DNA of 64,000 nt from Candidatus Omnitrophota bacterium (GTDB taxonomy: Bacteria; Omnitrophota; Gorgyraeia; Zapsychrales; Fredricksoniimonadaceae): NCBI GenBank assembly GCA_015233335.1, contig JADFXX010000001.1, positions 134,302 through 198,301 on the forward strand. The letters run 5' to 3'. Both the position numbers and the translations under genes were made by a program. This document shows, in pieces, positions 1-64,000 of the stretch. Positions within the stretch are counted from its first letter, which is position 1, and the number at the start of each line of letters is the position of its first letter. Under the pieces are notes generated by a model. That model was given only the letters and a program-made list of their open reading frames with translations, did no database searches and had not been told where the DNA came from.

Positions 1-467
1 GAAGAATTCAGGTCCGTGTAGGTGCTGATATTATCAAAAACACGGATGATCTCATTTTCCACAAGACTGCGCTGGTTCTCCGGAATTTTCCGGGCCGCTT
101 CCTGCAATTGCTCGAGTTTCTGATAGCTTCCCTGCAATTGCTCCGGAGTATACCGCCGCTGAGGCTCAGGATCTATACCCAATGCCGCGGCAATATCCGG
201 ACTATTGATCAAGAAGATCTTGTCCTTAAGGGTGGCGCCGGGATTAAAGAAAAGCGATGCCAGCCAGCTTGCAGCCCCTTGCTTCCCATAATGGTCGTGG
301 CCTGAAAATCTCGTCAACATGCTCCTGGCAAAAGTATCTAAAGGTTTGAGCCTCCCGCCGTCAAGCACCGGAATATTCTGAAAATTCTTATAATTCCCAA
401 CCCCCGGCCCTGCCCAACTCGTACCTGAAAACAGCAAGCATAGAAACAGGATTAAAGATATTATCAC
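1..467 (-). CDS. Cytochrome c biogenesis protein CcsA/ResC-like, N-terminal part (continues beyond window start)
   Basis: Absent from the ORF track because no stop lies inside the window. My manual translation from GTG at 467 gives VIISLILFLCLLFSGTSWAGPG...IPVLDGGRLKPLDTFARSMLTRFSG, a signal-peptide-like start followed by a periplasmic N-domain as in long CcsA/ResC proteins. It sits directly downstream of a ResB-like gene. Start codon uncertain. Confidence 0.5.
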   Translation of the reverse strand, partial: MIISLILFLCLLFSGTSWAGPGVGNYKNFQNIPVLDGGRLKPLDTFARSMLTRFSGHDHYGKQGAASWLASLFFNPGATLKDKIFLINSPDIAAALGIDPEPQRRYTPEQLQGSYQKLEQLQEAARKIPENQRSLVENEIIRVFDNISTYTDLNS

Positions 468-492
468 CCTGTCATTACGAAAAGTCCCCATC

Positions 493-566
493 GTGTCATT
501 GCGAGGAGCGAAGCGACGAAGCAATCTCTTAAAAATGGAATTGCTTCGCTTTACTCGCAATGACAT
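493..566. repeat. Palindromic intergenic repeat, type A, full copy
   Basis: gtgtcattgcgaggagcgaagcgacgaagcaatctc ... gaattgcttcgctttactcgcaatgacat, between the resB-like and ccsA-like genes. An extra partial arm gtcattacga is at 471..480. Confidence 0.9.
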
Positions 567-580
567 TGACATGTTTATTT

Positions 581-1681
581 TCATACTCGGGCCTTTGCGA
601 TAAACGCTTGAATAAGATAATGCAACGCCAGTCCGAAGAAAACGACCAAACACCCTATATAAGGCAATATCCTTGCAAAATTTTTAACAACAGCCAAAGT
701 TGAATATTGCCTGCCCCCGTTATCAGCATCGTAAGATGCCTGATATAAAGTATAGTCCTTGTACCTCAAGGGATTATTCATGAAAATACGCGCCTGACGC
801 TCTGATGGGCCCATCGAAATCGTGACCGTACTTTCATAGCTTTTGGCCATCTGAGTGCCGGGATGAAACTCTGCTTTAAAATGGTCTAATCTGATTGTAA
901 ACGGCAAAGGATAATTTTTATGGCGCAGGACAAAATAATACGTCTTCCCGTCTATATTGACCGCAGTAGGCCCGGAATCGACTCCCGATAAAATTAAGGT
1001 ATGAGACTGATGGGCAAAGTTCAGATCAAAGATCCCTCCGGCAATGTTTTGATCACGTTCCTTCATTTGAGGCTGGGGCTTTAAAAGCGTTATCCCTGAA
1101 GCATTAAGGATATCGGACCTGTTTGGGACGCCTGGATCATTATAGGCATCGCTGTTTGAAAAGTACTTTTCAACCCTGATGCTAAAATCTTTGTTTTCAA
1201 AAGGAATATTTTGCCCTTCTTTAAAATCCTTAGCATCAAAAGCTGTCACCCGGCGGTCTTGGGACTGGTCCATCCAATAAGCCAATTCCCACTCCAAATA
1301 GGAAACAGAAACGTTCGTCGACTCTCCTTCTGCCAAGCGCAGGCTGGATTCCTGTGAGACATGGAACACCATAAATGCGGCCACAAAATATAGAAGAAGT
1401 CCGCAATGGGTGATAAAAAGCCCGGCGTTGGTCCATTGAGAGTATTTTTTAAAAGTCACAATGGTTGATGCGATCAAATTAATGAATAAAACCCAAAGGA
1501 CCAGTTGTGCGCCCGGGAAAGGGATAAATCCTGCGGCAAGAAAAAAGAAGGAATTAAAGAAACGCTCCTGTGCGGCATACAACCCCTGCCCAACCTGAGC
1601 GATCGTTCCCCAGAAGGTCAAAATAAAAAGCAAAAACAGGCAGACAACCGTGAGACGCGCCGAACTTAAAAATTTTATCAT
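581..1681 (-). CDS. Cytochrome c biogenesis protein ResB/Ccs1-like
   Basis: 366 aa. N-terminal TM helices (LTVVCLFLLFILTFWGTIAQ) and a C-terminal FMNNPLRYKDYTLYQASYD motif typical of the ResB family, followed by a final TM helix. Confidence 0.7.
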   Translation of the reverse strand: MIKFLSSARLTVVCLFLLFILTFWGTIAQVGQGLYAAQERFFNSFFFLAAGFIPFPGAQLVLWVLFINLIASTIVTFKKYSQWTNAGLFITHCGLLLYFVAAFMVFHVSQESSLRLAEGESTNVSVSYLEWELAYWMDQSQDRRVTAFDAKDFKEGQNIPFENKDFSIRVEKYFSNSDAYNDPGVPNRSDILNASGITLLKPQPQMKERDQNIAGGIFDLNFAHQSHTLILSGVDSGPTAVNIDGKTYYFVLRHKNYPLPFTIRLDHFKAEFHPGTQMAKSYESTVTISMGPSERQARIFMNNPLRYKDYTLYQASYDADNGGRQYSTLAVVKNFARILPYIGCLVVFFGLALHYLIQAFIAKARV

Positions 1682-2376
1682 TTCAATTTATTGACAAGTA
1701 TAGAGCTTATTAGTTTTAGGAAATTACCTTTATTTTGCTTCACAGAATCAATGGACCCCGTCATTTTAACGAAAACAGTAACAGCGTTCAGGGGGATAAC
1801 TGCGGCCATAATGCTTGGATCCGAAGACTTGGCCCCAGACTGCAACAATGAAAGATCAAAGGCCTCAACCGCGATACCATCCTTTGTTTTAAGCTCTTGT
1901 GCTGATTGCTTAAGCTGTTTGACTTGAGCAAAAGACGCCTCAAGACCGATCTGCCCCATCCAACGCGTCAAATTAGCTTCCAGACCGCCGGCAGGCCCTG
2001 TTAAGGCGATGATATAACAATCAATGGCCTTAGGATCCCCCGTCGTATGAAAAGTCGCCATACGCATATGGGAACCGGCCTCTTCCTTCCAGCCTACAGG
2101 ACAATCCCAATTTATCATTTTCTCTGATGCTGTCGCGGCCATAACACCCGCCATGGCAGTCATATTTAAACCGGCATGCGGGTCTGAAGGGTTCATAGCA
2201 GGCATGTTCATCCCTGTATGCGGATCCGCTTGAGAGGAATCAGCTTGGCGCGGTTCGATCTTAATTTCCGTGTATTGACGAACTTGCGGCTTCTGCTGGC
2301 AGCCGTAACCCAAGACAATCAAAATGCAAAGCATCCATACCATAAAAACCTTACCCTTACTCTCCTTTAATGACAT
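1678..2376 (-). CDS. Putative lipoprotein, unknown function
   Basis: 232 aa. Signal-like N-terminus ending LGYGC (lipobox-like). 4-nt overlap with the resB-like start suggests co-translation. Confidence 0.45.
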   Translation of the reverse strand: MSLKESKGKVFMVWMLCILIVLGYGCQQKPQVRQYTEIKIEPRQADSSQADPHTGMNMPAMNPSDPHAGLNMTAMAGVMAATASEKMINWDCPVGWKEEAGSHMRMATFHTTGDPKAIDCYIIALTGPAGGLEANLTRWMGQIGLEASFAQVKQLKQSAQELKTKDGIAVEAFDLSLLQSGAKSSDPSIMAAVIPLNAVTVFVKMTGSIDSVKQNKGNFLKLISSILVNKLK

Positions 2377-2439
2377 AACGGGTTACTATACCATTTTAAT
2401 CCGAAAATAAAATAAAAATATGCGAAGGGTATACGGAGT

Positions 2440-3153
2440 TTAGTGGGGCGAGAATTTCTTAAAAACCAGCTCTCCTATCATTTGGATCGTTTTAGCCGGT
2501 TTAAGCTTATCAACGTTAATGACCATATCATAAAGCAGAGGATCATCGATATCTTTTCCGAAATATTTCTTAACGTAATTCTTCCGGTCACGATCCTCTG
2601 TAAGGATAAATTCCTTGGCTTGAGGCTCAGTCATTTTATAGTATTCTTGAATATGCTCGAGGCGTTTTTCCCAGGGACTGATCAATCGTATATGGACCCC
2701 TCCGGGCAATTTAGCCGTAATAATGTTGGCCGCACGTCCAACCATGATGCAATAGCCCAACCGAGCCAGATGAAGGATGGTCTGTCCTGTTTTATGGACC
2801 AAGGAATTATGGGATGGGTGCAGTCCAAGTGTTTCTTCAACCAAATCTTGGATTTCAGAAACCGTAGTCTCTGATAAATAAGGAAGAACTGTTTCAGGCA
2901 AGTTATGTTCTTGGGCTATTGTCTTGATAAGCTCGCGATCAAATGCGGCCCAGATACATTTCGAACGTCTTTCATTTTTATTCAAATATTCGCATAGGGC
3001 TTTTGCGATCGTGAAACTATACGCGCCCGTCTGACGGGAGATGGTCACAAACGGATTCCCGGCACGCTTCTCCTTAGGCAGTCGGCTCTTTAAGGATTTA
3101 AGCTGGGAATTAATGTAAGAGTTATAATGATTCTCAAATACACTCATAAACAC
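2440..3153 (-). CDS. Cytidylate kinase-like family protein (AAA/Cytidylate_kin2-like)
   Basis: 237 aa. FVTISRQTGAYSFTIAKAL near the N-terminus and the overall length and pattern resemble the cytidylate-kinase-like family. Assigned by eye only. Confidence 0.5.
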   Translation of the reverse strand: MFMSVFENHYNSYINSQLKSLKSRLPKEKRAGNPFVTISRQTGAYSFTIAKALCEYLNKNERRSKCIWAAFDRELIKTIAQEHNLPETVLPYLSETTVSEIQDLVEETLGLHPSHNSLVHKTGQTILHLARLGYCIMVGRAANIITAKLPGGVHIRLISPWEKRLEHIQEYYKMTEPQAKEFILTEDRDRKNYVKKYFGKDIDDPLLYDMVINVDKLKPAKTIQMIGELVFKKFSPH

Positions 3154-3162
3154 TCCTCCCCT

Positions 3163-3265
3163 GTGTCATTGCGAGGAGCCCAAAGGGCGACCCCACCAGG
3201 TTGTAAGCAACCAAGCGGCGGGGCCAGTTGGCGAAGCAATCTCTTTTAAAAACGGGGTTGCTTTG
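3163..3265. repeat. Palindromic intergenic repeat, type A, copy with ~50-nt internal insertion and degenerate right arm
   Basis: gtgtcattgcgaggagc + insert + gcgaagcaatctc ... ggggttgctttgccc. Confidence 0.75.
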
Positions 3266-3267
3266 CC

Positions 3268-5328
3268 CTACTTAAGAACTATCCTCGCATCAACCGCATA
3301 AGAACCGCTTTGATTGCTAAGCAAAGGATTGATATCAATTTCCTTAACGTAAGGCGCCAGTTTTTGAACGGCGATCAAAGTCTTGACAATGGAGGGCTTA
3401 TCCGCGCTCATGCCGCGAAAACCTTCCAGGATCCTGCGGGCCTTTATCTCACCTATCAATCGTTCGGCCTCACCTTGATCAAAGGGCACCACCCGAAAAG
3501 CGACATCTTTAAGCGCTTCAACAAAAACCCCGCCTAGCCCAAACATCACGGCCGCCCCGAATTGAGGGTCGGTCGTGGTCCCAACGATACATTCAATGCC
3601 GGTGACCATTTGAATAAGATTAACACCCAGTAATTTTGCTTTCGGCTGTTTTTTCTTAATATTTTCCATCATCGCATTAAACTTATCCCTCAATTCATGT
3701 CCGTCACGAATATTCAAGACAACTCCACCGACGTCAGATTTATGCACAATATCGGGAGAGGCGATCTTCATTGCCAGAGGATAGATCTTTTTTTGGTCAG
3801 CGATACGGACCGCTTCATCAGCGTCTTGCACAAAAGCCCATGGCGGGGTGGGAACGCCGCAGAGCTCCATGACTGCGCGGGCCTCATGCTCCATCAATAT
3901 CTCTCTTCCCTCCTTGCGGACTGCATCAAAAATCTCATGGGCTTTTGCCGGAAGAGCTTCCACAACCGCCTGTGACCGGCCGCGCGCCTTAATGTCCCTC
4001 CACTTATAGACAGTTTTTAAAGCTGAGACCGAACCATCCACCAAACTGGAGGCAGGGATATGATGCGCGTTAAGATAGGTCAGAGCATCACGCGTGCGTT
4101 CGCCTCCGACCATGGAAACCACGACCGGTTTGTTGCGTCCGGCCGCCGTATAAAGCTCATCAATACATTTCGCGATATCCATAGGATCGGTCACCGCAGT
4201 TTCACAATAAAGCACAATCACCGATTTGACGCGCTCTTCAGCTAATGCAACTTTAAAAGACTGACGATACCCTTCGATACCGGCACCGCCCGTCACATCA
4301 ATTGGATTCTTAGTGCTTCCATAATCGGGCATGGTCGAACGGAATTTTTCCTCAAGCCATTGGGGATCATCTAAAATCTTAAGTCCCTGCGTTTCGCATT
4401 CGTCGGTCGTTGCGACTCCAATACCGCCTCCGTTCGTGATAATGAGGACATCATCACCTTTAGGGGAGGGCAAGGACAGCGCTCTTGCCCAGCTGAAGGC
4501 TTCGGTAAATGTCGAGGCGCGCATGATCCCCAGTTGATTAAATACAGCATCATAGATCTTATCCGAACCCGACAGGGAGCCTGTATGCGAGGCCGCTGCC
4601 TTAGCACCGCGGGCCGAACGCCCGACTTTCAAAATGACGGTCGGCTTTTCAATTTTGGTCTTAAGGAATTTGAAGCCATCCTTGATACCCTCCATGTAGA
4701 TAAGGATCACATCCACGTTCTTATCCTGATTAAAATAGTGGATCATGTCCTGTTCATCAACATCCGCCTTGTTACCGAGATTAACCAGCGCCGCAAGTCC
4801 GATCTTCTTCATCACCGTCCAGCCCATAAGGCCGATGCCCAATGCCCCGCTTTGGGTAATAAAAGCGATTTTGCCAGGATATATCTCTTTAGGACCGAAT
4901 GAAGCATTTAATTTAGCAGGGGCATACGCCAATCCAAAAATATTCGGGCCTAACAAAGCAATATTATGATCATCCGCGATCTGTCTTAACTGCTTTTCCT
5001 CTTCGATCTTGCCGACTTCACCAAACCCTGAGGTGATGATCGCAACGGCCTGGGCTTTACAACGCGCACATTCCTGCATCGCCCCCAAGACGAGCGATGC
5101 CGGGATAGCGATGATGACCATATCAACTCCGGGCGCCACATCACTCAGGGATTTATAAGCTTTATGGCCTAAGACCTCCGGCGCAGACGGGTGTACCGGA
5201 ATAATTTCTCCCTCATAACCGCCGTCGATAATATTTTTAAGGATCTGATGACCTATTTTTTTAGAATCCGGGGACGCCCCGATGACAGCTACGCGCTTAG
5301 GTTGAAAAAAAACACCGACATTTTTCAT
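3268..5328 (-). CDS. Acetyl-CoA synthetase (ADP-forming), fused alpha/beta (acetate--CoA ligase, NDP-forming)
   Basis: CoA-binding N-terminus (KRVAVIGASPDSKKIGHQILKN), succinyl-CoA-synthetase-like flavodoxin domains and a C-terminal ATP-grasp region. I prefer the ATG at 5328 (GAGAGG 6 nt upstream) over the track start at 5352, which lies inside a repeat element. Confidence 0.8.
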   Translation of the reverse strand: MKNVGVFFQPKRVAVIGASPDSKKIGHQILKNIIDGGYEGEIIPVHPSAPEVLGHKAYKSLSDVAPGVDMVIIAIPASLVLGAMQECARCKAQAVAIITSGFGEVGKIEEEKQLRQIADDHNIALLGPNIFGLAYAPAKLNASFGPKEIYPGKIAFITQSGALGIGLMGWTVMKKIGLAALVNLGNKADVDEQDMIHYFNQDKNVDVILIYMEGIKDGFKFLKTKIEKPTVILKVGRSARGAKAAASHTGSLSGSDKIYDAVFNQLGIMRASTFTEAFSWARALSLPSPKGDDVLIITNGGGIGVATTDECETQGLKILDDPQWLEEKFRSTMPDYGSTKNPIDVTGGAGIEGYRQSFKVALAEERVKSVIVLYCETAVTDPMDIAKCIDELYTAAGRNKPVVVSMVGGERTRDALTYLNAHHIPASSLVDGSVSALKTVYKWRDIKARGRSQAVVEALPAKAHEIFDAVRKEGREILMEHEARAVMELCGVPTPPWAFVQDADEAVRIADQKKIYPLAMKIASPDIVHKSDVGGVVLNIRDGHELRDKFNAMMENIKKKQPKAKLLGVNLIQMVTGIECIVGTTTDPQFGAAVMFGLGGVFVEALKDVAFRVVPFDQGEAERLIGEIKARRILEGFRGMSADKPSIVKTLIAVQKLAPYVKEIDINPLLSNQSGSYAVDARIVLK

Positions 5329-5373
5329 AATAGCCTCTCTGTATAACGTCATTGCGAAAACGGTTAAAACATC

Positions 5374-5465
5374 GTGTCATTGCGAGGAGCAAGGCGACGA
5401 AGCAATCTCTACAGAATTTGTTGTTCTTTCAGGGATTGCTTCCCCCTTCGGGCTCGCAAGGACAC
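5374..5465. repeat. Palindromic intergenic repeat, type A, full copy
   Basis: gtgtcattgcgaggagcaaggcgacgaagcaatctc ... gggattgcttccc..ctcgcaaggacac. An extra partial arm gtcattgcgaaaa is at 5348..5360. Confidence 0.9.
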
Positions 5466-5473
5466 TACCTTTA

Positions 5474-6475
5474 TTAAATTACACGGGAACTATAGCTTTG
5501 CAAAACTTTCATATAATTGGCCCGTTCAAAAGCCTCAGGATCAGAGCAGGATTTTTGGCTCATGCTTCCCTGCATCTGTGCAATCGATACATATTCATTA
5601 TTCTGCATCCATTCCTGCATGTCCTTTAAAATCGTGGCCGTACTGTCCACCCCGTCTTTAAAAAGCACGGAACAAAGCATGGTCACATCAGCCCCTGCCA
5701 TGATCATTTTAAGGGCATCTTGCGCGGTATGCACACCGCCTGTCGCGGCCAGAGAACATTTCAGGCGTCCATAAAGCAAAGCGATCCAGCGCATGGGAAG
5801 TCTCATGGCCTGCGGTGTACTCAAATGCAGGCTTGGCTTCACCTCGAGGTTTTCCAAGTCGATATCCGGCTGATAAAACCTGTTAAACAATACTAAGGCA
5901 TCCGCGCCTGCTTCGTCCACGCGCTTGGCCACATTCGCCATATTGTTAAAATACGGCCCAAGTTTCACAGCGACGGGAATACGAACGGATTTTTTGACAG
6001 ATTCAATGATGTCTAAATAAACCTTCTCGATCTCTTCCCCCGCCTGGTCCAAATCCGCGGGGATCAAATAAATATTTAATTCAATGGCATCAGCCCCTGC
6101 ATCCTGAATATGCTGAGCATACTTAGTCCACCCGCCCATAGAACAACCGTTTAAAGAGCCGATGACCGGAATACCGACGGCTTTTTTCATTTTGGCGATG
6201 TGGGCCAGATACTCTTCCGGGCCGACTAAAAAAAACTCGGGCTTAGGAAAATACGACAACGATTCGGCATAACTTTCCGTCCCGCGGGTCAAATGGTTCT
6301 CCAGAGAAAGGCTCTCTTGGATGATCTGTTCCTCGAATAAGGAGAAACAGACAATGGCGGATATCCCGCGATCTTCCATACGCCGGCAGGCATCAAGACT
6401 ATGCGCGATCGGCGATGCGGAGGCCACCAAAGGATTGCGTAATTTTAAACCCATATATTTCGTTGTGAGGTCCAT
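5474..6475 (-). CDS. Dihydroorotate dehydrogenase-like (DHOD/DHPD family) protein, PFOR-associated
   Basis: 333 aa TIM-barrel flavoprotein pattern (LRNPLVASASP...GADAIELN...ATGGV). Immediately downstream of the PFOR gene, a common pairing. Confidence 0.7.
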   Translation of the reverse strand: MDLTTKYMGLKLRNPLVASASPIAHSLDACRRMEDRGISAIVCFSLFEEQIIQESLSLENHLTRGTESYAESLSYFPKPEFFLVGPEEYLAHIAKMKKAVGIPVIGSLNGCSMGGWTKYAQHIQDAGADAIELNIYLIPADLDQAGEEIEKVYLDIIESVKKSVRIPVAVKLGPYFNNMANVAKRVDEAGADALVLFNRFYQPDIDLENLEVKPSLHLSTPQAMRLPMRWIALLYGRLKCSLAATGGVHTAQDALKMIMAGADVTMLCSVLFKDGVDSTATILKDMQEWMQNNEYVSIAQMQGSMSQKSCSDPEAFERANYMKVLQSYSSRVI

Positions 6476-6480
6476 AGGTT

Positions 6481-9400
6481 TTAAGTCCTTTCCGCAGCCA
6501 ATGTTTTATATAATTTCCAGCGTTCTTCAACATCATGCTGGGCCAAATCAAGCAAACGTTTGGCCTCTTCCGGGTTGCTTTTGACAAGCATCGTGAAACG
6601 GTTCTGACGATAAACAAATTCTTTCAGAGGGATGCTCGGTTCCGCTGAATCGATCTGCAACGGATTCTTGCCTTCTAAAATTAAAGAAGGATTATACCGG
6701 AATAAGGGCCAGTACCCTGCCATGACAGCAGTTTTCTGGTCTTGCAGACCGTTGATCATGTCGATCCCGTGAGCGATGCAATGACTGTATGCAATAATTA
6801 ACGACGGGCCATCATAACTTTCCGCTTCAAGGAAAGTACGCAAGGTATGCTCATCTTTCGCGCCCATAGCGACCATCCCCACATAAACATGGCCATAGGT
6901 CATCATCATGCGGGCCAGATCTTTCTTGCCCAAGGCTTTTCCTGCAGAAGCGAATTTAGCTACAGCGCCGCGCGGTGTTGATTTAGACGCCTGCCCTCCG
7001 GTATTGGAATAAACCTCAGTATCCAAAACCAGGATATTCACATTCCGTCCGGAAGAAAGAACATGGTCAAGCCCTCCAAAACCGATATCATAGGCCCATC
7101 CATCCCCGCCTATGATCCAGACGCTCTTTTTAACAAGCATGTCCGCGATGCTCAGCAGGTGCTGGGCATCAGGGGACTTGATCCCTTTTAATTTTTCTTT
7201 AAGCGCCGCCACACGATCGCGCTGGTCAAAGATATCAGATTCTTCCAACTGCTTGGCATGAACAATAGCATCGACCAAATCACTTCCGATCTCTCCTGCC
7301 AATTTAATACAGAGTTCTACAGCCTGTTCTTTTTGTTTATCCACGGCCAAACGCATACCAAGGCCAAACTCAGCATTGTCCTCAAAAAGGGAATTACACC
7401 ATGCCGGACCGCGGCCGTCCTTGTTCTTGGTATACGGCGTCGTCGGTAAATTCCCCCCATAAATGGAAGAACAGCCTGTTGCGTTACCAATGAGCATACG
7501 GTCGCCGAACAACTGGGTCGCAAGTTTAATATAAGGTGTTTCCCCGCAACCCGTACAGGCTCCGGAGAACTCAAAAAGAGGCTCTAAAACCTGTGATGAA
7601 CGGACCGCCGAGCGTTTAACCAGACGGCGGTTTATCTCGGGAAGATTAAGGAAGAAATCCCAATTCGCCTTCTCCTGTTCGCGGATGGGACGCTGGGGCG
7701 CCATGTTAATGGCTTTAAGTTTTGTTTCCGTCTTGTTCTTGACCGGACAAACATCAACACACAAAGCGCAGCCCGTGCAGTCTTCAGGGGCGACCTGCAG
7801 GGTATATTTCAATTCTTTCCACTGGATATCCCGCGCCTGTGTGGATTTAAATCCCGCCGGAGCGCCGTTTAAAAGCGGCGGCTCATAAACTTTAAAACGG
7901 ATGACCGCATGAGGACAAACCATCGAACATTTACCGCACTGAATACAGATGCTTTCATCCCACACCGGAATTTCCTGGGCAATATTGCGTTTTTCCCATT
8001 TGGCGGTCCCGGTCGGATACGTCCCATCGATCGGCAAACGGCTGACCGCAAGGCTGTCTCCCTGATAGGCCAACATAGGAGACAAAACGTCCTTGACGAA
8101 AGCTGGGGCCTGTTCGGCAACTGTACGGGAACGGGAATGACGGCTGGTCACCTGATGCGGATATTGAACCTCGTGCATATTAGCGATCGACTGGTCAACC
8201 GCGTTAAAGTTCATCGCCACGATATGTTCGCCTTTTTTACCGTAAGATTTTTGAATAAAATCCTTGATGGATTTAATGGCTTCTTCCCGGGGCAGTATGC
8301 CGGAAATAGCAAAGAAGCAGGTCTGCATGATGGTGTTGATGCGTCCGCCCATTTTGGCCTCCCGGGCCACTGTGTAGGCATCAATCACATAAAATTTCAA
8401 TTTTTTATCGATGATGCTCTTTTGGGCCTCCTGGGGAAGTTCGTCCCAGACCTTATCGTGGGCAAACGGAGCATTCAGCAAAAATACGCCCCCCTCCTGC
8501 ACTTTATCCAAAAGATCATATTTATCCAAAAAATCAAACTGATGGCAGCCGACAAAATTAGCCTGAGTGACTAAGAATGGCAGATGAATGGGTTTGGGGC
8601 CGAAACGCAAATGCGACACCGTTTGGGACCCGGATTTCTTAGAATCATACACAAAATAACCCTGAACAAAAAGATCGGTATTCTCACCGATGATCTTAAT
8701 CGTGTTTTTATTGGCTCCGACAGTGCCGTCTGCGCCCAACCCGTAAAAAATAGCTTTGACCCCATCGGCAGGTTCAATGATAAAGTTCGGGTCATAATCA
8801 AGGCTTAAGTGGCTGACATCATCATTAATACCTACGGAAAAATTATTTTTGGGGGCAGTTTTATTTAATTCGTCAAAAACACCCTTGACCATGGCCGGAG
8901 TAAATTCTTTGGATGATAGTCCATAGCGCCCTCCGATCAATTGAGGGGCCTTGCTAAAATGACCGCCGGACAAATTTCCGTAAAGGGCCGCAGCGACATC
9001 CAAATAGAGAGGTTCTCCGCCGCTGCCGGGTTCCTTGGTACGGTCTAAAACGGCAATGCTTGTAACTGTCCGAGGCAAAGCCTTGATCAAATGTTCGACA
9101 GAAAAAGGCCGATATAAACGGACTTTAAGGACTCCCACTTTTTGCCCCATAGCAAGCAGGCGATCAACAGTTTCCTGGGTCGTAGCCGCCCCTGAACCCA
9201 TGATCACAACGACCCTTTCGGCATCCGGATGCCCATGATAATCGAACAGATGATACTGACGTCCGGTCAGCTGGGCAAATTGATCCATGGTTTTTTGGAC
9301 AATCCCAGGACACCGTTCATAAAAAAGATTGCCCGTCTCACGGGCCTGAAAATAAACGTCGGGATTTTGAGTGATCCCGCGGATGACCGGATCATCCGGC

Positions 9401-10029
9401 GTCAATCCCCGCTTGCGATGGGCTAAAACAAGTTCCTCATCGATCATGGCACGGATCACTTCGTCCGAAACCTTTTGGATCTTGGTCACTTCATGGGATG
9501 TCCGAAACCCGTCAAAAAAATGGACAAAAGGAAGACGCGCCTGCAAAGTTGCCGCCTGTGCGATCAGGGCCAAATCCATCACCTCCTGCACCGTCGATGA
9601 GCACAGCATGGCAAATCCGGTCTGCCGCACGCTCATCACGTCGCTGTGGTCCCCGAAAATAGACAAAGCCTGGGTCGCTAAAGAACGCGCGGCCACATGA
9701 AAAACCACCGGACTTAATTCACCGGCAATTTTATACATATTGGGGATCATAAGCAGAAGACCTTGAGAGGCCGTAAATGTCGTCGTCAAGGCTCCCCGCT
9801 GCAAAGCGCCGTGCAAAGCGCCGACGGCACCGGCCTCACTTTGCATTTCCTGGACCAAGGGTGTTGTATTCCAGATATTCTTTTGATTATAACTCGCCCA
9901 TTCATCGGCAAGCTCGCCCATCCCGGACGAAGGAGTGATCGGATAAATGGCAATGACCTCATTGGTTTTAAAAGCAATATAGGCCGCCGCTTCATTACCA
10001 TCGATATTAACTACAGAAGAAGATTTCAT
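6481..10029 (-). CDS. nifJ: Pyruvate:ferredoxin (flavodoxin) oxidoreductase, single-polypeptide type
   Basis: 1182 aa. Two ferredoxin-type CxxCxxCxxxCP motifs (CIQCGKCSMVCP, CTGCALCVDVCP) and the TPP-binding GGDGWAYDIG motif. Unmistakable PFOR layout. Confidence 0.95.
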   Translation of the reverse strand: MKSSSVVNIDGNEAAAYIAFKTNEVIAIYPITPSSGMGELADEWASYNQKNIWNTTPLVQEMQSEAGAVGALHGALQRGALTTTFTASQGLLLMIPNMYKIAGELSPVVFHVAARSLATQALSIFGDHSDVMSVRQTGFAMLCSSTVQEVMDLALIAQAATLQARLPFVHFFDGFRTSHEVTKIQKVSDEVIRAMIDEELVLAHRKRGLTPDDPVIRGITQNPDVYFQARETGNLFYERCPGIVQKTMDQFAQLTGRQYHLFDYHGHPDAERVVVIMGSGAATTQETVDRLLAMGQKVGVLKVRLYRPFSVEHLIKALPRTVTSIAVLDRTKEPGSGGEPLYLDVAAALYGNLSGGHFSKAPQLIGGRYGLSSKEFTPAMVKGVFDELNKTAPKNNFSVGINDDVSHLSLDYDPNFIIEPADGVKAIFYGLGADGTVGANKNTIKIIGENTDLFVQGYFVYDSKKSGSQTVSHLRFGPKPIHLPFLVTQANFVGCHQFDFLDKYDLLDKVQEGGVFLLNAPFAHDKVWDELPQEAQKSIIDKKLKFYVIDAYTVAREAKMGGRINTIMQTCFFAISGILPREEAIKSIKDFIQKSYGKKGEHIVAMNFNAVDQSIANMHEVQYPHQVTSRHSRSRTVAEQAPAFVKDVLSPMLAYQGDSLAVSRLPIDGTYPTGTAKWEKRNIAQEIPVWDESICIQCGKCSMVCPHAVIRFKVYEPPLLNGAPAGFKSTQARDIQWKELKYTLQVAPEDCTGCALCVDVCPVKNKTETKLKAINMAPQRPIREQEKANWDFFLNLPEINRRLVKRSAVRSSQVLEPLFEFSGACTGCGETPYIKLATQLFGDRMLIGNATGCSSIYGGNLPTTPYTKNKDGRGPAWCNSLFEDNAEFGLGMRLAVDKQKEQAVELCIKLAGEIGSDLVDAIVHAKQLEESDIFDQRDRVAALKEKLKGIKSPDAQHLLSIADMLVKKSVWIIGGDGWAYDIGFGGLDHVLSSGRNVNILVLDTEVYSNTGGQASKSTPRGAVAKFASAGKALGKKDLARMMMTYGHVYVGMVAMGAKDEHTLRTFLEAESYDGPSLIIAYSHCIAHGIDMINGLQDQKTAVMAGYWPLFRYNPSLILEGKNPLQIDSAEPSIPLKEFVYRQNRFTMLVKSNPEEAKRLLDLAQHDVEERWKLYKTLAAERT

Positions 10030-10069
10030 TTTAATTCACCTCAAAAGTTAGGGGTTAGACACTGATGGT

Positions 10070-12544
10070 TTAGTTCTTGACAGGGACTTTCCAAATATCC
10101 TTGGCATATTCACGGATCGTGCGGTCACTGGAGAAAAAGCCGCTCTTGGATACATTAATGATGGACTTCTTGATCCACTCATCCCTATTTAAATACATGG
10201 TTGAAATCTGGTCCTGAATCTTACAATAACTCTCAAAATCAGCACAGACTAAATACGGGTCATACTGGGACAAAGACTCGATGATGGGTGAAAATATCCC
10301 CGGAGCCTGAGAACAGAAAAAATTGGCCCCGATCAGCCTAAAGATCTCCCGCAGGACGGCATTGCGCTCAATAAATTCTCTGGGGTTATACCCTCTATTT
10401 TTCAGGGCTTGGACCTCATGGGTTTTGAGCCCGAATATAAAGATATTCTCATCCCCCACGACCTGCGCCATTTCCACATTAGCGCCATCCAAAGTACCGA
10501 CCGTCAGGGCTCCGTTGACCATGAACTTCATGTTCCCTGTGCCCGACGCCTCAGTCCCGGCGGTTGAGATCTGCTCAGAGAGGTCGCTGGCCGGAAATAT
10601 CCTTTCCGCCAAAGAGACCCTGTAATTCTCCAAAAAAACCAGACGGATTTTGCTGCTAACATTTTTATCCTGATTGATGATATCCGCGATGCTGTTAAAG
10701 AACTTGATCGTCAGTTTAGCCATCGAGTAGGAAGGGGCCGCCTTGCCCGCGACGATAAAGGTACGCGGATAAATAAAGGCTTTGGGATTGTTCTTGATCT
10801 GCAAGTATTGAGAAATGATATAAAAAGCAAAAAGCATCTGGCGCTTATATTCATGGATACGTTTGACCTGTACATCGAACATGGATTCAGGATCGACACT
10901 GATATTCGTTGTGGACTTAATGATGGCGCTCAAAACATTCTTATTCTGTTTTTTGATCTCAAACCATTGATCGCGAAACGCCTGCTTGGACTTGAAGGTG
11001 TTTAACTTTTCGAGTTGGTCCATATCGGTCACCCATCCGTCGCCGATGGTCTTAGTGATCAAAGAAGACAGGCGAGGGTTCGATTTAAGAAGCCAGCGTC
11101 TTTGGGTGATCCCGTTCGTTTTATTATTGAATTTCTCGGGTGATAATTCATAAAAATCTTTGAACAAGCTCTTTTTCAAAAGGTCCGAGTGCAGGGCTGA
11201 AACACCATTAACAGAACAACTGCCGATGACCGCTAAAAAGGCCATTCTCACGCGTTTAGGAGAACCTTCCTCGATCAAGGACATGCGGCCCAACCGGTCA
11301 TTGTCCCCAGGATAACGCTGGGCCACTTCTTTCAGGAAGCGGGCGTTGATCTCATAGATGATCTGCATATGGCGGGGAAGAAGATTTTCAAACATATCCA
11401 CCGGCCAGCACTCTAAAGCCTCGGGCATGATGGTATGATTGGTATAGGCAAATACTTTTTGGGTAATCTCCCAAGCGTCTGGCCATTTTACGGAATATTC
11501 ATCGATCAACAGGCGCATAAGTTCGACGATCGCGATGGTCGGATGAGTGTCATTCAGTTGAATGACAACTTTCTTAGGCAGGTCTTTCAAATCCAAATTT
11601 TCCGATTTAAAACGTCTGATAATATCGGCGATGGCTGCCGCTGAAAAGAAATACTCCTGTTTCAAGCGCAGTTCCCGCCCCCTTGATATATTATCAGAAG
11701 GATATAAAACTTTAGAAATATTCTCGGAAAGGACTTTTTTATAGACGGCATGTTCATAGTCGCCGGATTTAAAATAATCAAAATCAAATTCTTCCGAACT
11801 GCGGGCTGACCAAAGCCGCAAGACATTAACGACATCATTTTTAAAACCGGCAACTGGAAGATCATACGGGACGGCCAGCACATTCTCCGTGCCGACCCAT
11901 CTCACCTGAAGCTGGCCATATTGGTCCTGATACATTTCGGTCCGGCCATAGAAACTGATCTTAACTGTATTCTCCGGACGGGCAAATTCCCAGGGATTGC
12001 CGTTGCGCAGCCAGTCATCGGGCAATTCCACCTGAAATCCGTCCTTTATTTTCTGATTGAAAATCCCGTAATCATAACGGATACCATACCCGTGTGCCGG
12101 AATGCCTAAGGTCGCCATAGAGTCAAGGAAACAGGCCGCAAGTCTCCCCAGACCGCCGTTGCCCAAACCCGCGTCCACTTCCTCATCACGCACCTTTTCA
12201 ATATCCAAGCCCAATTCTTCCAGCGCTTCCTTACACTGTTTTTCCACCCCTAAATTATAAATATTAGTCCCCATTAAGCGTCCGATTAAGAATTCCATCG
12301 ACAGATAATACACCCTGCGGACATTTTTCTTATGATAAGACTGCTGGGTCATGATCCAGCGCTCGATCAACCGGTCCCTGATAGCCAGAGAAAGCGCGAG
12401 ATAATTATCATACATGGTTGCGGTATATAGATCTTTAGAAAGAGCATATTGACGCTTGACCTGAAACGACAGCTTCATCGCCTCCTTGGACATTTCCTTC
12501 TTAGAAACGACCCATTCGCTCTTTTTATCAGATTGTGGGGGCAT
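10070..12544 (-). CDS. glgP: Glycogen/maltodextrin phosphorylase
   Basis: 824 aa. GNGGLGRLAACFLDS and the pyridoxal-phosphate region EASGTGNMKFMVNGALT are hallmark phosphorylase motifs. Confidence 0.95.
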   Translation of the reverse strand: MPPQSDKKSEWVVSKKEMSKEAMKLSFQVKRQYALSKDLYTATMYDNYLALSLAIRDRLIERWIMTQQSYHKKNVRRVYYLSMEFLIGRLMGTNIYNLGVEKQCKEALEELGLDIEKVRDEEVDAGLGNGGLGRLAACFLDSMATLGIPAHGYGIRYDYGIFNQKIKDGFQVELPDDWLRNGNPWEFARPENTVKISFYGRTEMYQDQYGQLQVRWVGTENVLAVPYDLPVAGFKNDVVNVLRLWSARSSEEFDFDYFKSGDYEHAVYKKVLSENISKVLYPSDNISRGRELRLKQEYFFSAAAIADIIRRFKSENLDLKDLPKKVVIQLNDTHPTIAIVELMRLLIDEYSVKWPDAWEITQKVFAYTNHTIMPEALECWPVDMFENLLPRHMQIIYEINARFLKEVAQRYPGDNDRLGRMSLIEEGSPKRVRMAFLAVIGSCSVNGVSALHSDLLKKSLFKDFYELSPEKFNNKTNGITQRRWLLKSNPRLSSLITKTIGDGWVTDMDQLEKLNTFKSKQAFRDQWFEIKKQNKNVLSAIIKSTTNISVDPESMFDVQVKRIHEYKRQMLFAFYIISQYLQIKNNPKAFIYPRTFIVAGKAAPSYSMAKLTIKFFNSIADIINQDKNVSSKIRLVFLENYRVSLAERIFPASDLSEQISTAGTEASGTGNMKFMVNGALTVGTLDGANVEMAQVVGDENIFIFGLKTHEVQALKNRGYNPREFIERNAVLREIFRLIGANFFCSQAPGIFSPIIESLSQYDPYLVCADFESYCKIQDQISTMYLNRDEWIKKSIINVSKSGFFSSDRTIREYAKDIWKVPVKN

Positions 12545-12563
12545 AAGTAACTCCTAAACCATC

Positions 12564-12640
12564 GTCATTCTGAGGCAAAGCCGAAGGATCTTAAGACATC
12601 TTCAGACATCTTAAGATCCTTCGCTTCGCTTAAGGATGAC
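12564..12640. repeat. Palindromic intergenic repeat, type B, full copy
   Basis: gtcattctgaggcaaagccgaaggatcttaag ... cttaagatccttcgcttcgcttaaggatgac, between glgP and hppA. Confidence 0.9.
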
Positions 12641-12642
12641 AT

Positions 12643-15057
12643 TTATTTTTTTTCACCTTCGCCTAGTATGCGCATACTGTAAAACGATTTGGTCAGGAAA
12701 AACAAGGCAATGCCGAAGAAGACCACAGCAAAGGCCGTGTCAAGGCCGCGGTTTAATTGAATGGCGATCTCAACGGCCAAAAGGCCGAACAGGGTCGTAA
12801 ATTTGATGATCGGGTTAATGGATACAGAAGACGTATCTTTGAAAGGGTCACCTACGGTATCTCCTACGACGGCCGCGGCATGGACTTCCGTGCCTTTTTC
12901 CCTATAGGTCACTTCCACCAGTTTCTTCGCGTTGTCCCATGAAGCACCGGCATTGGCCATAAAGATTGCTTGGTAAAGCCCAAAAAAGGCGATCGAGATC
13001 AGATAGCCTATAAAATAAAACGGCTCGATACAAGCAAAGGCCAGGGTGGTAAAGAATATTGTCAGGAAAATATTGATCATTCCCTTTTGGGCGAACATCG
13101 TACAGATCTCAACGACCCTTGTACTATCAGCGGTCGATGCTTTGCTCGCTCCCTCAAGCTTCATATGCTCCTTAATATATTCAACCGCGTGATAGGCCCC
13201 TGCCACAACAGCTTGAATAGAGGCTCCGGTAAACCAGTAAATGACCGCCCCGCCGCTTAACAGCCCTAGCAAGAAAGGCGGATAAAGGATGGATAACTGC
13301 TCCATTTGCGACGTCAGGCCATGGGTCAAGATCATAATGATGGAAAAGATCATTGTAGTCGCACCCACCACCGCTGTCCCGATCAAAACGGGTTTGGATG
13401 TTGCTTTAAAGGTGTTGCCTGCCCCATCATTGGCTTCCAAATAATTCTTGGCATTTTCAAAATCAGGGGTGAAGTTGAAATCTTTCTGGACCTCATTTTT
13501 AATATTAGGAAGTTGTTCGATCAAAGAAAGCTCATAGATCGATTGGGCATTGTCGGAAACCGGACCGTAAGAGTCAACGGCAATGGTGACAGGCCCCATC
13601 CCGAGGAAACCGAAAGCCACCAGACCAAACGCAAATACCGCTGGGGCGATCATAATAGCTGAGAGTCCAAACATACTTACAAAATAAGCCAGCGCCATGA
13701 GAACCACAATGACCAAACCCATCCAATAAGCGCTAAAATTACCCGCCACCAAACCGGCCAGAATATTCAATGAAGCCCCGCCCTTTTTGGAAGACTGATA
13801 AACGTTATTAACATAAACAGAATCCATGGACGTAAAAATCTTGACCGTCTCAGGAATAATGGCACCGGCCATTGTTCCGCAAGTGATGATGGACGCCAAC
13901 TTCCACCAGAATGTGCCGTCCCCTAAATGCGGGATCATCACATAGGAAGCTCCAAATGTCATAATGACGGAAATAATGGAAGTGATCCATACTAAGGATG
14001 TTAACGGATCTTCGAAATTCATCACTTTGACGTTGGCATAACGACGGGTCGCAAAATAGTCATTAATATAATACGAAAGTCCGCTCGAGATGACCATGAT
14101 CAAACGCATGGAGAAGATCCATACCAAAAGCAGCGCCTGATCAGCGGGATTTTTAACAGCCAGAAGGATAAACGAGATAAGAGCGACTCCCGTGACCCCA
14201 TAAGTCTCAAATCCGTCAGCAGTGGGGCCCACAGAATCGCCGGCATTGTCACCGACACAATCGGCAATAACGCCCGGATTACGAGCGTCATCTTCTTTGA
14301 CCTTGAAAACGATCTTCATCAAATCCGAACCGATATCAGCGATCTTGGTAAAAATACCGCCCGCGATCCTGAGAACCGAAGCGCCCAATGACTCACCTAT
14401 CGCGAAACCGATGAAACATGAGCCGGAATAGGAAGGGTTAATAAAAAGCAGGATACATAACATGACAAAAAGCTCAATACTGATCAAAAGCATCCCGATG
14501 CTCATTCCCGCTTGCAGGGGAATGGAATAAACAGGAAATGGCTTGCCGCCTAAACTCGCAAAGGCTGATCTGGAATTGGCCATGGTATTAATTCTCATAC
14601 CAAACCAAGCGACCCCATAACTGCCGGCAATACCTATTAAACTGCAAATAATAATGAGTGCGACTTTACCAAACTCTAAATGACGTAAAATGCCAAAATA
14701 TCCCACCATAACGACCCCAATGATCGCTTCAAGCATGAGAAGAAATTTACCTTGGGCGATCAAGTAGGCTTTGCAGGTTGTATAAATAAGTTCGGAAATA
14801 TCTCCCATGGACTTATGAACCGGCATTTTCTTAATTTTGCCGTATTGAACGACACCAAAAAAGGCGCCGAAAATACAGACGATGATTCCCAGCATTAGAG
14901 CTGTACGGCCGTTAAGATTAAAAAATAGCGGAACAGCTGACAGATCAGGCACCCTCAGATCAGCTTCACCGGCCCAAGATAAAGGTGTGCCGCAAAAAAC
15001 GGCTAACATCACTAAAAACCACCCGTATTTCTTTAAAATATTCCCTGTTCTGTCCAT
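12643..15057 (-). CDS. hppA: Membrane-bound ion-translocating pyrophosphatase
   Basis: 804 aa polytopic protein with GDNVGD (DCVGDNAGD), DTVGDPFKD and GGASWDNAKK-like (AGASWDNAKK) motifs. Confidence 0.95.
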   Translation of the reverse strand: MDRTGNILKKYGWFLVMLAVFCGTPLSWAGEADLRVPDLSAVPLFFNLNGRTALMLGIIVCIFGAFFGVVQYGKIKKMPVHKSMGDISELIYTTCKAYLIAQGKFLLMLEAIIGVVMVGYFGILRHLEFGKVALIIICSLIGIAGSYGVAWFGMRINTMANSRSAFASLGGKPFPVYSIPLQAGMSIGMLLISIELFVMLCILLFINPSYSGSCFIGFAIGESLGASVLRIAGGIFTKIADIGSDLMKIVFKVKEDDARNPGVIADCVGDNAGDSVGPTADGFETYGVTGVALISFILLAVKNPADQALLLVWIFSMRLIMVISSGLSYYINDYFATRRYANVKVMNFEDPLTSLVWITSIISVIMTFGASYVMIPHLGDGTFWWKLASIITCGTMAGAIIPETVKIFTSMDSVYVNNVYQSSKKGGASLNILAGLVAGNFSAYWMGLVIVVLMALAYFVSMFGLSAIMIAPAVFAFGLVAFGFLGMGPVTIAVDSYGPVSDNAQSIYELSLIEQLPNIKNEVQKDFNFTPDFENAKNYLEANDGAGNTFKATSKPVLIGTAVVGATTMIFSIIMILTHGLTSQMEQLSILYPPFLLGLLSGGAVIYWFTGASIQAVVAGAYHAVEYIKEHMKLEGASKASTADSTRVVEICTMFAQKGMINIFLTIFFTTLAFACIEPFYFIGYLISIAFFGLYQAIFMANAGASWDNAKKLVEVTYREKGTEVHAAAVVGDTVGDPFKDTSSVSINPIIKFTTLFGLLAVEIAIQLNRGLDTAFAVVFFGIALFFLTKSFYSMRILGEGEKK

Positions 15058-15108
15058 TTGAACTCCCTTCCTTAATATATGACATTACAATGACGTTTGG
15101 AAATTTTA

Positions 15109-15126
15109 ATAATAACTAGTTATTAT
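15109..15126. promoter_or_regulatory. Perfect 18-bp palindrome ATAATAACTAGTTATTAT (candidate operator)
   Basis: Base-by-base check shows perfect dyad symmetry. It overlaps the predicted -10 of the hppA promoter. Confidence 0.45.
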
Positions 15127-15150
15127 ACACAAATAAATACGTTTTATCTA
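15122..15150 (-). promoter_or_regulatory. Candidate sigma70-type promoter of hppA (TAGATA-17-TATAAT)
   Basis: On the minus strand: -35 TAGATA (15145..15150), a 17-nt spacer and a perfect -10 TATAAT (15122..15127), about 65 nt upstream of the hppA start. Confidence 0.4.
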
Positions 15151-15181
15151 ATATCTTTTATAAGTTTTTCTTATAGGTTGC

Positions 15182-15589
15182 CTACTTTACCCCATGTTCC
15201 AGGAAACATCCTGTGTACTTTTTATCCATCCCCCTGATATGTTCCTTCACCCAACTCCAGAGGAATTCTAATAAGTCCACAGTCACTTTGGCGTCCCCCT
15301 TGTCATATTTCTCGATAAACTCTGCAACCTTGATCTTAAAGTATTCATGCTCCTTGCGATGCTCTTCAAAACCCGGGAAGTTAAAGCCTTCCATATATTT
15401 CTCTTCTGTATTGAAATGATAAACAGTGTAATTAACTAATTCTCTTAAAATCTTTCCTATGCCATCCTCTTCAACAGGCCCCATGGTGGCAGACACAAGT
15501 ACATTTAAGAGACTTATAAGCTTTTTGTGTTGTTCATCGATCTCCTTGATCCCAACACTATAAGATTGGCTCCAACCCACAGCTTCCAT
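15182..15589 (-). CDS. Bacteriohemerythrin (hemerythrin-like metal-binding protein)
   Basis: 135 aa. IDEQHKKLI, HFNTEE, EHRKEH and WVKEHIRGMDKKY match the His/Glu/Asp diiron ligand pattern of bacteriohemerythrins. Confidence 0.85.
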   Translation of the reverse strand: MEAVGWSQSYSVGIKEIDEQHKKLISLLNVLVSATMGPVEEDGIGKILRELVNYTVYHFNTEEKYMEGFNFPGFEEHRKEHEYFKIKVAEFIEKYDKGDAKVTVDLLEFLWSWVKEHIRGMDKKYTGCFLEHGVK

Positions 15590-15608
15590 AAATACCTCCT
15601 GGTTTATG

Positions 15609-16271
15609 CTACTCCAGATCGATCATTTGAGTCTTCCCCACATAATCCGTACGCTTTAGCTGCTCTAAAGCCTGGATTTTTTTAAGAATGGCCATGACCT
15701 TGCCCAACTCATTCTTGACCTTCAACAATGACGCATGACGCTTATCCGTTTCCGGGATTTGAATCAAGAGCCCCTCAAGATAGGCGACCGCGGCCATCAA
15801 CGGCTGGTTCATGTTATGGTTATATGTCACCACCATGTTCTTAACTGTTTCAAGATTGGAGACTTGAAGTTGTTCTTCTTCAGCCCTTTTAATGCGCAGG
15901 TGAGCCTTGACCCGGGTCTTGACCTCTTCGGGTTTAATGGGCTTCACAATATAATCAGCCGCGCCTAAGGCAAAACATTTAGCCATATCTTCCGTGTGAT
16001 CCATGGCAGTAATAAACAGGATCGGGATAGACTTATATTTTTTATCGGCCTTCAGCCTTCGACAAACCTCAAAGCCATCAATCTGGGGCATGATAACATC
16101 AAGCAATATAATATCCGGGGCCCCGCGCTCAATAGATTCAAGCGCAGTAACACCGGAATCAGCTTCTGAAATACTATACCCCTCATCTGCCGCAATCAAA
16201 ACTGCCTTTAGGACCTCGCGGTTGGTCTTTTTGTCATCCACAATTAATATTTTTGAATTGAATTGATCCAT
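15609..16271 (-). CDS. Response regulator: receiver domain plus DHp-like C-terminal helix (no ATPase domain)
   Basis: REC motifs (ILIVDD, PDIILLDVIMP, ADYIVKP). The C-terminus TYNHNMNQPLMAAVAYLEGL resembles a HisKA H-box. I prefer ATG 16271 (GGGAGAAG upstream) to the GTG at 16289. Confidence 0.7.
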   Translation of the reverse strand: MDQFNSKILIVDDKKTNREVLKAVLIAADEGYSISEADSGVTALESIERGAPDIILLDVIMPQIDGFEVCRRLKADKKYKSIPILFITAMDHTEDMAKCFALGAADYIVKPIKPEEVKTRVKAHLRIKRAEEEQLQVSNLETVKNMVVTYNHNMNQPLMAAVAYLEGLLIQIPETDKRHASLLKVKNELGKVMAILKKIQALEQLKRTDYVGKTQMIDLE

Positions 16272-16273
16272 AA

Positions 16274-16813
16274 TTACTTCTTCTCCCACTTTTTGACAAT
16301 AGCGCTGATCTTTTCCTGCACCTTGGATTTGATCTCAATATCGCTCAGGATAGAATTAAGCAGTTCCTCATGTTCTTCAGCCATGCGCAGGATATCCATC
16401 TGCAGTTCCTTGTTTTGCTTTTCTAGGTTGAAACGTTCAATCGCATGTTTCAGGGGCAGCAGCACCTTGTCTTTATCCTCGATGGGTTTAAGGATATAAT
16501 CAAAGGCCCCTTCCCGTAAGGCGTCCTGACATGTTTCCATGGTTCCGAATCCCGTCAGGAAGATCAAAGGGATACGGCTTTCCTTGCTGTTAAGGTACCT
16601 GATGAGTTCAATCCCGCTTTTCCCGGGCATTTTAAGATCACAGATAATGGCTTCAATTTCTTTCTGTCTCCCGATGACCTTGATGGCATTATCAACACCA
16701 TCTGCCGTGTACGCCTCAAATCCCAGCGCCTCCAGAAGCTCCTTGAGAGACTCCCTGATGGCCTCTTCGTCGTCCACCAGCAACACACATCCTAGTTTTA
16801 TATTTTTAGCCAT
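16274..16813 (-). CDS. Response regulator, receiver domain with short coiled C-terminal tail
   Basis: VLLVDDEE, ICDLKMPGKSG and FDYILKP are receiver motifs. GGAGG RBS upstream of the ATG. Confidence 0.8.
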   Translation of the reverse strand: MAKNIKLGCVLLVDDEEAIRESLKELLEALGFEAYTADGVDNAIKVIGRQKEIEAIICDLKMPGKSGIELIRYLNSKESRIPLIFLTGFGTMETCQDALREGAFDYILKPIEDKDKVLLPLKHAIERFNLEKQNKELQMDILRMAEEHEELLNSILSDIEIKSKVQEKISAIVKKWEKK

Positions 16814-16830
16814 GGTTTCCTCCGGTAATT

Positions 16831-18003
16831 TTACAAAATCCCCAGCTCCTCTATAAGCGCTTTATGAAAGGCCGCATCGTTGTTCAAGTCTTTATCACGG
16901 TCCAATGCAAGCGCAAAATAAAAAAACTTCCTCTCATTTTTTAAAGACACAAACCCGATCGTTCCCTTATGGTTCCTTATGATGGTGGATGATACCGAAA
17001 GCCCGAGGCCAGTGCCCTTACCCGGCGCCTTGGTCGTAAAGAAAGGATCAAATAGGTTCTCCTCTGATCCGCTTTTGACCGCAATGCCATTATCAATAAT
17101 GCCGGCTAGGATAGCCGGAAAATCCTTCATTTTCCGAGCTAATACCCGTATCTGGCCGCCCTCCTGCTGATTAAACTTCTCATCAACCGCATCACGGGCA
17201 TTGACCAAAAAATTCACCACTACATCCTGGATCTGATACCGGTCTATGTAAAGCGCAGGAAGATTTTCTTCCAACTCCAAAATAACATTAATGTTATGGT
17301 CCTTAAACTGCTGTGTCAGAAGGAAGATCCCGTCACTAATAGGACGTTTGACATCCCCCTCGGCAAATCCGCCAATCCGTTGTCCGGAATACTCATGCAT
17401 CCGTTTAACGATGGTGCCCAGCCTGACAAACTGGTCCTTGATCTTGATCATCTTGTTCTTTAATATCAAATTTTGTGTAAACTCATCCTGCAGCAAAAGA
17501 CCCTCAATGTGGGATGAAATGGCCATCAAAGGCTGATTCATCTCATGGGCAACACCGGCGCTCAATTCCCCCATCGCGGTCAATTTTGCCGCCCTTAAAA
17601 GCTGCACCTCTTGGGTCTTTAACTGGCGGTATATTTTCTGGTTTTCCAAAGCTCTGCTGATATTCAGCAAAAGCGCATCAAAATTAACAGGTTTGATCAA
17701 ATAATCAGAGGCTCCTTTTTTCAAAGCGGAAATGGCACTTTTGATGTCCCCGTATCCGGTCAGGAGAATAACCTGGGTCTCAGGGCTCATATTTTTAATT
17801 TTTTCCAGCAATTCGAGGCCATCCATACCACCCGGCATACTAATATCGGAAATGATCACATCCGGTGTCTGCAGGTCAAAAATCTCCAAACCTTGTTCTG
17901 CGCTCTTAGCGACAAAGACCTCAAAATTTTTGGCCTCCAGAAGTGTTTGGATCTCAACACGCTGTATTTCTTGATCATCAACAACTAATATTTTTATTTT
18001 CAC
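16831..18003 (-). CDS. Hybrid sensor kinase: N-terminal receiver + HisKA + HATPase_c
   Basis: REC (ILVVDDQE, VIISDISMPG, SDYLIKP), H-box GVAHEMNQPL, N-box NFLVNARDA and G-box GKGTGLGLSV. No obvious sensory or TM domain. Confidence 0.85.
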   Translation of the reverse strand: MKIKILVVDDQEIQRVEIQTLLEAKNFEVFVAKSAEQGLEIFDLQTPDVIISDISMPGGMDGLELLEKIKNMSPETQVILLTGYGDIKSAISALKKGASDYLIKPVNFDALLLNISRALENQKIYRQLKTQEVQLLRAAKLTAMGELSAGVAHEMNQPLMAISSHIEGLLLQDEFTQNLILKNKMIKIKDQFVRLGTIVKRMHEYSGQRIGGFAEGDVKRPISDGIFLLTQQFKDHNINVILELEENLPALYIDRYQIQDVVVNFLVNARDAVDEKFNQQEGGQIRVLARKMKDFPAILAGIIDNGIAVKSGSEENLFDPFFTTKAPGKGTGLGLSVSSTIIRNHKGTIGFVSLKNERKFFYFALALDRDKDLNNDAAFHKALIEELGIL

Positions 18004-18020
18004 AAACAGTCCTTGGTTGT

Positions 18021-19514
18021 TCAGGATTTATCCGCGAATTCAACCTTTAACTTTTCATAAGCGGTTTTAAGCCCTGTTAACGCCTCTTTCATCTGATCAA
18101 TGTTCGCCTGTTGTCTGGCCCAATTGTTGATATCGGTTGCCGGTTCGGAAATCACAGTAAGCCTTAAATTAGCAAAGACTCCCTTGATTTGGTGAGAAGC
18201 CTGATCAATTGAGGTAAAATCATTACCTGCGATCGCCTTTTCTAAATTAGCGATATCCGCTTCTGCTTCCTTAATCGCTGAGCTGGCTATCCTTAAATAG
18301 ATCAGCACCGGAAGCTGTAAAGCTTTAGAATTTTGCTGGATCATTTCATCAAAAGAATTACCAGTTTTTTCTTGGCCCATGGACACCCCTTCTCTAACAT
18401 CTTCTTTTGAAGGTGGAGGATTAATCCCCCCCCCCGTTAAATTAGACGGATTTTTTTCAAGTTCAAAAATCTTGATCTGTAGATCCTTGATCTGGTTCTC
18501 ATACTTCTGGATCAACTGGTCCATGTGGATGGATTTACGGAATTCCTCAAACTCCTTGCCTTGGGCAAACTGCGCGATCGCCTCAACCGCCCCTTTAGTT
18601 TTTTCGTCCAGAAGCTCCAGCTTCATCTTGCCCTCCTGCAAACGCATTTTGATCGCATGCAGAGCTTTCTTTTCTTCATCCATCAGTTTTTCAATATGAT
18701 TCATTTCAACTTCTGAAACTTTAAGATGCTTCATACGCTCACCCTCGGCCGTCAAACGCTCAATCTCATCGGATAGACGCTTAATCTCATCTTCTTTACC
18801 GGCAAGTTCTTTTGAAACAGCTGATAAATTTTTGTTTTCTTGCTCCATGGTCACTAGCTGGGCCTTCAGGCTTGCGATCTCCTCTTTGCTCGCCGGGTCT
18901 TCTTTCGGGATCTGACTGATACGCGCAATCTCACTATTCAAACGCTCGATCTCAGATTTGCTTTCCTGCTCCAAGGTCGCCAGCCGGGCCTTCAGGCTTG
19001 CGATCTCCTCTTTGCTCGCCGGGTCTTCTTTCGGCAGCTGACTCAAGTGCTCGACCTCACCTTTAAGCCTCAACACCTCGGCAGTAAGCCCTCTGATTTC
19101 ACTTTCCTTAAGCGCAATTTCTTGGGCCGTTTGTGCCGAATTCTTGTGATCTTCCTCCATCACTGCCAGCTGAGATTTAAGCTTGGCGATCTCCTGGTCC
19201 TTTGTGGCAAACTCGCTTTCCTTTTCCTGAAGTTTTCTTTTAAGCCCCTCTGCCTCACTCGCCCGTGACTGAAGATCATTGTCTTTCCTGATGATCTCCT
19301 CTTTGGCCTGACTAAAATCAGACTGTAACTTGTCCGAGTCTGCTTTCATCCGCTCAAGCGACTTTTTGATCTCTGCCGGATTGCCATCCACCATTCCAAG
19401 CTGTAATTTCAATCTGCTGATCTCAATATTTGCCTCCGAATCTTGACGAAGAAGAAGAAAGGCCACCACAACAGCTGTCAGGACACACGCGCCTAAAAAA
19501 ATAATAATGATCAT
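18021..19514 (-). CDS. Membrane-anchored coiled-coil protein with C-terminal HPt (histidine phosphotransfer) domain
   Basis: 497 aa. One N-terminal TM helix, ~350 aa of heptad-rich E/K/L sequence with an internal 42-aa duplication, and a C-terminus containing the HPt signature SHQIKGVFANL. ATGA overlap with the upstream gene. Confidence 0.65.
   Translation of the reverse strand: MIIIIFLGACVLTAVVVAFLLLRQDSEANIEISRLKLQLGMVDGNPAEIKKSLERMKADSDKLQSDFSQAKEEIIRKDNDLQSRASEAEGLKRKLQEKESEFATKDQEIAKLKSQLAVMEEDHKNSAQTAQEIALKESEIRGLTAEVLRLKGEVEHLSQLPKEDPASKEEIASLKARLATLEQESKSEIERLNSEIARISQIPKEDPASKEEIASLKAQLVTMEQENKNLSAVSKELAGKEDEIKRLSDEIERLTAEGERMKHLKVSEVEMNHIEKLMDEEKKALHAIKMRLQEGKMKLELLDEKTKGAVEAIAQFAQGKEFEEFRKSIHMDQLIQKYENQIKDLQIKIFELEKNPSNLTGGGINPPPSKEDVREGVSMGQEKTGNSFDEMIQQNSKALQLPVLIYLRIASSAIKEAEADIANLEKAIAGNDFTSIDQASHQIKGVFANLRLTVISEPATDINNWARQQANIDQMKEALTGLKTAYEKLKVEFADKS
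18426..18435. repeat. Homopolymer C10 (G10 on coding strand) inside the coiled-coil/HPt CDS
   Basis: Counted directly. It encodes the GGG of ...NLTGGGINPPPS..., the linker between the coiled-coil and HPt parts. Confidence 0.9.
18860..19034. repeat. Tandem 126-bp (42-codon) duplication with 49-nt identical cores
   Basis: gggccttcaggcttgcgatctcctctttgctcgccgggtcttctttcgg occurs at 18860..18908 and 18986..19034. It encodes (Q)(L/I)PKEDPASKEEIASLKA(R/Q)L twice. Confidence 0.9.
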
Positions 19515-20098
19515 GCTTTATCTCCACCGGGCTTAGATTTTAACCCTTTAAGCCTGCGCAACTTTTCTAAGGTCGAATCAATGCCCTTAGACTCCTTCTC
19601 TTCGACTCCGATATCTCCCAGATTACTTTGCACATCTTCATGAACATAAAGTTTGGAAAGGTCTACTGACTCAAAACCCGCAGCTTCCTGGATCTCACGA
19701 AGCTTGTACTCACGGGCAGGTCCGCTCAAAGTTTTAAGGTCCTTGAGCATTCCCGCGATTTTATCAGAAAGTTTGTCTGAAACAGCATCCAGCGAGCCTT
19801 GCAGGATCGCCGCCATGTGCGTCTTGAATTCCTCGAGTGTCATCCCGGCGGCCGGCGCGGCAGATACCGGCGTCCCGGGTGCCGGCATAACCAACGGCGG
19901 GACAACCGGCGCAACCGGCGCCGATGTTTGGGGTTCTTTTAATCTGTTGGTGATACGAACCGTAACAACATCCAAAGACCCCAAGAATTGTCCCATCAGC
20001 AATTCAGTCTCCATAAGTTCCTGATCAAGGGCATACCGGGACTGCCGAAGCTGATCGATCCTTTGAACCAATGTGATATTCTTATCTTCTAAACTCAT
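19511..20098 (-). CDS. Hypothetical protein with central Pro/Ala/Val-rich segment
   Basis: 195 aa with ATGA overlaps at both ends (translational coupling with the actin-like gene upstream and the HPt gene downstream). No recognisable domain. Confidence 0.4.
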   Translation of the reverse strand: MSLEDKNITLVQRIDQLRQSRYALDQELMETELLMGQFLGSLDVVTVRITNRLKEPQTSAPVAPVVPPLVMPAPGTPVSAAPAAGMTLEEFKTHMAAILQGSLDAVSDKLSDKIAGMLKDLKTLSGPAREYKLREIQEAAGFESVDLSKLYVHEDVQSNLGDIGVEEKESKGIDSTLEKLRRLKGLKSKPGGDKA

Positions 20099-21522
20099 GT
20101 ATTCCCGCCGTTAATTGCGTTAAACAGGCATCCGCGCACAACGCTCGTAAAAGGCTCCTTGGCATGAAGGATATTCCCAAGGGTAAATCCAAATTTAGCA
20201 GATTTTACTTCTTCCTTAACGACATCAATAAAACCGGGCACCATGGACGACCCCCCGGCAAAAACAATATCAACAGGTTCTTTGAAATTGGGAGTGTCCT
20301 TACTTTTGCCGAAAACATGGGCCATATTCTCTATAAGATAATGGATATAATTACGGTAATAGATCGCAATCGCCTGCTCTTCGCGGTTGGCAGGTGTCTT
20401 GATGCTCATGCCGTGTTCTTTAATGGTCGATACACGGGTCGTAGGCACACCCAAAACGGTCGCGGCACTTTTATCAATCCAATCCCCGCCGCGAGTGATC
20501 GAAAACGACAGCACAGGGACAGACTTGAACGCCGCGCAAATATTGACCATGCCCGCACCGCAGGAGACCCCAATACCCGTAAAATCCTGGTCCTCCATCT
20601 CAGAAAGGACAACGGCATACCCCTCGTCGATAACCAAAGCCTTAAAACCGATATTCTTAAGGATCCCCTCAAAAACACCGCGGTGATAGATCGTATCCTG
20701 ATCGCGGTCAATAGGCTGGGCAGGGATAGAAAAACAGCAGACCTCACCATCTTCCCGGGGCTCCCATAAAATGTTCTTGACCAATAATTGAATGATGGGG
20801 ATAGACTCAGCTTCAGATGGGTTAAGGATCCCCATATTCATGGACCGCTGGGTCTCCCGCCCGAAGATATCCGCAAGCTCAAGCGCCATACTTCCTAAGA
20901 CATAAAGCTTATCTTGCAGGGCAACATATTTGATCTTAAGCTTGCCCAACAAATCCTTGGTCGATTGATCACAGCGCACAGAAAGAAAAGCGTTACGTTC
21001 ACTTTTGACAAAGACCCTCTTGCCTTCAACCTCACGGCTGGCCACGATATAGGCCGTTCCCAGATCCAGTCCGACACCGGTCCGGACCGCTGATTTCTTC
21101 CCGCGACTCGCCAAAGTCGGAAGCACAACAGTCGTTGTTTCCTCCTCTTCTGCGGCGGCCGGCTCCTCTAAAGTCTCCCCGATCTGTTCAACCGGCTCCT
21201 CTTCGGTCACATCAGCGACTCTTTCCTTGGGCAAAGGTTCTGGTTCAACACGTAGAAAAACAGGCGGCTTGACATTCTTTCCCTGTGCACGGGCACGGAT
21301 ATAGTCATTGATGGCGCGCAATTTGGCGCGCATTTCCTCAACGGGGACTTCCCGTTGAGAGGAATCTTTTTGCGGCTTATATTCTTCTTCGTCAGATAAC
21401 TGCGGTTTTCGACTCAGGCTGGAATAACTCTTGATCTTGTCATTTATCTTTAATAGTCGCTCTCTGATCTGCTGCAATTCACCTTCGACCACTGACTTGC
21501 CTCTTTCTTTGAGTGCGGCCAC
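20095..21522 (-). CDS. Actin-like ATPase (Mad28-like paralog 2) with ~150-aa acidic/coiled N-terminal extension
   Basis: The C-terminal ~320 aa align by eye with the neighbouring 329-aa protein (DLGTAYIV / DVGTMNLV, EDQDFTGIGVSCGAGMVNI / EDQDFTGIGISAGGGMFNI, FAGGSSMVPGF / CAGGSSMIGGF), which are actin-fold phosphate and adenosine motifs. GTG start without a clear RBS, so the start is uncertain. Confidence 0.7.
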   Translation of the reverse strand: MAALKERGKSVVEGELQQIRERLLKINDKIKSYSSLSRKPQLSDEEEYKPQKDSSQREVPVEEMRAKLRAINDYIRARAQGKNVKPPVFLRVEPEPLPKERVADVTEEEPVEQIGETLEEPAAAEEEETTTVVLPTLASRGKKSAVRTGVGLDLGTAYIVASREVEGKRVFVKSERNAFLSVRCDQSTKDLLGKLKIKYVALQDKLYVLGSMALELADIFGRETQRSMNMGILNPSEAESIPIIQLLVKNILWEPREDGEVCCFSIPAQPIDRDQDTIYHRGVFEGILKNIGFKALVIDEGYAVVLSEMEDQDFTGIGVSCGAGMVNICAAFKSVPVLSFSITRGGDWIDKSAATVLGVPTTRVSTIKEHGMSIKTPANREEQAIAIYYRNYIHYLIENMAHVFGKSKDTPNFKEPVDIVFAGGSSMVPGFIDVVKEEVKSAKFGFTLGNILHAKEPFTSVVRGCLFNAINGGNT

Positions 21523-21552
21523 ACTTTTTTCATATTTTCTTTCTGGTGGTGA

Positions 21553-22542
21553 CTATTCAACCTCGCTCAGGCCCGCCAAGAGGCAGCCTCTGGCTGTCGC
21601 ATATAACGGTTCGCTAGCCAACCTCACATCCTTGATAGGAATGGGGAATGACAGCTTCTTAAGTTCTTCTTTAAAGACATCAACAAATCCGCCGATCATG
21701 GATGACCCTCCGGCACAGACAATATTAATGGGTTCCGGGAACTGCGGCATTTGCTCGGCTTTTTCAAATTTATTTTTGATATTGACCAGTGTATAATTGA
21801 TCAAATTGCGGTAATAGATGCAAACCGCTTCTTCTTCGCGGTTGGCTGGTTTGTTGATATTGATCCCTTTTTCCTTAATAGCTGTGGCCCGGTTGACCTT
21901 GATCCCCAAGACCTGTGCCACATTCTTGTCGATCCAGTCACCGGCACGGCTCGTCGCGAAGCTGATGGCCGGGATCGTCTTATAACAAACACAGATATTG
22001 AACATCCCCCCGCCCGCAGAGATGCCGATACCGGTAAAATCCTGGTCTTCCAATTCTGCAAAAACCACCGCGTGCCCTTCATTCATAGGCTTGCCGACAT
22101 AACCCAAATTCTTAAGCGCGCCTGAAATAACGCTTGAGTGATAAACGATATTGAAGTTCGCATCAATAGGATCAGCCGGAACAGAATAATAAACAAGCTG
22201 GTTCTTTTCTTCGGGTTTTCCGAGAACAGCATCGATCAAAAGGCCAAAAATAGGTACAGCATCCGCCTCACCAGGGCTCATGACACCATCCTGCATAGGC
22301 CGGCGCACGGTTTTATTCATAATGTTGGCCAGCTCAAAAGCAGAATCTCCCAAAATATAAACCTTGTTGCCAAGTTCCGCATACTGGACCTTCTGTTTTT
22401 TCAGCATGCTCTTTGTAAATGAATTGGCATCGATATCCAAAAAGGTGTGGCGCATCAATTTAAGCTTGATTTTGCCATCCGCACCCTGCTCAGATCCAAC
22501 CAGGTTCATTGTCCCAACGTCTAACCCTTTGACTTTTCCCAT
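21553..22542 (-). CDS. Actin-like ATPase (Mad28-like paralog 1; ParM/MamK-superfamily)
   Basis: 329 aa. Phosphate-1 GLDVGTMN, phosphate-2 GIGISAGGGM and adenosine CAGGSSMIGG motifs of the actin/Hsp70 fold. Confidence 0.75.
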   Translation of the reverse strand: MGKVKGLDVGTMNLVGSEQGADGKIKLKLMRHTFLDIDANSFTKSMLKKQKVQYAELGNKVYILGDSAFELANIMNKTVRRPMQDGVMSPGEADAVPIFGLLIDAVLGKPEEKNQLVYYSVPADPIDANFNIVYHSSVISGALKNLGYVGKPMNEGHAVVFAELEDQDFTGIGISAGGGMFNICVCYKTIPAISFATSRAGDWIDKNVAQVLGIKVNRATAIKEKGININKPANREEEAVCIYYRNLINYTLVNIKNKFEKAEQMPQFPEPINIVCAGGSSMIGGFVDVFKEELKKLSFPIPIKDVRLASEPLYATARGCLLAGLSEVE

Positions 22543-22554
22543 ACAAAAAACTCC

Positions 22555-23370
22555 TTATTTATGTTTAGCTTTATAATAATGTTCGCGTGCACGGGCACGG
22601 GTATCAGCAAGCATGAGACGGATCTCGTCAAGGCTCCCTTTGCTGTTTTCCAGTTCCCGAATAGCCTGATCCCTTTCGGAAATCACAGAGCCTAGCTCGG
22701 ATTCCGCTGATTCGAGTTTCGCGGCAACAGAGTCCTTTTCATCCTCAAGAAGCGAGACCTGATGGTGCAGGCTCTGGATAGTTTTGTTGGCACTGGAAAG
22801 TTCCAACTCAATTTGTTCGATACGCGTGTCCCTGGCTTCGCATTCTTTTTCAAGGGAGGCGATCTTGTTGTTCCGGTCCTTGATAACAGCTTCACGGGCT
22901 TCCAGCTCTTCTTCAACGGATTTCATTTTACCGACAGACTCTAGCCGTTCATTTTCAAGGAACTCCAGTTCCGAATTAAGTTCTTCCTGAGACACCAGAA
23001 GACCTTTCATCTCTTTAAGTTTGGCCTCCGCGATCGCCGCTTTTTCTTCAGACTTCTGGACGCGCTCTTTAAGCTGCTGGATATCCTTTTCCTGGGCATC
23101 CTTAAGGCTGAAAGAAGCATCAAGCTGTTTTTCCAGATCAGCGATGATTTCAAAAACACTGACCTTCTCCTCTTCGGGAGACATGATATATTTGGTAGAA
23201 TCCTTGATCTGCCTGACCGCAGAACGGATGGCCGCCTTTGGTTCAACAGATGCTGTGCCTGGTCTTTGGGTTGCCGGCTTTAAAGTGGATTGCAGAAGCG
23301 GGTTATCTATGAGCTTACTTCTCCTTGAATCCATGCCCCTACTTACTGGTTGCTTTTCTTGTTTTTCCAT
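22555..23370 (-). CDS. Coiled-coil protein (SMC/intermediate-filament-like heptads)
   Basis: 271 aa, E/K/L-rich, predicted long coiled coil. AAGGAG RBS. The start overlaps the ParA gene end by 32 nt. Confidence 0.5.
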   Translation of the reverse strand: MEKQEKQPVSRGMDSRRSKLIDNPLLQSTLKPATQRPGTASVEPKAAIRSAVRQIKDSTKYIMSPEEEKVSVFEIIADLEKQLDASFSLKDAQEKDIQQLKERVQKSEEKAAIAEAKLKEMKGLLVSQEELNSELEFLENERLESVGKMKSVEEELEAREAVIKDRNNKIASLEKECEARDTRIEQIELELSSANKTIQSLHHQVSLLEDEKDSVAAKLESAESELGSVISERDQAIRELENSKGSLDEIRLMLADTRARAREHYYKAKHK

Positions 23371-24106
23371 CCATAATCTCCTTTGCTAATTGACGGTAAG
23401 CCTCCGCCCCTTTGGAAGTCTTATCATACTTATAGATAGGAAGGTGGGCATTATGGGCCTCTTCTATCTTGATATTCTCTGGGATCACAACCTTAAAGAC
23501 CTTCTTGCCGAAATAATTCCTGATCGCGTCACGCGCTTCGTTCGTCACCACACGCTCGCGGTAACGGGTGATCACAACGCCGGAAATCTCTATATCAGCG
23601 CCAAGGCCGGAGCGGACATTCTCAACGATCTCCTCCAAAAGCTTGATCCCCTTCAGAGAGAAGAATTCAGGACAAATGGGCACGACCAATTCATGACAGG
23701 CGGTCAAAGCGTTGACAGTAAGGAGCCCTAAAGACGGCGGAGCATCCACGATCATATAATCATATTTTAGTTTCTGGGTATAATGATACAGCACCTTTTC
23801 ACGGCCTATATGCTCGTTGATCCGAAGAGTGGCTCCTGAAAGCTCAATATCGCTTGGCACCACATCAATGCCAAAAGCGTCGGAATGCTGGATAACGGTA
23901 CGGATATCCATCTTATCGACGATAACATTATAAATATTGAACTCAAAACGCTGGTTCCCGAAAATAGCCGCCGTTGATGAATATTGGGGGTCCATATCGA
24001 TCAAAATAACCTTTTTACCAGCCCTAGCCAGTTCAGCAGCCAAATTCAAGGATGTCGTGGTCTTGGCAACGCCGCCTTTTTGATTAGCAATACATATCCT
24101 TCTCAT
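23339..24106 (-). CDS. ParA/Soj/MinD-family P-loop ATPase
   Basis: Deviant Walker A NQKGGVAKTTTSLNLA, followed by LIDMDPQ and IVDAPPSLG. Classic ParA layout. Confidence 0.9.
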   Translation of the reverse strand: MRRICIANQKGGVAKTTTSLNLAAELARAGKKVILIDMDPQYSSTAAIFGNQRFEFNIYNVIVDKMDIRTVIQHSDAFGIDVVPSDIELSGATLRINEHIGREKVLYHYTQKLKYDYMIVDAPPSLGLLTVNALTACHELVVPICPEFFSLKGIKLLEEIVENVRSGLGADIEISGVVITRYRERVVTNEARDAIRNYFGKKVFKVVIPENIKIEEAHNAHLPIYKYDKTSKGAEAYRQLAKEIMDGKTRKATSK

Positions 24107-24110
24107 AAAA

Positions 24111-24377
24111 TCACTCTTTCTTTCCCACGTCCAACAAAGCAGTTGCGTCGCTGAACAATGCGCCGATCTGATAGCAGGCCTTATTCAAAAACCCCTTGCG
24201 CGAAGATTTCTTAGGACGACTTTCGATCACCGGACTGTTTTCCAATTTCGTGACCGGAGATGTCATAACCTCGGCAAACCCTTTTTGTAATGCACGGACT
24301 CTCTTGATCCGGGTAGCAGTCTTTTTAAGATGAATGGGTGGTGTTCCCTTTTTCTTGGTCTTTTTAGTTTGCGGCAA
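24111..24377 (-). CDS. Small basic hypothetical protein
   Basis: 88 aa with a K/R-rich N-terminus. TTG start preceded by AAGGAG at 5 nt. Confidence 0.4.
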   Translation of the reverse strand: MPQTKKTKKKGTPPIHLKKTATRIKRVRALQKGFAEVMTSPVTKLENSPVIESRPKKSSRKGFLNKACYQIGALFSDATALLDVGKKE

Positions 24378-24395
24378 AGGGACTCCTTTTTTTAA

Positions 24396-24584
24396 TTAGC
24401 CTTTTGCGTAGCCTTCGTAAAATGATTCCTTGGCATCGGAGAGTATCGAGTTCAACTTATCGCCGGCACCGTCGATTGACCCCTTGACCTTTTTGATCAG
24501 ATCAGGATTCTTTTTCTCCAGTATCTTGTAACCAACAACCCCGACAAAGACAACGGCCACAGCCGCTAATAATCCTTTTACCAT
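24396..24584 (-). CDS. Small membrane-anchored protein, YtxH-like
   Basis: 62 aa. An N-terminal TM helix (LLAAVAVVFVGVVGY) followed by an amphipathic helix. Starts 3 nt after the HEAT-protein stop. Confidence 0.45.
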   Translation of the reverse strand: MVKGLLAAVAVVFVGVVGYKILEKKNPDLIKKVKGSIDGAGDKLNSILSDAKESFYEGYAKG

Positions 24585-24586
24585 AA

Positions 24587-25597
24587 TTACCCCCTGTTTA
24601 ATTGAAGTTTAAATTTAGTCTGATTCTCACGCCACCAAAATCTCCAAGCTTCAATAGCATCATCCTTATCTGTCTTAGAGGAACGGGCTTTGAACCCAAA
24701 ATCCTCACCGGTTATCTTCTTTAACGATACCGCAGCCGTTGACTGGACATCATGGTCCGTATCTGCCAGAAGGGTAATTAATCCTGAAATAGCTTGCGCC
24801 ACTTTAAGAGCACCCGTGATCTGAGCTGCTGCCTTGCGGACACCGGGGTCTGGATCATGCAGTGCCGCAACGGCATGCAGCGAGCATCGCTCACTGAAGC
24901 TCCAGCAAAGGCAGTTTAAGACCTGTCTTCTGACCTCATGGTCACGATCTTTCAAAGCAGAAGCTAAAATATTAAACCCTTCATCGTCATGATACTTGGA
25001 GATGGCCCGCAGTGCCGCCAAACGGATCCCCGTATCCTGATGGCCGATAAAATTCTTGAACACCTCTTTTGTAGTAGCGCCGTCTTCGCTGACAGAGGCC
25101 AAGGCATTTAACAACTCGATGATCTGCAGGGTGTCCTGTTCACGGGAAAGCAGCTCTTCAAGCATCGCGACCGCGGTAGGTCTGGAAAGTTTTTTGATCT
25201 GTCGCAAGGCCTGAATCCGTACGGCCCGGCTGGGTGATTGGATATCTCTGAAATATATTTCTACCTCAACCTCTTCGGTCTTATTGGCAAAAGCCACATT
25301 CTTTAATCCGGCTTGGCGGACAGGAAGAGCCTTCTCAAGAGCCGGCTCGGGCTTTTTCTTTTCGACCACAGGTAGTGATACCACAGGCTCAATACGAGAA
25401 ACCGGCAAAACCGCAGGGGCCACGACCGCAGCCGGAGCTGGGGTCACAGCGACGGTTTGCGCGACCGCCTTTACCACAGCAGGTGTCCGCCTGCCAAAAG
25501 CCAAAAGATAACTAAACTCCTTTTCAACACTTTTGACCGCAACACCCAAAAAATGCGCCAAATCGTTCTGCACACCTGTAGTACTTTTTGTTTGCAT
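24587..25597 (-). CDS. HEAT-repeat protein (Mad23/25/26-like scaffold candidate), module 1
   Basis: 336 aa. The C-terminal half carries repeated PBS-lyase/HEAT units (DTGIRLAALRAI, DRDHEVRRQVLNCL, DPDPGVRKAAAQIT, DTDHDVQSTAAVSL). Confidence 0.7.
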   Translation of the reverse strand: MQTKSTTGVQNDLAHFLGVAVKSVEKEFSYLLAFGRRTPAVVKAVAQTVAVTPAPAAVVAPAVLPVSRIEPVVSLPVVEKKKPEPALEKALPVRQAGLKNVAFANKTEEVEVEIYFRDIQSPSRAVRIQALRQIKKLSRPTAVAMLEELLSREQDTLQIIELLNALASVSEDGATTKEVFKNFIGHQDTGIRLAALRAISKYHDDEGFNILASALKDRDHEVRRQVLNCLCWSFSERCSLHAVAALHDPDPGVRKAAAQITGALKVAQAISGLITLLADTDHDVQSTAAVSLKKITGEDFGFKARSSKTDKDDAIEAWRFWWRENQTKFKLQLNRG

Positions 25598-25647
25598 AAA
25601 ATATACCCGTGGAATAAATGTTATTCCGAATACTAATTTGCTTTTTT

Positions 25648-25675
25648 ATTATAAAGTCAATGAGACAAAAAGCAA
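25648..25675 (-). promoter_or_regulatory. Candidate sigma70-type promoter (TTGCTT-16-TATAAT) upstream of HEAT module 1
   Basis: On the minus strand: -35 TTGCTT (25670..25675), a 16-nt spacer and -10 TATAAT (25648..25653), about 50 nt upstream of the ATG at 25597. Confidence 0.35.
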
Positions 25676-25706
25676 GAAATTATAAAAAATAAATAAAATT
25701 GATCAC

Positions 25707-25741
25707 TGTCATTGCGAGGAGCAAAGCGACGAAGCAATCTC
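25707..25741. repeat. Palindromic intergenic repeat, type A, left arm only
   Basis: tgtcattgcgaggagcaaagcgacgaagcaatctc with no matching right arm. Confidence 0.8.
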
Positions 25742-25758
25742 AATCTAAAAAACTCATT

Positions 25759-25947
25759 TCATAGGGATTGCCTCAATTCGCCCGCAAGAGCAGTCTTCTT
25801 TTTTTCCACATAATCAATAAGCCCCATGACACGCTCAACCTCCAGCTCCAAATCCTTGCTGTGGCCCGCATATTGAAATTTGATCCTATTGCCCCGGTGC
25901 CAAAGGTAAAATTGCCGGCCCAAGGCCTGATAACAACGCTTGTCCAT
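25759..25947 (-). CDS. Small hypothetical protein
   Basis: 62 aa. ATG preceded by AAGGAG. No recognisable motif. Confidence 0.3.
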   Translation of the reverse strand: MDKRCYQALGRQFYLWHRGNRIKFQYAGHSKDLELEVERVMGLIDYVEKKKTALAGELRQSL

Positions 25948-25965
25948 AAACGGCTCTCCTTGCGA

Positions 25966-26292
25966 TCAGCCAAGCAATAATTTAAAGCCCCGTTTTACGG
26001 CGGCGGCCGCTTTGCCGGCGCTATAGGCGCCGACAGCGACAAAGTCCCCTAACTCCACCCCTTTAAGATCAGACCTGATCTGCCGGCTGACACCCTTGAA
26101 CATCGCAACCGTTTCATCCGTGATCTTTTGGGTTTTATGGCCCTGTTGATCCTTATTCTCATCCAAAATAATTTCCGCGACACGCTCGGCGCCCCGCGAT
26201 ACGTTCTGACGAACGCCGGCCATGGATTTTTTAATGATCGCGGCCTTCTGCCTGACCTCTTTTTTCGCTTTAACTTTCAGTGCTTTTACCAT
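25966..26292 (-). CDS. Small basic protein partnered with HEAT module 2
   Basis: I prefer the internal ATG (MVKALKVKAKKE...) at 26292, one nt after the upstream stop. The longer track ORF (to 26457) would overlap the HEAT gene by 164 nt. Composition resembles the 144-aa protein at 27928..28362. Confidence 0.45.
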   Translation of the reverse strand: MVKALKVKAKKEVRQKAAIIKKSMAGVRQNVSRGAERVAEIILDENKDQQGHKTQKITDETVAMFKGVSRQIRSDLKGVELGDFVAVGAYSAGKAAAAVKRGFKLLLG

Positions 26293-26293
26293 A

Positions 26294-27928
26294 TTATTTC
26301 CTGCCTTTTTTCTCTGCAGGCCGCACTTGTGCCCTCTTGGCGGCGGCTGACGTCTGAAGGTCTCGCAATAATCGGGGCTTAATATAGCTTTCTTTGGCCA
26401 ATGCCTTCCAAACCCTGGCCTGACGCTTGCGCTCGGGCAAAGTGGCTGAATAATCATACCCCTGATCTGTCCCGGTCAGGCTGATTAAAGCCTCGATCGT
26501 TTCCTTGCACACCTTAATATTTGAAGATTCCAGTTTAGGGACCAAGGTCACGAAGGCAAAATGATTACCCATAAGCCCAAGTTTGCGGATCGCAACCCGC
26601 GCAACCCCTTCATCAATATCAGCGGACAGACGTGCGATGGCCGAAGCCTCCGGGTCACCTGCCCTATGATCGAGATGATTGACAATAAACCGGCGGATAT
26701 GCGGATCAGGGTCCCTGATAGCTGATACGATGACATGCTTAGCTTCATCAGAACCAAGCTTAACTAACCCCATCATTCCCTGCAATCTGAGAGATGAATC
26801 TTCATCATTAATAAAACGCCGATAAAGATCGACCAAGGTAGGATAATCCAAAACGCTCAGAAGCGATAACAGCTTCCTCTGAAAAAAGATATCCGCTTCA
26901 CGGGTCAACTCATAAAGCAGAGGGACCGCTCTTTTAGGGGCATTGCGAAAGATCGTATGCAAAACCGCCAGCTTATCTTCATCAGAAGTGCTTTCACTTG
27001 AAAGCTTGCGTCCGGCAGTCTCGAGCAGCCCATAGTCGGCCGCGGCTTCATCTGTTTCAACGCTCGGGCTTTCCATAAAATCTTCCTGTTCGGAAGATAA
27101 GGACTCCTCCTCTTGTGTCGATTCTAGGGTCTCTTCTTGCGGCTCATCTTGACTGACAATCTCTTCTTGCGGCTCATCTTGGGGATATTCCGGAACAGAC
27201 GCCGCAGGAGGCAGGCGGTCTTTGAGACTTGGGCCTTCGACACGGGCCTGCTCAAGGTCTTTTTCGTAAACCGTGTTAATGTTCTTAAAAAGAACTACCA
27301 CCTCATCAATAAGGTCATCCACGCGTTTGGTCGTCTGATTGACTTCCTGCTCAAGTTTTTCCAGAAAAGACTTTTCAGCCTTCCACATGGCAACCTCAGG
27401 ATTATCAGCAAAGAATTTCTTTTTCGTTTCCATAATAAGTTTGATCTCCTCCCGCTTCTTGGCCATCAAAAGAATAAGCTTCTGGATCTTTTCATCCAAA
27501 GCAGCCTGATAGGCCGCGGTCCTCTCACCGGTCGTATGCAAAAGACCGGCAGACAGACAGTCGTTCAAATCTTTCTGGACATCAAGGATCCTGTTTTCCG
27601 CCACACGCAAAGCAACGTTCATCTGAGTGTACGGCTCGATCTGCCCCCGCCGGGAAATTTCGGGCGGCCGTGCTTCTTGGGGTTTTTCCTCTTTGACGGG
27701 AGCTTGTCCCTGAACCTTTTTCTCTTTCCTGTCAAAGATCTTCTCTTGGACTACATCCCTGATGAGCCTCTTGGCTGAAACCATTAAGGCCGGATCTTCA
27801 GGATCAAAATAATAAGCAATGGAGCCGGCCTGAATATTCTCATACAAGAGCCTGCCCAATGTGATGAACAAAGAATCAGTTTGGGTACCGCACTCGTTTA
27901 GAAGTTCGCGTTTATTCTTAGTCGGCAT
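26294..27928 (-). CDS. HEAT-repeat protein with N-terminal coiled-coil/acidic region, module 2
   Basis: 544 aa. C-terminal HEAT units (DEDSSLRLQGMMGL, DPDPHIRRFIVNHL, DIDEGVARVAIRKL). The N-terminus is paralogous to the 357-aa protein (LFITLGRLLYENIQAGSIAYYFDPED vs LVFLFGEQIHQLYKSQDINFIFSPEG). Confidence 0.7.
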   Translation of the reverse strand: MPTKNKRELLNECGTQTDSLFITLGRLLYENIQAGSIAYYFDPEDPALMVSAKRLIRDVVQEKIFDRKEKKVQGQAPVKEEKPQEARPPEISRRGQIEPYTQMNVALRVAENRILDVQKDLNDCLSAGLLHTTGERTAAYQAALDEKIQKLILLMAKKREEIKLIMETKKKFFADNPEVAMWKAEKSFLEKLEQEVNQTTKRVDDLIDEVVVLFKNINTVYEKDLEQARVEGPSLKDRLPPAASVPEYPQDEPQEEIVSQDEPQEETLESTQEEESLSSEQEDFMESPSVETDEAAADYGLLETAGRKLSSESTSDEDKLAVLHTIFRNAPKRAVPLLYELTREADIFFQRKLLSLLSVLDYPTLVDLYRRFINDEDSSLRLQGMMGLVKLGSDEAKHVIVSAIRDPDPHIRRFIVNHLDHRAGDPEASAIARLSADIDEGVARVAIRKLGLMGNHFAFVTLVPKLESSNIKVCKETIEALISLTGTDQGYDYSATLPERKRQARVWKALAKESYIKPRLLRDLQTSAAAKRAQVRPAEKKGRK

Positions 27929-28362
27929 TATATTTCCGCAACATCCTTGGTGGCCTTTTCGATCTCTTTTTCAAGATCAGGATCGGCTGATACTTTTTTG
28001 ACGGCTTTCTTGGCGCCACCTTTACGGGCCACAGTCTTCTTTTTAGGCAAAACCACAGCTTGGGCGACTTTAGGCTTGCTCTGCACGTGGCCTTCGCTAA
28101 CCGAATCCATTCCTGCCCTAAATGACTGTCTTATCTCCCGAGTACTTTTCTCAACTGTTTTGGTAACTTGGTCCAACACCACCTCGGCCTTCTCACCGAA
28201 ACTGTCACAAATATCCTGGGTCGCAACCACCACACTTTTAAGCGGTTTCTTTTCAGCGACCCGTCCCAACTCCACGACCTTTTTACACAGAAAACCTGTC
28301 TTGTAAGAAATGGCCTTTAAAAGCCCTTGAAGCTCACTGTTCTTATTTTTTTCTTTGACCAT
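27928..28362 (-). CDS. Small basic protein partnered with HEAT module 3
   Basis: 144 aa. Overlaps the upstream gene by 20 nt and the downstream gene by 1 nt (TAATG), implying translational coupling. Confidence 0.45.
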   Translation of the reverse strand: MVKEKNKNSELQGLLKAISYKTGFLCKKVVELGRVAEKKPLKSVVVATQDICDSFGEKAEVVLDQVTKTVEKSTREIRQSFRAGMDSVSEGHVQSKPKVAQAVVLPKKKTVARKGGAKKAVKKVSADPDLEKEIEKATKDVAEI

Positions 28363-29416
28363 AAGTTTTATTCCTTTTTCTTTCCGGCATAAGTTTCTCT
28401 AATGCCTTCTCAGCCGCTTTTTTAACATCTTCTTCTTTATCAGATAACAAGTTCTTGACCGCCCTCAGGGCCCCTTCAGGCTTGACGATAGAAAGCATCT
28501 CAAGCAGGCTGATACGGACAAAGGAGCTTGGGTCTTCCCACGCCCTTATCGCCTTACTGACCCCTTCCTTACCATAATATATTCCCAAATAGGTCACAGC
28601 AAGCCCTCGAATATGCTGGTCATTGTCCTGAAGAAGGCTTTCGAGGATCTCGCCGTTCCTTGGGCTCACATGACTGCCGAGGCCCTTGATCGCCGCAGTC
28701 CTGACCTTGATGTCAGGATCATTCATGCCCAGCTCAAAGAACCCAGCAGAATCGCCCTCCTTCATACGGGAAATACTCTTCATAACAGCCATGCGAACAA
28801 GAGCGCTCTCATCCTTCATAGCAAATTCGTAGACCTGGCGCAAGACCTCAACCGGAGTTATATGCGCGATTTGCCCGAGGGCAACCTCGCGTTCGCGGAC
28901 AGAACCCATTGAGAACTGCTTAATGTTGCGTTCAAAAAGCCTTCTGTCCGCATCAGAGGTGAACACGGCCGTATCAAGAAGCCGGGTTAAAGTGTCATCA
29001 AGCCTGACTTTTTCTTGGGCAAAAGGAGCGCTTATTGAATTTTCTTCTTCAACAATTTTCTTGACCTCTGATTCAACAACGCTGATCTGCTCCCCGGTCT
29101 GCGACTCTTCGGCCTCTTGCTGTAAGCCCTCTTCCTCATCAAGGGTTGCCTTATCTTCTTGTGCGGCTTCCTCTTGGAGCCAAGCCTCGTCCTCAAGTTC
29201 ATCTTCTTCTAATCCGTCCTCTTGAAGATCGGAAATTCTCTCATCAAGATAGTCCAAAAGCCTTATAAGCCGATCGATCTCCTTTTCTTTAAGACGACCT
29301 TCAGGTGAAAAAATAAAATTTATATCTTGAGATTTATAAAGCTGGTGAATCTGCTCACCAAACAAAAAAACCAGCTTCCTGTGCTTATCTTTAAGTTCCT
29401 GCAGTTGAGGCTCCAT
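28343..29416 (-). CDS. HEAT-repeat protein with acidic coiled N-terminal region, module 3
   Basis: 357 aa. HEAT units (DESALVRMAVMKSI, DPDIKVRTAAIKGL, DNDQHIRGLAVTYL, DPSSFVRISLLEML, DKEEDVKKAAEKAL). Confidence 0.7.
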   Translation of the reverse strand: MEPQLQELKDKHRKLVFLFGEQIHQLYKSQDINFIFSPEGRLKEKEIDRLIRLLDYLDERISDLQEDGLEEDELEDEAWLQEEAAQEDKATLDEEEGLQQEAEESQTGEQISVVESEVKKIVEEENSISAPFAQEKVRLDDTLTRLLDTAVFTSDADRRLFERNIKQFSMGSVREREVALGQIAHITPVEVLRQVYEFAMKDESALVRMAVMKSISRMKEGDSAGFFELGMNDPDIKVRTAAIKGLGSHVSPRNGEILESLLQDNDQHIRGLAVTYLGIYYGKEGVSKAIRAWEDPSSFVRISLLEMLSIVKPEGALRAVKNLLSDKEEDVKKAAEKALEKLMPERKRNKTYGQRKK

Positions 29417-29489
29417 CCAATCTCTCCTAACTGAACCCTGACGCTTTGACGTTACCGTCAGTCAGGGGCCTTTTACAAACATTGACCTA

Positions 29490-29507
29490 AAAGATAATAT
29501 TATCTTT
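29490..29507. promoter_or_regulatory. Perfect 18-bp palindrome AAAGATAATATTATCTTT (Fur-box-like GATAAT/ATTATC core), candidate metalloregulator operator
   Basis: Dyad symmetry checked base by base. It lies in the 124-nt gap between the DtxR-family gene stop (29541) and the first HEAT gene start (29416), overlapping possible -10 hexamers. Confidence 0.5.
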
Positions 29508-29540
29508 GGGCCTAACAAATTTCCAGAACTATTTTGGCCG

Positions 29541-30293
29541 TCAGCTTTTAAAAAAATGCCCTAAAAACCCTTTTAATCTTCCGAAGCCCTCTTTCTTATC
29601 GGCCGCCTTATGATGGAGAGTCTCCCCCGCTTCTTCAAAATTCTTCCAGACCGAAATATTCTTGACGACATCCGCATCAAGGGCAATGCTGGCCCCTTCA
29701 CATTCAATGACATAGGTCGGATAATTCTGATGAAGCTTGACGAATACACCGGGCCGAATGCACAGCCCGTCAAGCTTATGGATCTGCTGATCGCTTTTGC
29801 AATTGATATAGGCGATCCGGGCCGATTCCCCAAGCTTAAGATCAGCGAGGGGAATAATAAAACTGGAAGCGCTCTTGATGGCCTGCAGGCAACACTCGCC
29901 TTCCGGTATGGGCATGCCATGGGGGCATTCTTTAGGATGCCCCAAAAGAGTACAGATGCCGTTAACAAGCTCAAGCGAAACCGTATGTTCAAATTCGCAG
30001 GCGATAGACTCAAGGTCACCGCCGCCTAAAACATCGGCTACAAGCCGCTCTGCGAGCCTATGCGCCCTGATCAATTGCCGGGCGCGGTCTTCGCCTTCAG
30101 GGGTGAGTTTAATGGTCGCAGTCTTCGGGTCCCACTCAAGAAGCCCTCGCAGGGAAAGCTCTTCAATGATCTTGGCATCAAAAGAACGCTTCATGGCCTT
30201 CTTAAGAAAATCGATCGAAGTCTCTTTTTGCTCCTTCATATACCAGAGCTGTTCGATATGTTCGTCCTGTTCCTCATTTCTTTCTATAGCCAT
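29541..30293 (-). CDS. DtxR/IdeR/MntR-family metal-dependent transcriptional regulator with C-terminal FeoA/SH3-like domain
   Basis: 250 aa. A winged-helix region, then RAHRLAERLVADVLG and ECPHGMPIP (the DtxR metal-site region), then a C-terminal FeoA-like LKLGESARIAYI...IRPGVFVKL. Confidence 0.85.
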   Translation of the reverse strand: MAIERNEEQDEHIEQLWYMKEQKETSIDFLKKAMKRSFDAKIIEELSLRGLLEWDPKTATIKLTPEGEDRARQLIRAHRLAERLVADVLGGGDLESIACEFEHTVSLELVNGICTLLGHPKECPHGMPIPEGECCLQAIKSASSFIIPLADLKLGESARIAYINCKSDQQIHKLDGLCIRPGVFVKLHQNYPTYVIECEGASIALDADVVKNISVWKNFEEAGETLHHKAADKKEGFGRLKGFLGHFFKS

Positions 30294-31141
30294 ACACGCT
30301 CCATCACTTTCCCTGTCCCCAAACTCAAAACAGCAAACAGCATCAAAGCCAGCATCGAAGGCGAAGAGGAAATCTTCATTCTAAATGTCCCTAAAAACGC
30401 CATGGCCTCATTCCATATCGACGAACCCCGGGAAGTAGCCATAGGCAAGGCATCAATTTCACTCAGCCACGACTTCCACTGGGCATTTTCTAAAACGCTT
30501 AAGATCTCTACATGTTGGGGGCGCTCAAATTGGGCCACCCGGACCTTCCATCCGTCTGTCAAAAGAAGCTCATCAGACATCTCCAAATGATCTTCTGTCA
30601 GTCCTCGAACAAAAATTCTGCTTTCATAATCTGAGACCAGCATGGACTTGTCTTTAAGTATCACGCTGAAAGCTGTGCCCCTGACACCGGCAATCGCAAC
30701 CGGTGTACGCACCTTGAAGGTCGAGCCTTTCTCAAGACCGTCTAATTTAAGCTTGATCTCGCCGCGGTCCATAAAGAGTGTCGTATTCTTGCGGATCCTG
30801 TCGCTTTCAAAGAATACCCGGGAATCAGCGCCGACTCTCATGATATCTTTATAAGCATCGTCATAAGCGATCTCAACAAAAGAACCCTTGCCTGTCGTGA
30901 TCTTATCCCGCGCATTGAGCACAGTACCCAAACTCGGCACGAGTGTTTCTCCTGCGCGTTCAACAATGACACTGCCTTCAAGACGCACGATACGCGCGCG
31001 GTCAGGCGTTTCACTGGTCAAAAAATTGACCGCCAAAAGAACCGCTAAAAGCGCCCCGCCGGCCATTAAAGCATGCGAAGCATTGGAAGTGTAACGCGAA
31101 ATAAAATTAAAGACAATTTGTTTTTCGGCTTTCCAGCTCAT
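30284..31141 (-). CDS. FecR-domain membrane protein
   Basis: 285 aa. An N-terminal TM helix followed by a FecR-like beta-rich domain (RLEGSVIVERAGE...GADSRVFFES...VRTPVAIAGVRGTAFSV). No ECF sigma factor gene is adjacent. Confidence 0.65.
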   Translation of the reverse strand: MSWKAEKQIVFNFISRYTSNASHALMAGGALLAVLLAVNFLTSETPDRARIVRLEGSVIVERAGETLVPSLGTVLNARDKITTGKGSFVEIAYDDAYKDIMRVGADSRVFFESDRIRKNTTLFMDRGEIKLKLDGLEKGSTFKVRTPVAIAGVRGTAFSVILKDKSMLVSDYESRIFVRGLTEDHLEMSDELLLTDGWKVRVAQFERPQHVEILSVLENAQWKSWLSEIDALPMATSRGSSIWNEAMAFLGTFRMKISSSPSMLALMLFAVLSLGTGKVMERVWL

Positions 31142-31156
31142 TCGACCTCTGCCCTG

Positions 31157-33073
31157 TTAGCGACCGATCATAAAAACCAGTGCCCAATTAAGCGCTCCCG
31201 CCAATATAAATGATGAAATAAAAATCATCGCAGTCATCGCGATTGCGGTCTTCAATCCCATTTCCCTTGCGATCGCAGTGACATTCGCCACACAAGGAAA
31301 AGAGATGGTTGTCACAACTACAGCCACGATCGATTGAATATAGTTTAATGCCCCCGCGTTGACCATCTTAAGAATGAGGCCCGCAGCGGCTTCACGCCGT
31401 GCAAACGCCAGTAGAAATACATCGACAATGTCCCGTGGCAATCCCATCCATCCGACAATGAGAGGTGTTAACATCTGCTTGATCAAATTAAGCAATCCGG
31501 TTTTCTCAAAAACAAAAAGACCGGCCGCTGATAACAAAAAGATCGGTAAAGCTTCCTGAAGAAAATCAGTCACACGATGATAAGTCTTTCGAAAGACAGC
31601 TTTCATGCTGGGAAAACGCATAGGAGGAATGACCTGAATAAAAGAGCTTGCCTCTTTGGTCTTAATGATCTTGTTAAGGAACATCCCTGCTCCCATTTCA
31701 CAAAATCCCAGCATCGCAAAAACGATCAGAAATGCGCTGATCCCCACCTTAGCCAGAATGGCCATGGAAATGCCCAGTTGCGCGGAACAAGGAATTGCAA
31801 AAGCGATCAGGAAAACGGCGATGAACTTCTCTTTTGGGACCGTCAGGCTCCGGGCACTCAAAGTCGCCATAGTTTTACAGCCGAATCCCAATACCAGCGA
31901 AGTGACTGCATTGCCCGGAATCCCGATCTTAGCAAATACCCTCTTGGAAAATACCGTAAAATTCGTTATATACCCGCTGTCCTCAAAACAACCAAAGATA
32001 AAAAAGAACACCGAAAGGATAGGAAGCACTGTGCCTATGGCATTAAAAAGTCCCAACGTCAAGATTCCGTAATCACCGATCAAAAGGTCCTTCCAAAACG
32101 GGGGCAGCGGGAATGATGATATCAAACCGGTCACGGGAAAAACAAGCAAAAGATCAAGAAATTTATCAAGCGCACCGGAAATATAGACAACGCTCAGATA
32201 AACGACGGCCATAAAAACCAAAAAGATCGGGATCCCCCAAAAAGGGTCCCGGCTGGCCCGGGTAAAATGATAGGAAAACCCCTGATACGTCATCTTTTGT
32301 TTACGGATGACCAAGCTCGCAATATGGTCGACCCAGCGGCTGCGCCTGTCAATAAAAACCTGCCGGATATTCCCCTTTAACTGCCGTCGTATCTTGTTGG
32401 TCTCAAGATGGATGAGGGCGGCTCTTGGAGCTCCATACTTTTTTTCAAGAAACTTCTCCACAAAAGGGTCAGTCAAAAGGAGAAGGCTTGCGATCTTGTA
32501 TTTGAATTCCAAATCAAAAGGCAATTCAGATGCCAATTCAATAATCGACTGCTCGATGGCCGCGCCATACTTAAGGTCCAGAGCGCCTTTACGTGCATGA
32601 CCAATGGCATCCTTGATCTCCTCTTTTCCCAACCCTCGCGAAGCTATCGATTCGACCACCGCGACGCCCAGCATCCCCTCAAGCGCCTCTGAATCGATCC
32701 AAACCCCTTTGCGCGTCGCTTCATCCATGGAATTAAGGACAATGACCATCGGAGTCTCTAATTCCAAAAGTTCAGCGGTCAACAGCAAGGATTGCTTGTA
32801 TTGGCTGGCATCAATGCATTGAACAATAATATCCGGCGCTTCGGCTAAGATCATGTCGCGCACCGCGATCTCTTCTTCAGAATGGATATAAAGACAATGC
32901 AGGCCGGGTGTATCGATGATTTCGTAATGCTTGTTGTTGATTGTTGTGACCGACCGTCTCATTTCAACGGTCGTGCCCGGATAATTCGCTACAATATTGT
33001 ATTCGCCGGTGAGATTATTGAAGATCTGTGTTTTGCCCGTGTTAGGGATCCCAATGAGTGCGACTTTTTTCAT
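31157..33073 (-). CDS. feoB: Ferrous iron transporter FeoB (copy 1, inside the magnetosome region)
   Basis: G-domain VALIGIPNTGKTQIFNNLTG...DTPG followed by a polytopic gate region. I prefer the ATG at 33073 (MKKVALIG) to the track TTG at 33151, which overlaps the upstream gene. Confidence 0.9.
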   Translation of the reverse strand: MKKVALIGIPNTGKTQIFNNLTGEYNIVANYPGTTVEMRRSVTTINNKHYEIIDTPGLHCLYIHSEEEIAVRDMILAEAPDIIVQCIDASQYKQSLLLTAELLELETPMVIVLNSMDEATRKGVWIDSEALEGMLGVAVVESIASRGLGKEEIKDAIGHARKGALDLKYGAAIEQSIIELASELPFDLEFKYKIASLLLLTDPFVEKFLEKKYGAPRAALIHLETNKIRRQLKGNIRQVFIDRRSRWVDHIASLVIRKQKMTYQGFSYHFTRASRDPFWGIPIFLVFMAVVYLSVVYISGALDKFLDLLLVFPVTGLISSFPLPPFWKDLLIGDYGILTLGLFNAIGTVLPILSVFFFIFGCFEDSGYITNFTVFSKRVFAKIGIPGNAVTSLVLGFGCKTMATLSARSLTVPKEKFIAVFLIAFAIPCSAQLGISMAILAKVGISAFLIVFAMLGFCEMGAGMFLNKIIKTKEASSFIQVIPPMRFPSMKAVFRKTYHRVTDFLQEALPIFLLSAAGLFVFEKTGLLNLIKQMLTPLIVGWMGLPRDIVDVFLLAFARREAAAGLILKMVNAGALNYIQSIVAVVVTTISFPCVANVTAIAREMGLKTAIAMTAMIFISSFILAGALNWALVFMIGR

Positions 33074-33128
33074 CCTCTTCACTTCAGGGACATTCAGGAT
33101 GCGGTTGGGCTTACTTTCCACAGGACTC

Positions 33129-33884
33129 CTAACGGGCTTTATGTTCCCCAAACAAATTCTTTAAAAACTGCATTTCGCCGATGGGCTTATCCTTTTCTTT
33201 TTCTATAGGCTCTTCTTCATCAATAATTTTCGCCTTGATCGCCTGGTTGACTTCAGCTGTTATGTTTTCTCCCTGTGTTGTAAAAGAGACCGGTTCTTCT
33301 ACAGTCGCCTTAGTTTCAACCGCCGCCGCTGAAGCAAAATATTTTTTTGTTTTGTCAACGCCGACCCCGCGCAAATGGAAGGTGATCTTAAAATTCTTCC
33401 ACTCAAAAACGCGGTCGAGTTCAGCCTTAAGCACTTGCTCGATCTCATTTAACTCTTCATAAATGGAGGAAACGCCGTCAAGGCCGATCGCAACGAGGAT
33501 CTCAATATTATCCCCAGGGCCGTGTTCAAATTCAATGCCCACGTCAGACGCGCAGGGGCTTTGTTCGATGATCTGAAGGATAAAACTCCTGATCGCCTTC
33601 TCCGGGATACTCAAAGGCTTACCGTCTTTTTCTACGTTGATCACATGAGGGGCAGGTCTTGTCCTTGCAGAAAAGATCAATAAAATAAACCCTAAAACAA
33701 CAAAGAAGGCCCCCACCCCTAAAACAGTCGTCAGAGATCTGGGAGTTGCCAGTAAATTATTGTAAAACTCCATAAGCTTGTCAGAAGGCAGACGCCCCAA
33801 ACCCACAGCCACAAGCACAAGCCCCTCCAGCATGCATAAGCCGGCGGCAATCATCATGAACACCTTGATAAAAAATGATTTCAT
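33129..33884 (-). CDS. Membrane protein with Asp23/AmaP-like domain
   Basis: 251 aa. Two N-terminal TM helices followed by a region resembling alkaline-shock Asp23/AmaP proteins (LSIPEKAIRSFILQIIEQSP...IEILVAIGL). Assigned by eye, weak. Confidence 0.4.
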   Translation of the reverse strand: MKSFFIKVFMMIAAGLCMLEGLVLVAVGLGRLPSDKLMEFYNNLLATPRSLTTVLGVGAFFVVLGFILLIFSARTRPAPHVINVEKDGKPLSIPEKAIRSFILQIIEQSPCASDVGIEFEHGPGDNIEILVAIGLDGVSSIYEELNEIEQVLKAELDRVFEWKNFKITFHLRGVGVDKTKKYFASAAAVETKATVEEPVSFTTQGENITAEVNQAIKAKIIDEEEPIEKEKDKPIGEMQFLKNLFGEHKAR

Positions 33885-33933
33885 TTTAACACCTGTCTCC
33901 TCTAATTAAATATCCTTGCGAGCGTTGTCCCTC

Positions 33934-34021
33934 GTGTCATTGCGAGCGAAGCGAAGCAATCTCAACAAAATTTATTATTCATTCAGAGATTGCTTCGTCG
34001 CTTCGCCCCTCGCAATGGCAC
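33934..34021. repeat. Palindromic intergenic repeat, type A, full copy
   Basis: gtgtcattgcgagcgaagcgaagcaatctc ... gagattgcttcgtcgcttcgcccctcgcaatggcac. Confidence 0.9.
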
Positions 34022-34033
34022 TTTATTAAATAT

Positions 34034-34375
34034 TTACAAATTATACAACAGGTCCCGGCAGGAAGGAGGGGTCTTTAATTTCCCTTGCCTGCTCTCGACC
34101 CTGTCTTCAATGACCTTGGCCATTTTTTTAAGATCTTCTTTACTCTGCCCGGTATCCCCGCGCCCCAGTTTGATCTGAGCTCCCAATGCCATGATCCTGG
34201 CCATCTCCGAAAAAGTCATCGCCCCACAAAGCTGATCGATATCCTCTTTGAGAACAGTATCAACGTCAAGACAGCTCAACTCTCGTGCCAATGGCGAGTC
34301 CTGATCCAGTTGCCTGATCCCCTCGCGTACGGAATTATTCAAAAAAGATGCCATCTGCTGTTTAAGATTTAACAT
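34034..34375 (-). CDS. Hypothetical protein
   Basis: 113 aa. Tightly follows the PDZ gene (8-nt gap). No recognisable domain. Confidence 0.35.
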   Translation of the reverse strand: MLNLKQQMASFLNNSVREGIRQLDQDSPLARELSCLDVDTVLKEDIDQLCGAMTFSEMARIMALGAQIKLGRGDTGQSKEDLKKMAKVIEDRVESRQGKLKTPPSCRDLLYNL

Positions 34376-34383
34376 TTCCCCGA

Positions 34384-34938
34384 CTAACGCTTGATCGGTA
34401 AAAACCCTTCCATCTCGCCTTCACCGATAAAAATAACACCCTTCTTCTTACGAATGCCCCTCATATAGGTGATCTTTGCGTCCTTTTCCGGAGGAGCCTT
34501 GGTTAAAAGGTCCTGAAACTGTTCTAAGCTGGTAATCTCTTGTGTATTAAAAGTCAGAAGAATATCCCCTTGCTTAAGCCCAGCCTTCTCTGCCCACGAA
34601 TTACCCATAACACCCGTAATCTTGACCTTGCCTCCACCCACCTGGATCGCCTCAACACCCATGATCTTGATAAGTACCGGAGCATCCTGGCCGGCCATGA
34701 TCGGCGGTGCTCCCGGCATCGCAACTTGCTGTAAGCCGCCCTGATTGGCATAATACCCCTGCCCTTGGCCGCTGCCGGGGACGGGACAATATGCGGTTTG
34801 CTTAAACATATCCGCTGTCCTGATCTCATGCAACGTATCTTGGGCGGTATCCTGTACAACATTATCAAAACATAGCGCAATAATGATCATGGCAAGAAAA
34901 CCCACTGCACAAAGCGTGATAATAAGTTCTTTCTTCAT
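34384..34938 (-). CDS. Membrane-anchored single-PDZ protein
   Basis: 184 aa. An N-terminal TM helix and a PDZ core (GNSWAEKAGLKQGDILLTFNTQEITSLEQFQDLL). Confidence 0.65.
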   Translation of the reverse strand: MKKELIITLCAVGFLAMIIIALCFDNVVQDTAQDTLHEIRTADMFKQTAYCPVPGSGQGQGYYANQGGLQQVAMPGAPPIMAGQDAPVLIKIMGVEAIQVGGGKVKITGVMGNSWAEKAGLKQGDILLTFNTQEITSLEQFQDLLTKAPPEKDAKITYMRGIRKKKGVIFIGEGEMEGFLPIKR

Positions 34939-34960
34939 AGAGATTCCTTTATAAATTTGC

Positions 34961-35027
34961 CGTCATTCTGAGGACAAGCCGAAGAATCAAAAGGCCCCTT
35001 AAGATCCTTCGCTAAAGCTCAAAATGA
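34961..35027. repeat. Palindromic intergenic repeat, type B, full (degenerate) copy
   Basis: gtcattctgaggacaagccgaagaatc ... cttaagatccttcgctaaagctcaaaatgac, between the TauE and PDZ genes. Confidence 0.8.
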
Positions 35028-35047
35028 CAAATAACTATAATGGCCAA

Positions 35048-36091
35048 TTACACAAAAAATAGTTTGATCGCGAGTATCACCAGTATCACCACAAAAAGAT
35101 ACAACGTTATTTTCGTATTAAGCTTGGGCGCAATGCGTGCGCCAGCCTGCGCGCCAACGATAACTCCGACGCCCATCCACAAAGCCTCGGCATAACAAAC
35201 ATTGCCCAAAAATACGTGCGGTAAAAGTGCGATCGCGCAAGTTAAAAGCGTTACAAAGTGGCTCGTTGCGGTGGCTACGTGCGACGGATATCTTAAGAGA
35301 AAAATCAAGATCGGCACCTGGAACACGCCGCCGCCGATTCCCAGAAACCCGCATAAAAATCCCAGCAAAAGATTCATTGAAATACCAAGCTTATCATTGG
35401 AGTAATAATCGTATTTAACGCCGAAACTGTCCGTGAATTTCACCCGGCGGTGTCCTGCAGCCTTGGATTCCTTAAGCAAGACTTGTTCCTGCTCTTCTGT
35501 CTTGTCCACCCTCCCCACGCTCATGATGGTGTATACGGCCAGGAAGATCAGGAAAACACCAAAGACCTCATTAAAAAACGTCATGTTGATCAAATGATGC
35601 GTAAAACTAGATATCAAAGCCCCCGGCATGGCCGCCAGCGTGAATTGGATCCCGCCTTTGAAGTCGATCCTTTTTTGCATGGCATATCCGACACAGCCCG
35701 AGCCTGCGTTTAAAAAAACAATAAACAGGGATGTGGCAACCAAAAGTTCATTCTCCCAGCCATAGAAAAACACCAAAAGCGGGAGTATGATAGGGCCCCC
35801 GCCGATACCGACGATCGTCCCATAACATCCGATGATAAGACCGGTCACAAGCAACAGCCAAGCCGGCTGATCAGGAATAACCGCAGGGCCTTGTGGCGCC
35901 GTCATTGCCTGCGGAAGTGCAGCCAGCAATGAAGGCCCCGTGTTAAATCCCAGCTGTAATGACTGCGGATTTGTAGTCGATGTTTTCGAAGGGAAGAACA
36001 TCGCGGCAAAAACTACGAGCACGATCAGGATAACAAGCCCTATCCTGACATAGCCCGTCCAATTATAAACGGTTTCTTTTTTATCAAACAT
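35048..36091 (-). CDS. TauE/SafE-family permease (equivalent of the MamO C-terminal domain)
   Basis: 347 aa polytopic protein with two TauE-type halves carrying GIGGGPIILPLL and GIGGGVFQVPIL motifs. Confidence 0.75.
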   Translation of the reverse strand: MFDKKETVYNWTGYVRIGLVILIVLVVFAAMFFPSKTSTTNPQSLQLGFNTGPSLLAALPQAMTAPQGPAVIPDQPAWLLLVTGLIIGCYGTIVGIGGGPIILPLLVFFYGWENELLVATSLFIVFLNAGSGCVGYAMQKRIDFKGGIQFTLAAMPGALISSFTHHLINMTFFNEVFGVFLIFLAVYTIMSVGRVDKTEEQEQVLLKESKAAGHRRVKFTDSFGVKYDYYSNDKLGISMNLLLGFLCGFLGIGGGVFQVPILIFLLRYPSHVATATSHFVTLLTCAIALLPHVFLGNVCYAEALWMGVGVIVGAQAGARIAPKLNTKITLYLFVVILVILAIKLFFV

Positions 36092-36111
36092 TGATTATCC
36101 TTATTCTTTCA

Positions 36112-36146
36112 GTGTCATTGCGAGCCCCGAAGGGCGAAGCAATCTC
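36112..36146. repeat. Palindromic intergenic repeat, type A, left arm only
   Basis: gtgtcattgcgagccccgaagggcgaagcaatctc, between the PDZ-permease and TauE genes. Confidence 0.8.
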
Positions 36147-36154
36147 TACAAAAT

Positions 36155-37957
36155 TTATGGAAGCATGCTTAAAAATATTATATACACGGTCCCGATTGCC
36201 AAGACCATGATCGCGGCCGGAAAGCCCCGGCGGCTGTAGCTAGCGAAAGTCAGCCCTTCCTTTTTTTTAGGGTCCATCCCCAGCTCTTCGACAAGGGTCT
36301 GTGAAATAATTCCCGCGGAAGCCCCTGAAATGCACGCACAGGCTCCGGCGATCGATCCGATATTCAAAGCCCACCACACCACATCCGTAAAGTCAGCAAA
36401 TCCAGATGAAATGACAACAGGGACTAGAAACGCTGTGGCCGGCCCGGAATTCAAAAGAGCCGTCAAGACAGTCGTCATCAACATCAAAAAAATGGGATAC
36501 AGGATCTTGTTACCCATCGCCATGCTCAAAAGCATATCGGAGATGACCTTCAAAAGCCCGGCATACAGCGCCCCTCCCACGATCAGGAAAAGCGCTATAA
36601 AAAATAATATATCCATCAGGCTGATCTTTTTGATCACCTCTTTGGCCTTGTGGTTCTCGATAGCTAAAAGTAAAAACCCCCCGCCCAATGCGATCGGCGC
36701 CAGATGGACCCTGAACAACGGCAATATAATGAAAGCGACCAAGACGCATCCCAAAATAAAAAGCACTTTTTTGATGCGCGGCCAATCCATATGCATTCCG
36801 CCAAGTTCTTTTTCAACCTTCATCAAAAAAGCTTTATGAAGCTTGAGGGACCTGATCTTGTCCTTATGGCGCAATTCGAAATACCACAAATACCATAGAA
36901 AGACAGCCAAATAGATACAGCAAATCGGCCCCATCACGATCAAAAAGTCAAGAAAGGTCAGACCCGCGCTCGAGGCCATCAGCATGTTCGAAAAATCACC
37001 GATCGGCGTGATATTCCCTCCGATCACAGAAGAAATGATTTCGGCAACGACGACCCCGACAGCATCAAAATCCATGCCGCGAGCCGCATAAATTGTAATA
37101 GGAATGATGATCAAAATAACGGAAATATTGTTAACGAAGGCAGAGGCGACAAAGGTCAGTACGCATAAAGATAGGATCACCTTGACCGTATCAGCCTTGA
37201 GTGCAACAATGACCCTTTTAGCGACATATTCAAAAACACGCAGGTCTTCTAAAAATATGGCAAAAATACTCATCCCGATAAAAATGAAGATCGGGCTCAT
37301 GCGGATCGCGTCAAAAGCCTCGGATTGATTGTAAAAACCAAAAGCCGTACCCGCAACCAGCATCAGAACAGCGCCAAGCGTAACGCATACCGTCCTGTTG
37401 AAAAGATTAAGGAAAAGCATGGTGAATGTGACCGCAATGATGACTAAAACTACCAGAATATCCCGGCCGCTTCCCTGCAGAATATCCATCCCCGCGTTGA
37501 CAGGGATAGTCTCACTCATATTAAGGGTCCTGCCTTGACGAGAAATGACAAAGGTGATCTTGTCCCCCGGCTTACTCTGCGACATCAGATACGCCATGTG
37601 ATTAGCGGACTGAACATCCGTACCGTTACATTTCAGGATAACATCACCGCGGCGAATATCAAAAAGACGGCGGGAAGAACCTGAGGGAACATTGTTGACC
37701 AATACGCCGGCCACCTGAGAAAGATTGAAATCCCGGGCAATGATAGGATTGACAGTGATGCCTTCAAATTCAATGGCATTAGTACCTGCAGACTGGGCCA
37801 AACGCGGTGAGCCGCGCTGGGGCATATTCCTGCTGTCCATAAAAAGGGCGACTAACACCACGATGACAACCAGGGCGATCGCGGCCTCCATGAACGGAAA
37901 ATTCTTAAACCGCGTCAACTTCTCTTCATCGATAGATCTGCGGATATCTAAAGCCAT
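36155..37957 (-). CDS. PDZ-fused ArsB/NhaD (CitMHS) superfamily permease, MamN-like candidate
   Basis: 600 aa. A TM helix, a PDZ domain (AGVLVNNVPSGS...RGDVILKCNGTDVQSANHMAYLM...GDKITFVISRQG), then an ion-transporter body with SAFVNNISVILIIIPITI and GGNITPIGDFSNMLMAS motifs. Confidence 0.7.
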   Translation of the reverse strand: MALDIRRSIDEEKLTRFKNFPFMEAAIALVVIVVLVALFMDSRNMPQRGSPRLAQSAGTNAIEFEGITVNPIIARDFNLSQVAGVLVNNVPSGSSRRLFDIRRGDVILKCNGTDVQSANHMAYLMSQSKPGDKITFVISRQGRTLNMSETIPVNAGMDILQGSGRDILVVLVIIAVTFTMLFLNLFNRTVCVTLGAVLMLVAGTAFGFYNQSEAFDAIRMSPIFIFIGMSIFAIFLEDLRVFEYVAKRVIVALKADTVKVILSLCVLTFVASAFVNNISVILIIIPITIYAARGMDFDAVGVVVAEIISSVIGGNITPIGDFSNMLMASSAGLTFLDFLIVMGPICCIYLAVFLWYLWYFELRHKDKIRSLKLHKAFLMKVEKELGGMHMDWPRIKKVLFILGCVLVAFIILPLFRVHLAPIALGGGFLLLAIENHKAKEVIKKISLMDILFFIALFLIVGGALYAGLLKVISDMLLSMAMGNKILYPIFLMLMTTVLTALLNSGPATAFLVPVVISSGFADFTDVVWWALNIGSIAGACACISGASAGIISQTLVEELGMDPKKKEGLTFASYSRRGFPAAIMVLAIGTVYIIFLSMLP

Positions 37958-37997
37958 TATCTATTTCCTCTCAGTAAGTTTCCTTGCTAATTTCTTA

Positions 37998-38091
37998 GTG
38001 TCATTGCGAGCCCCGAAGGGGCGAAGCAATCTCTACAAAATTAGATATTCTTTCAGGGATTGCTTCGTCGCTTCGCTCCTCGCAAGGACAC
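37998..38091. repeat. Palindromic intergenic repeat, type A, full copy
   Basis: gtgtcattgcgagccccgaaggggcgaagcaatctc ... gggattgcttcgtcgcttcgctcctcgcaaggacac, between the mamQ-like and PDZ-permease genes. Confidence 0.9.
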
Positions 38092-38103
38092 AACGAAATT
38101 ACA

Positions 38104-38928
38104 TCACTTCGTTTTTGTCATCGCGGCCCCTGCGTTATTGACAACAGGTTCGTCAATTGAAGGAGCCGTTAAAACAGCATCATCCCTTTTGGGCCTTATA
38201 TATTCTATAGAGTCGGGATTACCTGTCACGCGATACGGTATGATATTGCCTTTAGTGACATCATCATCCACCTGCGCGTAATGGAACATCCTCTCTTTAT
38301 ATCCAAATACCCAGGCATAAAGACAACCCGGAAAGCTGCGCACAGCGGCATGAAAAACGCTGGCGGCCTTGTTATATTCCATACGGCTTGCGGCAATACG
38401 GTCTTCAGAGACGATCAGGGCATCCATCAATTTCTGAAAATTCTGACTTAACTTAAGGTCCGGATACGCTTCAGCAACGGCCATAAACTTGGAAATAGCG
38501 TCCTCCATATTGCCGGCACCTCCGGCCTTGCTCAAATCAAGCAGCCCGCCTTTCTTGAGCGTCTCAACAAGTTCTTCTGCCTTACCCACATTCTCGGCAC
38601 GCTTATCGGCCATATACTCGTACATCGATCTCTCATGCTCTGCGTAAGCTACGACCATCCGGGCGAGATTGACAGCAAGGTTCCGTTTTCTTTGTTGCTG
38701 CACTTCGATCTGATGCTGCTCCATTTCGGTAAACCGGGAAAGACCGACGAATTTGTTAAAATAATAAATACTGCCCGCAATCATAACAACAGCCAAGGCA
38801 AGCCCCAAAAAAAGGTATTTATGATCCAGCTTGTTTAGGTCGATCTTAGTCCACCATTGATTTTTTACAGGTCTTAGCTCTTCAAAATCACTGGGAAAAA
38901 GCCTTTTGACCGTGTCTGATATTCTCAT
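38104..38928 (-). CDS. mamQ: LemA-family protein, MamQ-like
   Basis: 274 aa. An N-terminal TM helix and a LemA-type helical domain (QQQRKRNLAVNLARMVVAYAEHERSMYEY...AYPDLKLSQNFQKLMDAL). Adjacent to the TPR and CDF genes. Confidence 0.75.
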   Translation of the reverse strand: MRISDTVKRLFPSDFEELRPVKNQWWTKIDLNKLDHKYLFLGLALAVVMIAGSIYYFNKFVGLSRFTEMEQHQIEVQQQRKRNLAVNLARMVVAYAEHERSMYEYMADKRAENVGKAEELVETLKKGGLLDLSKAGGAGNMEDAISKFMAVAEAYPDLKLSQNFQKLMDALIVSEDRIAASRMEYNKAASVFHAAVRSFPGCLYAWVFGYKERMFHYAQVDDDVTKGNIIPYRVTGNPDSIEYIRPKRDDAVLTAPSIDEPVVNNAGAAMTKTK

Positions 38929-39766
38929 GTTTTTTTACCCCCCCCCCCCGCTTCTGAACTTTTTCGACATCCATAGCTTTCTTGAAGCAGACGATGGCGT
39001 CCTTATGATTACCTGATGTTTCATAAACAAATCCCAAAGCCTGATAATACACCGCCTGACGAGGTTCAAGATCAATGGCTTTTTTGTAATATTTCTTGGC
39101 CTCTTCGATCGATCCGGTCTTCTCCGAGCAGGTGCCCAAATGATAATAAATATCTGCTTCATCCGGATGGATATCACTGGCCTTTTTAAGAAAAGTCATA
39201 GCCTCCGGATACTCCTCTATAGACAAAAGACAATCCCCTAGCTCGGTAATAATATTAGGGTCATCTTTTTCCAGCTTGTCTGCTTTTCTTAAATATTCGA
39301 TAGCTTCCTTAAATTCCTCCAAGTTCTTATGGCACATAGCGATCATATAAAGGATGTTGGCATCCTTATCATTTCCTTCCTCAATATAGGAAAGAAATGA
39401 ATCCCTGGCTTTTTCGTAATCCCCTTTATCAAAAAATTTAAAACCCTGTTCCTTGTTATAATTGATCTTGGCTTCAGGCGGTGCCACAAATACGCTTTCG
39501 TAAGCTTTTGAAAGACCGTTCAAAATACGCTCAGCCGCTGAAACAGATGCGAATGCGGCAACCTTCAGCTTCTCCTGGATCTGAGGCACGGTTTTCTGCT
39601 CTTTCTTCACTGTTTTGGATTTAAGATGCCTTTTGACCGCAGGCTTGACTTCCTCATCCGAGCCGGCATCTTCACCCGTAATAACCTCATGAGCGACTTG
39701 ATCAGCGTCAAACACGCTCTTCTTTTCTTCGATATCTTCCCTTTTATGCTTCTTCAATTCTTCCAT
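38888..39766 (-). CDS. mamA: TPR-repeat protein, MamA-like
   Basis: 292 aa. About 5 TPR units in the C-terminal 190 aa (YEKARDSFLSYIE, EFKEAIEYLRKA, YPEAMTFLKKA, IEEAKKYYKKAIDLEP, HKDAIVCFKKAM). The 3' end as written depends on a G12 tract (see findings). Confidence 0.75.
   Translation of the reverse strand: MEELKKHKREDIEEKKSVFDADQVAHEVITGEDAGSDEEVKPAVKRHLKSKTVKKEQKTVPQIQEKLKVAAFASVSAAERILNGLSKAYESVFVAPPEAKINYNKEQGFKFFDKGDYEKARDSFLSYIEEGNDKDANILYMIAMCHKNLEEFKEAIEYLRKADKLEKDDPNIITELGDCLLSIEEYPEAMTFLKKASDIHPDEADIYYHLGTCSEKTGSIEEAKKYYKKAIDLEPRQAVYYQALGFVYETSGNHKDAIVCFKKAMDVEKVQKRGGGVKKHENIRHGQKAFSQ
38938..38949. repeat. Homopolymer C12 (G12 on coding strand) followed by T7 (A7) at the mamA-like/mamQ-like junction
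   Basis: Counted directly. It encodes RGGGV near the end of the TPR protein, 10 nt upstream of the mamQ-like ATG. Confidence 0.9.
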
Positions 39767-39804
39767 ACTTCCTCCGATTTAACTGTCATCCTGAAAATTT
39801 AACT

Positions 39805-39868
39805 GTCATTCTGAGCGAAGCGAAGAATCATAAGATATCTTAAAATCCTTCGCTTCGCTCAGAATGAC
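39805..39868. repeat. Palindromic intergenic repeat, type B, full copy (overlaps the mamB-like stop)
   Basis: gtcattctgagcgaagcgaagaatc ... aatccttcgcttcgctcagaatgac. A partial extra arm gtcatcctgaa is at 39785..39795. The right arm supplies the last codons and the TGA of the CDF gene. Confidence 0.9.
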
Positions 39869-40758
39869 ACCAATTTCTTTGCTACAAGATTCTCCTTACA
39901 CGTAAATGAAATCGTCACATCCTTGATCTGCACAAAACGGCGCATCAGGGCGGCGCGCACTTCACGGCATATGGCATGCCCATCCTTGACCGTCCATTTA
40001 GGATCAATGATGATCTCCATATCGATCCAGGCCTGCTGGCCGACCCTGCGGGCATGGATATAATTGATGCCCCTGACTTCCTTATATTTGAGCGCTTCTT
40101 TCTCAATAAGTTTTTCCCTGTCACCCGGCAGCGTTTCGTCAATAAGATTCCTGAACGCCTGAATCCCTAATGTAATCGCTGAACGCATGATCATAAGCCC
40201 GACAAAGATGGCGGCTAGCGCATCAAGGATCGGAAAACCGATATTCGCCGCAAAGACACCGACCAAAACCGCAATGCTTGATAGCATATCAGAACGGTTT
40301 TCCTGCGCATTGGCGACCATGGCCGGAGAGTTCAATTTCTTCCCTGCGCAAAAACCATAGGATGACAAAATAAAATTAGCGATGATCGCAACTAACGCGG
40401 CAAAAAAGGCCGCCATATGCGGCGGATGAATTACACCGCTTGTGATCACCACAATCGCATCTACCAAAATCATTACAGAAATAAAAAAAAGCAATACATA
40501 AGCAAAAACAGCTCCAAGAAATTCCGACTTCCCCAAACCCCAAGGATATTTCTTATCATCCTTGTGGCGGGATAGTGCGACCGTGATAATGACCATGATG
40601 GTCGTGACCACGTCGGTTCCTGAATGGATGCCGTCCGCGACCAAACCTTTAGATTTGGCAATATGCCCGACATAGATCTGAAAGATGGCCAGCGTCAAAT
40701 TTCCCAGGAGCACAACCCAAGGGACTATCTTGCCGCATCTAACGCATTTTTCTTGCAT
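39859..40758 (-). CDS. mamB: Cation diffusion facilitator, MamB-like
   Basis: 299 aa. N-terminal CVRCGKIVPWVV (compare MamB CxxC + W), TM2 ADGIHSGTDV (HxxxD), TM5 NAQENRSDMLSS (compare MamB NAWDNRSDAISS) and a C-terminal cytoplasmic domain. Confidence 0.8.
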   Translation of the reverse strand: MQEKCVRCGKIVPWVVLLGNLTLAIFQIYVGHIAKSKGLVADGIHSGTDVVTTIMVIITVALSRHKDDKKYPWGLGKSEFLGAVFAYVLLFFISVMILVDAIVVITSGVIHPPHMAAFFAALVAIIANFILSSYGFCAGKKLNSPAMVANAQENRSDMLSSIAVLVGVFAANIGFPILDALAAIFVGLMIMRSAITLGIQAFRNLIDETLPGDREKLIEKEALKYKEVRGINYIHARRVGQQAWIDMEIIIDPKWTVKDGHAICREVRAALMRRFVQIKDVTISFTCKENLVAKKLVSF

Positions 40759-40778
40759 AATCTCTGACCTGTTCTAAT

Positions 40779-40846
40779 GTCATCCTAAGCCCGAAGGGTG
40801 AAGGATCTTAAGATATCTTAAGATTCTTTGCTTCGCTCAAAATGAC
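40779..40846. repeat. Palindromic intergenic repeat, type B, full copy
   Basis: gtcatcctaagcccgaagggtgaaggatcttaag ... cttaagattctttgcttcgctcaaaatgac, between the two CDF genes. Confidence 0.9.
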
Positions 40847-40856
40847 AAAAAACTCT

Positions 40857-41756
40857 TTAATTCTCTGCCGGAACGACCTGAATTGCGATGTTACCGATAT
40901 ATTTGTCTTCACTGCGTAAAAACGCCCTGACCGATTGATTGATCGCCTTGGCCTCAAGGACGCTGATATTCGGGTCCATCTGCATGGTAATATCAAGGAC
41001 GATCTTTCGTCCTGTCTGGCGCGCCCGGACTTTATTGACATGCTTAATGCCTTTAACCGAAAGGATCCTGTTTTTGACCGTCTCCAGATAATTTTCCGGA
41101 AGATTCGTATCCATGATCCCCTTAAGGCCGTCTTTAAGGATGCCGAAACTGCCGTGAAGAACATGCGCGCATTCCAAAATGGCGATCGCAGGGTCAACCC
41201 AGTGCAGTCCAAAGCGCGTTAAAATAACACCGACGGCAACCAAAATAGACGAAACAACGTCGATCTTGTTATGCTCCGCATGCGCTTTGAGTGACGGGCT
41301 GTTTAGCTCAACACCGGCACAATGAGAAAATTTATAAAGCAGGCCGCTGATAATGGCGCTTAGGATCGCCACGAAAAAAACGACCGTGTGCTGGACAATA
41401 AGGACTTTTTTCGCAATGACAATGAACGAACTTAAGATGAGCGCGACCGTACCTAAGATCATCAAGGCACTCATTCCGACCTGGGCAATGAACTCGATCT
41501 TTCCGTAACCGTAAGGATATTTTCCGTCTGCCGGTTTCTTTGAATACTTGACGCCCAGAATAACAACAATAGAGGAGCCGACGTCGCTTAAATTACAAAG
41601 ACCGCTGCCGATCAGAGCACGGCTGCGTCCCAAAAACCCTACAAAAAGCTTAAAAGCCGCGAGAAATACGTTAGCCAAGATCCCCCAGAGGATCGTCTTG
41701 CGGGCACAGGATTCGCATTTCTTGGGATCTTTATGTTTCTCAAGCCTCATCTTCAA
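40857..41756 (-). CDS. mamM: Cation diffusion facilitator, MamM-like (variant transport site)
   Basis: 299 aa. N-terminal CESCARKTILWG, TM2 GSGLCNLSDV (CxxxD instead of D/HxxxD; MamM has YxxxD) and TM5 HAEHNKIDVVSS (HxxxD). Confidence 0.7.
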   Translation of the reverse strand: MKMRLEKHKDPKKCESCARKTILWGILANVFLAAFKLFVGFLGRSRALIGSGLCNLSDVGSSIVVILGVKYSKKPADGKYPYGYGKIEFIAQVGMSALMILGTVALILSSFIVIAKKVLIVQHTVVFFVAILSAIISGLLYKFSHCAGVELNSPSLKAHAEHNKIDVVSSILVAVGVILTRFGLHWVDPAIAILECAHVLHGSFGILKDGLKGIMDTNLPENYLETVKNRILSVKGIKHVNKVRARQTGRKIVLDITMQMDPNISVLEAKAINQSVRAFLRSEDKYIGNIAIQVVPAEN

Positions 41757-42015
41757 ACAACTCCTGGCCCTCTTCCGTCGATTCAGCCAATTTACGTCTC
41801 TGCTTTAACTTCGCGCCAAAATGGGTCATGAGCCAAAACATGTTCGATATGCCCAGCAAGTAAGAGATCGCTATGATATAAATCAGCCCGCATTGCCGGT
41901 TCTTGATGAGCGGCAGCCATATCCGTACAGGATCGGAATTCTCAAAAATAAAAAATCCCAGCAAGATAATTGCTAAAAGCCCTGCAATGATTTTTATGAC
42001 TGTCTTGACCTTCAT
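41740..42015 (-). CDS. Small membrane protein, LapA/DUF1049-like
   Basis: 91 aa with two TM helices and an acidic C-terminal tail. Overlaps the mamM-like start by 17 nt. Confidence 0.45.
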   Translation of the reverse strand: MKVKTVIKIIAGLLAIILLGFFIFENSDPVRIWLPLIKNRQCGLIYIIAISYLLGISNMFWLMTHFGAKLKQRRKLAESTEEGQELFEDEA

Positions 42016-42029
42016 CGGATTTCCTTAGA

Positions 42030-43217
42030 TCAAAATGCCGTTCCCGATAATTTTTTCAAAATAACATGGCAGTTGTTACACCGTCCGCGGTCCTCATGAG
42101 GCGCGACCGCTCCCTTTACGATAGGAGGAGGAGAAGGCAAAATGTCCCCTGCATCCGTCGGAAGCTGACCGCCGGTGATCATAATGATGTGACATGAAGT
42201 ACAAGGCTGATTCCGGCTTCGATGCGGGCTCAACGCGCCGGGTGTAATGGGCTGAGCCGCCTCATTTTGCGAAAAGCCCAAGGTCCTGACCGATGAGAAC
42301 GTAAATTCGATCAGCTGGCCGCGTCTTGATACTAAAACCTGCGCCTTATGCCTGTTCTTAACACGTCTGGTGGCCTCAGTGAATGCCAAAAGATCAGGAG
42401 TGGCAAAGCCATCAACGGCCACGACCATATCCCCTGCCAATATTCCGGATTCAGCAGACTCAAGGGCTATCTCATCCACCAAAAGACCCTTGGTGTCCGG
42501 AGGGATCCCATACTCTTTGGACAATTCCGGTGTAGTCGGTATAAGCTCCATCCCCAGCCAATGGCCTTCAACTAATTCTTTCAGGGCCGCACCCTGTTCT
42601 TTGGGTGTCGGAAGGATCACTTGAGGAGCATTCGAAGGGGCGGCATTTGAAGGAGCAATAGCCCCCGCTTCTGCAGTTTCCGCAGGCGAACGGTTTGCAA
42701 ACGCCGCAGGCATCATCGCCTGAGGCTGACCGGCAGTTCGGGTGGTATCTGCCATAGTCCCCGTCTTGGGACCGACATTGAGCATTTTTTTAATCTTATC
42801 ATGCAACCCTAACTTGTTCTCCATGGTGATATAAAGCGGCTGGCCGTTGCGAAGAAGATCCAGAAGAAATCCCGGCTCCTGACTGACTGCCCTCGCGACT
42901 CTGAGAAAATCCCCTAAAACATATATCTTCTGATTATTGATTGCTTTAATAAGATCGCCGCTGCGAACACCGGCCTTATATGCCTCACCCTCGCACCAGT
43001 TGACCACAACTCCCTGCTCATCCTTGGGGATACCAAATTCCATTCTCATCGCAGGTGTCACATTAGAAACCGACATACCGCCCCATTCCGCATCACCTGC
43101 GCCTATATGCATGAGTGCAGCAATAAAGAAGAGGGCAAGCCCCACCAGAACGGCGATGAGTAAAAACTTCATCCGTCTTTGCTGTCGCATTTCTTTAAGT
43201 TCAAGTTCAATAGCCAT
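42030..43217 (-). CDS. mamP: Double-PDZ, double-magnetochrome protein (MamP-like / MamE C-terminal-like)
   Basis: 395 aa. A TM anchor, two PDZ domains (AGVRSGDLIKAINNQKI; SGILAGDMVVAVDGFAT) and two magnetochrome motifs, SPHRSRNQPCTSCH (CTSCH at 42189..42203) and APHEDRGRCNNCH (CNNCH at 42066..42080). Confidence 0.8.
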   Translation of the reverse strand: MAIELELKEMRQQRRMKFLLIAVLVGLALFFIAALMHIGAGDAEWGGMSVSNVTPAMRMEFGIPKDEQGVVVNWCEGEAYKAGVRSGDLIKAINNQKIYVLGDFLRVARAVSQEPGFLLDLLRNGQPLYITMENKLGLHDKIKKMLNVGPKTGTMADTTRTAGQPQAMMPAAFANRSPAETAEAGAIAPSNAAPSNAPQVILPTPKEQGAALKELVEGHWLGMELIPTTPELSKEYGIPPDTKGLLVDEIALESAESGILAGDMVVAVDGFATPDLLAFTEATRRVKNRHKAQVLVSRRGQLIEFTFSSVRTLGFSQNEAAQPITPGALSPHRSRNQPCTSCHIIMITGGQLPTDAGDILPSPPPIVKGAVAPHEDRGRCNNCHVILKKLSGTAF

Positions 43218-43226
43218 ACGGTTTTT

Positions 43227-43490
43227 TTATTTCCCTAATTTTTCAGCGTCAATATTAAAACGTTCGATCGCGGTATTACACTCCTTGCAGACCCACAGGT
43301 CACGCTTGGCTCCCAGCATATACAAACCGATCAGGATCAGGGGAATCCCCAGAACCATGCCGATCCAAAAAAGGACGGCGATAATACCAAAGATGATAAA
43401 AAACCCGGCGACCTTGCGGTTGTAGCGAGGCCCTGAATACTGCTGCATTTCACCGTTGCAATGTGTACAAATAATAGGCTTACCTGCCAT
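43227..43490 (-). CDS. Small membrane protein with split zinc-ribbon (CxxC...CxxC)
   Basis: 87 aa. CTHCNGEM at the N-terminus, two TM helices, and CKECNTAI at the C-terminus. Confidence 0.45.
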   Translation of the reverse strand: MAGKPIICTHCNGEMQQYSGPRYNRKVAGFFIIFGIIAVLFWIGMVLGIPLILIGLYMLGAKRDLWVCKECNTAIERFNIDAEKLGK

Positions 43491-43506
43491 AAATTACCCC
43501 TCCCTG

Positions 43507-44775
43507 TTATTTCCCCGCACCAATGACGATTCGTGCAGAATTTGGATTCTGCGCCGCTACATTCTGCATTTGATTATTCTGCATTTGATTCGCTTGCATT
43601 GTAGAATCCAATATCTGATGACAATTGGAACATACTCCCCTATATGCATGCGGCATCATGGCATCCCGACTGATCGGCGGAGCCTGCGTTACCGGTTGCG
43701 TCATAGCCACCTGATTACCATAATTCCCGTTACCATAGAATCCATTTTGATACTGCGGTGCCATCTGGTTATATTGCTGTGCAACAGGCTGCATAGTATT
43801 CGGCTGCTGATAATAATTCGGCTGTTGATAATAGTTAGGCTGCTGATTATAATTCGGCGGCTGATAATAATTGGGCTGCTGATTATAGTTAGGCTGCTGG
43901 TACATCCCCCCCTGTCCCTGCATGGCTCCAGCTTGCATTCCGTTAGGCGGCAGCGGGCAATACGGATTATTCCCCATGCCCATACCCATCCCTACAGCCT
44001 GCCCCTGCATATATTGCCCGCCTTGACCAAAGGCTGCTTGAGTATTGTCAAAAGCTGGTTGTTGCATTTGATAATTTTGATTATATTGCTGTGCAACAGG
44101 CTGCATTCTATTAGGGATCGGACAATACGGATTGTTTCCCATGCCCATTCCTTGCCCCTGCATAAATTGTCTTCCCTGACCAAATGCAACTTGCGTGTTG
44201 TCAACAAAACCTTGGGGTGTTTGTGCCGGGACATTCGCTTGGGGTACCGATGCATTCATCGGCTGCGGTGATGCTGATATTCTTGCCTGACGATAAAGCT
44301 TAACGACCTTCTGCGCCCGGCCCTGATAGCCGCCGAACACCCTGATACCGAATTGCATCAAAACATTATAACTTTGGGGGTCAATGTTGCCCACGATCAC
44401 AGCTTCTTCCCCTTTACTCGCAACCAAATAAATGAGCTGACTGCTGGCATCAGGGCCGCGATAAGGATTCTTGACAGCTTCAACAAGTTTCCCTGAAAGA
44501 GGATTGACCACCAGAAAATAACGCGCTTCGTTGAGTGTCGCAGATACATTGGAAGCCAAAGATTGACCGTCGGTTGCGATCACGATCATCCCGCAGGCAG
44601 GATTGCCCTGCATGGCACTTTTGCCTTCGGGTGAAAACAAAGCATAAAGGCCGACGATCAAAACCACCAGGATCGCGCCAAAAATGAAGAAGGTGTTCAG
44701 GTCGGCATTCTTAAATTTCGCCATGAACTCTTCAAAAGTTTTATCAAAGCTTTTCGCTAACGGCTTCTTGACCAT
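43507..44775 (-). CDS. Membrane-anchored NifX/NifB-C-like domain + Q/N/P/Y/G/M-rich repeats + single C-terminal magnetochrome
   Basis: 422 aa. A TM helix, a NifX-like region (IVIATDGQSL...ARYFLVVNP...EAVIVGNIDPQSYNVLMQFGIRVFGG), a low-complexity region with an internal duplication and hexapeptide repeats, and a C-terminal MPHAYRGVCSNCH (CSNCH at 43618..43632). Confidence 0.6.
   Translation of the reverse strand: MVKKPLAKSFDKTFEEFMAKFKNADLNTFFIFGAILVVLIVGLYALFSPEGKSAMQGNPACGMIVIATDGQSLASNVSATLNEARYFLVVNPLSGKLVEAVKNPYRGPDASSQLIYLVASKGEEAVIVGNIDPQSYNVLMQFGIRVFGGYQGRAQKVVKLYRQARISASPQPMNASVPQANVPAQTPQGFVDNTQVAFGQGRQFMQGQGMGMGNNPYCPIPNRMQPVAQQYNQNYQMQQPAFDNTQAAFGQGGQYMQGQAVGMGMGMGNNPYCPLPPNGMQAGAMQGQGGMYQQPNYNQQPNYYQPPNYNQQPNYYQQPNYYQQPNTMQPVAQQYNQMAPQYQNGFYGNGNYGNQVAMTQPVTQAPPISRDAMMPHAYRGVCSNCHQILDSTMQANQMQNNQMQNVAAQNPNSARIVIGAGK
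43801..43905. repeat. Coding 18-nt tandem repeat, ~5.5 copies (hexapeptide NY[NY]Q[QP]P)
   Basis: cggctgctgataataatt / cggctgttgataatagtt / aggctgctgattataatt / cggcggctgataataatt / gggctgctgattatagtt / aggctgctgg..., read directly from the sequence. Confidence 0.85.
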
Positions 44776-44792
44776 AAAATACCCCCATCTTT

Positions 44793-45401
44793 TTATCTAA
44801 AAATCGGCCCGTACTGCACTGCTTGGCCCACGGCCGGAGAACCCATCTGCCAGCTTCCCTTATTCGGGCCCATGAGAGGACCATACTGATACTCAAAGGG
44901 AATGGTCATATAAAAAGTATTCCCATCCCGATAAATTTCAAGCAAAATACCTTCACGATATTGGACCTTATTGACCACATTAATAAAATCGTGAGTGCTC
45001 CTGACATTCTTGCGGCTGACCGAAAGGATCACATCCCCGGTCTTGACACCGTATTTCTGGGCCAATTCTTTCCCCTCATCAATGACGAACATCCCTTTAA
45101 TGTTGCCGGGGATCTTAAAATCTTTTCTGATATTCCTTGAAACGGGTGCGACCTCCATGCCGATCCAAATCATGCTGTCACCCTTTTCAATGACCACTCC
45201 CCTTTGGACAGCCCTTGGCTCCCGGCCTTCCGGAAATATTTCCAACGATTGCAAAAACCAGCAAAATAAAATGATCGCACCAATCCCAAGCCCGACAAAC
45301 AATACCGGCTGCTTGTTCCAAAAATCCTTGATTTTTACCTTGATCTTTTCAAAGTCCTTGAAATTCTCAAAATTTAGCGTTGACGCGGTTTTTTTCTTCA
45401 T
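44793..45401 (-). CDS. Membrane-anchored single-PDZ protein
   Basis: 202 aa. A TM helix and a PDZ core (IKGMFVIDEGKELAQKYGVKTGDVILSVSRKNVRSTHDFINVV). 4-nt overlap with the protease gene. Confidence 0.6.
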   Translation of the reverse strand: MKKKTASTLNFENFKDFEKIKVKIKDFWNKQPVLFVGLGIGAIILFCWFLQSLEIFPEGREPRAVQRGVVIEKGDSMIWIGMEVAPVSRNIRKDFKIPGNIKGMFVIDEGKELAQKYGVKTGDVILSVSRKNVRSTHDFINVVNKVQYREGILLEIYRDGNTFYMTIPFEYQYGPLMGPNKGSWQMGSPAVGQAVQYGPIFR

Positions 45402-46789
45402 TGTAGCCTCACGAGGATCTCGTCTTCTTTTCCGTTCCTCAAGATCCGTACATTAACGTTTTCACCGGCTCTGAAATTCTGCACGACTTTAGGAATTTCA
45501 TCCTTGTCAGTAATGAGCACCCCGGCGACAGAAAGAACAACATCCCCGCGCTGGATGCCTGCGTTTTCAGCCGGCGAACCGTGGACAACCCTGTTGACCA
45601 AAACACCCTGCGTATCCCTTAACCCAAATTGTTTGGCAATAATAGAATCCATAGGCATGACTTCAAGTCCGAAACGGATAGGAACCGGAGATCTTTTGAT
45701 GTTAGGCAGATCAAACTGTTGGGCCGCCAGCAACCCTTTTTGATCGACTGGGAAGGAATAGTTCTTGCCCAAATTCCTGGATAAAAAATCTTTACAGTCG
45801 TTGATGGGAATGGCAAAACCCGTTCCGCTGAAAACCCCTGTAGGCGCATAGATCGCAGTGTTCATCCCGATCACTTCGCCCTTTAGATTGACAAGAGGGC
45901 CTCCGGAGGAACCGCGGTTGATGGCGGTATCCGTCTGAAAAAGGTTCCCGTACTGGACCCCTTCAATCGCGATGGATTTGCGTATACCGCTGATGATACC
46001 GCTCGTGACCGTCTGCTCAATACCGAACGGACTGCCAACCGCCACCACATAATCACCGATCTGTGAAAAGCTTGAATCGCCGATGGCCGCTTCTGGAAAG
46101 GGACCGTCAGCTCTGAGTTTCAGGATAGCCATGTCCATCTTAGGATCCTGTGCCACCACATCCGCAAATATATCACGGGGCGGTTGACCAAAGACCGTGA
46201 CCACAATGTCTGTCGCTTCAGCAATCACATGATAATTCGTCAGTACAAATCCGCGTTCATCAACAACAATGCCGGCGCCGATATTTTCAAAACCTTTATT
46301 CTCGATAAATTTATCAATAGCCCCGCTAAAAGGAGGAACAAACTGCAAGTTCTGAGCATTTGGATTCGAACGTCCGACTGGTGTGCGCACTACATGCCGG
46401 GCATGCACATCACACACAGAAGGAATAATGGCATTAACAGCATATTTCAGTGAATCCTGAAAACCGCCATTATTGACTTGATTGGCCACAAGCTGCATAT
46501 TCCCGTATGGCGTGGCTTTAGTTATAGCCGCGCGGACATAGTTGCTGTCGGTGGGTAGCGTGGTCATCGCGGCAGGCATCACGCCCCCGGGAAAGGACGG
46601 CTCACCGGGAATCGGAAGCTTGACCTTGGGGGCTTCCACTTCTTTGACCCCCTGTAAGATGTCTTCACGCTTCATGACAACCCAGAAGACCGACATGACC
46701 GATAAAGCGACCAGCCCCATGATCCATGGACCTATCGGCTGGTGACAAAATCCGTCTTCAACTTCTTCCGGTTCTTTTTCTTGCGGCAT
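45398..46789 (-). CDS. mamE: Trypsin-like HtrA/DegP serine protease with TM anchor and one PDZ, MamE-like (N-terminal-type, no magnetochrome)
   Basis: 463 aa. Catalytic His (TNYHVI), Asp (DMAILKL) and Ser (GSSGGPLVN), with a C-terminal PDZ (GSPAENAGIQRGDVVLSVAG). No CxxCH motif. Confidence 0.85.
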   Translation of the reverse strand: MPQEKEPEEVEDGFCHQPIGPWIMGLVALSVMSVFWVVMKREDILQGVKEVEAPKVKLPIPGEPSFPGGVMPAAMTTLPTDSNYVRAAITKATPYGNMQLVANQVNNGGFQDSLKYAVNAIIPSVCDVHARHVVRTPVGRSNPNAQNLQFVPPFSGAIDKFIENKGFENIGAGIVVDERGFVLTNYHVIAEATDIVVTVFGQPPRDIFADVVAQDPKMDMAILKLRADGPFPEAAIGDSSFSQIGDYVVAVGSPFGIEQTVTSGIISGIRKSIAIEGVQYGNLFQTDTAINRGSSGGPLVNLKGEVIGMNTAIYAPTGVFSGTGFAIPINDCKDFLSRNLGKNYSFPVDQKGLLAAQQFDLPNIKRSPVPIRFGLEVMPMDSIIAKQFGLRDTQGVLVNRVVHGSPAENAGIQRGDVVLSVAGVLITDKDEIPKVVQNFRAGENVNVRILRNGKEDEILVRLQ

Positions 46790-46813
46790 ATCAACTCCAA
46801 AAATTATCTCTGA

Positions 46814-47038
46814 TCAAAATACTAATTTCTCATCTGTCCCGCCGGTCGCGGCCCGAGGATTAGGAAAAGCGGCCTGAACGGCAGCGGGAGTTGGTACGGC
46901 CCCCTTAACACTCCTGCGATGCCAATGTCTTCCCTTGGATTCGAAAAAAATAGCGCTCGCGATAATCACACAAACTGCGAGGATAACCAGATATCCAAAC
47001 CAAGGGCTGAAACATTGCTCTTTCTTACGGCCGATCAT
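46814..47038 (-). CDS. Small membrane protein, unknown
   Basis: 74 aa with a single TM helix (WFGYLVILAVCVIIASAIFF). Lies between the mamI-like and mamE-like genes. Confidence 0.35.
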   Translation of the reverse strand: MIGRKKEQCFSPWFGYLVILAVCVIIASAIFFESKGRHWHRRSVKGAVPTPAAVQAAFPNPRAATGGTDEKLVF

Positions 47039-47064
47039 AACGCCTCACAGAAGCTTAAAAAAAT

Positions 47065-47235
47065 TTACTTCTTATCCTTTAAAAATTTCAAACCGGTATT
47101 GACAGCGATCAATCCGCCTATAAAAAGCACGAGCGGCAATCCACCACGCAAAAAATCGCCGAAATTATCCCACCATCCGATGATCCCGACAAGCCCTAAT
47201 AAAGCTGCGATACCACCTCCGATAATATGCACCAT
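47065..47235 (-). CDS. mamI: MamI-like small two-TM magnetosome membrane protein
   Basis: Below the ORF-track cutoff. My manual translation is MVHIIGGGIAALLGLVGIIGWWDNFGDFLRGGLPLVLFIGGLIAVNTGLKFLKDKK (56 aa), with a GGAG RBS. The WW..F.FLRG..P..L..GL.A pattern matches my memory of MamI (..TAWWWSVTEFLRGAVPVALLI.GLVAL..). Confidence 0.65.
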   Translation of the reverse strand: MVHIIGGGIAALLGLVGIIGWWDNFGDFLRGGLPLVLFIGGLIAVNTGLKFLKDKK

Positions 47236-47298
47236 TTCACCTTCTCCTTTTGTTGTTGATCGAACCTCTTTTGATTGATTCGTTTAATACTACAAGCT

Positions 47299-47661
47299 TC
47301 ATGTCAGGATATGTGAAACCTTATCCTTGAGAGAAGCAATATATTGTCCTGACACATAGGCGCTTCTTTTAAAAATACGGGAAATATTTGCCTTCTGAGC
47401 CGCTAGACTGGAAGCTGCAAAAACAGTTCTTTGCAAAACCTTGGGCTTAACTGTATGAAAACCGGCTTTGGTTTCAATGACATGGCCGATGTTTTTTTCT
47501 TGCTTAAGGAGGGATGTAATGCAACTTTCTGGGATTCTATGGTGCCCGCCAAAGGTTGAGGCGGCTTTGATCTTGCCTTGTTTGATCCAATTAAGAATAG
47601 TAAAACGAGTAACGTGAAGGGCTTTCGCAGCTTGTGATGTTGTGAAATATTGAGGGGGCAT
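47299..47661 (-). CDS. Excisionase/MerR-type helix-turn-helix DNA-binding protein
   Basis: 120 aa. YFTTSQAAKALHVTRFTILNWIKQGKIKAASTFGGHHRIP matches the excisionase-family HTH. The C-terminal 70 aa are unknown. Confidence 0.6.
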   Translation of the reverse strand: MPPQYFTTSQAAKALHVTRFTILNWIKQGKIKAASTFGGHHRIPESCITSLLKQEKNIGHVIETKAGFHTVKPKVLQRTVFAASSLAAQKANISRIFKRSAYVSGQYIASLKDKVSHILT

Positions 47662-47712
47662 GTAGATTTATATAAAGGCCAAGTAATTATAATTCTAAAA
47701 AAATAACTGCCA

Positions 47713-47742
47713 AGTATATCAACCAATATCGACCTGTGTCAA
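47713..47742 (-). promoter_or_regulatory. Candidate sigma70-type promoter (TTGACA-18-TATACT) for the HTH gene and possibly the mam operon
   Basis: On the minus strand: -35 TTGACA (47737..47742), an 18-nt spacer and -10 TATACT (47713..47718), about 50 nt upstream of the ATG at 47661. Confidence 0.45.
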
Positions 47743-47774
47743 GAAATTATTATTAGGAGATTTAGTGAAAAATA

Positions 47775-47792
47775 ATTGTTGAAATTGTTGAA
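47775..47792. repeat. Tandem 9-mer direct repeat attgttgaa x2 (minus strand TTCAACAAT x2), copy 1
   Basis: Read directly. Lies downstream of apbE and about 33 nt upstream of the -35 above. A near-identical 18-mer is at 48775..48792. Confidence 0.8.
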
Positions 47793-47819
47793 AAAACTCC
47801 GGCGAGGAACCCTGTATCA

Positions 47820-48770
47820 TTATTTATTTAGAAACCTATCTGTTTGATATTGAATGATTTTTCCATTATTGTTTTCAATGACCAGGGCTTCAACATTTTT
47901 CAAAGAACGGATAAGATCCAGACCCTTGACGCCACCCATAACACACAGCGCGGTTGACAGCTCGTTAGCTGCCTGTGTAGTGGAAGCTATGACAGTAGCG
48001 CTGGCCGCCCCCTTTTGCGGATAACCGGTCCTGGGATCTATAATATGAGCATACCTCTCTGTGCCTATGGTAGAAAACTTCTCATAACTGCCCGAGGTGG
48101 AAATACCGCAGTCCTTAAGCTCGATATCCCTGACTATTTTGGCCTTGTCAAACGGGTCTTGAATGCCAATGATCCAAGGGATCTCCCCCCTATTTTTACC
48201 GCGGCAAAATATCTCCCCGCCGCCATCTACCATGAAATGCCTGATCTGATGAGAATCAAGGATTAGAGCCACCTCATCACAAAAATATCCTGACGCCGGA
48301 GAACCCAAATCCACCATCATGCCTTTTTTCATAAAAAAGACTAAATTAGGCTCTACAAGTACGATATGTTGATAGCCAACCTTGTTCCTCACACTTTCCA
48401 AGGTCTCTTTGGAAGGAAGCTGCCCCTCACGAGCCGCGTTTTTCCACAATTCCACCAGAGGATAAATCGTAACATCATACGCCCCTGCAGTTAACCTTGA
48501 ATATTCAAGTGCATGTTTCAGAAGCTTAAAAACATCTTCCCCAACACCAACGCCTTGATGTCCCACTCCGTTAAGCCAGCGGATACTGCCTTCAAGCGGT
48601 TCGCCATACACGTTCATATATGTTTGGATACGCTCAGCCACCTTCCAGCATGACTTAGCTATACTGCCGAAATCAATAACAGCATCATAGAAACAATGGA
48701 TCCAGACAGAAGTACCAAAATAGGGCCTGACCTCATAATATTCTTTGAGACCTTGCGGGTGTTTTTTCAT
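47820..48770 (-). CDS. apbE: FAD:protein FMN transferase ApbE
   Basis: 316 aa. GAYDVTIYPLVELW, VDLGSPASGY, GISTSGSYEKF and HIIDPRTGYP are ApbE family motifs. Confidence 0.9.
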   Translation of the reverse strand: MKKHPQGLKEYYEVRPYFGTSVWIHCFYDAVIDFGSIAKSCWKVAERIQTYMNVYGEPLEGSIRWLNGVGHQGVGVGEDVFKLLKHALEYSRLTAGAYDVTIYPLVELWKNAAREGQLPSKETLESVRNKVGYQHIVLVEPNLVFFMKKGMMVDLGSPASGYFCDEVALILDSHQIRHFMVDGGGEIFCRGKNRGEIPWIIGIQDPFDKAKIVRDIELKDCGISTSGSYEKFSTIGTERYAHIIDPRTGYPQKGAASATVIASTTQAANELSTALCVMGGVKGLDLIRSLKNVEALVIENNNGKIIQYQTDRFLNK

Positions 48771-48774
48771 TTAA

Positions 48775-48792
48775 ATTGTTGAAATCGTTGAA
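48775..48792. repeat. Tandem 9-mer direct repeat attgttgaa/atcgttgaa, copy 2
   Basis: 17/18 identical to 47775..47792. Lies in the 30-nt gap between the channel-like gene and the apbE start. Confidence 0.8.
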
Positions 48793-48800
48793 TTGATTCT

Positions 48801-49538
48801 TTAATACCTCAAATACTTGCGGCAAAGGCCGGTCAAATAAAGCGGAATGGTAAAAATACCGATAAAAGCTTCGATGACGGCAAAGACCTTGTTGAATCCC
48901 ACAGGGGTCATATTGATGGTCCAAACCTTGGTATAGGCGGTGAAACTAAAATAAGCAGCTTGAAGAAAACCCAGTTTGATGGCAGCATTGTCTTTAATAA
49001 AACCCCCTTGAGTGTAAAATAACGCAAATATAAGGATCAGTACAAAGCTAAAAAGAACGATCCGGTGAGGACGTTCGCCATAGCCCCACAAAAGACAGCC
49101 AATGGTCGCGGTGATCAGGGGAAAAAATTGCCCGCCTGTCTTTTTAAAATTAAAATGCAACAGGCCCTGTAACAAAAACCTGCGATGGGCCTCCTTGGAC
49201 TTAAAAAAACATTCTGACAGGGAATTGTTATCATTATCTCTTTCATAGGCAATCGCGGCATATTTGAAAAGCGTGGAAGCATATTCAAGGTCCCCTGCTG
49301 TTTGGGCCTCCTGCGCCGCTTCCTCATAAAGGAAAGCTACACGGTGAAATGTCTTTTCTCCCAGTATCAGTGCCCGGCTGCTGGCTGAAGCGGCCAGACA
49401 AATTGCGGCCCGGTCATGTTTATCCTGGCGTTGGTAACCTTTGGCCGCCTGAAAATACAGCTCCGCGGCCTCCTGATAATTTTCCTGTTCCAGAAGTTCA
49501 TGCGCCTGCTGTTCCGTTGACTTTTTCTCCTGGCTCAC
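48801..49538 (-). CDS. TPR-like N-terminal domain fused to a two-TM ion-channel-like domain
   Basis: 245 aa. WGYGERPHRIV, a TM helix, a pore-like AAYFSFTAYTKV and a second TM helix resemble the Ion_trans_2 family, but the selectivity filter is not canonical (no TVGYG). Confidence 0.5.
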   Translation of the reverse strand: MSQEKKSTEQQAHELLEQENYQEAAELYFQAAKGYQRQDKHDRAAICLAASASSRALILGEKTFHRVAFLYEEAAQEAQTAGDLEYASTLFKYAAIAYERDNDNNSLSECFFKSKEAHRRFLLQGLLHFNFKKTGGQFFPLITATIGCLLWGYGERPHRIVLFSFVLILIFALFYTQGGFIKDNAAIKLGFLQAAYFSFTAYTKVWTINMTPVGFNKVFAVIEAFIGIFTIPLYLTGLCRKYLRY

Positions 49539-49870
49539 TTCAAAAACTCCAAAGCATCTTCATGGCTGTCAAATATATTAAACAGCTTATGGACTTTCGT
49601 GATCTCAAATACGGAAATGATCTTTTTGTTCACATGGCAGAGACACATCCGGCCATTGACTTTAGCAAAACTCTGGACTATCTCCAGAAGCAGGGAAATC
49701 CCTGAACTGTCTACAAAGGGGACCTTGTCAAAATCGACAATGACCCGGGATTTCTTCTCTTTTAATACCTTTTTAAAAGCCTCACGAACACGGGAAACAT
49801 TATCCATGTTAAGCTCGCCGTTTAATAATACGAGCGTAATATCATGTATTTTTTCAAACTTGATGTTCAC
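49535..49870 (-). CDS. STAS-domain anti-sigma-factor antagonist (SpoIIAA/RsbV-like), copy 2
   Basis: 111 aa with the conserved phosphorylatable-serine context FVDSSGISLL. About 55% identical by eye to the STAS protein at 52622..52957. Confidence 0.85.
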   Translation of the reverse strand: MNIKFEKIHDITLVLLNGELNMDNVSRVREAFKKVLKEKKSRVIVDFDKVPFVDSSGISLLLEIVQSFAKVNGRMCLCHVNKKIISVFEITKVHKLFNIFDSHEDALEFLK

Positions 49871-49874
49871 TGTT

Positions 49875-50291
49875 TTACTCCTGTCTTAAGGCCTTGACCA
49901 TTTTTATGGTACGGCCTTTATTTAAGAACCGGACATGATCCATGGAATGCAAGATCAGATACACCCCGCGGCCGTGAAGCTTCCCTATATTATCTTCCGT
50001 GGTTGGATTCGGGATCTTGTTAAAATCAAAACCTTGTCCTTGATCCGATATCTCCATGGTTATTTCCTTTGTGCTGACCTTAACAAGAACATGGACCGTC
50101 AAATCACTTTTTTCTTTGTTTCCATGCTTAACAGCATTGACCACAGCTTCATGAAGACATAATTTAAGGTCAAAGAGCGTATCCTCATCTATTTGTATAT
50201 CCCTCAACTTTTTGACAACCGAAGCTACAAACGCAGGCACCATATGCAAGCGTGAAGGGATTTTTTCATCAACAATCGCATTTAAGGACAT
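49875..50291 (-). CDS. Anti-sigma regulatory factor, Ser/Thr kinase (RsbW/SpoIIAB-like HATPase_c)
   Basis: 138 aa. N-box HEAVVNAVKHGN and G-boxes DQGQGF and GRGVYLI. Confidence 0.8.
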   Translation of the reverse strand: MSLNAIVDEKIPSRLHMVPAFVASVVKKLRDIQIDEDTLFDLKLCLHEAVVNAVKHGNKEKSDLTVHVLVKVSTKEITMEISDQGQGFDFNKIPNPTTEDNIGKLHGRGVYLILHSMDHVRFLNKGRTIKMVKALRQE

Positions 50292-50292
50292 A

Positions 50293-50925
50293 TTATTTTT
50301 CCTTCGCGCGGAACAAGAGTTTCCAAGGATTTTTCTTCAGGTCATAAGACATCTCTTCCAAATTAGCTGAAGTGCCCTCTAAATGCAGAGACATAACGTT
50401 AAAATTAGCCAGAATATCATCAATATTCTTTTCATTCTTCTTCAGACGCTCATCAATGTCGCTTGCGATCTCATTGGCTTTGCCGAGCAGCACATGACCG
50501 TCACTCATGATCTGATTAAAATCGACCGGTGACTGCCCCAGGATCACGGCTCCCCCTTCAAGAAAAGCCCCGTGAGGGTCCCCGGCTGTCAGGGCGATAT
50601 ACTTCTCACCCATAAATCCAAGATTTTTGATCATGGCCCGAGCGCCTTCCTTGATCCTGGCACTTTTGTTAAGCCACAAGGTCAGCTCCATAAGAGTCTC
50701 ATCTGATTCATATTTGATCTGAATATCTTCAACTACACCAATCTCAAGTCCGTTGAGCATGACCGGCGAATTCCGGCTTACTCCATCAATATCATTAAAA
50801 AAAGTTTTGATGCGATAGCCGTCTTTTTTGAGGGTAAAGTTCCCGCACTTGATGGTAAGCCCCATCAAAATGATGATCCCCAAAATCACCATTAAACCAA
50901 TCTTTGTCTCATTGTTAAGCTGCAT
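50293..50925 (-). CDS. mlaD: MlaD-like MCE-domain protein (ABC lipid transport, periplasmic component)
   Basis: 210 aa. An N-terminal TM helix and an MCE core (FNDIDGVSRNSPVMLNGLEIGVVEDI). Confidence 0.75.
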   Translation of the reverse strand: MQLNNETKIGLMVILGIIILMGLTIKCGNFTLKKDGYRIKTFFNDIDGVSRNSPVMLNGLEIGVVEDIQIKYESDETLMELTLWLNKSARIKEGARAMIKNLGFMGEKYIALTAGDPHGAFLEGGAVILGQSPVDFNQIMSDGHVLLGKANEIASDIDERLKKNEKNIDDILANFNVMSLHLEGTSANLEEMSYDLKKNPWKLLFRAKEK

Positions 50926-50973
50926 ATTTATTCCTTATTAATTATGTTTAAATGACTTGCCTCTTTAGCCATG

Positions 50974-51053
50974 GTGTCATTGCGAGCCCCGTAAGGGGCG
51001 AAGCAATCTTTTTAAAAGATTGCCACGTCGCCTTCGGCTCCTCGCAATGACAC
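50974..51053. repeat. Palindromic intergenic repeat, type A, full copy
   Basis: gtgtcattgcgagccccgtaaggggcgaagcaatct ... agattgccacgtcgccttcggctcctcgcaatgacac, between mlaF and mlaD. Confidence 0.9.
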
Positions 51054-51055
51054 AT

Positions 51056-51823
51056 TTACGACACTTGGATCGGCCCCTCAATATCCCCGCGGATAAATTG
51101 CTGGACAATGGGGTTATCCGAATCTTTGATCTCTTGCGCCGTTCCTACCTGTAAAAGCCGTCCCTGATAAAGCATGGCCACACGGTCAGCGATACGAAAG
51201 ACGCTTTCCATATTATGCGTCACCACAATCGATGTGATCGCAAGTTTTCTAGTCAAATCCACGATCAATCGGTCCACAACCGCGCATACCACCGGATCAA
51301 GGCCGGCGGTGGGCTCATCATAGAAAACGATTTGGGGGTCCATCGCCAAAGCCCGGGCCAACCCTGCACGTTTTCGCATGCCGCCCGAAAGCTCACTGGG
51401 CATAAATTTCTCAAATCCGCCAAGACCCACCAGATTTAATTTTGTCTGCGCCATGATACTGATGATCCGAGGATCCAGTTTCGTGTGCTCCTTAATCGGC
51501 AGACAGACGTTTTCTTCTACATTTAAAAAGTCCAAAAGTGCGGCGGATTGAAAACTCATCCCGAAACACCTGCGGATCTTTTCTAATTCATCGCCTTTGA
51601 CAGCACTCATATCACGATTGTTAAAAAAAACCTGACCGCGGGTCGGCTTGACCCCGCCCGCCATAATCCTTAACATCGTGCTCTTGCCGCAGCCGGAACC
51701 TCCCAGAATAACAAATATCTCGCCGCGCGCCACATCAAAAGAAACCTTATCTAATACCTGACGGCCGTTATAAATTTTTTCTATTTGGCGTACTGAAAGA
51801 ATAATGTCGGGTTGATCGGCCAT
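51056..51823 (-). CDS. mlaF: MlaF-like ABC transporter ATP-binding protein
   Basis: Walker A GGSGCGKST, signature LSGGMRKRAGLARA and Walker B IVFYDEPTAGLD. Confidence 0.9.
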   Translation of the reverse strand: MADQPDIILSVRQIEKIYNGRQVLDKVSFDVARGEIFVILGGSGCGKSTMLRIMAGGVKPTRGQVFFNNRDMSAVKGDELEKIRRCFGMSFQSAALLDFLNVEENVCLPIKEHTKLDPRIISIMAQTKLNLVGLGGFEKFMPSELSGGMRKRAGLARALAMDPQIVFYDEPTAGLDPVVCAVVDRLIVDLTRKLAITSIVVTHNMESVFRIADRVAMLYQGRLLQVGTAQEIKDSDNPIVQQFIRGDIEGPIQVS

Positions 51824-51824
51824 A

Positions 51825-52625
51825 TCACATCTTTACAAAAAAGTAGATCCCTGTCACCACACAATCGGCCAGGATGATCAGAATGAAACTTGTAACCACA
51901 CTAATAGTCGTTGACCGCCCGACCCCCACCGCCCCGCCATCTGTTTTTAACCCCTGATAAACCCCGACCATGGTAATAATGACGGCAAAGATCAAACTCT
52001 TAGAGAGGCCGGTATAAATATCCTTGATGGTCAAGAATTTAAAAGCCGTCTGAATGTAAAGTCCGGCATTGATCTTTAAATTATAAACGCCGATCATATA
52101 ACCGCCCAGCATTCCTGAGGCATCGCCCCAGACGGTCAAAATCGGCAGCATGAACAACAACCCTAAAAATTTAGGAACGACTAAATAACGCAAAGGATTG
52201 ATCCCCATGGTATCAAGCGCTTCGATCTGCTCATTGACCTTCATGGATCCGATCTCCGCGGTGATCGAGGCCCCCACCCGGCCGGCTATGACCAAGGCGG
52301 TCAAAACCGGACCCAACTCACGGCAAAGTGAGATGGTCACAAGGCTTGCGACATAAATCGTACCGCCCATTTTGCTTAACTGATGGGCAGATTGCATGGC
52401 CAGAACAACACCGGTAAAAAAAGTGACAAAAAAAACGATCCGCACGGAATCGTAGCCCATAAAAACCATTTGCGAAAAAAATGCTTTAGAATCGATGGGC
52501 TTAGATTTAAAAGGACCGACCATTATCCAGTAAAGTGTTTCCAATAAAAGGCTTATGCCTTCTTGGGCCACCTGACAGCCTCTTAACACAGAAGCACCGA
52601 TCTCTTCAACCTTATTGGACTTCAC
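51825..52625 (-). CDS. mlaE: MlaE-like ABC transporter permease
   Basis: 266 aa. The pattern (ARELGPVLTALVIAGRVGASITAEIGSMKVNEQIEAL) is diagnostic of MlaE/Ttg2B. Confidence 0.9.
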   Translation of the reverse strand: MKSNKVEEIGASVLRGCQVAQEGISLLLETLYWIMVGPFKSKPIDSKAFFSQMVFMGYDSVRIVFFVTFFTGVVLAMQSAHQLSKMGGTIYVASLVTISLCRELGPVLTALVIAGRVGASITAEIGSMKVNEQIEALDTMGINPLRYLVVPKFLGLLFMLPILTVWGDASGMLGGYMIGVYNLKINAGLYIQTAFKFLTIKDIYTGLSKSLIFAVIITMVGVYQGLKTDGGAVGVGRSTTISVVTSFILIILADCVVTGIYFFVKM

Positions 52626-52957
52626 TGAAAACTCCTCAACGCTTCTTCACGACTTGCCACCATACTAAACAGTTTATGGACACGGGTGACTTCGAATACT
52701 CCGATAATCCTTTTATTGACTCCGCTTAAACACATCCGCCCGTTTATTTTTTCCAAATTCTGAAACATTTCGATCAAGGTCGCGATCCCGGAGCTATCAA
52801 TAAAAGACACCTTTTCAAGGTCTACCAAAACCTTCTTATTATTTTCTTTTAAGATCTTCTTAAAATTCTCACGCAACACATTGGAATTATCCATGTTAAG
52901 ATCACCCTCCAATGTTACAAGAGCAACATCATTAATCTTCTCAAGCCTCACAACCAT
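52622..52957 (-). CDS. STAS-domain protein (anti-sigma antagonist / MlaB-like), copy 1
   Basis: 111 aa with FIDSSGIATL. 4-nt overlap with the mlaE start. Confidence 0.85.
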   Translation of the reverse strand: MVVRLEKINDVALVTLEGDLNMDNSNVLRENFKKILKENNKKVLVDLEKVSFIDSSGIATLIEMFQNLEKINGRMCLSGVNKRIIGVFEVTRVHKLFSMVASREEALRSFQ

Positions 52958-52969
52958 TTGTTCGTCCTT

Positions 52970-54844
52970 TTAAGAAACCTTAATAACGACTAAGGTAATG
53001 TCATCCTGCTGCTTGCGCTTGCCTAAAAACTTCATCACGTCTTTAATGATCTCGTCGCGCAAATCCAACGCCGGCAAATCTCTATGCATCTGAACAAACG
53101 CCTTCAGGCGCTCAATGCCGTACATTTCATTTTTTATGTTAGCGGCCTCGGTTATGCCGTCCGTATAATAAATAAAAACATCTCCGGAGTCAAATTTTAT
53201 CTGCCGCCCGGAATAGGCGCTCTTCATCATGCCCAAAGGAAAGCCTTCGTCCACATCTAGAACAATGGCTTTCCCCTCACGCCCCAAATACAACACCGGA
53301 AGATGACCGCCATTAGCATAAGACATAACCCGCCGTTTCAAATCGAATATAGAATAATATATCGTAACAAAACGGTTCGATGCGGTCTCCCGCACGATCT
53401 TTTCATTGAGCTCATACAAGGTCTGGCTTGGGGTGTTCTGCGGCTTGGCAAAAAACTTGAAAGAGCTGACCGCCATGGTCATAAAAAGGCTTGCTGATAT
53501 CCCTTTGCCCGCGACATCTCCGATCATGACCCCAAGCTGATCTTGATCAAACTTGAGTACATCATAAAGATCCCCGCCCACCTCGCGGGCAGTCAACATG
53601 GTGGCCGCCATATCAAACCCTTTGACTTCAGGTAAACTTGCGGGTATAAAACTTTCTTGGATCTGCTGGGCGATCGAAAATTCGTTTTCCAAAATGATCC
53701 GTTCCTTAAAATGAAGAATGGATTTGTACAGAGTGCATAAAAGATACAAAAGCCCCATGATCACGAGCGGATAAAAAATATCGATCCATATTCCAAACTT
53801 ATTAAAAAGCATCACGCTAATAACCGCAAAAATAGCCGCAATTTCAAAGAGAAATCCAAAGGCCTGCAAAGGCGCCGCTTTTAGTGAAGCCCCAATGATA
53901 AGCGCCCCTAAAATAATAAAAATGCAGAGATTTATTCTTCTTGACGCCCTGGAAATAAATTTGTGATGCAGGATAGAATTAATGACATCTGCATGGATAC
54001 CGATCGAGGGATACAAGCCTTCCAAAGGGCTGGGATGCAGATCTGTGGTTCCGTCAGCCGTATAACCGACCAGGCAGATCTTTGAGCGAAAAACATTAAG
54101 ATCCACAACAGGCCTTGTCCCGACGCTTTGAGCCTCCCATGAGCCCAGCACATCCCCGAAAGAATAATGCTGATACGCACTGGTCCATGGACCGGCAAAG
54201 TTAACGATCACATCCGAGTTTTCATCCAAAGGAATCCCCTCGCGGTCTAGATCTTTTTGCAAATAATCACCTGCGACCAATAATGCCATGGCAGGATAGT
54301 GCCGGCCCCCGTACTGCACATGTAACGGAACCCTTCGGAATTTTCCATCGGCATCGGGAATGACATTGATATATCCTGTGCCTTTGGCGATACCTGCTAA
54401 TTCCGGAAGATCTTGGGTGGAATACCGCAGTGCCCGCGTGACACCTTGGGACTTTCGCTCATCTAATTCAAAGACATAAGGCAAATAAACATTCCCTGCC
54501 GCACGCATGGCATCCTGCAAATCTTTGTCCCCGTGGGCGGGCTCACTAAAGAAAATATCAAAAACAACAGCCTTAGCGCCGGCATGACTCAAAGCATCAA
54601 TAAGCTTGGCATGATAGCCGCGGTGAAAAGGGAAGGTCCCGATTTTTTGGATGGTGGCATTATCGATCTCAATGATCGCAACTTTGTCAGTCGTGGATAT
54701 AGGTCCGCGCAGACGGAATCTTAGATCTAAAGCATCCAGTTCATTTTTTTCAAAAACTTGATACCAAGAGCCGTACAATAAAAGAACGGCAGTCACAAGT
54801 AAAGCTGAAACAGCGGCTATTTTCTTAAGGATTATCTTGGACAT
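52970..54844 (-). CDS. CHASE2 sensor - transmembrane - PP2C/SpoIIE serine phosphatase
   Basis: 624 aa. The N-terminal periplasmic CHASE2 pattern (RFRLRGP...VAIIEID...[15 protein letters not shown]...VVFDIFF), three TM helices, and a SpoIIE domain ([31 protein letters not shown]). Confidence 0.8.
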
Positions 54845-55892
54845 ATTCCGAATAGGTAACGTCTTTTAAGCTTACGTAGACTTCATCCTGCTTCTTAATC
54901 TTTAAGCGTTTAAGTTCTTCCTGAGTGATCTCAACCAAAATCAGCTCACCGGACTCAGTCTTCAAATTAACCTTCACGATCGTCCCCGCGGGATTAACGT
55001 ATTCAACAACAGCCTTGAGTGCTGAACCCGTAAAAACCTTGGAAAGCTGGAACTGGTTCGGGCGCACATAAAGCTTAGCGGACTGCGGATGGTCAACAGA
55101 CAAGCCCGGCACCTCCAGAGCTGTATTCCCTATCACGGCTTTGCCTTCTTCAAGCCGACAGTGGAAAAAATTGACGTTTCCTAAAAAACTTAAAACAAAA
55201 GAATTGACCGGATTATGAAAAACATCCTCGGGGGTGCCGACTTGGACCAACTTGCCGCGGTTCATGACCACGATACGGTCCGCGACTTCCAGCGCCTCTT
55301 CCTGATCATGGGTTACAAAAATAGTAGTAATATGAAACTCATCATGAAAGCGCCTAAGCCATGCGCGCAGTTCTTTTCTCACATGGGCATCCAGCGATCC
55401 AAATGGTTCGTCCAACAGCAGGACTTTAGGCCTCACGGCAAGCGCACGGGCCAGCGCTATTCTCTGTCTCTGCCCGCCGGAAAGCTGCCAGGGATAGCGC
55501 TCAGATACCCATTCCAGCTGGATCAAATGCAGCAATTCCATGACCTTAGCGCGGATCTCCTCACGCGAGGGCCTTATATTACGGGGCAGGACATTAAGCC
55601 CAAAGGCAATATTATCAAAGACTGTCATATGCCGAAAAAGGGCGTAGTGCTGAAACACAAACCCGACCCCGCGCTCGCGGGTCTTCTGGTCCTGAGCGTC
55701 ACGTCCGCTGAAAAGCACTTGCCCCTCATCAAAAGCATCAAGACCGGCAACGACACGTAATAATGTCGTCTTCCCAGAACCCGAAGGCCCCAATAGCGCT
55801 ATCAATTCCCCATTCTCAATCTTAAGGCTCACATCATCCAAAGCCTTAAAACTGCCGAATTTTTTGTTAACATGCTTTAATTCTATACTCAT
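54825..55892 (-). CDS. cysA: CysA-like sulfate/molybdate-type ABC ATP-binding protein (no cognate permease in window)
   Basis: 355 aa, collinear by eye with E. coli CysA ([84 protein letters not shown]). Confidence 0.8.
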
Positions 55893-55981
55893 AATTTGTC
55901 TCTTCTTGGCGCACGCTAGTCAAAAATTCAATTGTACTCGAATTGAAACAAGTGTCCAGCTAAAAGCAATCCCCTGCCAAT

Positions 55982-56017
55982 AAAAAACCCCTAAGACATA
56001 TTCAATGTGCTTAGGGG
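55982..56017 (-). terminator. Rho-independent terminator after the mamK-locus small genes
   Basis: An 8-bp GC-rich stem (cccctaag / cttagggg) with a 14-nt loop, followed on the minus strand by T6. It starts 25 nt downstream of the stop at 56042. Confidence 0.6.
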
Positions 56018-56041
56018 TCAATAATCTTCTATACTTTAAAT

Positions 56042-56200
56042 CTATTTCGCAACAAGGTCATTGATGGCTTTTTCTTTATTCTCATCAACCGAAGTTTTGC
56101 TGCAGCATGAGCCCTTTTTACCGAACAATTTGGTAAGCATAGCACCTGCCGCCATGGATAATAAAATAACCCCTGCTGTTGACAATGAAATCGGTTCCAT
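56042..56200 (-). CDS. Small single-TM protein with CC motif
   Basis: Manual translation MEPISLSTAGVILLSMAAGAMLTKLFGKKGSCCSKTSVDENKEKAINDLVAK (52 aa). GGAGG RBS. Below the ORF-track cutoff. Confidence 0.4.
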   Translation of the reverse strand: MEPISLSTAGVILLSMAAGAMLTKLFGKKGSCCSKTSVDENKEKAINDLVAK

Positions 56201-56218
56201 ATTCTTATCCTCCCTATT

Positions 56219-56395
56219 TTAAGCCTTCTCTGTACGCCCCAGCAAATAATAAAGAACGATACCTGCTACAGGCAATGCGAAGACCAGAACGCCCCACAAC
56301 GCCTTCTTAACAACTGATAAACTCCCTTTGAGAATATCAAACAGCGCTATGATCACGATAAAAAGATAAAGCAAACATCCTAATGGGATTTCCAT
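56219..56395 (-). CDS. Small membrane protein, PLD-nuclease N-terminal (PLDc_N)-like
   Basis: Manual translation MEIPLGCLLYLFIVIIALFDILKGSLSVVKKALWGVLVFALPVAGIVLYYLLGRTEKA (58 aa). AGGAG RBS. The W..LV..LP..G...Y.L.GR pattern is typical of the family. Confidence 0.5.
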   Translation of the reverse strand: MEIPLGCLLYLFIVIIALFDILKGSLSVVKKALWGVLVFALPVAGIVLYYLLGRTEKA

Positions 56396-56433
56396 AATTG
56401 AGATCTCCTTTCTTAGGTATTATCCTGCCCATC

Positions 56434-57498
56434 TTAAGCCAATATCTGCCAGAAATGCTTAGGCATACGTTTGGCCATCTTAAGCGCGCCATTGGCTCCG
56501 CCAAAAACCGGCTCTTCCACACGTCTGACCCTTCCTCCGCCTAATTCTCTCATGCCTTCTTCGACTAATTTGGGCAAGCCGATCATCTGGCTTCCGCCGC
56601 CGGCCAAGATAACGTTATGACGCAGGTCTTCCTGAAACTCAGGATCATAAGAAGCGATCAACTCCGCGATGGAATCAATAATCGGAGGAACAATGCTCCG
56701 GCAGGCCGCACGCAGTTCATTGGTAATATCGACCTCAACAGGACGGCCCTTGACCGGAAATTTGGCCGTGATCTTGTCCGCGCTGTCTGCAACAAAACCA
56801 TGCTTTTCTTTAAGGGATTTGATCATGTTGATAGTAAACTGGACATCGGGGTGTTTGGCCTTGATCCCTTTAGCAAACTGTTCGTCCACATAATCTCCGG
56901 CTTTATCAAACGTGATCTGGTCCTCATCCTCAGGCAGGGTGCCGTGCAGACGGCAAAGGTCCACGGTACCGGCCCCTATGTCAATAATAAGGGCACGGTC
57001 TAAAATCCCCAAACCATACGCCACAGAAAAAGGTTCCGAGCAGATCATGACCGCATTAAGAATTCCACGGGATGCGTCCACCAGGATTTTCTTGCTGGCA
57101 ATGCTGGCACGGGCCGGTGCGCCGATGACCCCATACACATGCTGGCCGGATTTGGGACGGGCCAAATGAAGCAGGTGCTTGACCAATAACTGGGCCGCCT
57201 TTAAATTGATATTGTCCCCGGTCTTTGTTTCCTGAATAACACCGCGGGCCAAGGGCCTGACAAGCTCCACGGAAAGCCTGTGCTTGAGCGCCGCATCACC
57301 GAACAAAGGCTCATTGCCCAACAACTCTTCGGCAATATTATCTTTAGGAAAACCCACAAATGAGGGAACAACTTCGCGCACCCCGTTACTAGCCGCTATG
57401 ACTGAAGAAGATGTCCCTAAATCTATGCCTACAAAAAGGGCTTCGGTCTCGGAGGAAAAAGAGTCTTGTTTCTTGATGATTTCTTTCTTCTTGGACAT
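56434..57498 (-). CDS. mamK: MamK-like actin-family filament protein
   Basis: 354 aa from ATG 57498 (AGGAG RBS). The longer track ORF runs into a repeat element. GIDLGTSSSVIA, MICSEPFSVAYGLG, IIDIGAGTVDLCRL and LAGGGSQMIGL are collinear with MamK as I remember it. Confidence 0.85.
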   Translation of the reverse strand: MSKKKEIIKKQDSFSSETEALFVGIDLGTSSSVIAASNGVREVVPSFVGFPKDNIAEELLGNEPLFGDAALKHRLSVELVRPLARGVIQETKTGDNINLKAAQLLVKHLLHLARPKSGQHVYGVIGAPARASIASKKILVDASRGILNAVMICSEPFSVAYGLGILDRALIIDIGAGTVDLCRLHGTLPEDEDQITFDKAGDYVDEQFAKGIKAKHPDVQFTINMIKSLKEKHGFVADSADKITAKFPVKGRPVEVDITNELRAACRSIVPPIIDSIAELIASYDPEFQEDLRHNVILAGGGSQMIGLPKLVEEGMRELGGGRVRRVEEPVFGGANGALKMAKRMPKHFWQILA

Positions 57499-57520
57499 TA
57501 AAAATCTCCTTACGAATTGT

Positions 57521-57614
57521 GTGTCATTGCGAACCCCAACGGGGTGAAGCAATCTTTACAAAATTGGCTGTTCTATCAAAGATTGCTTCGTCGCTTCGCT
57601 CCTCGCAATAACAC
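57521..57614. repeat. Palindromic intergenic repeat, type A, full copy
   Basis: gtgtcattgcgaaccccaacggggtgaagcaatct ... agattgcttcgtcgcttcgctcctcgcaataacac, immediately upstream of mamK-like. Confidence 0.9.
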
Positions 57615-57625
57615 TGTTGGAACGA

Positions 57626-58060
57626 TTATGCTAATTTAACAAGTTCCGGTTTCTGAAGAACAATGTTCTGTTTAAGGATGGTCGCTAAAATGTTCTTTTC
57701 ATCTTTGCTAAAATGTTCATCACTCTCAACCGAGCCGATGGCCCCTGCCATGGTCTGGGCGTTTAAATGGCCGCTTAGCTGCAATTCGGCAATCTTTTCC
57801 TGAAGGACACGGATGGCTTCGGACATGGCTTTAAGCCGCCGGTCATATTCCTGCAGAGTCATCTCATGTTGTTCGGGATTTAATTGAGCTGTCTTTTCAG
57901 AAACGATCTTGTAGATTTCATCTTTAGGAAGAAGGCTTGCAGAGACCTTTGATCCGGTCCTGCGGGTGACATCCCATAATCCTGAAATGCCGCGCTTAGC
58001 ACTCCCGGCAAACTTGCCCAGGGTCCAGGCTACGTTCAGATGGGATTCTTGGGATGCCAT
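57626..58060 (-). CDS. Hypothetical protein upstream of mamK-like
   Basis: 144 aa with a central coiled segment (RRLKAMSEAIRVLQEKIAELQ). No recognisable domain. Confidence 0.4.
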   Translation of the reverse strand: MASQESHLNVAWTLGKFAGSAKRGISGLWDVTRRTGSKVSASLLPKDEIYKIVSEKTAQLNPEQHEMTLQEYDRRLKAMSEAIRVLQEKIAELQLSGHLNAQTMAGAIGSVESDEHFSKDEKNILATILKQNIVLQKPELVKLA

Positions 58061-58066
58061 AAAAGA

Positions 58067-58207
58067 TTACTGGTCCAATTCCTTTTTAGGTGATTTCTTC
58101 TTTCGAAGGGATTTTATTCTTTGAAACAACACTCCGGCCCCGTAAGACACTTTCTTCAAAATATTCTTAGGCCTGCTTACCTTAATTTTCTTCTTTGCTT
58201 TTGACAT
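58067..58207 (-). CDS. Small highly basic protein (possible)
   Basis: Manual translation MSKAKKKIKVSRPKNILKKVSYGAGVLFQRIKSLRKKKSPKKELDQ (46 aa). It ends 6 nt before the next ATG. Coding status uncertain. Confidence 0.3.
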   Translation of the reverse strand: MSKAKKKIKVSRPKNILKKVSYGAGVLFQRIKSLRKKKSPKKELDQ

Positions 58208-58252
58208 TAGGGTGAGTTTATATCACCCCCCCCGAAGTCAAGCAAAAAAATT

Positions 58253-59206
58253 CTAGCTGGCGCCGACAAACCAGCCGACAAAAAAAACAAGAAGGCCTCC
58301 GACCACAACCTGAAAGGCCGCGGCAAGGAAAGGCGTATCCATATATTTCCATCGGATGCATGAAATAGCGCCCAACTCTATGATAACAACTGCAATCGCG
58401 ATCGTTAACGCTGCATGAAAATCACGAAGAAAAAAAGGTACAGTATGGCCTAAACCGCCAAGCGTCGTCATGATCCCGCAAATGACGCCGCGCAGCCACG
58501 GAGAACCGCGTCCGCTGAGCTTCCCGTCGTCAGAAAGCGCCTCGGCAAACCCCATGCTGATCCCTGCACCGACGGAAGCCGCAAGTCCCACTTTAAGAGT
58601 TTCTAAAGTATTGCTCGTCGCAAATGCCGCGGCGAAAATAGGCGCCAAGGTTGAGACCGAACCGTCCATCAATCCTGCCAAGCCCGGCTGAATAAAGCGC
58701 AGGACAAAAAGGCGGCGTTGAGCGTTGCTTTCTTCCATCAGGCCGCCGTCTGCCATCTTCTCCTGAGTTATTTGGGAAGCGCTGCTCGCGTGTTGTTGTT
58801 CTTCCTGCGCCAAGTCTCCCAAAAGTTTGCGCATCGAGGCATCATTGGTCCGTTGGGCAGCGACTTCATAAAACCGGCGCGCTTCCAACTCCATGGACGC
58901 GGCTTCCTCCCGCGCTTTATCGGGACGCACCGTATGCATAAACCAAAAAGGGCGCCGCGTGACAAAGCCCTTCACATCCTGCCGGCGAATAAGAGGAATA
59001 TGTTCGCCAAAACGTTTTTGATAAAGACTGATCAGGCGGCTGCGGTGCCCGGACTCTTCCTTGGACATCCGCACAAAAAGATCGGCTGTCACCGGAAAAT
59101 CCTTGCGCAGGGCTTCGGCAAAGTCCCGATAAATATGCCCGTCTTCTTCTTCGGCGCTGATGGCAAGGGCAAGCACTTGCGCTTCAGTTAAATCATGAAA
59201 ATACAT
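58253..59206 (-). CDS. mbfA: Ferritin-like (erythrin) domain fused to VIT1/CCC1 iron transporter (MbfA-like)
   Basis: 317 aa. An N-terminal diiron four-helix pattern (EEEDGH...EESGH...ELEARRFY...EEQQH) and a C-terminal VIT1 membrane domain ([20 protein letters not shown]...[13 protein letters not shown]). Confidence 0.85.
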
Positions 59207-59242
59207 ATTAAAAAATCCTTTCTTGGTTTACCCCAAGGAAGC

Positions 59243-59270
59243 ATTGTATCAAAATTAAGAATACTTTCAA
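59243..59270 (-). promoter_or_regulatory. Candidate sigma70-type promoter of the mbfA-like gene (TTGAAA-16-TACAAT)
   Basis: On the minus strand: -35 TTGAAA (59265..59270), a 16-nt spacer and -10 TACAAT (59243..59248), about 36 nt upstream of the ATG at 59206. Confidence 0.4.
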
Positions 59271-59274
59271 GTTT

Positions 59275-60459
59275 CTAAAAATGAACATCTGTTCTTAACA
59301 TAAAAACGGTGGCATTTTTAATATTAGGATATCCCCCGGGTTTTTGAACATATTGAATATCCGGCTGCAAATGAATGCTGGGATTAATTTGGATTTGGTA
59401 TGTCCATTCATAGGTTGTTTCCCCGCTTCCCTGCCCTGTCGTTGATCGCAACTTACTGCTAATGGCGACATGAGTTAAGGCCACTCCCATCACGTCACTG
59501 GGGCGATAAGGAATAAGCCCCGCATAGTTAAGCCCCGCTCCGATGGAATCTTGGACAATATTACGATCATCAGGAGCGAGACCTTCTAAAAAAAACACAC
59601 TAAGGCCCTGGGCATCATTAGCTTGAAATACCCTCTGGTCGATCAATGCGTACCCCCCATAATTATTTTCATATCCCCCCGCGTCATTACTGTTATACCA
59701 AAAACCTGTCTTAATTGTTCCTGCCAATCCTCCTTGTAACAAAACCTTATAATGATATTGTCCTTCTTCAATGCTTAAAAGCCCCTCCCCATTGCCGAAG
59801 TGAGTACTGTGGGCATTAACATCGCTGTTAAGCGTCTTGCCCTGAAAAAAACCCGCCAGAAAATCCAAACTTTCATTAGGGGAATATTTAAGTCTCACGG
59901 CCGGGGCCGGCTCGGGATAAACCGCATCACTGCTATTGTTGATAAACATTGAGGGGATCAGGTTAAAAGAACTGTTGATATAAAGATTGCCGGAATCGCT
60001 GACTAAGAATTCTGAATTTAAATCAATAATCCCGAGTTTAACAGAAAGCTTGCCATCTAAAATACTTTGCTGAAACCAACCCTCATAAATACGTGTTGAG
60101 CGGGTAGCTTCAATGTCGCTTACAGTTTGCAAATCACCGACCATGCGCTCTGCGGTGGGCTTCAATCCCCCGTGGGCATTTAATATATCAACATGAAGAA
60201 GGCCTCCTTTGAAAAGCCCGCTTTTTTCCAAATCAAGCTCGCTTACCAAATCAAATTTCCCAAGCCAGGTGTCCCTATGGACAATGCCGCCGTCAACAAC
60301 ACTTACATAATCTTCTATAAGACGTCCATCAAAGCTAAAACCATGAGCCGCCCATGCCGCCCGCTCTATTGGAAAAAGCAGGCCTCCGTCTGCCCGGGCA
60401 CTAAGGGATCCCCATAAAAGGACACAAGCCCCTATTAGTGCTGATCGGAAATTATTTAT
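59275..60459 (-). CDS. OprB-family (carbohydrate-selective-type) outer-membrane porin
   Basis: The track ORF (TTG at 60249) lacks a signal peptide. The same frame stays open upstream and encodes (I)NNFRSALIGACVLLWGSLSARA/DGG, a textbook signal peptide beginning at an ATA codon (60457..60459). The beta-barrel body ends in a terminal F. The start codon is unresolved. Confidence 0.65.
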   Translation of the reverse strand: MNNFRSALIGACVLLWGSLSARADGGLLFPIERAAWAAHGFSFDGRLIEDYVSVVDGGIVHRDTWLGKFDLVSELDLEKSGLFKGGLLHVDILNAHGGLKPTAERMVGDLQTVSDIEATRSTRIYEGWFQQSILDGKLSVKLGIIDLNSEFLVSDSGNLYINSSFNLIPSMFINNSSDAVYPEPAPAVRLKYSPNESLDFLAGFFQGKTLNSDVNAHSTHFGNGEGLLSIEEGQYHYKVLLQGGLAGTIKTGFWYNSNDAGGYENNYGGYALIDQRVFQANDAQGLSVFFLEGLAPDDRNIVQDSIGAGLNYAGLIPYRPSDVMGVALTHVAISSKLRSTTGQGSGETTYEWTYQIQINPSIHLQPDIQYVQKPGGYPNIKNATVFMLRTDVHF

Positions 60460-60595
60460 GACAGCCTCCGGAAGAGCATCCTGAAGGATGTGAGTCGCAC
60501 TGGCAGATCTCGCCTTCTCGAATAGACTTTTTCAGAAAATTTACAAAAAAATTAAGTGCGAAGACACCCACTGCGGCTATAACAATGACTTCCAT
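60452..60595 (-). CDS. FeoB-associated Cys-rich small membrane protein
   Basis: Manual translation MEVIVIAAVGVFALNFFVNFLKKSIREGEICQCDSHPSGCSSGGCHK (47 aa). It starts 2 nt after the feoB stop. A TM helix plus a Cys-rich tail is typical of the FeoB_associated family. Confidence 0.6.
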   Translation of the reverse strand: MEVIVIAAVGVFALNFFVNFLKKSIREGEICQCDSHPSGCSSGGCHK

Positions 60596-60596
60596 T

Positions 60597-62693
60597 TTAA
60601 GCTCCTAATCCGAGGTATGATCCTCCTTGATAGATGATAAATGCCACGATCCAGGCAAGAGTTAAACTGTAACTGACAGCGAACAAGGTCCATTTGAGAG
60701 ACCCTAGTTCCCGGTACATGGCTCCCAATGCCCCCAGGCACGGAATATAGATCAAAGTAAAAAACATAAAAGCTAACGCACTTAACGGCTTCATGTTCTT
60801 TTTAACAGCTTCTTTTAAGCCGGCGCTTTTTTCATTCGCATCAGCACCGGTTTGATAGAGCACGCCAAAAGTGGAGACCACGATTTCCTTGGCCGCAACG
60901 CCGGTGATAAGGGCGATGCCGCCTCGCCAGTCAAACCCTAAAGGCTTTATCGCAGGCTCGATAAATTTACCCATCTGACCGGCATAACTTTTAGATAATC
61001 TCTCAGTGTTATCCTGTATAGCGACATTGCGCGGGAACGCGGAAATAAACCATATGACGATCGAAGCCGCCAGGATGATCCCTCCCACCTTCTGCAAAAA
61101 GATCGATCCTTTTTCCCACATATGGATGATCACACTTTTGAGCATAGGCAAACGGTACGGGGGAAGTTCCATGACAAAAGGCGCTGCCCCGCCTTTAAAC
61201 AATGTCTTCCTAAAAATCTGGCCGATCAAAATTGCCAAGACGATACCTGTCAGATAAACGGCAAAAATAACATTGCCTGCGTATTTTCCGAAAAAGACCC
61301 CCGCTAAAAGCACATACACAGGAAGACGGGCCGAGCAGCTGACCAAGGGATTAATCAAAATCGTAATCATCCGGTCTGTTTTGTTCTCCAAGGTACGGGT
61401 CGCCATAATTCCGGGGACGTTACAGCCAAAGGCCATGATCATGGGAATAAACGATTTTCCGTGGAGCCCCAAGGTATGCATGATGCGGTCCATGATAAAC
61501 GCCGCACGGGCCAGATATCCCGTGTCTTCAAAAAAAGAAATAAAAAGAAAAAGAAGCATGATATTGGGTAAAAATGCCAATACTCCGCCCACCCCGCCGA
61601 TCATACCATCAACCACCAGCTCCCTTAATAGACCCGCTGGCATGATCCCATTAACAAAATGACTGATGATCCCCACGAAAGAATTGATCCAATTCTGGGG
61701 ATACGCTCCCAAGGTATAGGTCGCCTGAAACATAATCCAGAGCAAGCCCAACAGGATAGGGATTCCCAAAATACGATTGGTCATAACACGATCGATTTTA
61801 TCCGATATGCTGAGTTGTCCCGTATTCAAATGACTGTAGGCCTCAAGCAAAAGCCCCTTAATAAACCCGTAACGTCGGTCAGCGATAATAATTTCACAAT
61901 CATCGCTAAAATGCCCCTCGATATGTTTCCGGCTTGAATCCGCTTGTTTCAAAATATTTTCTTTATTGGCCGAAGTGGCGCTGATCTCTTTAACGATCTC
62001 ATTGTCCCCCTCGAGGAGTTTGACCGAAAGCCAGCGTGTCGATAAGCGCCCATCCGCCAGTGAGCTGTCTTTTCTGATCTCGGCCTGTATCTTTTTGATT
62101 TCTTCTTCCACCTCATTACCGTAACTGATATGCAGATGACGCACGATCGGTTCCTTATTCTCAAAAATATTAACAACTTCCTGCAATAATTCTTTCATCC
62201 CGTGCCCACGGGAACCGACGGTCGGTACGACAGGCATGCCTAAAAGCTCTCCCAGTTTTTTACGGTCAATTTTAATGCCTTTATGCTCGGCCTCATCATT
62301 CATATTCAGGGCAATGACCGCACGGGCACCCAATTCAATGAGCTGGGTCGTCAGATAAAGATTGCGGTCTAAGTTAGTCGAATCAACGATATTAATGACT
62401 ACATCAGGTTCCCGCAGGATAAAGTCCCTAGCTACGATCTCTTCAATGGAATATGCCGTCAGGCTGTATGTTCCGGGAAGATCCACCACCTTGATCTGAT
62501 ATCCCTCGAAATTGACGATCCCTTCTTTTGATTCAACAGTGACCCCTGCATAATTTCCCACATGCTGACGACTTCCGGTTAAAGCGTTAAAAATACTGGT
62601 CTTTCCCGCATTGGGATTTCCGCAAAGACCGACGATGATCGTTTTCTTTTCCTGTGAAACGTTTTTATCCACAAGGGGCTGGCCTTGACTCAT
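60597..62693 (-). CDS. feoB: Ferrous iron transporter FeoB (copy 2)
   Basis: 698 aa. G-domain GLCGNPNAGKTSIFNALTG...DLPG...NMND and a C-terminal gate/permease region. ATGA overlap with feoA. Confidence 0.95.
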   Translation of the reverse strand: MSQGQPLVDKNVSQEKKTIIVGLCGNPNAGKTSIFNALTGSRQHVGNYAGVTVESKEGIVNFEGYQIKVVDLPGTYSLTAYSIEEIVARDFILREPDVVINIVDSTNLDRNLYLTTQLIELGARAVIALNMNDEAEHKGIKIDRKKLGELLGMPVVPTVGSRGHGMKELLQEVVNIFENKEPIVRHLHISYGNEVEEEIKKIQAEIRKDSSLADGRLSTRWLSVKLLEGDNEIVKEISATSANKENILKQADSSRKHIEGHFSDDCEIIIADRRYGFIKGLLLEAYSHLNTGQLSISDKIDRVMTNRILGIPILLGLLWIMFQATYTLGAYPQNWINSFVGIISHFVNGIMPAGLLRELVVDGMIGGVGGVLAFLPNIMLLFLFISFFEDTGYLARAAFIMDRIMHTLGLHGKSFIPMIMAFGCNVPGIMATRTLENKTDRMITILINPLVSCSARLPVYVLLAGVFFGKYAGNVIFAVYLTGIVLAILIGQIFRKTLFKGGAAPFVMELPPYRLPMLKSVIIHMWEKGSIFLQKVGGIILAASIVIWFISAFPRNVAIQDNTERLSKSYAGQMGKFIEPAIKPLGFDWRGGIALITGVAAKEIVVSTFGVLYQTGADANEKSAGLKEAVKKNMKPLSALAFMFFTLIYIPCLGALGAMYRELGSLKWTLFAVSYSLTLAWIVAFIIYQGGSYLGLGA

Positions 62694-62929
62694 GACCCTT
62701 CTCCTGTTTTAAACATGTCAATATGAATATGCAGGGCCATCCGCCTGTCTAAGGCGAGCCTGCTATTATCGAGCTTGATAATAAGACTGTTTCCAAATGA
62801 CTGCTGGACAATCTCAATGCCTTTTCCCAGCGAAAAGCCGAGTTGAGCGAGGTATCTCCTCATGCCCAAATCACCGGTCAATTCTCTGATCTTTCCCTTC
62901 TCTCCTATAGCTAACATGGTCAGAGGCAT
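62690..62929 (-). CDS. feoA: FeoA (SH3-like) protein, second of tandem pair
   Basis: 79 aa. LAIGEKGKIREL...RRYLAQLGFSLGKGIEIVQ...LDNSRLALDRRMA. Confidence 0.85.
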   Translation of the reverse strand: MPLTMLAIGEKGKIRELTGDLGMRRYLAQLGFSLGKGIEIVQQSFGNSLIIKLDNSRLALDRRMALHIHIDMFKTGEGS

Positions 62930-63171
62930 TATTCGATTACCTCCCTATAAACATGCACATCTTTGGCCTCTTGGCGCCTTAAGGACAAGTGATAGCCTTT
63001 AAGGACGAGTTCCATAGGATCACCCAGCGGTGCCACCTTTTGAACATAAATTTCAGTTCCCTTCACAAAGCCCATTTCAAGCAGTCGTTTTTTGATCGCC
63101 CTGTCACCTGTGACCTTAAACACCTTGCAATTCCCTTTAACGGCCAGTTCGCTTAAAACCGTAGTTTCCAT
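62929..63171 (-). CDS. feoA: FeoA (SH3-like) protein, first of tandem pair
   Basis: 80 aa. KVFKVTGDRAIKKRLLEMGFVKGTEIYVQKVAPLGDPMELVLKGYHLSLRRQEA. Confidence 0.85.
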   Translation of the reverse strand: METTVLSELAVKGNCKVFKVTGDRAIKKRLLEMGFVKGTEIYVQKVAPLGDPMELVLKGYHLSLRRQEAKDVHVYREVIE

Positions 63172-63195
63172 GACACGCCCCCCTTACTCATCAAC

Positions 63196-63215
63196 ATATG
63201 AACACATATTCATAT
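63196..63215. promoter_or_regulatory. ArsR/SmtB-type operator candidate (ATATGAA-N6-TTCATAT) upstream of feoA
   Basis: atatgaacacatattcatat, an inverted repeat about 25 nt upstream of the feoA ATG. A near-identical site is at 63586..63605. Confidence 0.55.
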
Positions 63216-63231
63216 ACTATCCAAAAAATTT

Positions 63232-63570
63232 TTATTCCATAACGTGACGGAAACATTCTTTCAACAGAAAGTTAATATGAATATCATCCAGCGAATAATA
63301 CGTCACTTGTCCCTCTTTTCGGGACCGGACTAATTTCATGTCCCGAAGGACCCTTAATTGATGGGAGACTGCCGACTGGCTGATGTTTAAAAGTGCCGCG
63401 ATTTCCCCCACGCATAACACCTTTTTAGAAAGGGCAAAAACGATTTTGGAGCGAGTCAGGTCCCCCAACGCCTTGAAGGTGGCCGCCAGGTCGTTCATGA
63501 TCTTATCCGATTTCATTAATTTCCTGACGTCGGCGACCCTGTCCTCGTTAATGCAAAAAGCCTTATTCAT
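63232..63570 (-). CDS. ArsR/SmtB-family metalloregulator with alpha5-type metal site
   Basis: 112 aa. Winged HTH LGDLTRSKIVFAL...VGEIAALLNISQSAVSHQLRVLRDMKLV, and a C-terminal DDIHINFLLKECFRHVME that fits DxHx10Hx2E (the alpha5 site of SmtB/CzrA-type sensors). Confidence 0.9.
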   Translation of the reverse strand: MNKAFCINEDRVADVRKLMKSDKIMNDLAATFKALGDLTRSKIVFALSKKVLCVGEIAALLNISQSAVSHQLRVLRDMKLVRSRKEGQVTYYSLDDIHINFLLKECFRHVME

Positions 63571-63585
63571 AAATCATCCTTTATC

Positions 63586-63605
63586 ATATGAACATATACT
63601 CATAT
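63586..63605. promoter_or_regulatory. ArsR/SmtB-type operator candidate (ATATGA-N8-TCATAT) upstream of the arsR-family gene
   Basis: atatgaacatatactcatat, about 15 nt upstream of the regulator ATG. It shares 20 of 22 positions with the extended site 1 (catatgaaca.ata.tcatata). Confidence 0.55.
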
Positions 63606-63651
63606 ATAACCATACCACGGATTATCCTTTTGTCAAATACCTGGGGTGGGT

Positions 63652-64000
63652 TTATTTTCTTTCGCTCAATGCTTTTTGGACCACTTCGTGGATCTCCCCT
63701 TGAGCAAAGGGTTTATACAAATAATAGGTCCTGCCGCCCGCTGCCACAAACTGCTGTTCCTTAACAATATTGTCCCGGTCAAAAGAGCCGGTCATAAAAA
63801 TAGCGACAGTATCCGGGCATATTTTCATAAGCTGCCGGCAAGTTTCGACCCCGTCCATGCCGGGCATGGTCTTATCGATAAAGACCAGATCATATTTTTT
63901 GTTCCGGACCGCTTCAAGGGCCTTTTCCCCTCCTAATACACAATCCACATGAAAGCCCTTTTCTTTGAGCTCCCTGTCAAAAACAATGCCGATAATCTCT
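63652..64000 (-). CDS. Response regulator receiver domain protein (N-terminus beyond window end)
   Basis: YDLVFIDKTMPGMDGVETCRQL...AIFMTGS...YLYKPF are receiver motifs. The frame stays open to position 64000 (EIIGIVFDRELKEKGFHVDCVLGG...). Confidence 0.75.
   Translation of the reverse strand, partial: EIIGIVFDRELKEKGFHVDCVLGGEKALEAVRNKKYDLVFIDKTMPGMDGVETCRQLMKICPDTVAIFMTGSFDRDNIVKEQQFVAAGGRTYYLYKPFAQGEIHEVVQKALSERK

Follow-up and report, generated by a model that had tools for sequence, protein, structure and literature searches.

The reading we favour, with some reserve, is that five adjacent genes of a Candidatus Omnitrophota genome are the local version of a two-component module at the end of the operon that encodes actin-like and coiled-coil proteins in magnetosome gene clusters of Omnitrophota, and that phosphoryl groups flow through it along the route proposed below. 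The module consists of known parts in a new arrangement, and no description of it was found in the literature searched.

Genomic context

The window analysed here is a stretch of 64,000 nt from a metagenome-assembled genome (MAG) of Candidatus Omnitrophota (GCA_015233335.1, contig JADFXX010000001.1, positions 134,302-198,301). All genomes used for comparison are also MAGs, and all features described below lie on the minus strand of the window. The ORF check of the window located five closely packed ORFs between 19514 and 15182. In this order they encode a TM-anchored coiled coil with an HPt domain, a REC-HisKA-HATPase kinase, a REC protein, a REC-DHp protein and a bacteriohemerythrin; the domains assigned to them in the preliminary description were borne out by Pfam, NCBIfam and alignments. 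The module is found downstream of two actin-like genes and inside a magnetosome gene cluster which also encodes magnetochrome proteins, MamB/M-type CDF transporters, TPR, LemA, TauE, FeoB and HEAT proteins. The ATGA overlaps claimed downstream of the actin-like genes were read directly at 20098/20095 and 19514/19511, and the remaining junctions of the five-gene string measure 2-19 nt. Promoter and terminator scans gave background levels only. The module forms the outermost edge of the cluster and adjoins housekeeping genes (H+-PPase, glycogen phosphorylase, PFOR).

The conserved block is headed (22555..24106) by the genes for a ParA/MinD-like ATPase (24106-23339; assigned by Pfam, orthologs 72-96% identical across loci) and a 271-aa coiled-coil protein (23370-22555; orthologs 45-87% identical). 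Two actin-like proteins follow, of 329 aa (22542-21553) and 475 aa (21522-20095), both syntenic in related loci. Pfam places them in Volactin (PF25216, E 3.8e-78 and 2.1e-82, respectively) and not in MreB/MamK. This Volactin pair makes up the cytoskeletal block, and the module is attached to its end. Between block and module lies the gene of a 195-aa protein (p195; 19511..20098), which has an ATGA overlap with both neighbours and matched no Pfam or NCBIfam family. It is always located upstream of the coiled-coil gene; orthologs occur in nearly all related loci which reach upstream of that gene, and L015 lacks it.

Conservation across related loci

Of the 22 related loci that offer sufficient sequence, nearly all of them Omnitrophota-labelled, 20 have sensory or two-component genes after this same coiled-coil gene (the window, L001, L002/L010, L003, L005, L006, L008, L011, L013, L014, L016, L019-L023 and L025-L028). 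In L018 and L015 the coiled-coil gene is present and two-component genes are absent. The block runs ParA, coiled coil, actin, actin, p195, coiled coil and then sensory or two-component genes, and past the module the outer flanks vary from locus to locus. Since 20 of the 22 informative loci keep such genes in this place, the adjacency of module and actin block is not a coincidence, and the possibility raised at the outset, that relatives carry these genes unlinked, is not borne out.

Within the module, the conserved core comprises the DHp-CA part of the kinase and a 179-aa REC protein with a 60-aa tail. This pair is present in the window, L001, L002/L010, L003, L011, L013, L014, L020, L025, L026 and L028, with identities of 43-72% for the kinase and 59-82% for the regulator; the contig of L021 stops within the kinase gene. 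From genome to genome the sensory front end can be swapped: it is either a hybrid kinase with HPt and REC-DHp, or dCache/PAS kinases, or CBS proteins, and CHASE sensors also occur in relatives. A REC-DHp gene accompanies the HPt in all five HPt loci and directly follows it in L008 (4-nt overlap), L020 and L027. Hybrid kinases with C-terminal receivers, the usual phosphodonors of HPt domains, are adjacent in L001, L008 and L027 and absent from the window.

Does the module serve magnetosomes in particular? It could instead regulate a general actin-like/coiled-coil cytoskeleton of Omnitrophota, acting in shape, division or polarity, and be merely located beside or recruited by the magnetosome cluster; we rate this as unlikely. 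The target could be such a general cytoskeleton because Planctomycetota abound in Volactin homologs (~60% identity), found among others in a genome of 7.87 Mb without nearby magnetosome genes (L024), and because in L025 the block of HEAT, ParA, coiled-coil, actin, actin, coiled-coil and two-component genes comes directly after PBP2 and RodA, with no feoB or mam genes in the 10 kb upstream. Moreover, L005/L012 have retained the signalling part despite deletion of the actin genes. However, in both the window and L026 the block can be seen to run without a break into FeoB/FecR/DtxR, and the window shows the same for mam genes; other long loci have the block behind the same HEAT-repeat genes. A magnetically enriched MTB genome set (PMC7602337) is the source of those loci that carry HQL locus tags or JADF/JADG accessions, and in the only Planctomycetota locus examined the coiled-coil and two-component partners are missing.

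The coiled-coil-HPt protein

The first protein of the module (497 aa, 18021..19514) starts with a hydrophobic TM helix (aa 1-22, 19514-19449), which is followed by a variable E/K/L/Q-rich coiled-coil rod (aa 23-235), a conserved core delimited by the family alignment (aa 236-356, 18809-18447), a low-complexity linker rich in G, P and S (aa 357-385) and the HPt domain (aa 386-497, 18359-18024) with the phospho-acceptor His441 (18194-18192). The HPt fold and its conserved histidine, both proposed from the sequence at the outset, are confirmed. Pfam Hpt matches aa 414-490 with 37.1 bits (cut-off 24.6, E 3.8e-9), the AF2 model has a pLDDT of 93.9 and its top Foldseek matches in the PDB are nearly all HPt proteins (TM up to 0.79). 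The histidine aligns with that of the RcsD HPt and is invariant in the four HPt orthologs aligned. The family of the coiled-coil core was detected only in Omnitrophota-labelled MAGs, one Planctomycetia-labelled MAG and one unclassified MAG.

The preliminary description emphasized an HPt physically built into a membrane coiled coil. This holds for the window, but the architecture is a recent one, confined to the window and its closest relative. The usual form is a small stand-alone gene (~105-120 aa), as in L008, L020 and L027, and ancestrally the HPt gene stands by itself, immediately after that of the coiled coil. In L008 the latter terminates in TAA and the HPt ATG follows after 12 nt in the same frame. 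Because a single in-frame stop codon separates the two genes there, the fused protein is most simply viewed as the recent product of two adjacent genes joined through loss of that codon.

These observations also bear on chance adjacency, that is, an ordinary two-component cluster which borders the magnetosome cluster, with an HPt fusion created by annotation or assembly read-through and devoid of functional meaning. The position of the module at the cluster's edge beside H+-PPase, glycogen phosphorylase and PFOR and the restriction of the fusion to two MAGs would fit this explanation. Against it stand the synteny, maintained although the outer flanks differ, and the ATGA overlaps at the upstream junctions. 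Furthermore, the two fused proteins come from independently assembled genomes, are 49% identical and have linkers of unlike length, and the HPt lies right behind the coiled-coil gene in four of the five HPt loci (in L027 it is upstream of the actin-like genes). Chance adjacency is highly improbable, and the gene order has largely refuted it already.

Kinase, regulator and REC-DHp protein

The kinase (390 aa, 16831..18003) combines an N-terminal REC (aa 5-113, Asp53), a DHp/HisKA domain (aa 144-206, His153 in 'AHEMNQPL') and a CA domain (aa 254-367). The Pfam search (Response_reg, HisKA, HATPase_c) detected no sensor or TM domain and upholds its original description as a sensor-less REC-HisKA-HATPase kinase. 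Orthologs with identities of 53-72% are encoded in loci of at least eight further species.

The single-domain response regulator (179 aa, 16274..16813, Asp59) matches Pfam only in its REC. Its helical C-terminal tail of ~60 aa (16456-16277) is conserved, with the motif PL.HA..MAEEH..D..K..VQ..I...W shared by 12 orthologs (59-82% identity). Only 11 cluster representatives in 1.84 billion match this tail, which is lineage-specific and almost unique to this signalling system. We presume that this regulator is the conserved output of the module.

The REC-DHp protein (15609..16271; 220 aa from the ATG at 16271, or 226 aa from a GTG at 16289) carries a REC with Asp58 and a DHp helical hairpin (aa 114-204) with His152 in 'NHNMNQPL', and has no catalytic ATPase domain. 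The preliminary call of an ATPase-less DHp proved correct: the tail aligns with the DHp of the neighbouring kinase (E=2e-8, with the two histidines matched), a family of 44 members shows no variation at His152 and Pro157 and includes many proteins with a precomputed Pfam HisKA match, and the AF2 model (pLDDT 87) shows the REC followed by helices 114-171 and 177-204. None of the REC proteins of the module has a recognised DNA-binding domain; therefore the output is probably a protein-protein interaction.

The hemerythrin

The last gene encodes a single-domain bacteriohemerythrin (135 aa, 15182..15589; Pfam Hemerythrin, 3.7e-19). It scores 139 bits against NCBIfam NF033749 (cut-off 84), and all seven iron ligands align with those of 4xpx. 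According to the preliminary description, the genes could form an O2/iron-responsive phosphorelay by which chain organisation or magneto-aerotaxis is coupled to redox state. In such a relay the hemerythrin would be the sensor, and the sensor-less REC-kinase would feed the HPt on the coiled coil. Oxygen sensing is known for chemoreceptors with a hemerythrin domain (PMC12442639). The protein is canonical, its gene closes the string at a 19-nt spacing, and hemerythrin genes recur in L001 and in L027, there directly before a sensor-less HisKA-HATPase gene. Nevertheless, we consider this relay distinctly unlikely and the hemerythrin a weak candidate for its input. The gene is restricted to these three loci and is poorly conserved, with 38% identity between the window and L001 compared with about 70-95% for the neighbouring genes. 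The protein lacks a signalling or transmitter domain, and most relatives use dCache, PAS, CHASE or CBS inputs instead. An N-terminal REC on a kinase usually serves as an input rather than as a phosphodonor to an HPt. Finally, no chemotaxis genes (CheA, CheW, MCP) were found within the window.

Comparison with known systems

With multistep His-Asp-His-Asp relays (the P. aeruginosa hybrid kinases and HptB, Sln1-Ypd1-Ssk1, RcsC-RcsD-RcsB) the module shares the HPt four-helix bundle with its HxxKG motif; in structure this domain is matched best by HptB (7c1i) and a Shewanella protein (3myf), in sequence it matches the RcsD HPt (1sr2), and the HPt of relatives is paired with hybrid kinases bearing C-terminal receivers. 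In contrast to these relays, the HPt of the window is the C-terminal domain of a TM-anchored coiled coil of ~350 residues without a kinase domain, no hybrid kinase is nearby, and the terminal regulators show no recognised output domain, be it DNA-binding or enzymatic.

The kinase finds its best NCBIfam architecture match in LvrB, aligned end to end (aa 3-365 on 4-374 of 377, E 1.3e-44). Orthology was rejected, as 152.9 bits fall far under the LvrB cut-off of 500. In Leptospira, the sensor hybrid kinase LvrA phosphorylates the sensor-less REC-HisKA-HATPase protein LvrB, and relatives of the window similarly place sensor kinases directly upstream of the kinase; genomic context and output differ from Leptospira. 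The REC-DHp protein resembles Spo0B/ChpT, DHp-type phosphotransferases without kinase activity, in its hairpin, invariant histidine and lack of a functional ATP-binding domain. By analogy, it could relay phosphate along an Asp-His-Asp path. Unlike these proteins, it forms a fusion with a receiver of its own and is devoid even of a pseudo-CA domain, and its H-box is closely paralogous to that of the neighbouring kinase.

In Desulfovibrio magneticus RS-1, experiments showed that the coiled-coil proteins Mad20/23/25/26 organise the chain with MamK/Mad28 (PMC12748827). Here as there, one magnetosome cluster of the deep-branching type codes for HEAT/coiled-coil proteins along with two actin-like ones (PMC12748827). 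However, the words 'kinase', 'two-component' and 'Hpt' are absent from the text of that paper (PMC12748827), and the TM-coiled-coil family has the narrow distribution given above. A physical link between signalling and the magnetosome cytoskeleton was also proposed, and contested, for Amb0994 and MamK of Magnetospirillum magneticum (PMC12442639); Amb0994 is a chemotaxis-type receptor (MCP) encoded elsewhere, whereas the link in the window is a covalent fusion plus operon-level association within a His-Asp system. Plants, too, have predicted transmembrane HPt proteins, which TM helices tether to a membrane (PMC12785465, PMC13206810), but these are eukaryotic and have neither a coiled-coil rod nor a cytoskeletal operon context.

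A proposed route of phosphotransfer

In the two-component module we favour, a hybrid sensor kinase, adjacent in three relatives and encoded outside the window here, would transfer phosphate internally, from His to Asp, and then deliver it to His441 of the HPt at the membrane or cytoskeleton. The HPt would then phosphorylate a receiver which controls the kinase core. Such control is suggested by L020, where REC-DHp and DHp-CA form one protein, and by L025 and L028, where REC-DHp lies ahead of a CBS kinase that has no REC. Two receivers are candidates, singly or together: the REC of the REC-DHp protein, which three relatives encode right next to the HPt, and the REC at the N-terminus of the sensor-less kinase. 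His153 of the kinase would in turn phosphorylate Asp59 of the 179-aa regulator. The REC-DHp protein, which shares the H-box and helix-1 surface of the kinase, probably acts on the partner of the kinase as phosphotransferase, phosphatase or heterodimeric modulator. The three histidine and three aspartate sites allow many alternative wirings. The hemerythrin would be an accessory O2/redox-binding protein and not the core sensor.

The regulator tail probably binds co-encoded cytoskeletal proteins, and this contact would tune magnetosome-chain organisation; an output to the magnetosome chain or to magneto-aerotaxis is putative. The HPt-coiled-coil fusion suggests direct phospho-signalling control of the magnetosome-organising machinery.

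Gene order and conservation of the module

The preliminary description placed five genes at 15182-19514 of the window, and all five open reading frames (ORFs) lie exactly there, on the minus strand. They encode a coiled-coil–HPt protein (497 aa), a sensor-less kinase (390 aa), a 179-aa regulator, a REC–DHp protein and a hemerythrin. ATGA overlaps link the second actin-like gene, the gene for a 195-aa protein (p195) and the HPt gene, and the other module junctions measure 2-19 nt. A promoter and terminator scan gave only shuffle-background levels, which is uninformative on the operon limits.

The window represents a magnetosome gene cluster (MGC), with all genes on the minus strand. Located 5′ of the module are genes for magnetochrome/PDZ proteins, a trypsin-PDZ protease, two CDF transporters, TPR, LemA and TauE proteins, as well as a PDZ-CitMHS transporter and FeoB. 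After these come genes for FecR-like and DtxR/FeoA proteins and for three HEAT-repeat proteins. H+-pyrophosphatase (H+-PPase), glycogen phosphorylase and PFOR are encoded 3′ of the module. A further signalling protein near the MGC, a CHASE2-SpoIIE (PP2C-type) sensor phosphatase, is encoded just 5′ of the cluster (52970-54844, minus strand). At 56434-57552 (minus strand), ~10 kb 5′ of the mam genes, lies a separate actin gene of MreB/MamK-like type with a weak MreB_Mbl match (1.5e-18); genes for an Mla transporter, ApbE and the CHASE2-SpoIIE phosphatase lie in between. A rubrerythrin-VIT1 fusion (58253-59206, minus strand) and a second, more canonical FeoB (60597-62693, minus strand) are also encoded on the upstream side of the cluster.

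For comparison, the window proteins were mapped by BLASTP and Pfam onto 27 related loci, L001-L028 without L024, some of which duplicate one another, and onto a single locus from Planctomycetota (L024). Throughout, the gene order ParA – 271-aa coiled coil – actin-like – actin-like – p195 – TM-coiled-coil is preserved. Directly 3′ of it, 20 of the 22 distinct loci that extend far enough downstream have sensory or two-component genes; L015 and L018 are the exceptions. The genes beyond the module vary by locus, so it is the cytoskeletal block, rather than the outer neighbourhood, to which the module is linked. The 20 loci and their varied outer flanks show that the link to the actin-like genes, which had been proposed from the window alone, is not a matter of chance.

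The constant part of the module comprises a kinase core homologous to the DHp-CA core of the window kinase (43-72% identity) and the 179-aa regulator (59-82%). This pair occurs in the window, L001, L002/L010, L003, L011, L013, L014, L020, L025, L026 and L028; in L021 the contig ends inside the kinase gene. The front end varies. It consists of HPt and REC–DHp in the window, L001, L008, L020 and L027, with a hybrid kinase adjacent in three of these five loci. One or two dCache/HAMP/PAS histidine kinases take this place in L002, L003, L005, L011, L013, L014 and L021, and CBS proteins, REC–DHp and a CBS-kinase do so in L025 and L028. The hybrid kinase carries two C-terminal receivers in L001 (CHASE type) and L008 (dCache-HAMP-PAS) and at least one in L027 (PAS), where the start of the contig truncates it. 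The 64-kb window encodes no hybrid kinase with a C-terminal receiver; the position of the L001 hybrid kinase is taken there by the H+-PPase, and the in-cluster kinase has its REC at the N-terminus. The finding that matters more than the HPt fusion is this kinase–regulator pair with swappable sensors, which forms a conserved closing part of the cytoskeletal operon in Omnitrophota MGCs.

Kinase and regulator

The kinase (18003-16831) matches Pfam HisKA (27.4 bits against 26.9) and HATPase_c (46.1 bits against 26.4). Its H-box histidine, His153, lies in AHEMNQPL, and the protein combines a DHp with a GHKL ATPase. It had been called sensor-less, and Pfam agrees: N-terminal of the DHp only REC is detected, with no sensor, TM or other domain. 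LvrB (NCBIfam NF047466) was rejected as an identity for this protein, as it scores 152.9 bits against a cut-off of 500; the architecture is alike but the two are not orthologs.

Three PF00072 receivers are found in the module by Pfam (E = 1e-29, 2.5e-25 and 2e-30). Their phospho-acceptors are Asp53, Asp59 and Asp58 in a D-x-x-M-P context, and the DD, T and K positions were identified by reading the sequences. Pfam reports REC only for the 179-aa and 226/220-aa proteins, and recognised DNA-binding outputs are absent from the REC proteins of the module. The 179-aa regulator ends in a C-terminal tail of ~60 aa (16277-16456, minus strand) that is highly conserved in 12 orthologs and contains two conserved histidines, in PL.HA and MAEEH. 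This tail has no Pfam family and, out of 1.84 billion proteins, is matched by just 11 cluster representatives.

The REC–DHp protein

In the REC–DHp protein (16271-15609) the receiver is followed by a tail which aligns with the kinase DHp in BLASTP (E = 2e-8). NHNMNQPL falls on AHEMNQPL, and 12 of 20 positions after the histidine are identical, as read from the alignment. In the AlphaFold2 model (pLDDT 87) the last helix of the receiver is prolonged into a helix of 58 residues, from which a turn leads to a second one. Helices 114-171 and 177-204 form a DHp hairpin, and the chain stops at 220 aa with no ATPase domain. Within the family, whose members are REC-HisKA proteins of ~215-230 aa and, where named by source, all Omnitrophica, His152 and Pro157 are invariant in 44 members; directly after the histidine, 31 members have Asn and 12 have Glu. 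The original assignment of a DHp-like helix without ATPase thus withstands BLASTP, modelling and the presence of His152 in all 44 members. Precomputed Pfam annotation places HisKA on many of these members, and it is not detected on the window protein. A Foldseek search with the REC–DHp model is dominated by receiver domains and yields nothing for the DHp part.

REC–DHp is present with every HPt and lies immediately 3′ of it in L008 (4-nt overlap), L020 and L027. The idea that REC–DHp occurs solely with HPt was rejected, as L025 and L028 have REC–DHp and CBS-type kinases and no HPt. At L020 (7513-9039) a 508-aa protein consists of a complete REC–DHp fused to a kinase DHp-CA, which makes it a kinase with two tandem DHp-like hairpins (REC-DHp′-DHp-CA).

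In this fusion REC–DHp is joined to DHp-CA where the kinase's own receiver would sit, and in the CBS loci REC–DHp precedes a receiver-less kinase. Because of the L020 fusion and the gene order of the CBS loci, these arrangements suggest that a receiver controls the kinase core.

Hemerythrin

The 135-aa hemerythrin matches the Pfam Hemerythrin family and is canonical (NCBIfam NF033749/TIGR02481, 139.1 bits against 84). Its diiron ligands H-H-E-H-H-H-D all align with those of 4xpx (7/7), and together with the NF033749 score they uphold its identification as a bacteriohemerythrin.

The coiled-coil–HPt protein and the origin of the fusion

An NCBI protein encoded on a 212-kb contig of a Candidatus Omnitrophica MAG matches the 497-aa protein (18021-19514, minus strand) with 100% identity. 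The window protein starts with a 22-residue hydrophobic helix. This is followed by a rod rich in E, K, L and Q, for which only weak SMC/coiled-coil matches are found. In the family, a TM helix and a coiled coil of variable length are combined with a strongly conserved C-terminal core of ~120 aa (aa 236-356 in the window protein). The family is small and occurs almost solely in MAGs labelled Omnitrophota. Rod length differs greatly among the orthologs, which are proteins of 188-542 aa. In the window protein two exact copies of a 16-residue sequence, PKEDPASKEEIASLKA, stand at aa 161 and 203 (42 residues apart) and suggest a recent internal duplication in the coiled coil; this is the only repeat seen, and Tandem Repeats Finder reports none in the gene.

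The C-terminus matches Pfam PF01627 Hpt at aa 414-490 (37.1 bits against a threshold of 24.6). AlphaFold2 models aa 386-497 as a five-helix bundle (pLDDT 93.9, pTM 0.84), and model and Foldseek together establish the four-helix bundle of the HPt fold. The best Foldseek matches in the PDB are nearly all HPt proteins, including HptB, a Shewanella HPt, fungal and plant HPts, Ypd1, ArcB and RcsD (TM 0.59-0.79, probability 1.00, E only ~1e-2). In the alignment, His441 (SHQIKG, an HxxKG motif) falls on the phospho-accepting histidine of the RcsD (YojN) HPt. It is invariant in all four aligned HPt orthologs (SHQIKG, SHILKG, SHQFKG, AHEIKG). The HPt call of the preliminary description hinged on this fold and on a conserved histidine, and both are found.

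In L008, L020 and L027 the HPt is encoded by a separate gene of 104-120 codons. The coiled-coil ORF of L008 ends in ...LELEKKP-TAA, and the HPt ORF starts 12 nt further on in the same frame, preceded by a GGGGG ribosome-binding site. In the window and in its closest relative, L001, whose first actin-like proteins are 95% identical, one continuous coiled-coil–HPt ORF is present, with a G/P/S/N-rich linker of differing length. Searched with an HMM of the four HPt orthologs, the other loci show no hidden HPt. Because the HPt is separate in L008, L020 and L027 and lies in frame behind the coiled-coil stop in L008, the coiled-coil–HPt protein is, by sequence comparison, evidently a recent fusion of neighbour genes and not an ancient architecture. 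Loss of the stop codon would be the simplest route to it. Such a Rosetta-stone fusion argues that the HPt works at the coiled-coil protein.

Actin-like genes and magnetosome specificity

The two actin-like genes (20095-22542, minus strand) belong to the Pfam Volactin family (PF25216, E ~1e-80) and not to MreB/MamK. MamK (NCBIfam NF040964) was rejected for both, with 35.1 and 26.3 bits against 400. Homologs of the Volactin family with ~60% identity are abundant in Planctomycetota, and one 7.87-Mb genome (L024) has no magnetosome genes nearby. In view of these homologs, the family is not MGC-specific.

The module may accordingly be read as serving a general cytoskeletal role rather than one specific to magnetosomes, and two further loci besides these Planctomycetota homologs speak for this alternative. 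At L025 (1-16542) the whole HEAT-ParA-CC-actin-actin-p195-CC-TCS block (CC, coiled coil; TCS, two-component system) lies directly behind PBP2 and RodA, with no feoB or mam genes in the 10 kb upstream. The ‘mad’-type cytoskeletal block may therefore be present outside magnetosome clusters. At L005/L012 (2955-12503) the second actin-like gene is reduced to its last ~57 codons behind an unrelated HisKA and REC pair. The p195, coiled-coil, PAS, dCache-kinase and 179-aa-regulator ORFs are intact; the actin block has been deleted here and the signalling part kept. On the strength of the Volactin homologs, L025 and L005/L012, we retain a general cytoskeletal role as a possible, if unlikely, reading.

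Proposed mechanism

For a role in magnetosome chain organisation, an analogy is available. In D. magneticus RS-1 the chain is organised by coiled-coil Mad proteins with MamK/Mad28 (PMC12748827), which makes chain organisation a plausible target of the module. Phosphate would flow from the hybrid kinase to the HPt, from there to a controlling receiver, then to the kinase, and finally to the 179-aa regulator. REC–DHp would have a modulatory role, and the regulator tail may act on cytoskeletal proteins.

A more specific proposal, to which we assign a very low probability, is a phosphorelay spatially gated by the magnetoskeleton. The HPt would be carried at the distal end of a coiled coil that is anchored in the membrane and belongs to an actin-like/coiled-coil scaffold, and phosphotransfer to the kinase–regulator pair would depend on how the magnetosome chain is assembled, where it lies or how much mechanical load it bears.

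The module had been read as an O2/iron-responsive phosphorelay whose HPt is built into a membrane coiled coil next to actin-like genes. The observation holds and the reading is supported in part: the domain calls, the HPt on the coiled coil and the non-chance adjacency stand, and the coiled-coil–HPt architecture is a recent fusion.

Biological significance

In the main texts of the open-access literature searched, no mention was found of response regulators, kinases, hemerythrin or HPt in the MGCs of Omnitrophota, and such terms are absent from the main text of PMC7602337 and PMC5955933, the sources of most of these MAGs. The parts of the module are known; the arrangement and the context are new. 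Several parts are small, soluble and testable in vitro, and could be studied in tractable hosts as well, namely the HPt, three REC domains, two DHp domains and the novel 60-aa regulator tail.

The regulation of when and where magnetotactic bacteria build magnetosome chains is largely unknown in the field. Crosstalk between chain and signalling is likewise unsettled, and the Amb0994-MamK proposal is still contested. The module is conserved at the operon level and is covalently fused to a cytoskeletal protein in two genomes. Its fixed kinase–regulator core with interchangeable sensory front ends offers a natural example of modular rewiring. If spatial gating were true, the module would represent a His-Asp pathway coupled to the cytoskeleton that may sense torque or position, and in which a lineage-specific regulator tail would feed back on filament organisation.

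Follow-up and report, generated by a model that had tools for sequence, protein, structure and literature searches.

The locus examined here raises the question of what a ParA-family ATPase, a coiled-coil protein and two actin-like ATPases do beside the magnetosome genes of an Omnitrophota bacterium that also encodes the actin-like protein MamK. The stretch of DNA analysed (64,000 nt, referred to as the window) matches HQL14, a published Omnitrophica magnetotactic MAG; coordinates below are window positions, and every feature given with coordinates lies on the minus strand. The four open reading frames listed in an earlier note (ParA, coiled-coil and two actin-fold) were confirmed between 20095 and 24106 and are present as described there, but they are part of a larger conserved block (approximately 16.8 to 29.4 kb) and not a stand-alone unit. 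Magnetosome genes in the window include those encoding MamK, MamE, two magnetochrome proteins, MamM/B, MamA, MamQ, a TauE protein and FeoB, and the conserved actin/ParA module sits at the end of this Omnitrophota magnetosome gene cluster. Cluster genes adjoin the same block in loci L005, L007, L012, L016 and L028. GC content and skew are even throughout the block, and a scan of the window open reading frames revealed no integrase or transposase.

The two actin-fold genes encode a short, conservative copy that consists of the core only (329 aa; 21553..22542; Pfam Volactin, 263.6 bits) and a long, divergent copy (475 aa; 20095..21522; Pfam Volactin, 277.6 bits over residues 150-469) that is 100% identical to NCBI HQL14_00670. 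They are clear paralogs, as had been claimed, with 44% identity in a gap-free alignment of 321 residues (E = 6e-109) and with the blocks EDQDFTGIG, RAGDWIDK/RGGDWIDK and AGGSSM in both. The suggested relationship to Mad28 was also borne out, BW-1 Mad28 scoring 269 bits on the same Pfam model. In a phylogeny with MamK, Mad28, ParM, MreB and FtsA, which the earlier note had proposed as a check, both paralogs fall within a Mad28/Volactin family that is monophyletic with respect to the other four (100% bootstrap). The short copy groups with Planctomycetota (86% bootstrap), the long copy belongs to an Omnitrophota-only clade (100%), and monophyly of short and long copies receives 0% bootstrap. The pair is an old duplication in the PVC lineage, since the short copy is nearer to Planctomycetota genes than to its long neighbour; it shares 60% identity with single-copy Planctomycetota proteins, 38% with a haloarchaeal homolog and 37% with BW-1 Mad28. 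The family is widespread in non-magnetotactic Planctomycetota and haloarchaea and also occurs in two huge phages. No homolog was found on a bacterial plasmid; all five plasmid matches were to haloarchaeal replicons, 360-990 kb long and non-mobilisable.

The third actin-like protein of the cluster (372 aa; 56434..57552) lies 33.9 kb from the paralogs and, consistent with its earlier description as MamK-like, passes the NCBIfam MamK model NF040964 (436 bits against a cut-off of 400), with a Pfam MreB_Mbl match. The paralogs themselves score 35 and 26 bits on that model and were rejected as MamK; MamK is approximately 21-22% identical to both over aligned columns, and by BLASTP it matches the short one alone, locally and at 25% identity. 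Membership in ParM/StbA was likewise rejected (16-19% identity to ParM, no Pfam StbA match and separation at 100% bootstrap). Both copies retain the phosphate-1 Asp, the catalytic Glu, the adenosine motif and all 41 of 41 family-conserved residues, and both are predicted to be active ATP-dependent filament formers. An AF2 model of the long copy has an actin fold with core pLDDT above 90, the nearest solved fold being the MamK filament 5LJV (TM 0.71). The earlier note had regarded a grouping with ParM/StbA together with plasmid signatures, or a loss of ATPase catalytic residues, as counting against its reading; the paralogs instead belong to a separate family with no bacterial plasmid homolog, and their catalytic motifs are intact.

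The long copy differs from the short one by an N-terminal extension (residues 1-149; 21076..21522) with two conserved amphipathic helices, an acidic, proline-rich linker and a TTxxLP motif. The extension had been described as approximately 150 aa and acidic; the length is right, but only residues 86-149 are acidic (pI 4.4, proline-rich), residues 1-85 being basic (pI 9.7) and the whole containing 29 D+E against 27 K+R. AF2 places helices at residues 6-36 and 61-79 (pLDDT 85-91), with the remainder disordered. Both helices lie within the basic part and have hydrophobic moments of 0.47 and 0.52, and the motifs ELQxxRxRLxKINxKIK and EEMRAKLRAINxYxR are kept in most of 23 aligned orthologs. These helices, absent from the short copy, resemble the N-terminus of RS-1 Mad28, a liposome-binding protein that needs its N-terminal helices to form filaments (PMC12713370).

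The ParA gene (255 aa; 23339..24106) encodes an orphan Soj-type ATPase with the NQKGGVAKTTT motif originally reported and with Pfam AAA_31 (168 bits) and CbiA (96 bits) matches. It matches ParA 8RAY (175 bits) and Thermus Soj 1WCV (168 bits) over the full length. The Walker A motif, KGGVAKTT, is deviant in having Ala for the Gly of GK[ST] and is invariant in five orthologs; the signature Lys is kept, as is an Arg that aligns with the one in Thermus Soj "YDGRT," and the tail is lysine rich. At 73-90% identity between loci, it is the most highly conserved of the block proteins, although it is optional in the module, since a sister group of loci (layout B) lacks it. A search for the ParB-like or centromere-like partner that had been suggested found neither: a Pfam search of the window gave no ParB or ParR domain, parS-like matches were at chance level (3 found against 1.2 expected, with 12 of 100 shuffles reaching 3), and no iterons were found in the window. 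DNA is therefore unlikely to be the cargo.

Directly upstream of the short actin gene, in every case, is the gene for the coiled-coil protein (271 aa; 22555..23370). Its longest open reading frame overlaps the end of the ParA gene by 32 nt, in agreement with the overlap noted earlier, with an AAGGAG Shine-Dalgarno sequence 7 nt 5' of the first ATG and an alternative in-frame ATG (Met13) just past the ParA stop. Pfam gave only weak coiled-coil matches, and a profile of the protein has matches in every Omnitrophota locus, with strongly conserved blocks. The profile also weakly matches proteins in the Mad25 position (E = 2e-7 in L037 and E = 2e-3 in RS-1), a likeness that is weak and could reflect the composition bias of coiled coils. 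Residues 16-30 (23281..23325) form a basic peptide, RRSKLIDNPLLQSTL, which contains IDNPLLQS and is a candidate ParA-interaction motif. All 9 distinct loci with an adjacent ParA gene have the IDNPLLQS peptide, none of the 8 ParA-less loci with a scorable coiled-coil N-terminus does, and it was not found in any reading frame of the 10 layout-B loci. This co-occurrence goes back to what is in essence a single evolutionary event, since the layout-B loci are nested among those of layout A.

Upstream of the ParA gene are a possible small basic protein of 88 aa (24111..24377), whose gene status is uncertain and which has no Pfam family but resembles a 97-aa open reading frame in L005 with a conserved C-terminus; a conserved 62-aa protein (24396..24584) that has a single hydrophobic helix at its N-terminus and ESFYEGYA as a C-terminal motif; and a HEAT-repeat protein of 336 aa (24587..25597; Pfam HEAT_2, 72 bits). 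The 62-aa protein, likely a membrane anchor, has no Pfam family and has orthologs in all loci of both layouts (profile, 67-116 bits). The 336-aa HEAT protein is related to the C-terminal HEAT region of Mad23 (31% identity to RS-1 Mad23 over 168 aa; E = 2e-18). The block is linked to the cluster's iron-uptake section through two further Mad23-like HEAT proteins (544 and 357 aa) and one small conserved protein (26294..29416; Pfam HEAT_2; similarity to RS-1 Mad23, E = 1.5e-10), which are syntenic in L005, L006, L007, L011 and L016. Always directly downstream of the long actin gene, with a 4-nt start/stop overlap, is the gene for a 195-aa partner protein (19511..20098), with orthologs in every locus reaching that point in both layouts. 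It has no Pfam family, and its own family is small, a search of 1.84 billion proteins giving 42 clusters (50% identity). Its C-terminal module of approximately 45 aa (19529..19663; L..LY...VQSN...GVEEKESKGI..LEKLRRL) also ends the protein just upstream of the single volactin-like gene in the Planctomycetota-like loci L018, L019/L020 and L024 and is faintly visible in L001. Next is a membrane-anchored coiled-coil protein of 497 aa (18021..19514), with an N-terminal hydrophobic helix and a fused C-terminal Hpt domain (37 bits, residues 414-490) that orthologs elsewhere (263-407 aa) lack. The gene for the 497-aa protein contains internal 126-nt repeats. Two-component genes (15609..18003; Pfam Response_reg, HisKA and HATPase_c) follow, one for a hybrid receiver-kinase of 390 aa and two for receiver proteins, and are syntenic in all loci.

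The two layouts bear on how the actins are related in function. In layout A, the 336-aa HEAT gene lies upstream of the ParA gene; in layout B, it is directly upstream of the long actin gene, and the two actin genes are approximately 7.5 kb apart, with the two-component signalling genes between them and with each actin keeping its own partner genes. The coiled-coil and short actin genes thus stay together, as do those for the HEAT protein, the long actin and the 195-aa partner. The module would consist of two sub-modules. One pairs the weakly Mad25-like coiled-coil protein with the short, core-only actin encoded after it; the other groups the long actin with its 195-aa partner and the Mad23-like HEAT protein. 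In the study of Russell et al. (PMC12748827), Mad25 was the sole interaction partner found for Mad28. The earlier note had proposed that the duplicated actins are a heteropolymer or regulator pair. On such a reading, the long copy would cap, nucleate or membrane-anchor filaments of the short copy. The two copies do occur together in 7 of 7 distinct loci long enough to reveal both, the short one evolves more slowly (71-87% identity to the window copy across loci, against 52-73% for the long one), only the long one carries the N-terminal helices, and heteropolymers of MamK and Mad28 have been reported as possible (PMC12748827, citing PMC10653835). However, separation of the genes with their partners kept in layout B is better fitted by two sub-modules than by an obligate heteropolymer, and the split between the copies is old, so that an obligate heteropolymer or regulator pair, while conceivable, is doubtful.

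The reading that we favor, with a probability of roughly 0.55, is that the block is the chain-organizing ("magnetoskeleton") part of the magnetosome cluster, made up of two Mad28/volactin sub-modules and an optional ParA that acts through the coiled-coil adaptor. We infer the physical interactions and the positioning role from the observed gene content, family membership, intact motifs, synteny and ParA-peptide co-occurrence. A Soj-type orphan ParA would have been placed ahead of the coiled-coil gene in this lineage, where the adaptor bears the matching IDNPLLQS peptide. ParA-ATP dimers would bind the nucleoid, and the adaptor peptide would touch and stimulate ParA, with the adaptor attached to either the magnetosome chain or the filament of the short actin; the chain would thus be positioned or partitioned relative to the nucleoid. 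It is also possible that the target of ParA is the actin filaments or something else. The long actin, its partner and the small membrane proteins would anchor the chain at the membrane or at cell curvature, the role that Mad28 has in RS-1, and MamK would space sub-chains.

Alternatively, the block may be a general cytoskeleton for cell shape, division or nucleoid organization that merely adjoins magnetosome genes, with its actins working like haloarchaeal volactin or the single-copy Planctomycetota gene and its ParA serving ordinary cell organization. The single-copy Planctomycetota genes to which the short copy is most similar lie amid housekeeping genes (L001 and L035), and the haloarchaeal volactin-like proteins, whose role is in cell shape (PMC10869688), are as near to it as Mad28 is. 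In L002, L006 and L011 the upstream flank carries genes for NAPRTase, FtsW/RodA and an ABC ATPase and no mam genes, an edge without cluster genes that leaves room for such a role. The Omnitrophota genes, however, are seen only amid the Mad23-like HEAT, DtxR-FeoA, FecR and FeoB genes of magnetosome clusters, most of the named matches belong to MAGs from magnetic enrichment that bear HQL locus tags (PMC7602337), the family is scarce for a phylum of this size, and deletion of Mad28 in RS-1 mislocalizes chains with no shape defect reported (PMC12748827), which together make a general cytoskeleton unlikely. A DNA segregation system, either a ParM-like partition cassette or a chromosomal Soj of mobile or plasmid origin, is very improbable and already contradicted by the tests run, since the proximity of the ParA to chromosomal Soj proteins, the adjacency of actin-like ATPase and small adaptor genes that recalls parMRC cassettes, and the homologs on haloarchaeal megaplasmids and in two huge phages are set against the distance from ParM, the lack of ParB/ParR domains, parS enrichment and iterons, the lack of bacterial plasmid homologs, and the even base composition of a block in a window without integrase or transposase among the scanned open reading frames.

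Among the nearest known counterparts of the block are the Mad28 systems of Desulfobacterota and Nitrospirota (RS-1 and BW-1). The proteins share Pfam family Volactin PF25216 with near-identical scores, replacement of the phosphate-2 Asp and Thr by Ser and Met, and other family-specific motifs; the genes lie in a magnetosome cluster with MamK, with a P-loop ATPase and coiled-coil/HEAT Mad proteins nearby; and the long window copy likewise joins an N-terminal helical extension to an actin core. BW-1 Mad28 polymerizes in vitro (PMC10653835). The window proteins differ in being only 32-37% identical to Mad28, in a separate PVC clade outside the Desulfobacterota Mad28 clade (100% bootstrap), and in being two copies of unlike architecture and partner genes, the short one without an extension. 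The combination of such actins with MamK, highlighted by the earlier note, is real here but already published, as are multiple divergent mad28 copies (PMC10653835, PMC12748827, PMC12713370 and 10.1101/2022.03.28.486042). MamK is likewise an actin-like filament former of the same cluster but of a different family, and mamK and mad28 mutants of RS-1 have differing phenotypes (PMC12748827). Volactin (Haloferax volcanii HVO_2015) is in the same Pfam family, with a Halogeometricum homolog 38% identical over the full length, and forms dynamic filaments that act in the haloarchaeal rod-to-disk shape transition (PMC10869688), but it is archaeal, has other neighbor genes and has no magnetosome or ParA link.

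A gene for the P-loop ATPase Mad29 is found beside mad28 in RS-1, BW-1, FSS-1 and Nitrospirota (PMC7951924; 10.1101/2022.03.28.486042), and the window similarly has a ParA/MinD-superfamily ATPase gene within one to three genes of a Mad28-family actin. The identification of this ATPase with the ParA-like protein of the mad repertoire did not hold, as the Mad29-type protein shares only P-loop similarity with it. The BW-1 protein, taken as Mad29 (as was that of RS-1) by gene order and region size and not by a named sequence, is MinD/FleN-type (MinD 72, FleN 70 and Soj 35 bits), whereas the window ParA is Soj-type at 168-175 bits. Identity between them is 26-33% and covers the N-terminal part of the ATPase only, and the window-ParA profile scores full-length orthologs above 480 bits but Mad29-like proteins at 34-44 bits. 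ParMRC shares an actin-fold ATPase gene beside small adaptor genes, but only the fold is common (16-19% identity), and the window has no ParR, parC or plasmid context.

McdA/McdB of carboxysomes, PomXYZ and ParC/ParP are cargo-positioning systems in which an orphan ParA works with a dedicated adaptor. The window resembles them in gene arrangement, with an orphan ParA lacking ParB/parS and a neighboring, possibly translationally coupled partner that is a coiled-coil protein, basic and disordered at its N-terminus and bearing a short conserved peptide, and ParA and peptide are gained or lost jointly. In contrast to those systems, the window adaptor is always encoded beside an actin-like gene, so that the ParA and the actin filament system appear to be coupled, which to our knowledge is not a feature of known orphan ParA positioning systems. 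The module is a new layout of a known organelle-positioning system and not a new kind of system. Its new elements are a short actin that groups with single-copy genes of non-magnetotactic Planctomycetota, a long actin with two conserved N-terminal helices, a Soj-type ParA, the ParA-linked IDNPLLQS peptide, and a 195-aa partner whose module is common to the neighbors of Planctomycetota actins.

The two actin-like genes lie in a block of genes, all on the minus strand, that is conserved in related loci from other genomes and metagenomes. The first upstream gene of the block encodes a HEAT protein of 336 amino acids (aa) (HEAT336; positions 24587 to 25597), and it is followed by genes for a small hydrophobic protein of 62 aa (p62; 24396 to 24584), a doubtful open reading frame of 88 aa (24111 to 24377), ParA (255 aa; 23339 to 24106), a coiled-coil protein (271 aa; 22555 to 23370), a short actin-fold protein (329 aa; 21553 to 22542), a long actin-fold protein (475 aa; 20095 to 21522), a 195-aa protein (p195; 19511 to 20098), a membrane-anchored coiled-coil protein with a terminal Hpt domain (497 aa; 18021 to 19514), and a hybrid receiver-kinase with two receiver proteins (15609 to 18003). 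The ParA ATPase, coiled-coil protein, and two actin-fold paralogs described in the earlier note are all present as observed there. The genes for the long actin, p195, and the 497-aa protein overlap by 4 nt each; ParA overlaps the longest coiled-coil open reading frame by 32 nt, and the latter is preceded by a good Shine-Dalgarno sequence. No RNA structure was found at this junction (z = 0.59), and promoter and terminator scans were both at shuffle level and uninformative. Direct repeats 1455 nt apart proved to be the two actin paralogs themselves. The fusion of the 497-aa coiled-coil protein to Hpt occurs only in this genome, orthologs being 263 to 407 aa long and lacking the domain, and suggests a direct phosphorelay link to the cytoskeletal module; the gene also has an internal 126-nt (42-aa) tandem repeat at 18827 to 19060. 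The long actin is 100% identical to HQL14_00670, from an NCBI MAG named "Candidatus Omnitrophica bacterium" with a contig of 212,303 bases, and HQL locus tags recur among the matches from Omnitrophica MAGs. We take the HQL-tagged MAGs to be those that Lin et al. 2020 obtained by magnetic enrichment. That study comprised 20 Omnitrophota MTB genomes (PMC7602337).

The window contains a full magnetosome gene cluster, including genes for a MamE-like protease, two magnetochrome proteins, two CDF transporters (MamM/B), TPR MamA, LemA MamQ, a TauE protein, FeoB, FecR, DtxR-FeoA, and MamK (56434 to 57552), which scores 436.4 bits on NCBIfam NF040964 (cutoff of 400). On the same model the two actin paralogs score 35.1 and 26.3 bits, and they were rejected as extra MamK copies. 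GC content and skew are even throughout the window, and no mobile-element genes were seen among the open reading frames scanned. Inside the cluster lies a complete partner-switching set (49535 to 54844) consisting of a CHASE2-SpoIIE phosphatase (52970 to 54844), a STAS protein (52622 to 52957), an anti-sigma-type HATPase_c_2 kinase (49875 to 50291), and a second STAS protein (49535 to 49870), with an MlaEFD transporter between its members. STAS proteins also directly adjoin mad28 in the magnetotactic bacteria Desulfovibrio (Solidesulfovibrio) magneticus RS-1 and Desulfamplus magnetovallimortis BW-1 (L008, 9395 to 9712; L004, 4820 to 5128). The iron-handling part of the cluster includes unusual domain fusions, such as rubrerythrin with VIT1 (58253 to 59206); a PDZ domain is fused to a CitMHS/ArsB-type transporter (36155 to 37957), and a DtxR C-terminal domain is fused to FeoA (29541 to 30293). 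There are two FeoB genes (31157 to 33151 and 60597 to 62693).

Both actin-fold proteins match the Pfam Volactin family (PF25216), with 263.6 bits for the short copy and 277.6 bits for the long copy (cutoff of 35) and no other above-threshold match, and they are 44% identical to each other over 321 ungapped residues. As a reference, the mad28 gene of BW-1 was located via the published mad28 cloning primer (Table S1 of PMC10653835). Its 403-aa product scores 268.8 bits on PF25216 and is 37% identical to the short copy and 34% identical to the long copy. RS-1 Mad28 (P0336) behaves like that of BW-1, and identities between the window actins and the two reference proteins range from 32 to 37%. Because BW-1 and RS-1 Mad28 match PF25216, Mad28 is a member of the volactin family, a link not found in the literature searched.

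The phylogeny proposed in the earlier note was built from 333 columns with 200 bootstraps, by neighbor joining only rather than maximum likelihood, and included Escherichia coli MreB and FtsA, ParM, two MamK sequences, a Halogeometricum homolog, and a huge-phage homolog. It placed the paralogs in the Mad28/volactin family, which as a whole is separate from MamK, MreB, ParM, and FtsA (bootstrap of 100%). The Desulfobacterota Mad28 clade, the Omnitrophota short copies, and the Omnitrophota long copies are each recovered at 100%. The Desulfobacterota clade excludes both window actins, neither of which nests with RS-1 or BW-1 Mad28; they belong to a PVC clade with Planctomycetota genes and the huge-phage gene (92%). 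Since the short copies group with Planctomycetota genes at 86% and the short and long copies together receive 0%, this neighbor-joining tree indicates that the duplication is old. The short copy appears to be the conservative one and the long copy a divergent form restricted to Omnitrophota; in related loci, the short copies are 71 to 87% and the long copies 52 to 73% identical to their window counterparts. The names saltatorellin and Bbp were considered for the Planctomycetota relatives and rejected, as both are described as MamK-like, and the saltatorellin primers encode a MamK-type C terminus, which lies outside the volactin family.

Further members of the family were seen in several settings. 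An Omnitrophica MAG with HQL21 tags (GCA_015228785.1; L038, 8961 to 11464) carries, in addition to its HQL21_08340/08350 pair, a second tandem pair of volactin-family genes (333 and 487 aa) between CHASE2-SpoIIE phosphatase and anti-sigma-type kinase genes. With two such pairs and MamK, some Omnitrophota may encode five actin-like proteins. Two huge phages encode full-length Mad28/volactin members that are 41% and 34% identical to the short copy (LR745208.1, a 485-kb "uncultured phage," L031, 3929 to 4972; and LR756511.1). The LR745208.1 gene, flanked by open reading frames of 207 and 372 aa, is the one that groups with the PVC clade. In haloarchaea, volactin-like genes are carried by large nonmobilizable secondary replicons, namely, Halogeometricum borinquense pHBOR01 (L030, 3995 to 5182) and four others, and in Halogeometricum an archaea-specific SMC-related gene is found about 3 kb away.

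Loss of ATPase catalytic residues had been raised as a possible objection to the pair as filament formers, and the motifs are intact in both copies: the phosphate-1 aspartate (GLDxGT), the catalytic glutamate (NEG/DEG), the GDWIDK block, and the adenosine motif (AGGSS) are kept, as are all 41 of the residues shared by ≥95% of 53 aligned family members. The phosphate-2 motif reads GxSxGxGM family-wide (Ser175 and Met180 in short-copy numbering) versus the canonical DxGxGT, and this form is found in all aligned members, including BW-1 Mad28 and the haloarchaeal homolog; Tyr134-His135, Asn182, and Cys184 are likewise invariant in the aligned family. BW-1 Mad28 polymerizes in vitro (PMC10653835). 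The serine and methionine are a family trait rather than a defect of this locus. AlphaFold2, using a 65-sequence alignment, predicts an actin fold with pLDDT of >90 for residues 150 to 472 of the long copy. The best solved structural match is the MamK filament 5LJV (TM of 0.71), followed by MreB, and MamK chains are the sole solved relatives by sequence (E of about 2e-6). Judging from sequence, both copies may form filaments.

The acidic N-terminal extension of about 150 aa reported for the long copy is borne out in length (149 residues), its acidic character being confined to the second half. Its plan is conserved across 23 orthologs: a first motif (ELQxxRxRLxKINxKIK) is joined by a variable linker to a second motif (EEMRAKLRAINxYxR), and an acidic linker, rich in proline and variable in length, leads to a TTxxLP motif, which precedes the core. 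The first two motifs are alike and amphipathic (hydrophobic moments of 0.47 and 0.52), and both are modeled as confident helices (residues 6 to 36 and 61 to 79) with disordered linkers. The reference Mad28 proteins have N-terminal extensions of 70 to 76 residues, and in RS-1 Mad28, which binds liposomes, N-terminal truncations abolish filament formation (PMC12713370). With its helical extension and core, the long copy appears to have the canonical Mad28 architecture, and it may bind membranes as well. The short copy has no extension at all, with only five residues ahead of its DxGT motif.

The ParA protein is Soj-type over its full length, with 175 bits to PDB 8RAY and 168 bits to Thermus Soj (residues 1 to 246). 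It contains the signature lysine and keeps the arginine aligned with that in "YDGRT" of Thermus Soj. In its Walker A motif (KGGVAKTT), alanine replaces the usual glycine before Lys-Thr, and this residue is invariant in five orthologs. ParA is the best-conserved protein of the block (73 to 90% identity across loci). A ParB-like or centromere-like partner, which the earlier note had suggested seeking, was not found: the block encodes no ParB domain, a consensus scan gave parS matches at chance level, and a repeat search gave no iterons or centromere-like repeats.

In both BW-1 and RS-1, a gene for a P-loop ATPase of 303 to 304 aa lies downstream of mad28, separated from it by one or two small genes. 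The published gene order and 2.6-kb mad28-mad29 region (PMC7951924; 10.1101/2022.03.28.486042) match this arrangement in order and size, and on these grounds the ATPase is taken to be Mad29. BW-1 Mad29 is of the MinD/FleN type and has nearest solved structures other than those of the window ParA. The two kinds of ATPase are 26 to 33% identical in the N-terminal part only, and a window-ParA profile gives 34 to 44 bits on Mad29-like proteins versus >480 on full-length orthologs. Given these differences in type, identity, and profile score, the window ParA was rejected as a Mad29; this Soj-type protein is not the ParA-like ATPase of the mad repertoire mentioned in the earlier note. An independent case of a ParA-like protein with two Mad28 proteins and MamK occurs in a Desulfobacterota-type cluster on a 751-kb ENA contig (L036, 9050 to 15382), in the order ParA-like protein (307 aa), Volactin (363 aa), 202-aa gene, Volactin (391 aa), 160-aa gene, and MamK (359 aa); the first of these proteins belongs to the Mad29 type.

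Gene contexts were compared by mapping the window proteins onto encoding contigs (L002 and L005 to L007) and the loci of one metagenome scan (L009 to L029), and two layouts emerged. Layout A (the window, L002, L005, L006, L007, L011, L021, L025, and L027) has the order HEAT336, p62, ParA, coiled-coil protein, short actin, long actin, p195, membrane coiled-coil protein, and signaling genes. Layout B (L012 to L016, L023, L026, L028, and L029) is without ParA and has the order DtxR-FeoA, p144, HEAT544 (544 aa), p62, coiled-coil protein, short actin, about seven two-component genes, HEAT336, long actin, and p195. One further locus (L017) has the coiled-coil/short-actin pair with its upstream end cut off and is listed under neither layout. 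The two layouts define constant pairs, namely, the coiled-coil protein with the short actin and the long actin with p195 (together with HEAT336), with ParA being optional. Cluster genes (such as TauE, FeoB, FecR, and DtxR-FeoA) adjoin the block in the window, L005, L007, L012, L016, and L028; L002, L006, and L011 have other genes at the upstream edge. In a close relative, Omnitrophica DD723 (L002/L003, 1 to 6400; short actin 86% identical), represented also by JGI Ga0209211_10000699, the block starts at HEAT336 after NAPRTase, AAA_14/DUF4143, and SLFN-AlbA/Fic-like genes, and both independent assemblies break off at an identical position 6.4 kb upstream of the block. The literature searched contained no mention of the DD723 genome.

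The coiled-coil proteins differ between the layouts in one respect. All nine from layout A have a basic N terminus with (R/K)x(L/R/K)IDNPLLQSTL, the candidate ParA-contact peptide of the window protein being RRSKLIDNPLLQSTL, whereas all eight scored from layout B start just past the peptide position and otherwise align well over the full length. A six-frame pattern search found the IDNPLLQS peptide in no layout B locus. The peptide is thus present in 9/9 loci with ParA and in 0/8 scored loci without it, and it is coinherited with ParA as part of an adjacent partner. A tree of the short actins places the layout B loci within layout A, beside L007, so that one joint loss (or gain) of ParA and peptide accounts for the pattern. 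As a single event rather than a statistical proof, this co-occurrence is suggestive of a link between the two; ParA may contact the adaptor through the peptide and may also bind the nucleoid.

The coiled-coil profile weakly matches proteins at the Mad25 position (E = 2e-7 in L037 and E = 2e-3 in RS-1), and BLASTP against RS-1 Mad25 gives 23% identity over 243 aa (E = 2e-4), values in which coiled-coil composition bias may play a part. In two-hybrid assays, Mad28 interacts only with Mad25 (Russell et al., PMC12748827). The p195 family is small: a single-sequence search of 1.84 billion proteins reached 42 clusters at 50% identity but not the Planctomycetota partners, which were found only by profile and C-terminus alignment. 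The last 45 or so residues of p195 (L..LY...VQSN...GVEEKESKGI..LEKLRRL) also end coiled-coil proteins of 317 to 400 aa whose genes lie just upstream of the lone volactin-like gene in three independent Planctomycetota-like loci (L018, L019/L020, and L024) and, faintly, in L001. This C-terminal module points to an old, dedicated adaptor of the volactin actin family, which in Omnitrophota seems to have been divided between the two actin copies.

The best-supported reading of the block is that it is the chain-organizing part of the magnetosome cluster, with a role in positioning or segregation. It would contain two Mad28-family filament systems, and in the lineage of the window a Soj-type ParA would act through the coiled-coil adaptor. 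The window actins are encoded in a magnetosome cluster that also has mamK, in related loci the block adjoins cluster genes, and the Desulfobacterota-clade members checked (L008, L036, and L037) are all within magnetosome clusters. The main rival is a general cytoskeletal role, in favor of which volactins are common outside magnetotactic bacteria and three loci have no visible mam neighbors; in Planctomycetota, the gene is single copy and lies among housekeeping genes, with no magnetosome genes near it in L001 (a 7.9-Mb contig) or L035. The two actins may form a heteropolymer, as suggested earlier, although layout B, where the two genes are apart, weakens this idea. A plasmid or ParM origin, which the earlier note had named as a finding that would overturn its view, was rejected, as the paralogs have no StbA match, are 16 to 19% identical to ParM and in a separate clade from it, and have neither iterons nor homologs on bacterial plasmids.

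A more far-reaching reading is tentative, with a probability of roughly 0.3. Mad28 would be one branch of a wider volactin family, found in haloarchaea, nonmagnetotactic Planctomycetota, and huge phages, with its own conserved adaptor (the C-terminal module of about 45 aa). In magnetotactic Omnitrophota, it would have been duplicated and one copy wired to a Soj-type ParA via a newly gained N-terminal peptide on the coiled-coil protein, giving a hybrid organelle-positioning machine that links ParA with actin filaments. The combination of MamK and Mad28, the function of RS-1 Mad28, and the existence of several divergent mad28 copies have already been published (PMC10653835, PMC12748827, PMC12713370, and 10.1101/2022.03.28.486042). 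The literature searched did not describe the split in architecture between the two Omnitrophota actins, a Soj-type ParA with a matching peptide, the C-terminal module shared by the partner proteins, or the placement of Mad28 in the volactin family with its many nonmagnetotactic members. In deep-branching magnetotactic bacteria, chain placement and inheritance are known only from RS-1, a strain in which MamK and Mad28 work together with coiled-coil Mad proteins. The window locus offers a natural split of Mad28 function: one actin consists of the core only, the other bears N-terminal helices, and each has partner genes of its own. Membership of Mad28 in the volactin family ties magnetosome positioning to an archaeal and Planctomycetota cytoskeletal element and speaks for an origin of Mad28 by recruitment from a general cytoskeleton. 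The IDNPLLQS peptide is a specific candidate for the site at which a ParA ATPase meets an adaptor associated with actin, and no experimentally characterized system is known to us in which a single cargo is acted on by both ParA and actin-like filaments. ParB, McdB, PomX, and similar partners address their ParA proteins via a short N-terminal peptide. As in the ParA-adaptor systems McdAB and PomXYZ, the ParA encoded here is, within the block, an orphan with an adjacent partner bearing a short N-terminal peptide.

Follow-up and report, generated by a model that had tools for sequence, protein, structure and literature searches.

The locus considered here raises the question of what three successive genes for HEAT-repeat proteins, each with small genes close behind it, contribute to a magnetosome gene cluster, and whether they represent a new kind of machine or a variant of a known one. 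The window, i.e., the whole stretch analysed (64,000 nt; positions 134,302–198,301, forward strand, of contig JADFXX010000001.1, assembly GCA_015233335.1), comes from a Candidatus Omnitrophota MAG and is a magnetosome gene cluster of that genome. The block under study lies at 24111–29416 of the window, its genes being designated HEAT1–3 and sA–sE. All seven ORFs listed in a preliminary description of this DNA were found where it had placed them, on the minus strand, and the gene order is HEAT1-sA-HEAT2-sB-sC, then HEAT3-sD-sE-ParA-coiled coil-two actin-like genes (12 genes). The mad-like setting claimed for the block is borne out by its neighbours, which specify MamA-like TPR, MamQ-like LemA, MamO-Cter-like TauE and FeoB proteins, a ParA-like ATPase and Mad28-like actins, the MamA, MamQ and MamO-Cter homologues being upstream and the ParA-like, coiled-coil and Mad28-like genes downstream.

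Architecture and packing of the HEAT genes

The three larger proteins, of 357, 544 and 336 aa, do carry HEAT repeats, as had been claimed. HEAT1 (28343..29416), HEAT2 (26294..27928) and HEAT3 (24587..25597; pI 9.1), all on the minus strand, score 66.3, 40.4 and 72.2 bits against Pfam HEAT_2 (PF13646; cutoff 27.7 bits), with E-values of 3e-18, 3.7e-10 and 4.5e-20, respectively. In an AlphaFold2 model of HEAT1 (pLDDT 78.7 overall, >90 in the solenoid and <50 in the linker), a two-helix N-terminal domain (residues 2–67, with long helices at 2–28 and 38–67) is followed by a disordered acidic linker (~70–137), a HEAT solenoid (139–352) and a basic tail. Foldseek searches with this model returned alphaRep/HEAT binder scaffolds as best matches, and the predicted solenoid resembles engineered alphaRep and armadillo binders, peptide-binding ones among them. 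HEAT2, as delineated by hhalign, charge profile and heptad scan, consists of an N-terminal segment, a heptad-rich helical region (~144–227), an acidic segment (~241–300), a HEAT solenoid (~320–520) and a basic tail, and HEAT3 of a short conserved N-terminus, a P/A/V-rich linker and a solenoid ending in ITGEDFGF...WRFWWRENQ. By hydropathy, none of the three has a hydrophobic segment.

HEAT1 and HEAT2 contain acidic segments (net charge -10 to -13 per 30 residues), of which the charge profile of HEAT3 shows none. Likewise, the heptad scan for coiled coils, which is a crude one, detected coiled-coil-like stretches in HEAT1 (39–74 and 101–130) and HEAT2 (144–171 and 181–227) and none in HEAT3. The solenoids are paralogous (hhalign probability 99.3% for HEAT2 against HEAT3, and 97.5% for HEAT2 against HEAT1). 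It had been proposed that HEAT1 and HEAT2 share a paralogous N-terminus and an acidic coiled segment; the acidic and heptad part of this stands, but paralogy of the N-termini is only weakly backed, the matches being weak both by BLASTP (27% identity over 83 aa, E 0.006) and by hhalign (probability 33–52%, E 1.5e-4 to 4e-4). The N-terminus of HEAT3 is unrelated to either (hhalign). Judged from these alignments, clear paralogy among the module genes is limited to the HEAT solenoids.

The tight packing of small genes behind HEAT genes was confirmed, the small genes lying within -20 to +18 nt. HEAT1 overlaps sA by 20 nt and sA overlaps HEAT2 by 1 nt, while the gaps are 1 nt between HEAT2 and sB, 2 nt between HEAT3 and sD, 18 nt between sD and sE, and 4 nt between sE and the ParA gene. 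Stop and start codons that overlap or lie this close together would fit coupled translation. The 161-nt intergenic gap between sC and HEAT3 (25598..25758) is probably the boundary of two transcription units. Scans of the gap for sigma-70 promoters and terminators were uninformative, and in the MAG UBA10174 the block is broken exactly at this junction (L003/L004 vs L008).

The small proteins and their common motif

The small ORFs are real genes, since the NCBI annotation calls the same ORFs, orthologues 31–90% identical are found in other MAGs, and their dN/dS values are in the range 0.04–0.28; the reservation that they might lack conservation or coding signal can be set aside. All eight HEAT and small genes fall within this dN/dS range when compared to the closest MAG, with dS about 1 or saturated, a pattern indicative of purifying selection.

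The small proteins are all basic (pI 9.3–10.5) and, as claimed, either K/R-rich or, with the hydrophobic helix of sD, apparently membrane-anchored. sA (144 aa, pI 9.7; 27928..28362, minus strand; dN/dS 0.12) is conserved in an N-terminal block and in a peptide at the very C-terminus, DLEKEIEKATKDVAEI, with a variable linker rich in K/A/P between them; its orthologues range from 128 to 313 aa and keep both ends, and it has no relative in Pfam, NCBIfam or PDB. Across orthologues, HEAT1 is always acidic (net charge -16 to -37) and sA always basic (+12 to +29). sB (108 aa, pI 10.2; 25966..26292, minus strand) has 11 orthologues and a dN/dS of 0.28. It is followed after 18 nt by sC (62 aa, pI 9.5; 25759..25947, minus strand), a gene overlooked in the preliminary description, which is conserved in 11 loci with the core SKDLELEVER..GLIDYVEKKK, and which in L092 is joined in frame to sB. 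sD (62 aa; 24396..24584, minus strand; 13 orthologues, dN/dS 0.04) begins with a hydrophobic helix (19-residue hydropathy 2.26), so that a single-pass transmembrane protein is predicted, and ends in an invariant KESFYEGYAKG; because the basic stretch comes after the helix, the sequence suggests that this tail is cytoplasmic. sE (88 aa, pI 10.5, TTG start; 24111..24377, minus strand; 10 orthologues, dN/dS 0.17) is basic at the N-terminus and conserved in a block at the C-terminus, GFLNKACYQIGALFSDATALL, and several of its orthologues carry an inserted CxxC...CxxH knuckle.

In all pairwise hhalign comparisons among sA–sE the probability was 0.0–8.1%, so that these are five mutually unrelated families. 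The possibility that sA and sB are coiled coils of the Mad24/Mad25/Mad26 type was rejected, the maximum of the heptad scan, which among the small ORFs covered these two, being 0.42–0.44 vs 0.70 for the 271-aa coiled-coil protein encoded downstream. Profile searches gave zero SMC-like matches for sA–sE, the weak ones belonging to the protein encoded at 22555–23370.

The only sequence common to the small families is one 7-residue motif, [S/A/C]-[F/Y]-x-x-G, found in four of them (sA, sB, sD and sE) and enriched ~25-fold over the remaining ORFs of the window, although it was defined after inspecting these same sequences. sA has two copies, SYKTGFL (residues 19–25; 28288..28308), which is kept in orthologues, and SFRAGMD (residues 80–86; 28105..28125), which resembles the ESFYEGY of the sD C-terminus. 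The other copies are AYSAGKA in sB (26008–26028), one within the KESFYEGYAKG of sD (24405–24425) and one within the C-terminal block of sE (24156–24176), all being on the minus strand. The motif may be a common docking peptide. The fuller proposal, that sA, sB, sD and sE form a set of adaptors docking by this peptide (supplemented in sA by a conserved C-terminal DLEKEI helix) onto HEAT solenoids or the HEAT1-type N-domain, is a tentative one that we consider rather unlikely; if true, the peptide would amount to a modular scaffold–adaptor code wiring membrane, crystal and actin-like filaments in the magnetosomes of Omnitrophota.

Relation to Mad23 and to chain organisation

Mad23 of Desulfovibrio (Solidesulfovibrio) magneticus RS-1 (DMR_40890) has a short coiled coil and a HEAT domain but no transmembrane segment, is enriched on late magnetosomes, and its deletion scatters magnetosomes (PMC12748827). 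HEAT1 and HEAT2, compared by description, match this subchain-assembly protein, and the Mad-like scaffold reading offered previously agrees in architecture with the published account (PMC12748827). A HEAT-repeat domain is present in all three proteins, and a short coiled coil without a transmembrane segment in HEAT1 and HEAT2; HEAT3 gives no heptad signal and therefore lacks the coiled-coil feature. As with mad23 of RS-1 and Nitrospirota, which likewise encodes a soluble protein of the magnetosome cluster, the HEAT genes have genes for chain organisation (coiled-coil and actin-like) as neighbours. The mad23 gene of Nitrospirota is directly downstream of mamO-Cter (PMC8353452, PMC12748827), whereas HEAT1 is downstream of a TauE-type MamO-Cter homologue with six genes between. 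Further differences are that Mad23 is single while Omnitrophota has three HEAT paralogues, that HEAT1 and HEAT2 contain long acidic disordered linkers, unlike Mad23, and that coiled-coil Mad24–26 come next in the Mad23 system whereas small basic genes follow each HEAT gene here. Word-indexed and exhaustive searches with HEAT1 and HEAT3 retrieved, among the best 150 matches listed, nothing named Mad23 or originating from Nitrospirota or Desulfobacterota, the organism-named matches being Omnitrophota only (many were unnamed) together with generic giant HEAT proteins; homology to the characterised Mad23 is therefore unproven.

The binding of a small partner by a HEAT scaffold, put forward as an unreported idea, is not entirely new, as two-hybrid partners of Mad23 have been published, namely the small protein Mad10 and the coiled-coil protein Mad25 (PMC12748827). 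The proposed pairing of HEAT and small proteins beside a coiled-coil gene would follow the logic of that network, except that mad10 is not adjacent to mad23, unlike the small genes here, and that no coiled coil was detected in sA or sB. Another parallel is MamJ of Magnetospirillum, an acidic adaptor that joins magnetosome and MamK, in that a largely disordered acidic segment is found in a presumed magnetosome–filament connector; there is no sequence relation, however, and in HEAT1 and HEAT2 the acidic stretch forms a linker inside a HEAT scaffold. For deep-branching magnetotactic bacteria, the existence of 'MamJ-like' adaptors has been postulated (PMC10653835).

Downstream of sE is a gene (23339..24106, minus strand) for a ParA/MinD-type ATPase of 255 aa (Pfam AAA_31 2.8e-49, CbiA 2e-27), 89–95% identical in related MAGs, whose position and type fit Mad29. 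The next (22555..23370, minus strand) specifies the 271-aa coiled-coil protein, positive in the heptad scan at residues 78–235 and weakly similar to rod families (SMC, tropomyosin and crescentin), a candidate counterpart of the coiled-coil Mad24/25/26-type proteins. Two actin-like genes follow, encoding proteins of 329 aa (21553..22542, minus strand; Pfam Volactin 3.8e-78) and 475 aa (20095..21522, minus strand; Volactin 2.1e-82), the longer always coming after the first in related loci. Mad28 is distinguished by the phosphate-2 motif S-x-G-x-G, with Ser in an actin fold (PMC10653835), and the 329-aa protein, Mad28-like by fold and motif, has it as ISAGGG.

Taken with these genes, the HEAT block can be read as the form that the magnetosome chain-organisation module of deep-branching magnetotactic bacteria takes in Omnitrophota, with Mad23-like HEAT proteins and small proteins as adaptors, a reading to which we assign a probability of about 0.5. 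The HEAT and small genes probably help to organise the magnetic-particle chain, and the set is probably a variant, specific to this lineage, of the Mad23 system already known and not a new kind of machine. The HEAT proteins would act like RS-1 Mad23, as protein-binding platforms tying magnetosomes into (sub)chains, their N-terminal helices serving for self-association or for binding to coiled-coil proteins. The small basic proteins would be lineage-specific adaptors made stoichiometrically with their scaffold: sD, anchored in the magnetosome or cell membrane, would offer its cytoplasmic ESFYEGY tail, while sA, sB and sE would offer the scaffolds comparable [S/A/C]-[F/Y]-x-x-G peptides together with basic stretches. 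Particles might be linked by such complexes to the products of the genes immediately downstream, namely the coiled-coil protein, the ParA-like ATPase and Mad28-like filaments.

Conservation of the block and alternative explanations

The 12-gene order is shared by at least 13 related loci, divergent ones included (Mad28-like identity down to 71%; GC 36% in L092), and the block also stays together where it has become separated from the feoB/dtxR genes, its breaks falling between modules and never inside them. Adjacency of HEAT and small genes was seen in every close or moderately divergent Omnitrophota magnetosome cluster examined. In L087, sA and sB adjoin a 115-aa HEAT1 N-domain without HEAT repeats, and in L016 a HEAT3-like gene has neither sD nor sE. 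The pairing is thus not strict, as it had been described, and with small families that are unrelated (hhalign <10% for every pair) the idea of a triplicated two-gene module does not hold. The surroundings of a distant HEAT1-like lineage (P0193, P0195 and L090) do not look like a magnetosome cluster.

Where genomes are related, conserved adjacency can reflect inherited synteny, and since all 12 genes are equally syntenic, it singles out no pairs. Magnetosome-membrane or crystal-associated factors are numerous among the small Mam, Mms and Mad proteins, and the small proteins here could be of this type, independent of the HEAT proteins and adjacent to them through block inheritance of the operon. 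Their lack of mutual relationship, the retention of sA and sB in L087 without an adjacent solenoid, the partnerless HEAT3-like gene of L016 and the predicted transmembrane helix of sD all favour such independence. Against it, stop/start overlap or abutment is specific to the HEAT-to-small-gene junctions, the block breaks only between modules, four of the families have a motif in common, and even the most divergent HEAT1-like lineage has an ORF of ~200 aa without a Pfam match 17–18 nt downstream; on balance, independence is possible but somewhat doubtful. A different role for the HEAT proteins, and an unlikely one in our estimation, is an earlier step, the sorting or recruiting of magnetosome proteins, the small basic ones included, to the magnetosome membrane instead of chain linking. 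It has been proposed for Mad23 in a review (PMC9840458), and would suit the generic cargo-binding/adaptor nature of HEAT solenoids, the gene for a predicted membrane-anchored protein (sD) adjoining HEAT3, and the position of the block directly after iron-uptake and regulator genes; however, genetic and proteomic data from RS-1 assign Mad23 to the late stages at which chains form (PMC12748827), and in every locus the HEAT3 module shares an operon with the ParA, coiled-coil and actin-like genes.

That the HEAT proteins are of an ordinary housekeeping type (phycobilisome-lyase/NblB), and are near magnetosome genes by chance, is highly improbable. PBS-lyase-type HEAT proteins (CpcE/F, CpeY, NblB), alphaRep and designed armadillo binders have the same short HEAT-like repeat fold, with a concave surface that binds proteins or extended basic peptides, and the NCBIfam profiles of NblB, CpcE and CpeY were matched weakly; these matches score 18–33 bits, however, far below the curated cutoffs of 300–600, there is no phycobilisome context, and the likeness is at the level of fold only. 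The HEAT1 family (21 proteins) and HEAT3 family (22 proteins) have organism-named members only from Omnitrophota, and the best match beyond the HEAT3 family, a generic HEAT protein, has a non-magnetosome context, the E-value dropping from 1e-78 to 8e-16. Apart from the distant HEAT1-like lineage, which has no obvious magnetosome cluster around it, every family member with a readable neighbourhood lies in such a cluster. Returning to the reading of HEAT proteins as Mad23-like scaffolds with small partners, the pair of an N-domain/HEAT protein and its partner may also work outside magnetosome clusters, in the lineage P0193/P0195/L090.

Genomic setting and coding content of the block

All genes of the region (24111–29416) lie on the minus strand. 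Three encode HEAT-repeat proteins, HEAT1 (28343–29416, 357 aa), HEAT2 (26294–27928, 544 aa) and HEAT3 (24587–25597, 336 aa), and five encode small proteins: sA (27928–28362, 144 aa), sB (25966–26292, 108 aa), sC (25759–25947, 62 aa), sD (24396–24584, 62 aa) and sE (24111–24377, 88 aa). Exact look-up assigns the region's proteins to a Candidatus Omnitrophota MAG, in which they carry locus tags HQL14_00690 to 00725 on a 212-kb contig and are annotated no further than 'HEAT repeat domain-containing protein' or 'hypothetical protein'. Upstream are homologues of MamA (TPR), MamQ (LemA) and MamO-Cter (TauE), a PDZ-CitMHS fusion, a PDZ protein, FeoB, a FecR-domain protein and a DtxR-FeoA fusion. Downstream are a ParA/MinD-type ATPase (23339–24106), a 271-aa coiled-coil protein (22555–23370) and two actin-like proteins (Pfam Volactin; 21553–22542 and 20095–21522), the first of which has S-x-G-x-G as its phosphate-2 motif, as has been described for Mad28 (PMC10653835). 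With mam-type homologues on one side and ParA, coiled-coil and Mad28-like genes on the other, the region therefore lies within a magnetosome gene cluster, the setting that the preliminary description had proposed.

The genes are closely packed, with junctions of −20 nt (HEAT1 to sA), −1 nt (sA to HEAT2), +1 nt (HEAT2 to sB), +18 nt (sB to sC), +161 nt (sC to HEAT3), +2 nt (HEAT3 to sD), +18 nt (sD to sE), +4 nt (sE to ParA) and −32 nt (ParA to the coiled-coil gene). One of the small genes, sC, had previously been overlooked. The small ORFs are coding, as had been assumed: they have orthologues in many MAGs and dN/dS values of 0.04–0.28 against the nearest MAG, with synonymous sites close to saturation. 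A scan for sigma-70 promoters and terminators found sites to be no commoner than in shuffled sequence.

Two features of the upstream genes may be recorded here. The PDZ-CitMHS fusion (36155–37957, minus strand) is a 600-aa protein joining a PDZ domain to a CitMHS/ArsB-type permease, and its position between the MamQ-like and MamO-Cter-like genes is the same in every Omnitrophota cluster seen (L001, L003, L087, L088 and L091). The FeoB, FecR-domain and DtxR-FeoA genes (29541–33151, minus strand) are immediately upstream of HEAT1; in the related locus L087 a two-component system, and not the HEAT block, comes after the FeoB/DtxR set.

The HEAT proteins and their likeness to Mad23

The three large proteins score 66, 40 and 72 bits against Pfam HEAT_2 (cutoff 27.7), confirming their HEAT-repeat nature, and phycobilisome-lyase families, the housekeeping alternative raised at the outset, were excluded by score. 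In an alignment of 19 relatives, HEAT1 falls into four parts: an N-terminal domain (~65 residues) and a solenoid (~200 residues), both conserved, are joined by a D/E-rich linker that is hypervariable, with lengths of roughly 50 to >200 residues, and a basic tail follows the solenoid. In the AlphaFold2 model (pLDDT 78.7) the N-terminus forms two long helices, the linker is disordered and the solenoid, of ~14 helices, is modelled at pLDDT >90. Its closest solved structures by Foldseek are engineered alphaRep/HEAT and armadillo binders, placing the fold among generic protein/peptide binders. All three solenoids are mutually related (hhalign 97.5–99.3%). A paralogous N-terminus had been claimed for HEAT1 and HEAT2, and the two do align in register, but with an hhalign probability of only 33–52%. 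In HEAT3 the N-terminus is unrelated to the others and the linker is rich in P/A/V, and the protein gives no heptad signal. The HEAT1 N-domain has no relative in Pfam or PDB. In L087 (19633–19980) a 115-aa protein consists of this domain and a short acidic tail, without HEAT repeats, which shows that the N-domain stands as an independent module.

In the open literature, HEAT repeats in magnetosome clusters are mentioned for Mad23 only. The Mad23 of Desulfovibrio magneticus RS-1 (DMR_40890) has a small coiled-coil region and a HEAT domain and is enriched on late magnetosomes; two-hybrid assays show it to interact with Mad10 and Mad25, and deletion of mad23 leaves magnetosomes dispersed (PMC12748827). 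HEAT1 and HEAT2, as candidate Mad23-type proteins, agree with this published description in architecture and genomic setting. In searches with HEAT1 and HEAT3, all organism-named family matches were Omnitrophota and the first outside matches were generic HEAT proteins, and an exhaustive profile search gave, among the matches listed, ~20 true family representatives followed by giant HEAT proteins. MamO-Cter, used as a synteny anchor, returned Omnitrophota-type proteins only, with no Nitrospirota among the best 120 matches listed. The small ORFs, of which sA and sB were covered by the heptad scan, do not resemble the coiled-coil proteins Mad24-26; the 271-aa protein at 22555–23370 fits that role.

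The HEAT1 orthologue of locus L092 (514–1671) has an acidic linker made of a long tandem repeat (TE.TENAVDEHETEEPE, ~9 copies), illustrating how rapidly this linker can expand. The most divergent HEAT1-like lineage (the distant proteins P0193 and P0195, from ENA ERZ1426821 and ERZ1426827, and L090:799–1962) retains the N-domain, acidic linker and HEAT solenoid. Its neighbours are an ETF-QO-like gene, PNPOx, VIT1 and an integrase rather than mam genes, and an ORF of ~200 aa with no Pfam match lies 17–18 nt downstream. Metagenome scans for this lineage yielded one 2-kb contig only, lacking the partner gene.

The small basic proteins

All five small proteins are basic (pI 9.3–10.5), and hydropathy gives sD an N-terminal transmembrane helix. 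None has a relative in Pfam, NCBIfam or PDB. Conserved elements include, in sA, a block at the N-terminus and a peptide at the extreme C-terminus, DLEKEIEKATKDVAEI, both kept even in 300-aa versions; an invariant C-terminus, KESFYEGYA, in sD; and a C-terminal block, GFLN..C[YF]..G..FSD, in sE. Profile-profile comparison gave a probability of <10% for every pair and homology among them was rejected; judged by their profiles, sA–sE are five families and not duplicates of one partner. The block can thus no longer be described as a triplicated two-gene module.

A short motif, [S/A/C]-[F/Y]-x-x-G-x-hydrophobic, nevertheless occurs in the most conserved segment of four of the five small families, with two copies in sA, and is absent from HEAT1–3 and the coiled-coil protein. 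Shuffling gives a chance occurrence of 1–4% per protein, for a pattern set after inspection of sA, sB and sE; the match in sD and the further copy in sA came later. In the 64-kb window as a whole, minus-strand ORFs of 50 aa or more contain the motif 11 times, 4 of these matches being in the four small proteins. The best local hhalign matches between small families coincide with the motif segments and are not significant. As a candidate docking peptide of the small proteins, the motif is suggestive only.

Covariation of HEAT1 and sA in length (rho 0.96, n = 7) was rejected as evidence, since start codons are approximate and the lineages non-independent; three divergent loci would weaken the correlation. 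Charge covariation was also looked for and was absent. In some lineages the sE orthologues carry an inserted CxxC...CxxH knuckle that the window's sE lacks; the segment, KKCSVKGCR...G.C.KH, is zinc-knuckle-like and is seen in L002 (15904–16278), L008, L011, L014 and L092. In L092 (4063–4626), sB and sC share one reading frame of 188 aa, either a natural fusion linking both proteins or an assembly error; the contig is AT-rich (36% GC) and of low coverage.

Conservation of gene order and its interpretation

Related loci from Omnitrophota MAGs and metagenomes were reached by way of HEAT1 homologues, by a genome scan with the Mad28-like protein and by additional look-ups. The order HEAT1-sA-HEAT2-sB-sC-HEAT3-sD-sE-ParA-coiled coil-actin-actin is identical in at least 13 loci, including one MAG labelled Planctomycetia, and in the divergent loci L015 and L089 the block lies away from feoB/dtxR yet is whole. 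In UBA10174 it is broken precisely at sC|HEAT3 (L003/L004 versus L008), the site of the only long intergenic gap of the window's block, and the coincidence of break and 161-nt gap suggests two transcription units divided at this junction. Adjacency of HEAT and small genes is therefore widely kept, but the strict pairing originally described is not: L016 has a HEAT3-like gene between its two actin genes and lacks sD and sE, while in the 21 kb of contig Ga0452209_000093 covered as L087 a clear sA orthologue comes after the N-domain-only protein, which has no HEAT repeats, and next to it lies an sB-like protein. The N-terminus of the latter is poly-(KVKRKV). No HEAT block was found near the core magnetosome cluster of L091, a complete Omnitrophota genome.

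We consider it most likely, at about an even chance (0.5), that the block represents a lineage-specific expansion of a Mad23-type scaffold within a chain-organisation module, with the small basic proteins as co-translated adaptors; sD would serve as an adaptor to the membrane and the others to further partners. The main rival, possible if rather doubtful, holds that the small proteins act independently and that their adjacency is inherited synteny, and the L087 and L016 variants speak for it. An earlier, protein-sorting role for the HEAT proteins appears improbable, and a housekeeping role very unlikely. A weaker form of the pairing idea may still apply, namely that each of the HEAT genes has downstream of it one or more small basic proteins bearing a common short peptide.

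Chain building in deep-branching magnetotactic bacteria has become experimentally tractable only recently and in one organism, RS-1, and the Omnitrophota are uncultured, their cluster-specific genes bearing merely the generic labels noted for this locus. A new kind of system is not revealed here. What is contributed is an expanded Mad23-like scaffold set in Omnitrophota clusters. Five families of conserved small partners are defined along with a new domain at the N-terminus, a shared motif as a candidate for docking, and natural variants, namely the N-domain-only protein and the putative sB-sC fusion. These results offer concrete, cheap hypotheses on the partnering of HEAT and small proteins, and a comparative handle on the diversification of magnetosome-to-cytoskeleton adaptors.

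The genome scan with the Mad28-like protein (21553–22542, minus strand) recovered Omnitrophota loci first and archaeal volactins after them, with no Desulfobacterota Mad28. Its identity to archaeal volactin-family proteins (Haloferax, Methanosarcina, Methanolobus and Archaeoglobaceae) is 37–44% over the full length. The longer actin paralogue (20095–21522, minus strand) has a 150-residue N-terminal extension and always comes after the Mad28-like gene.
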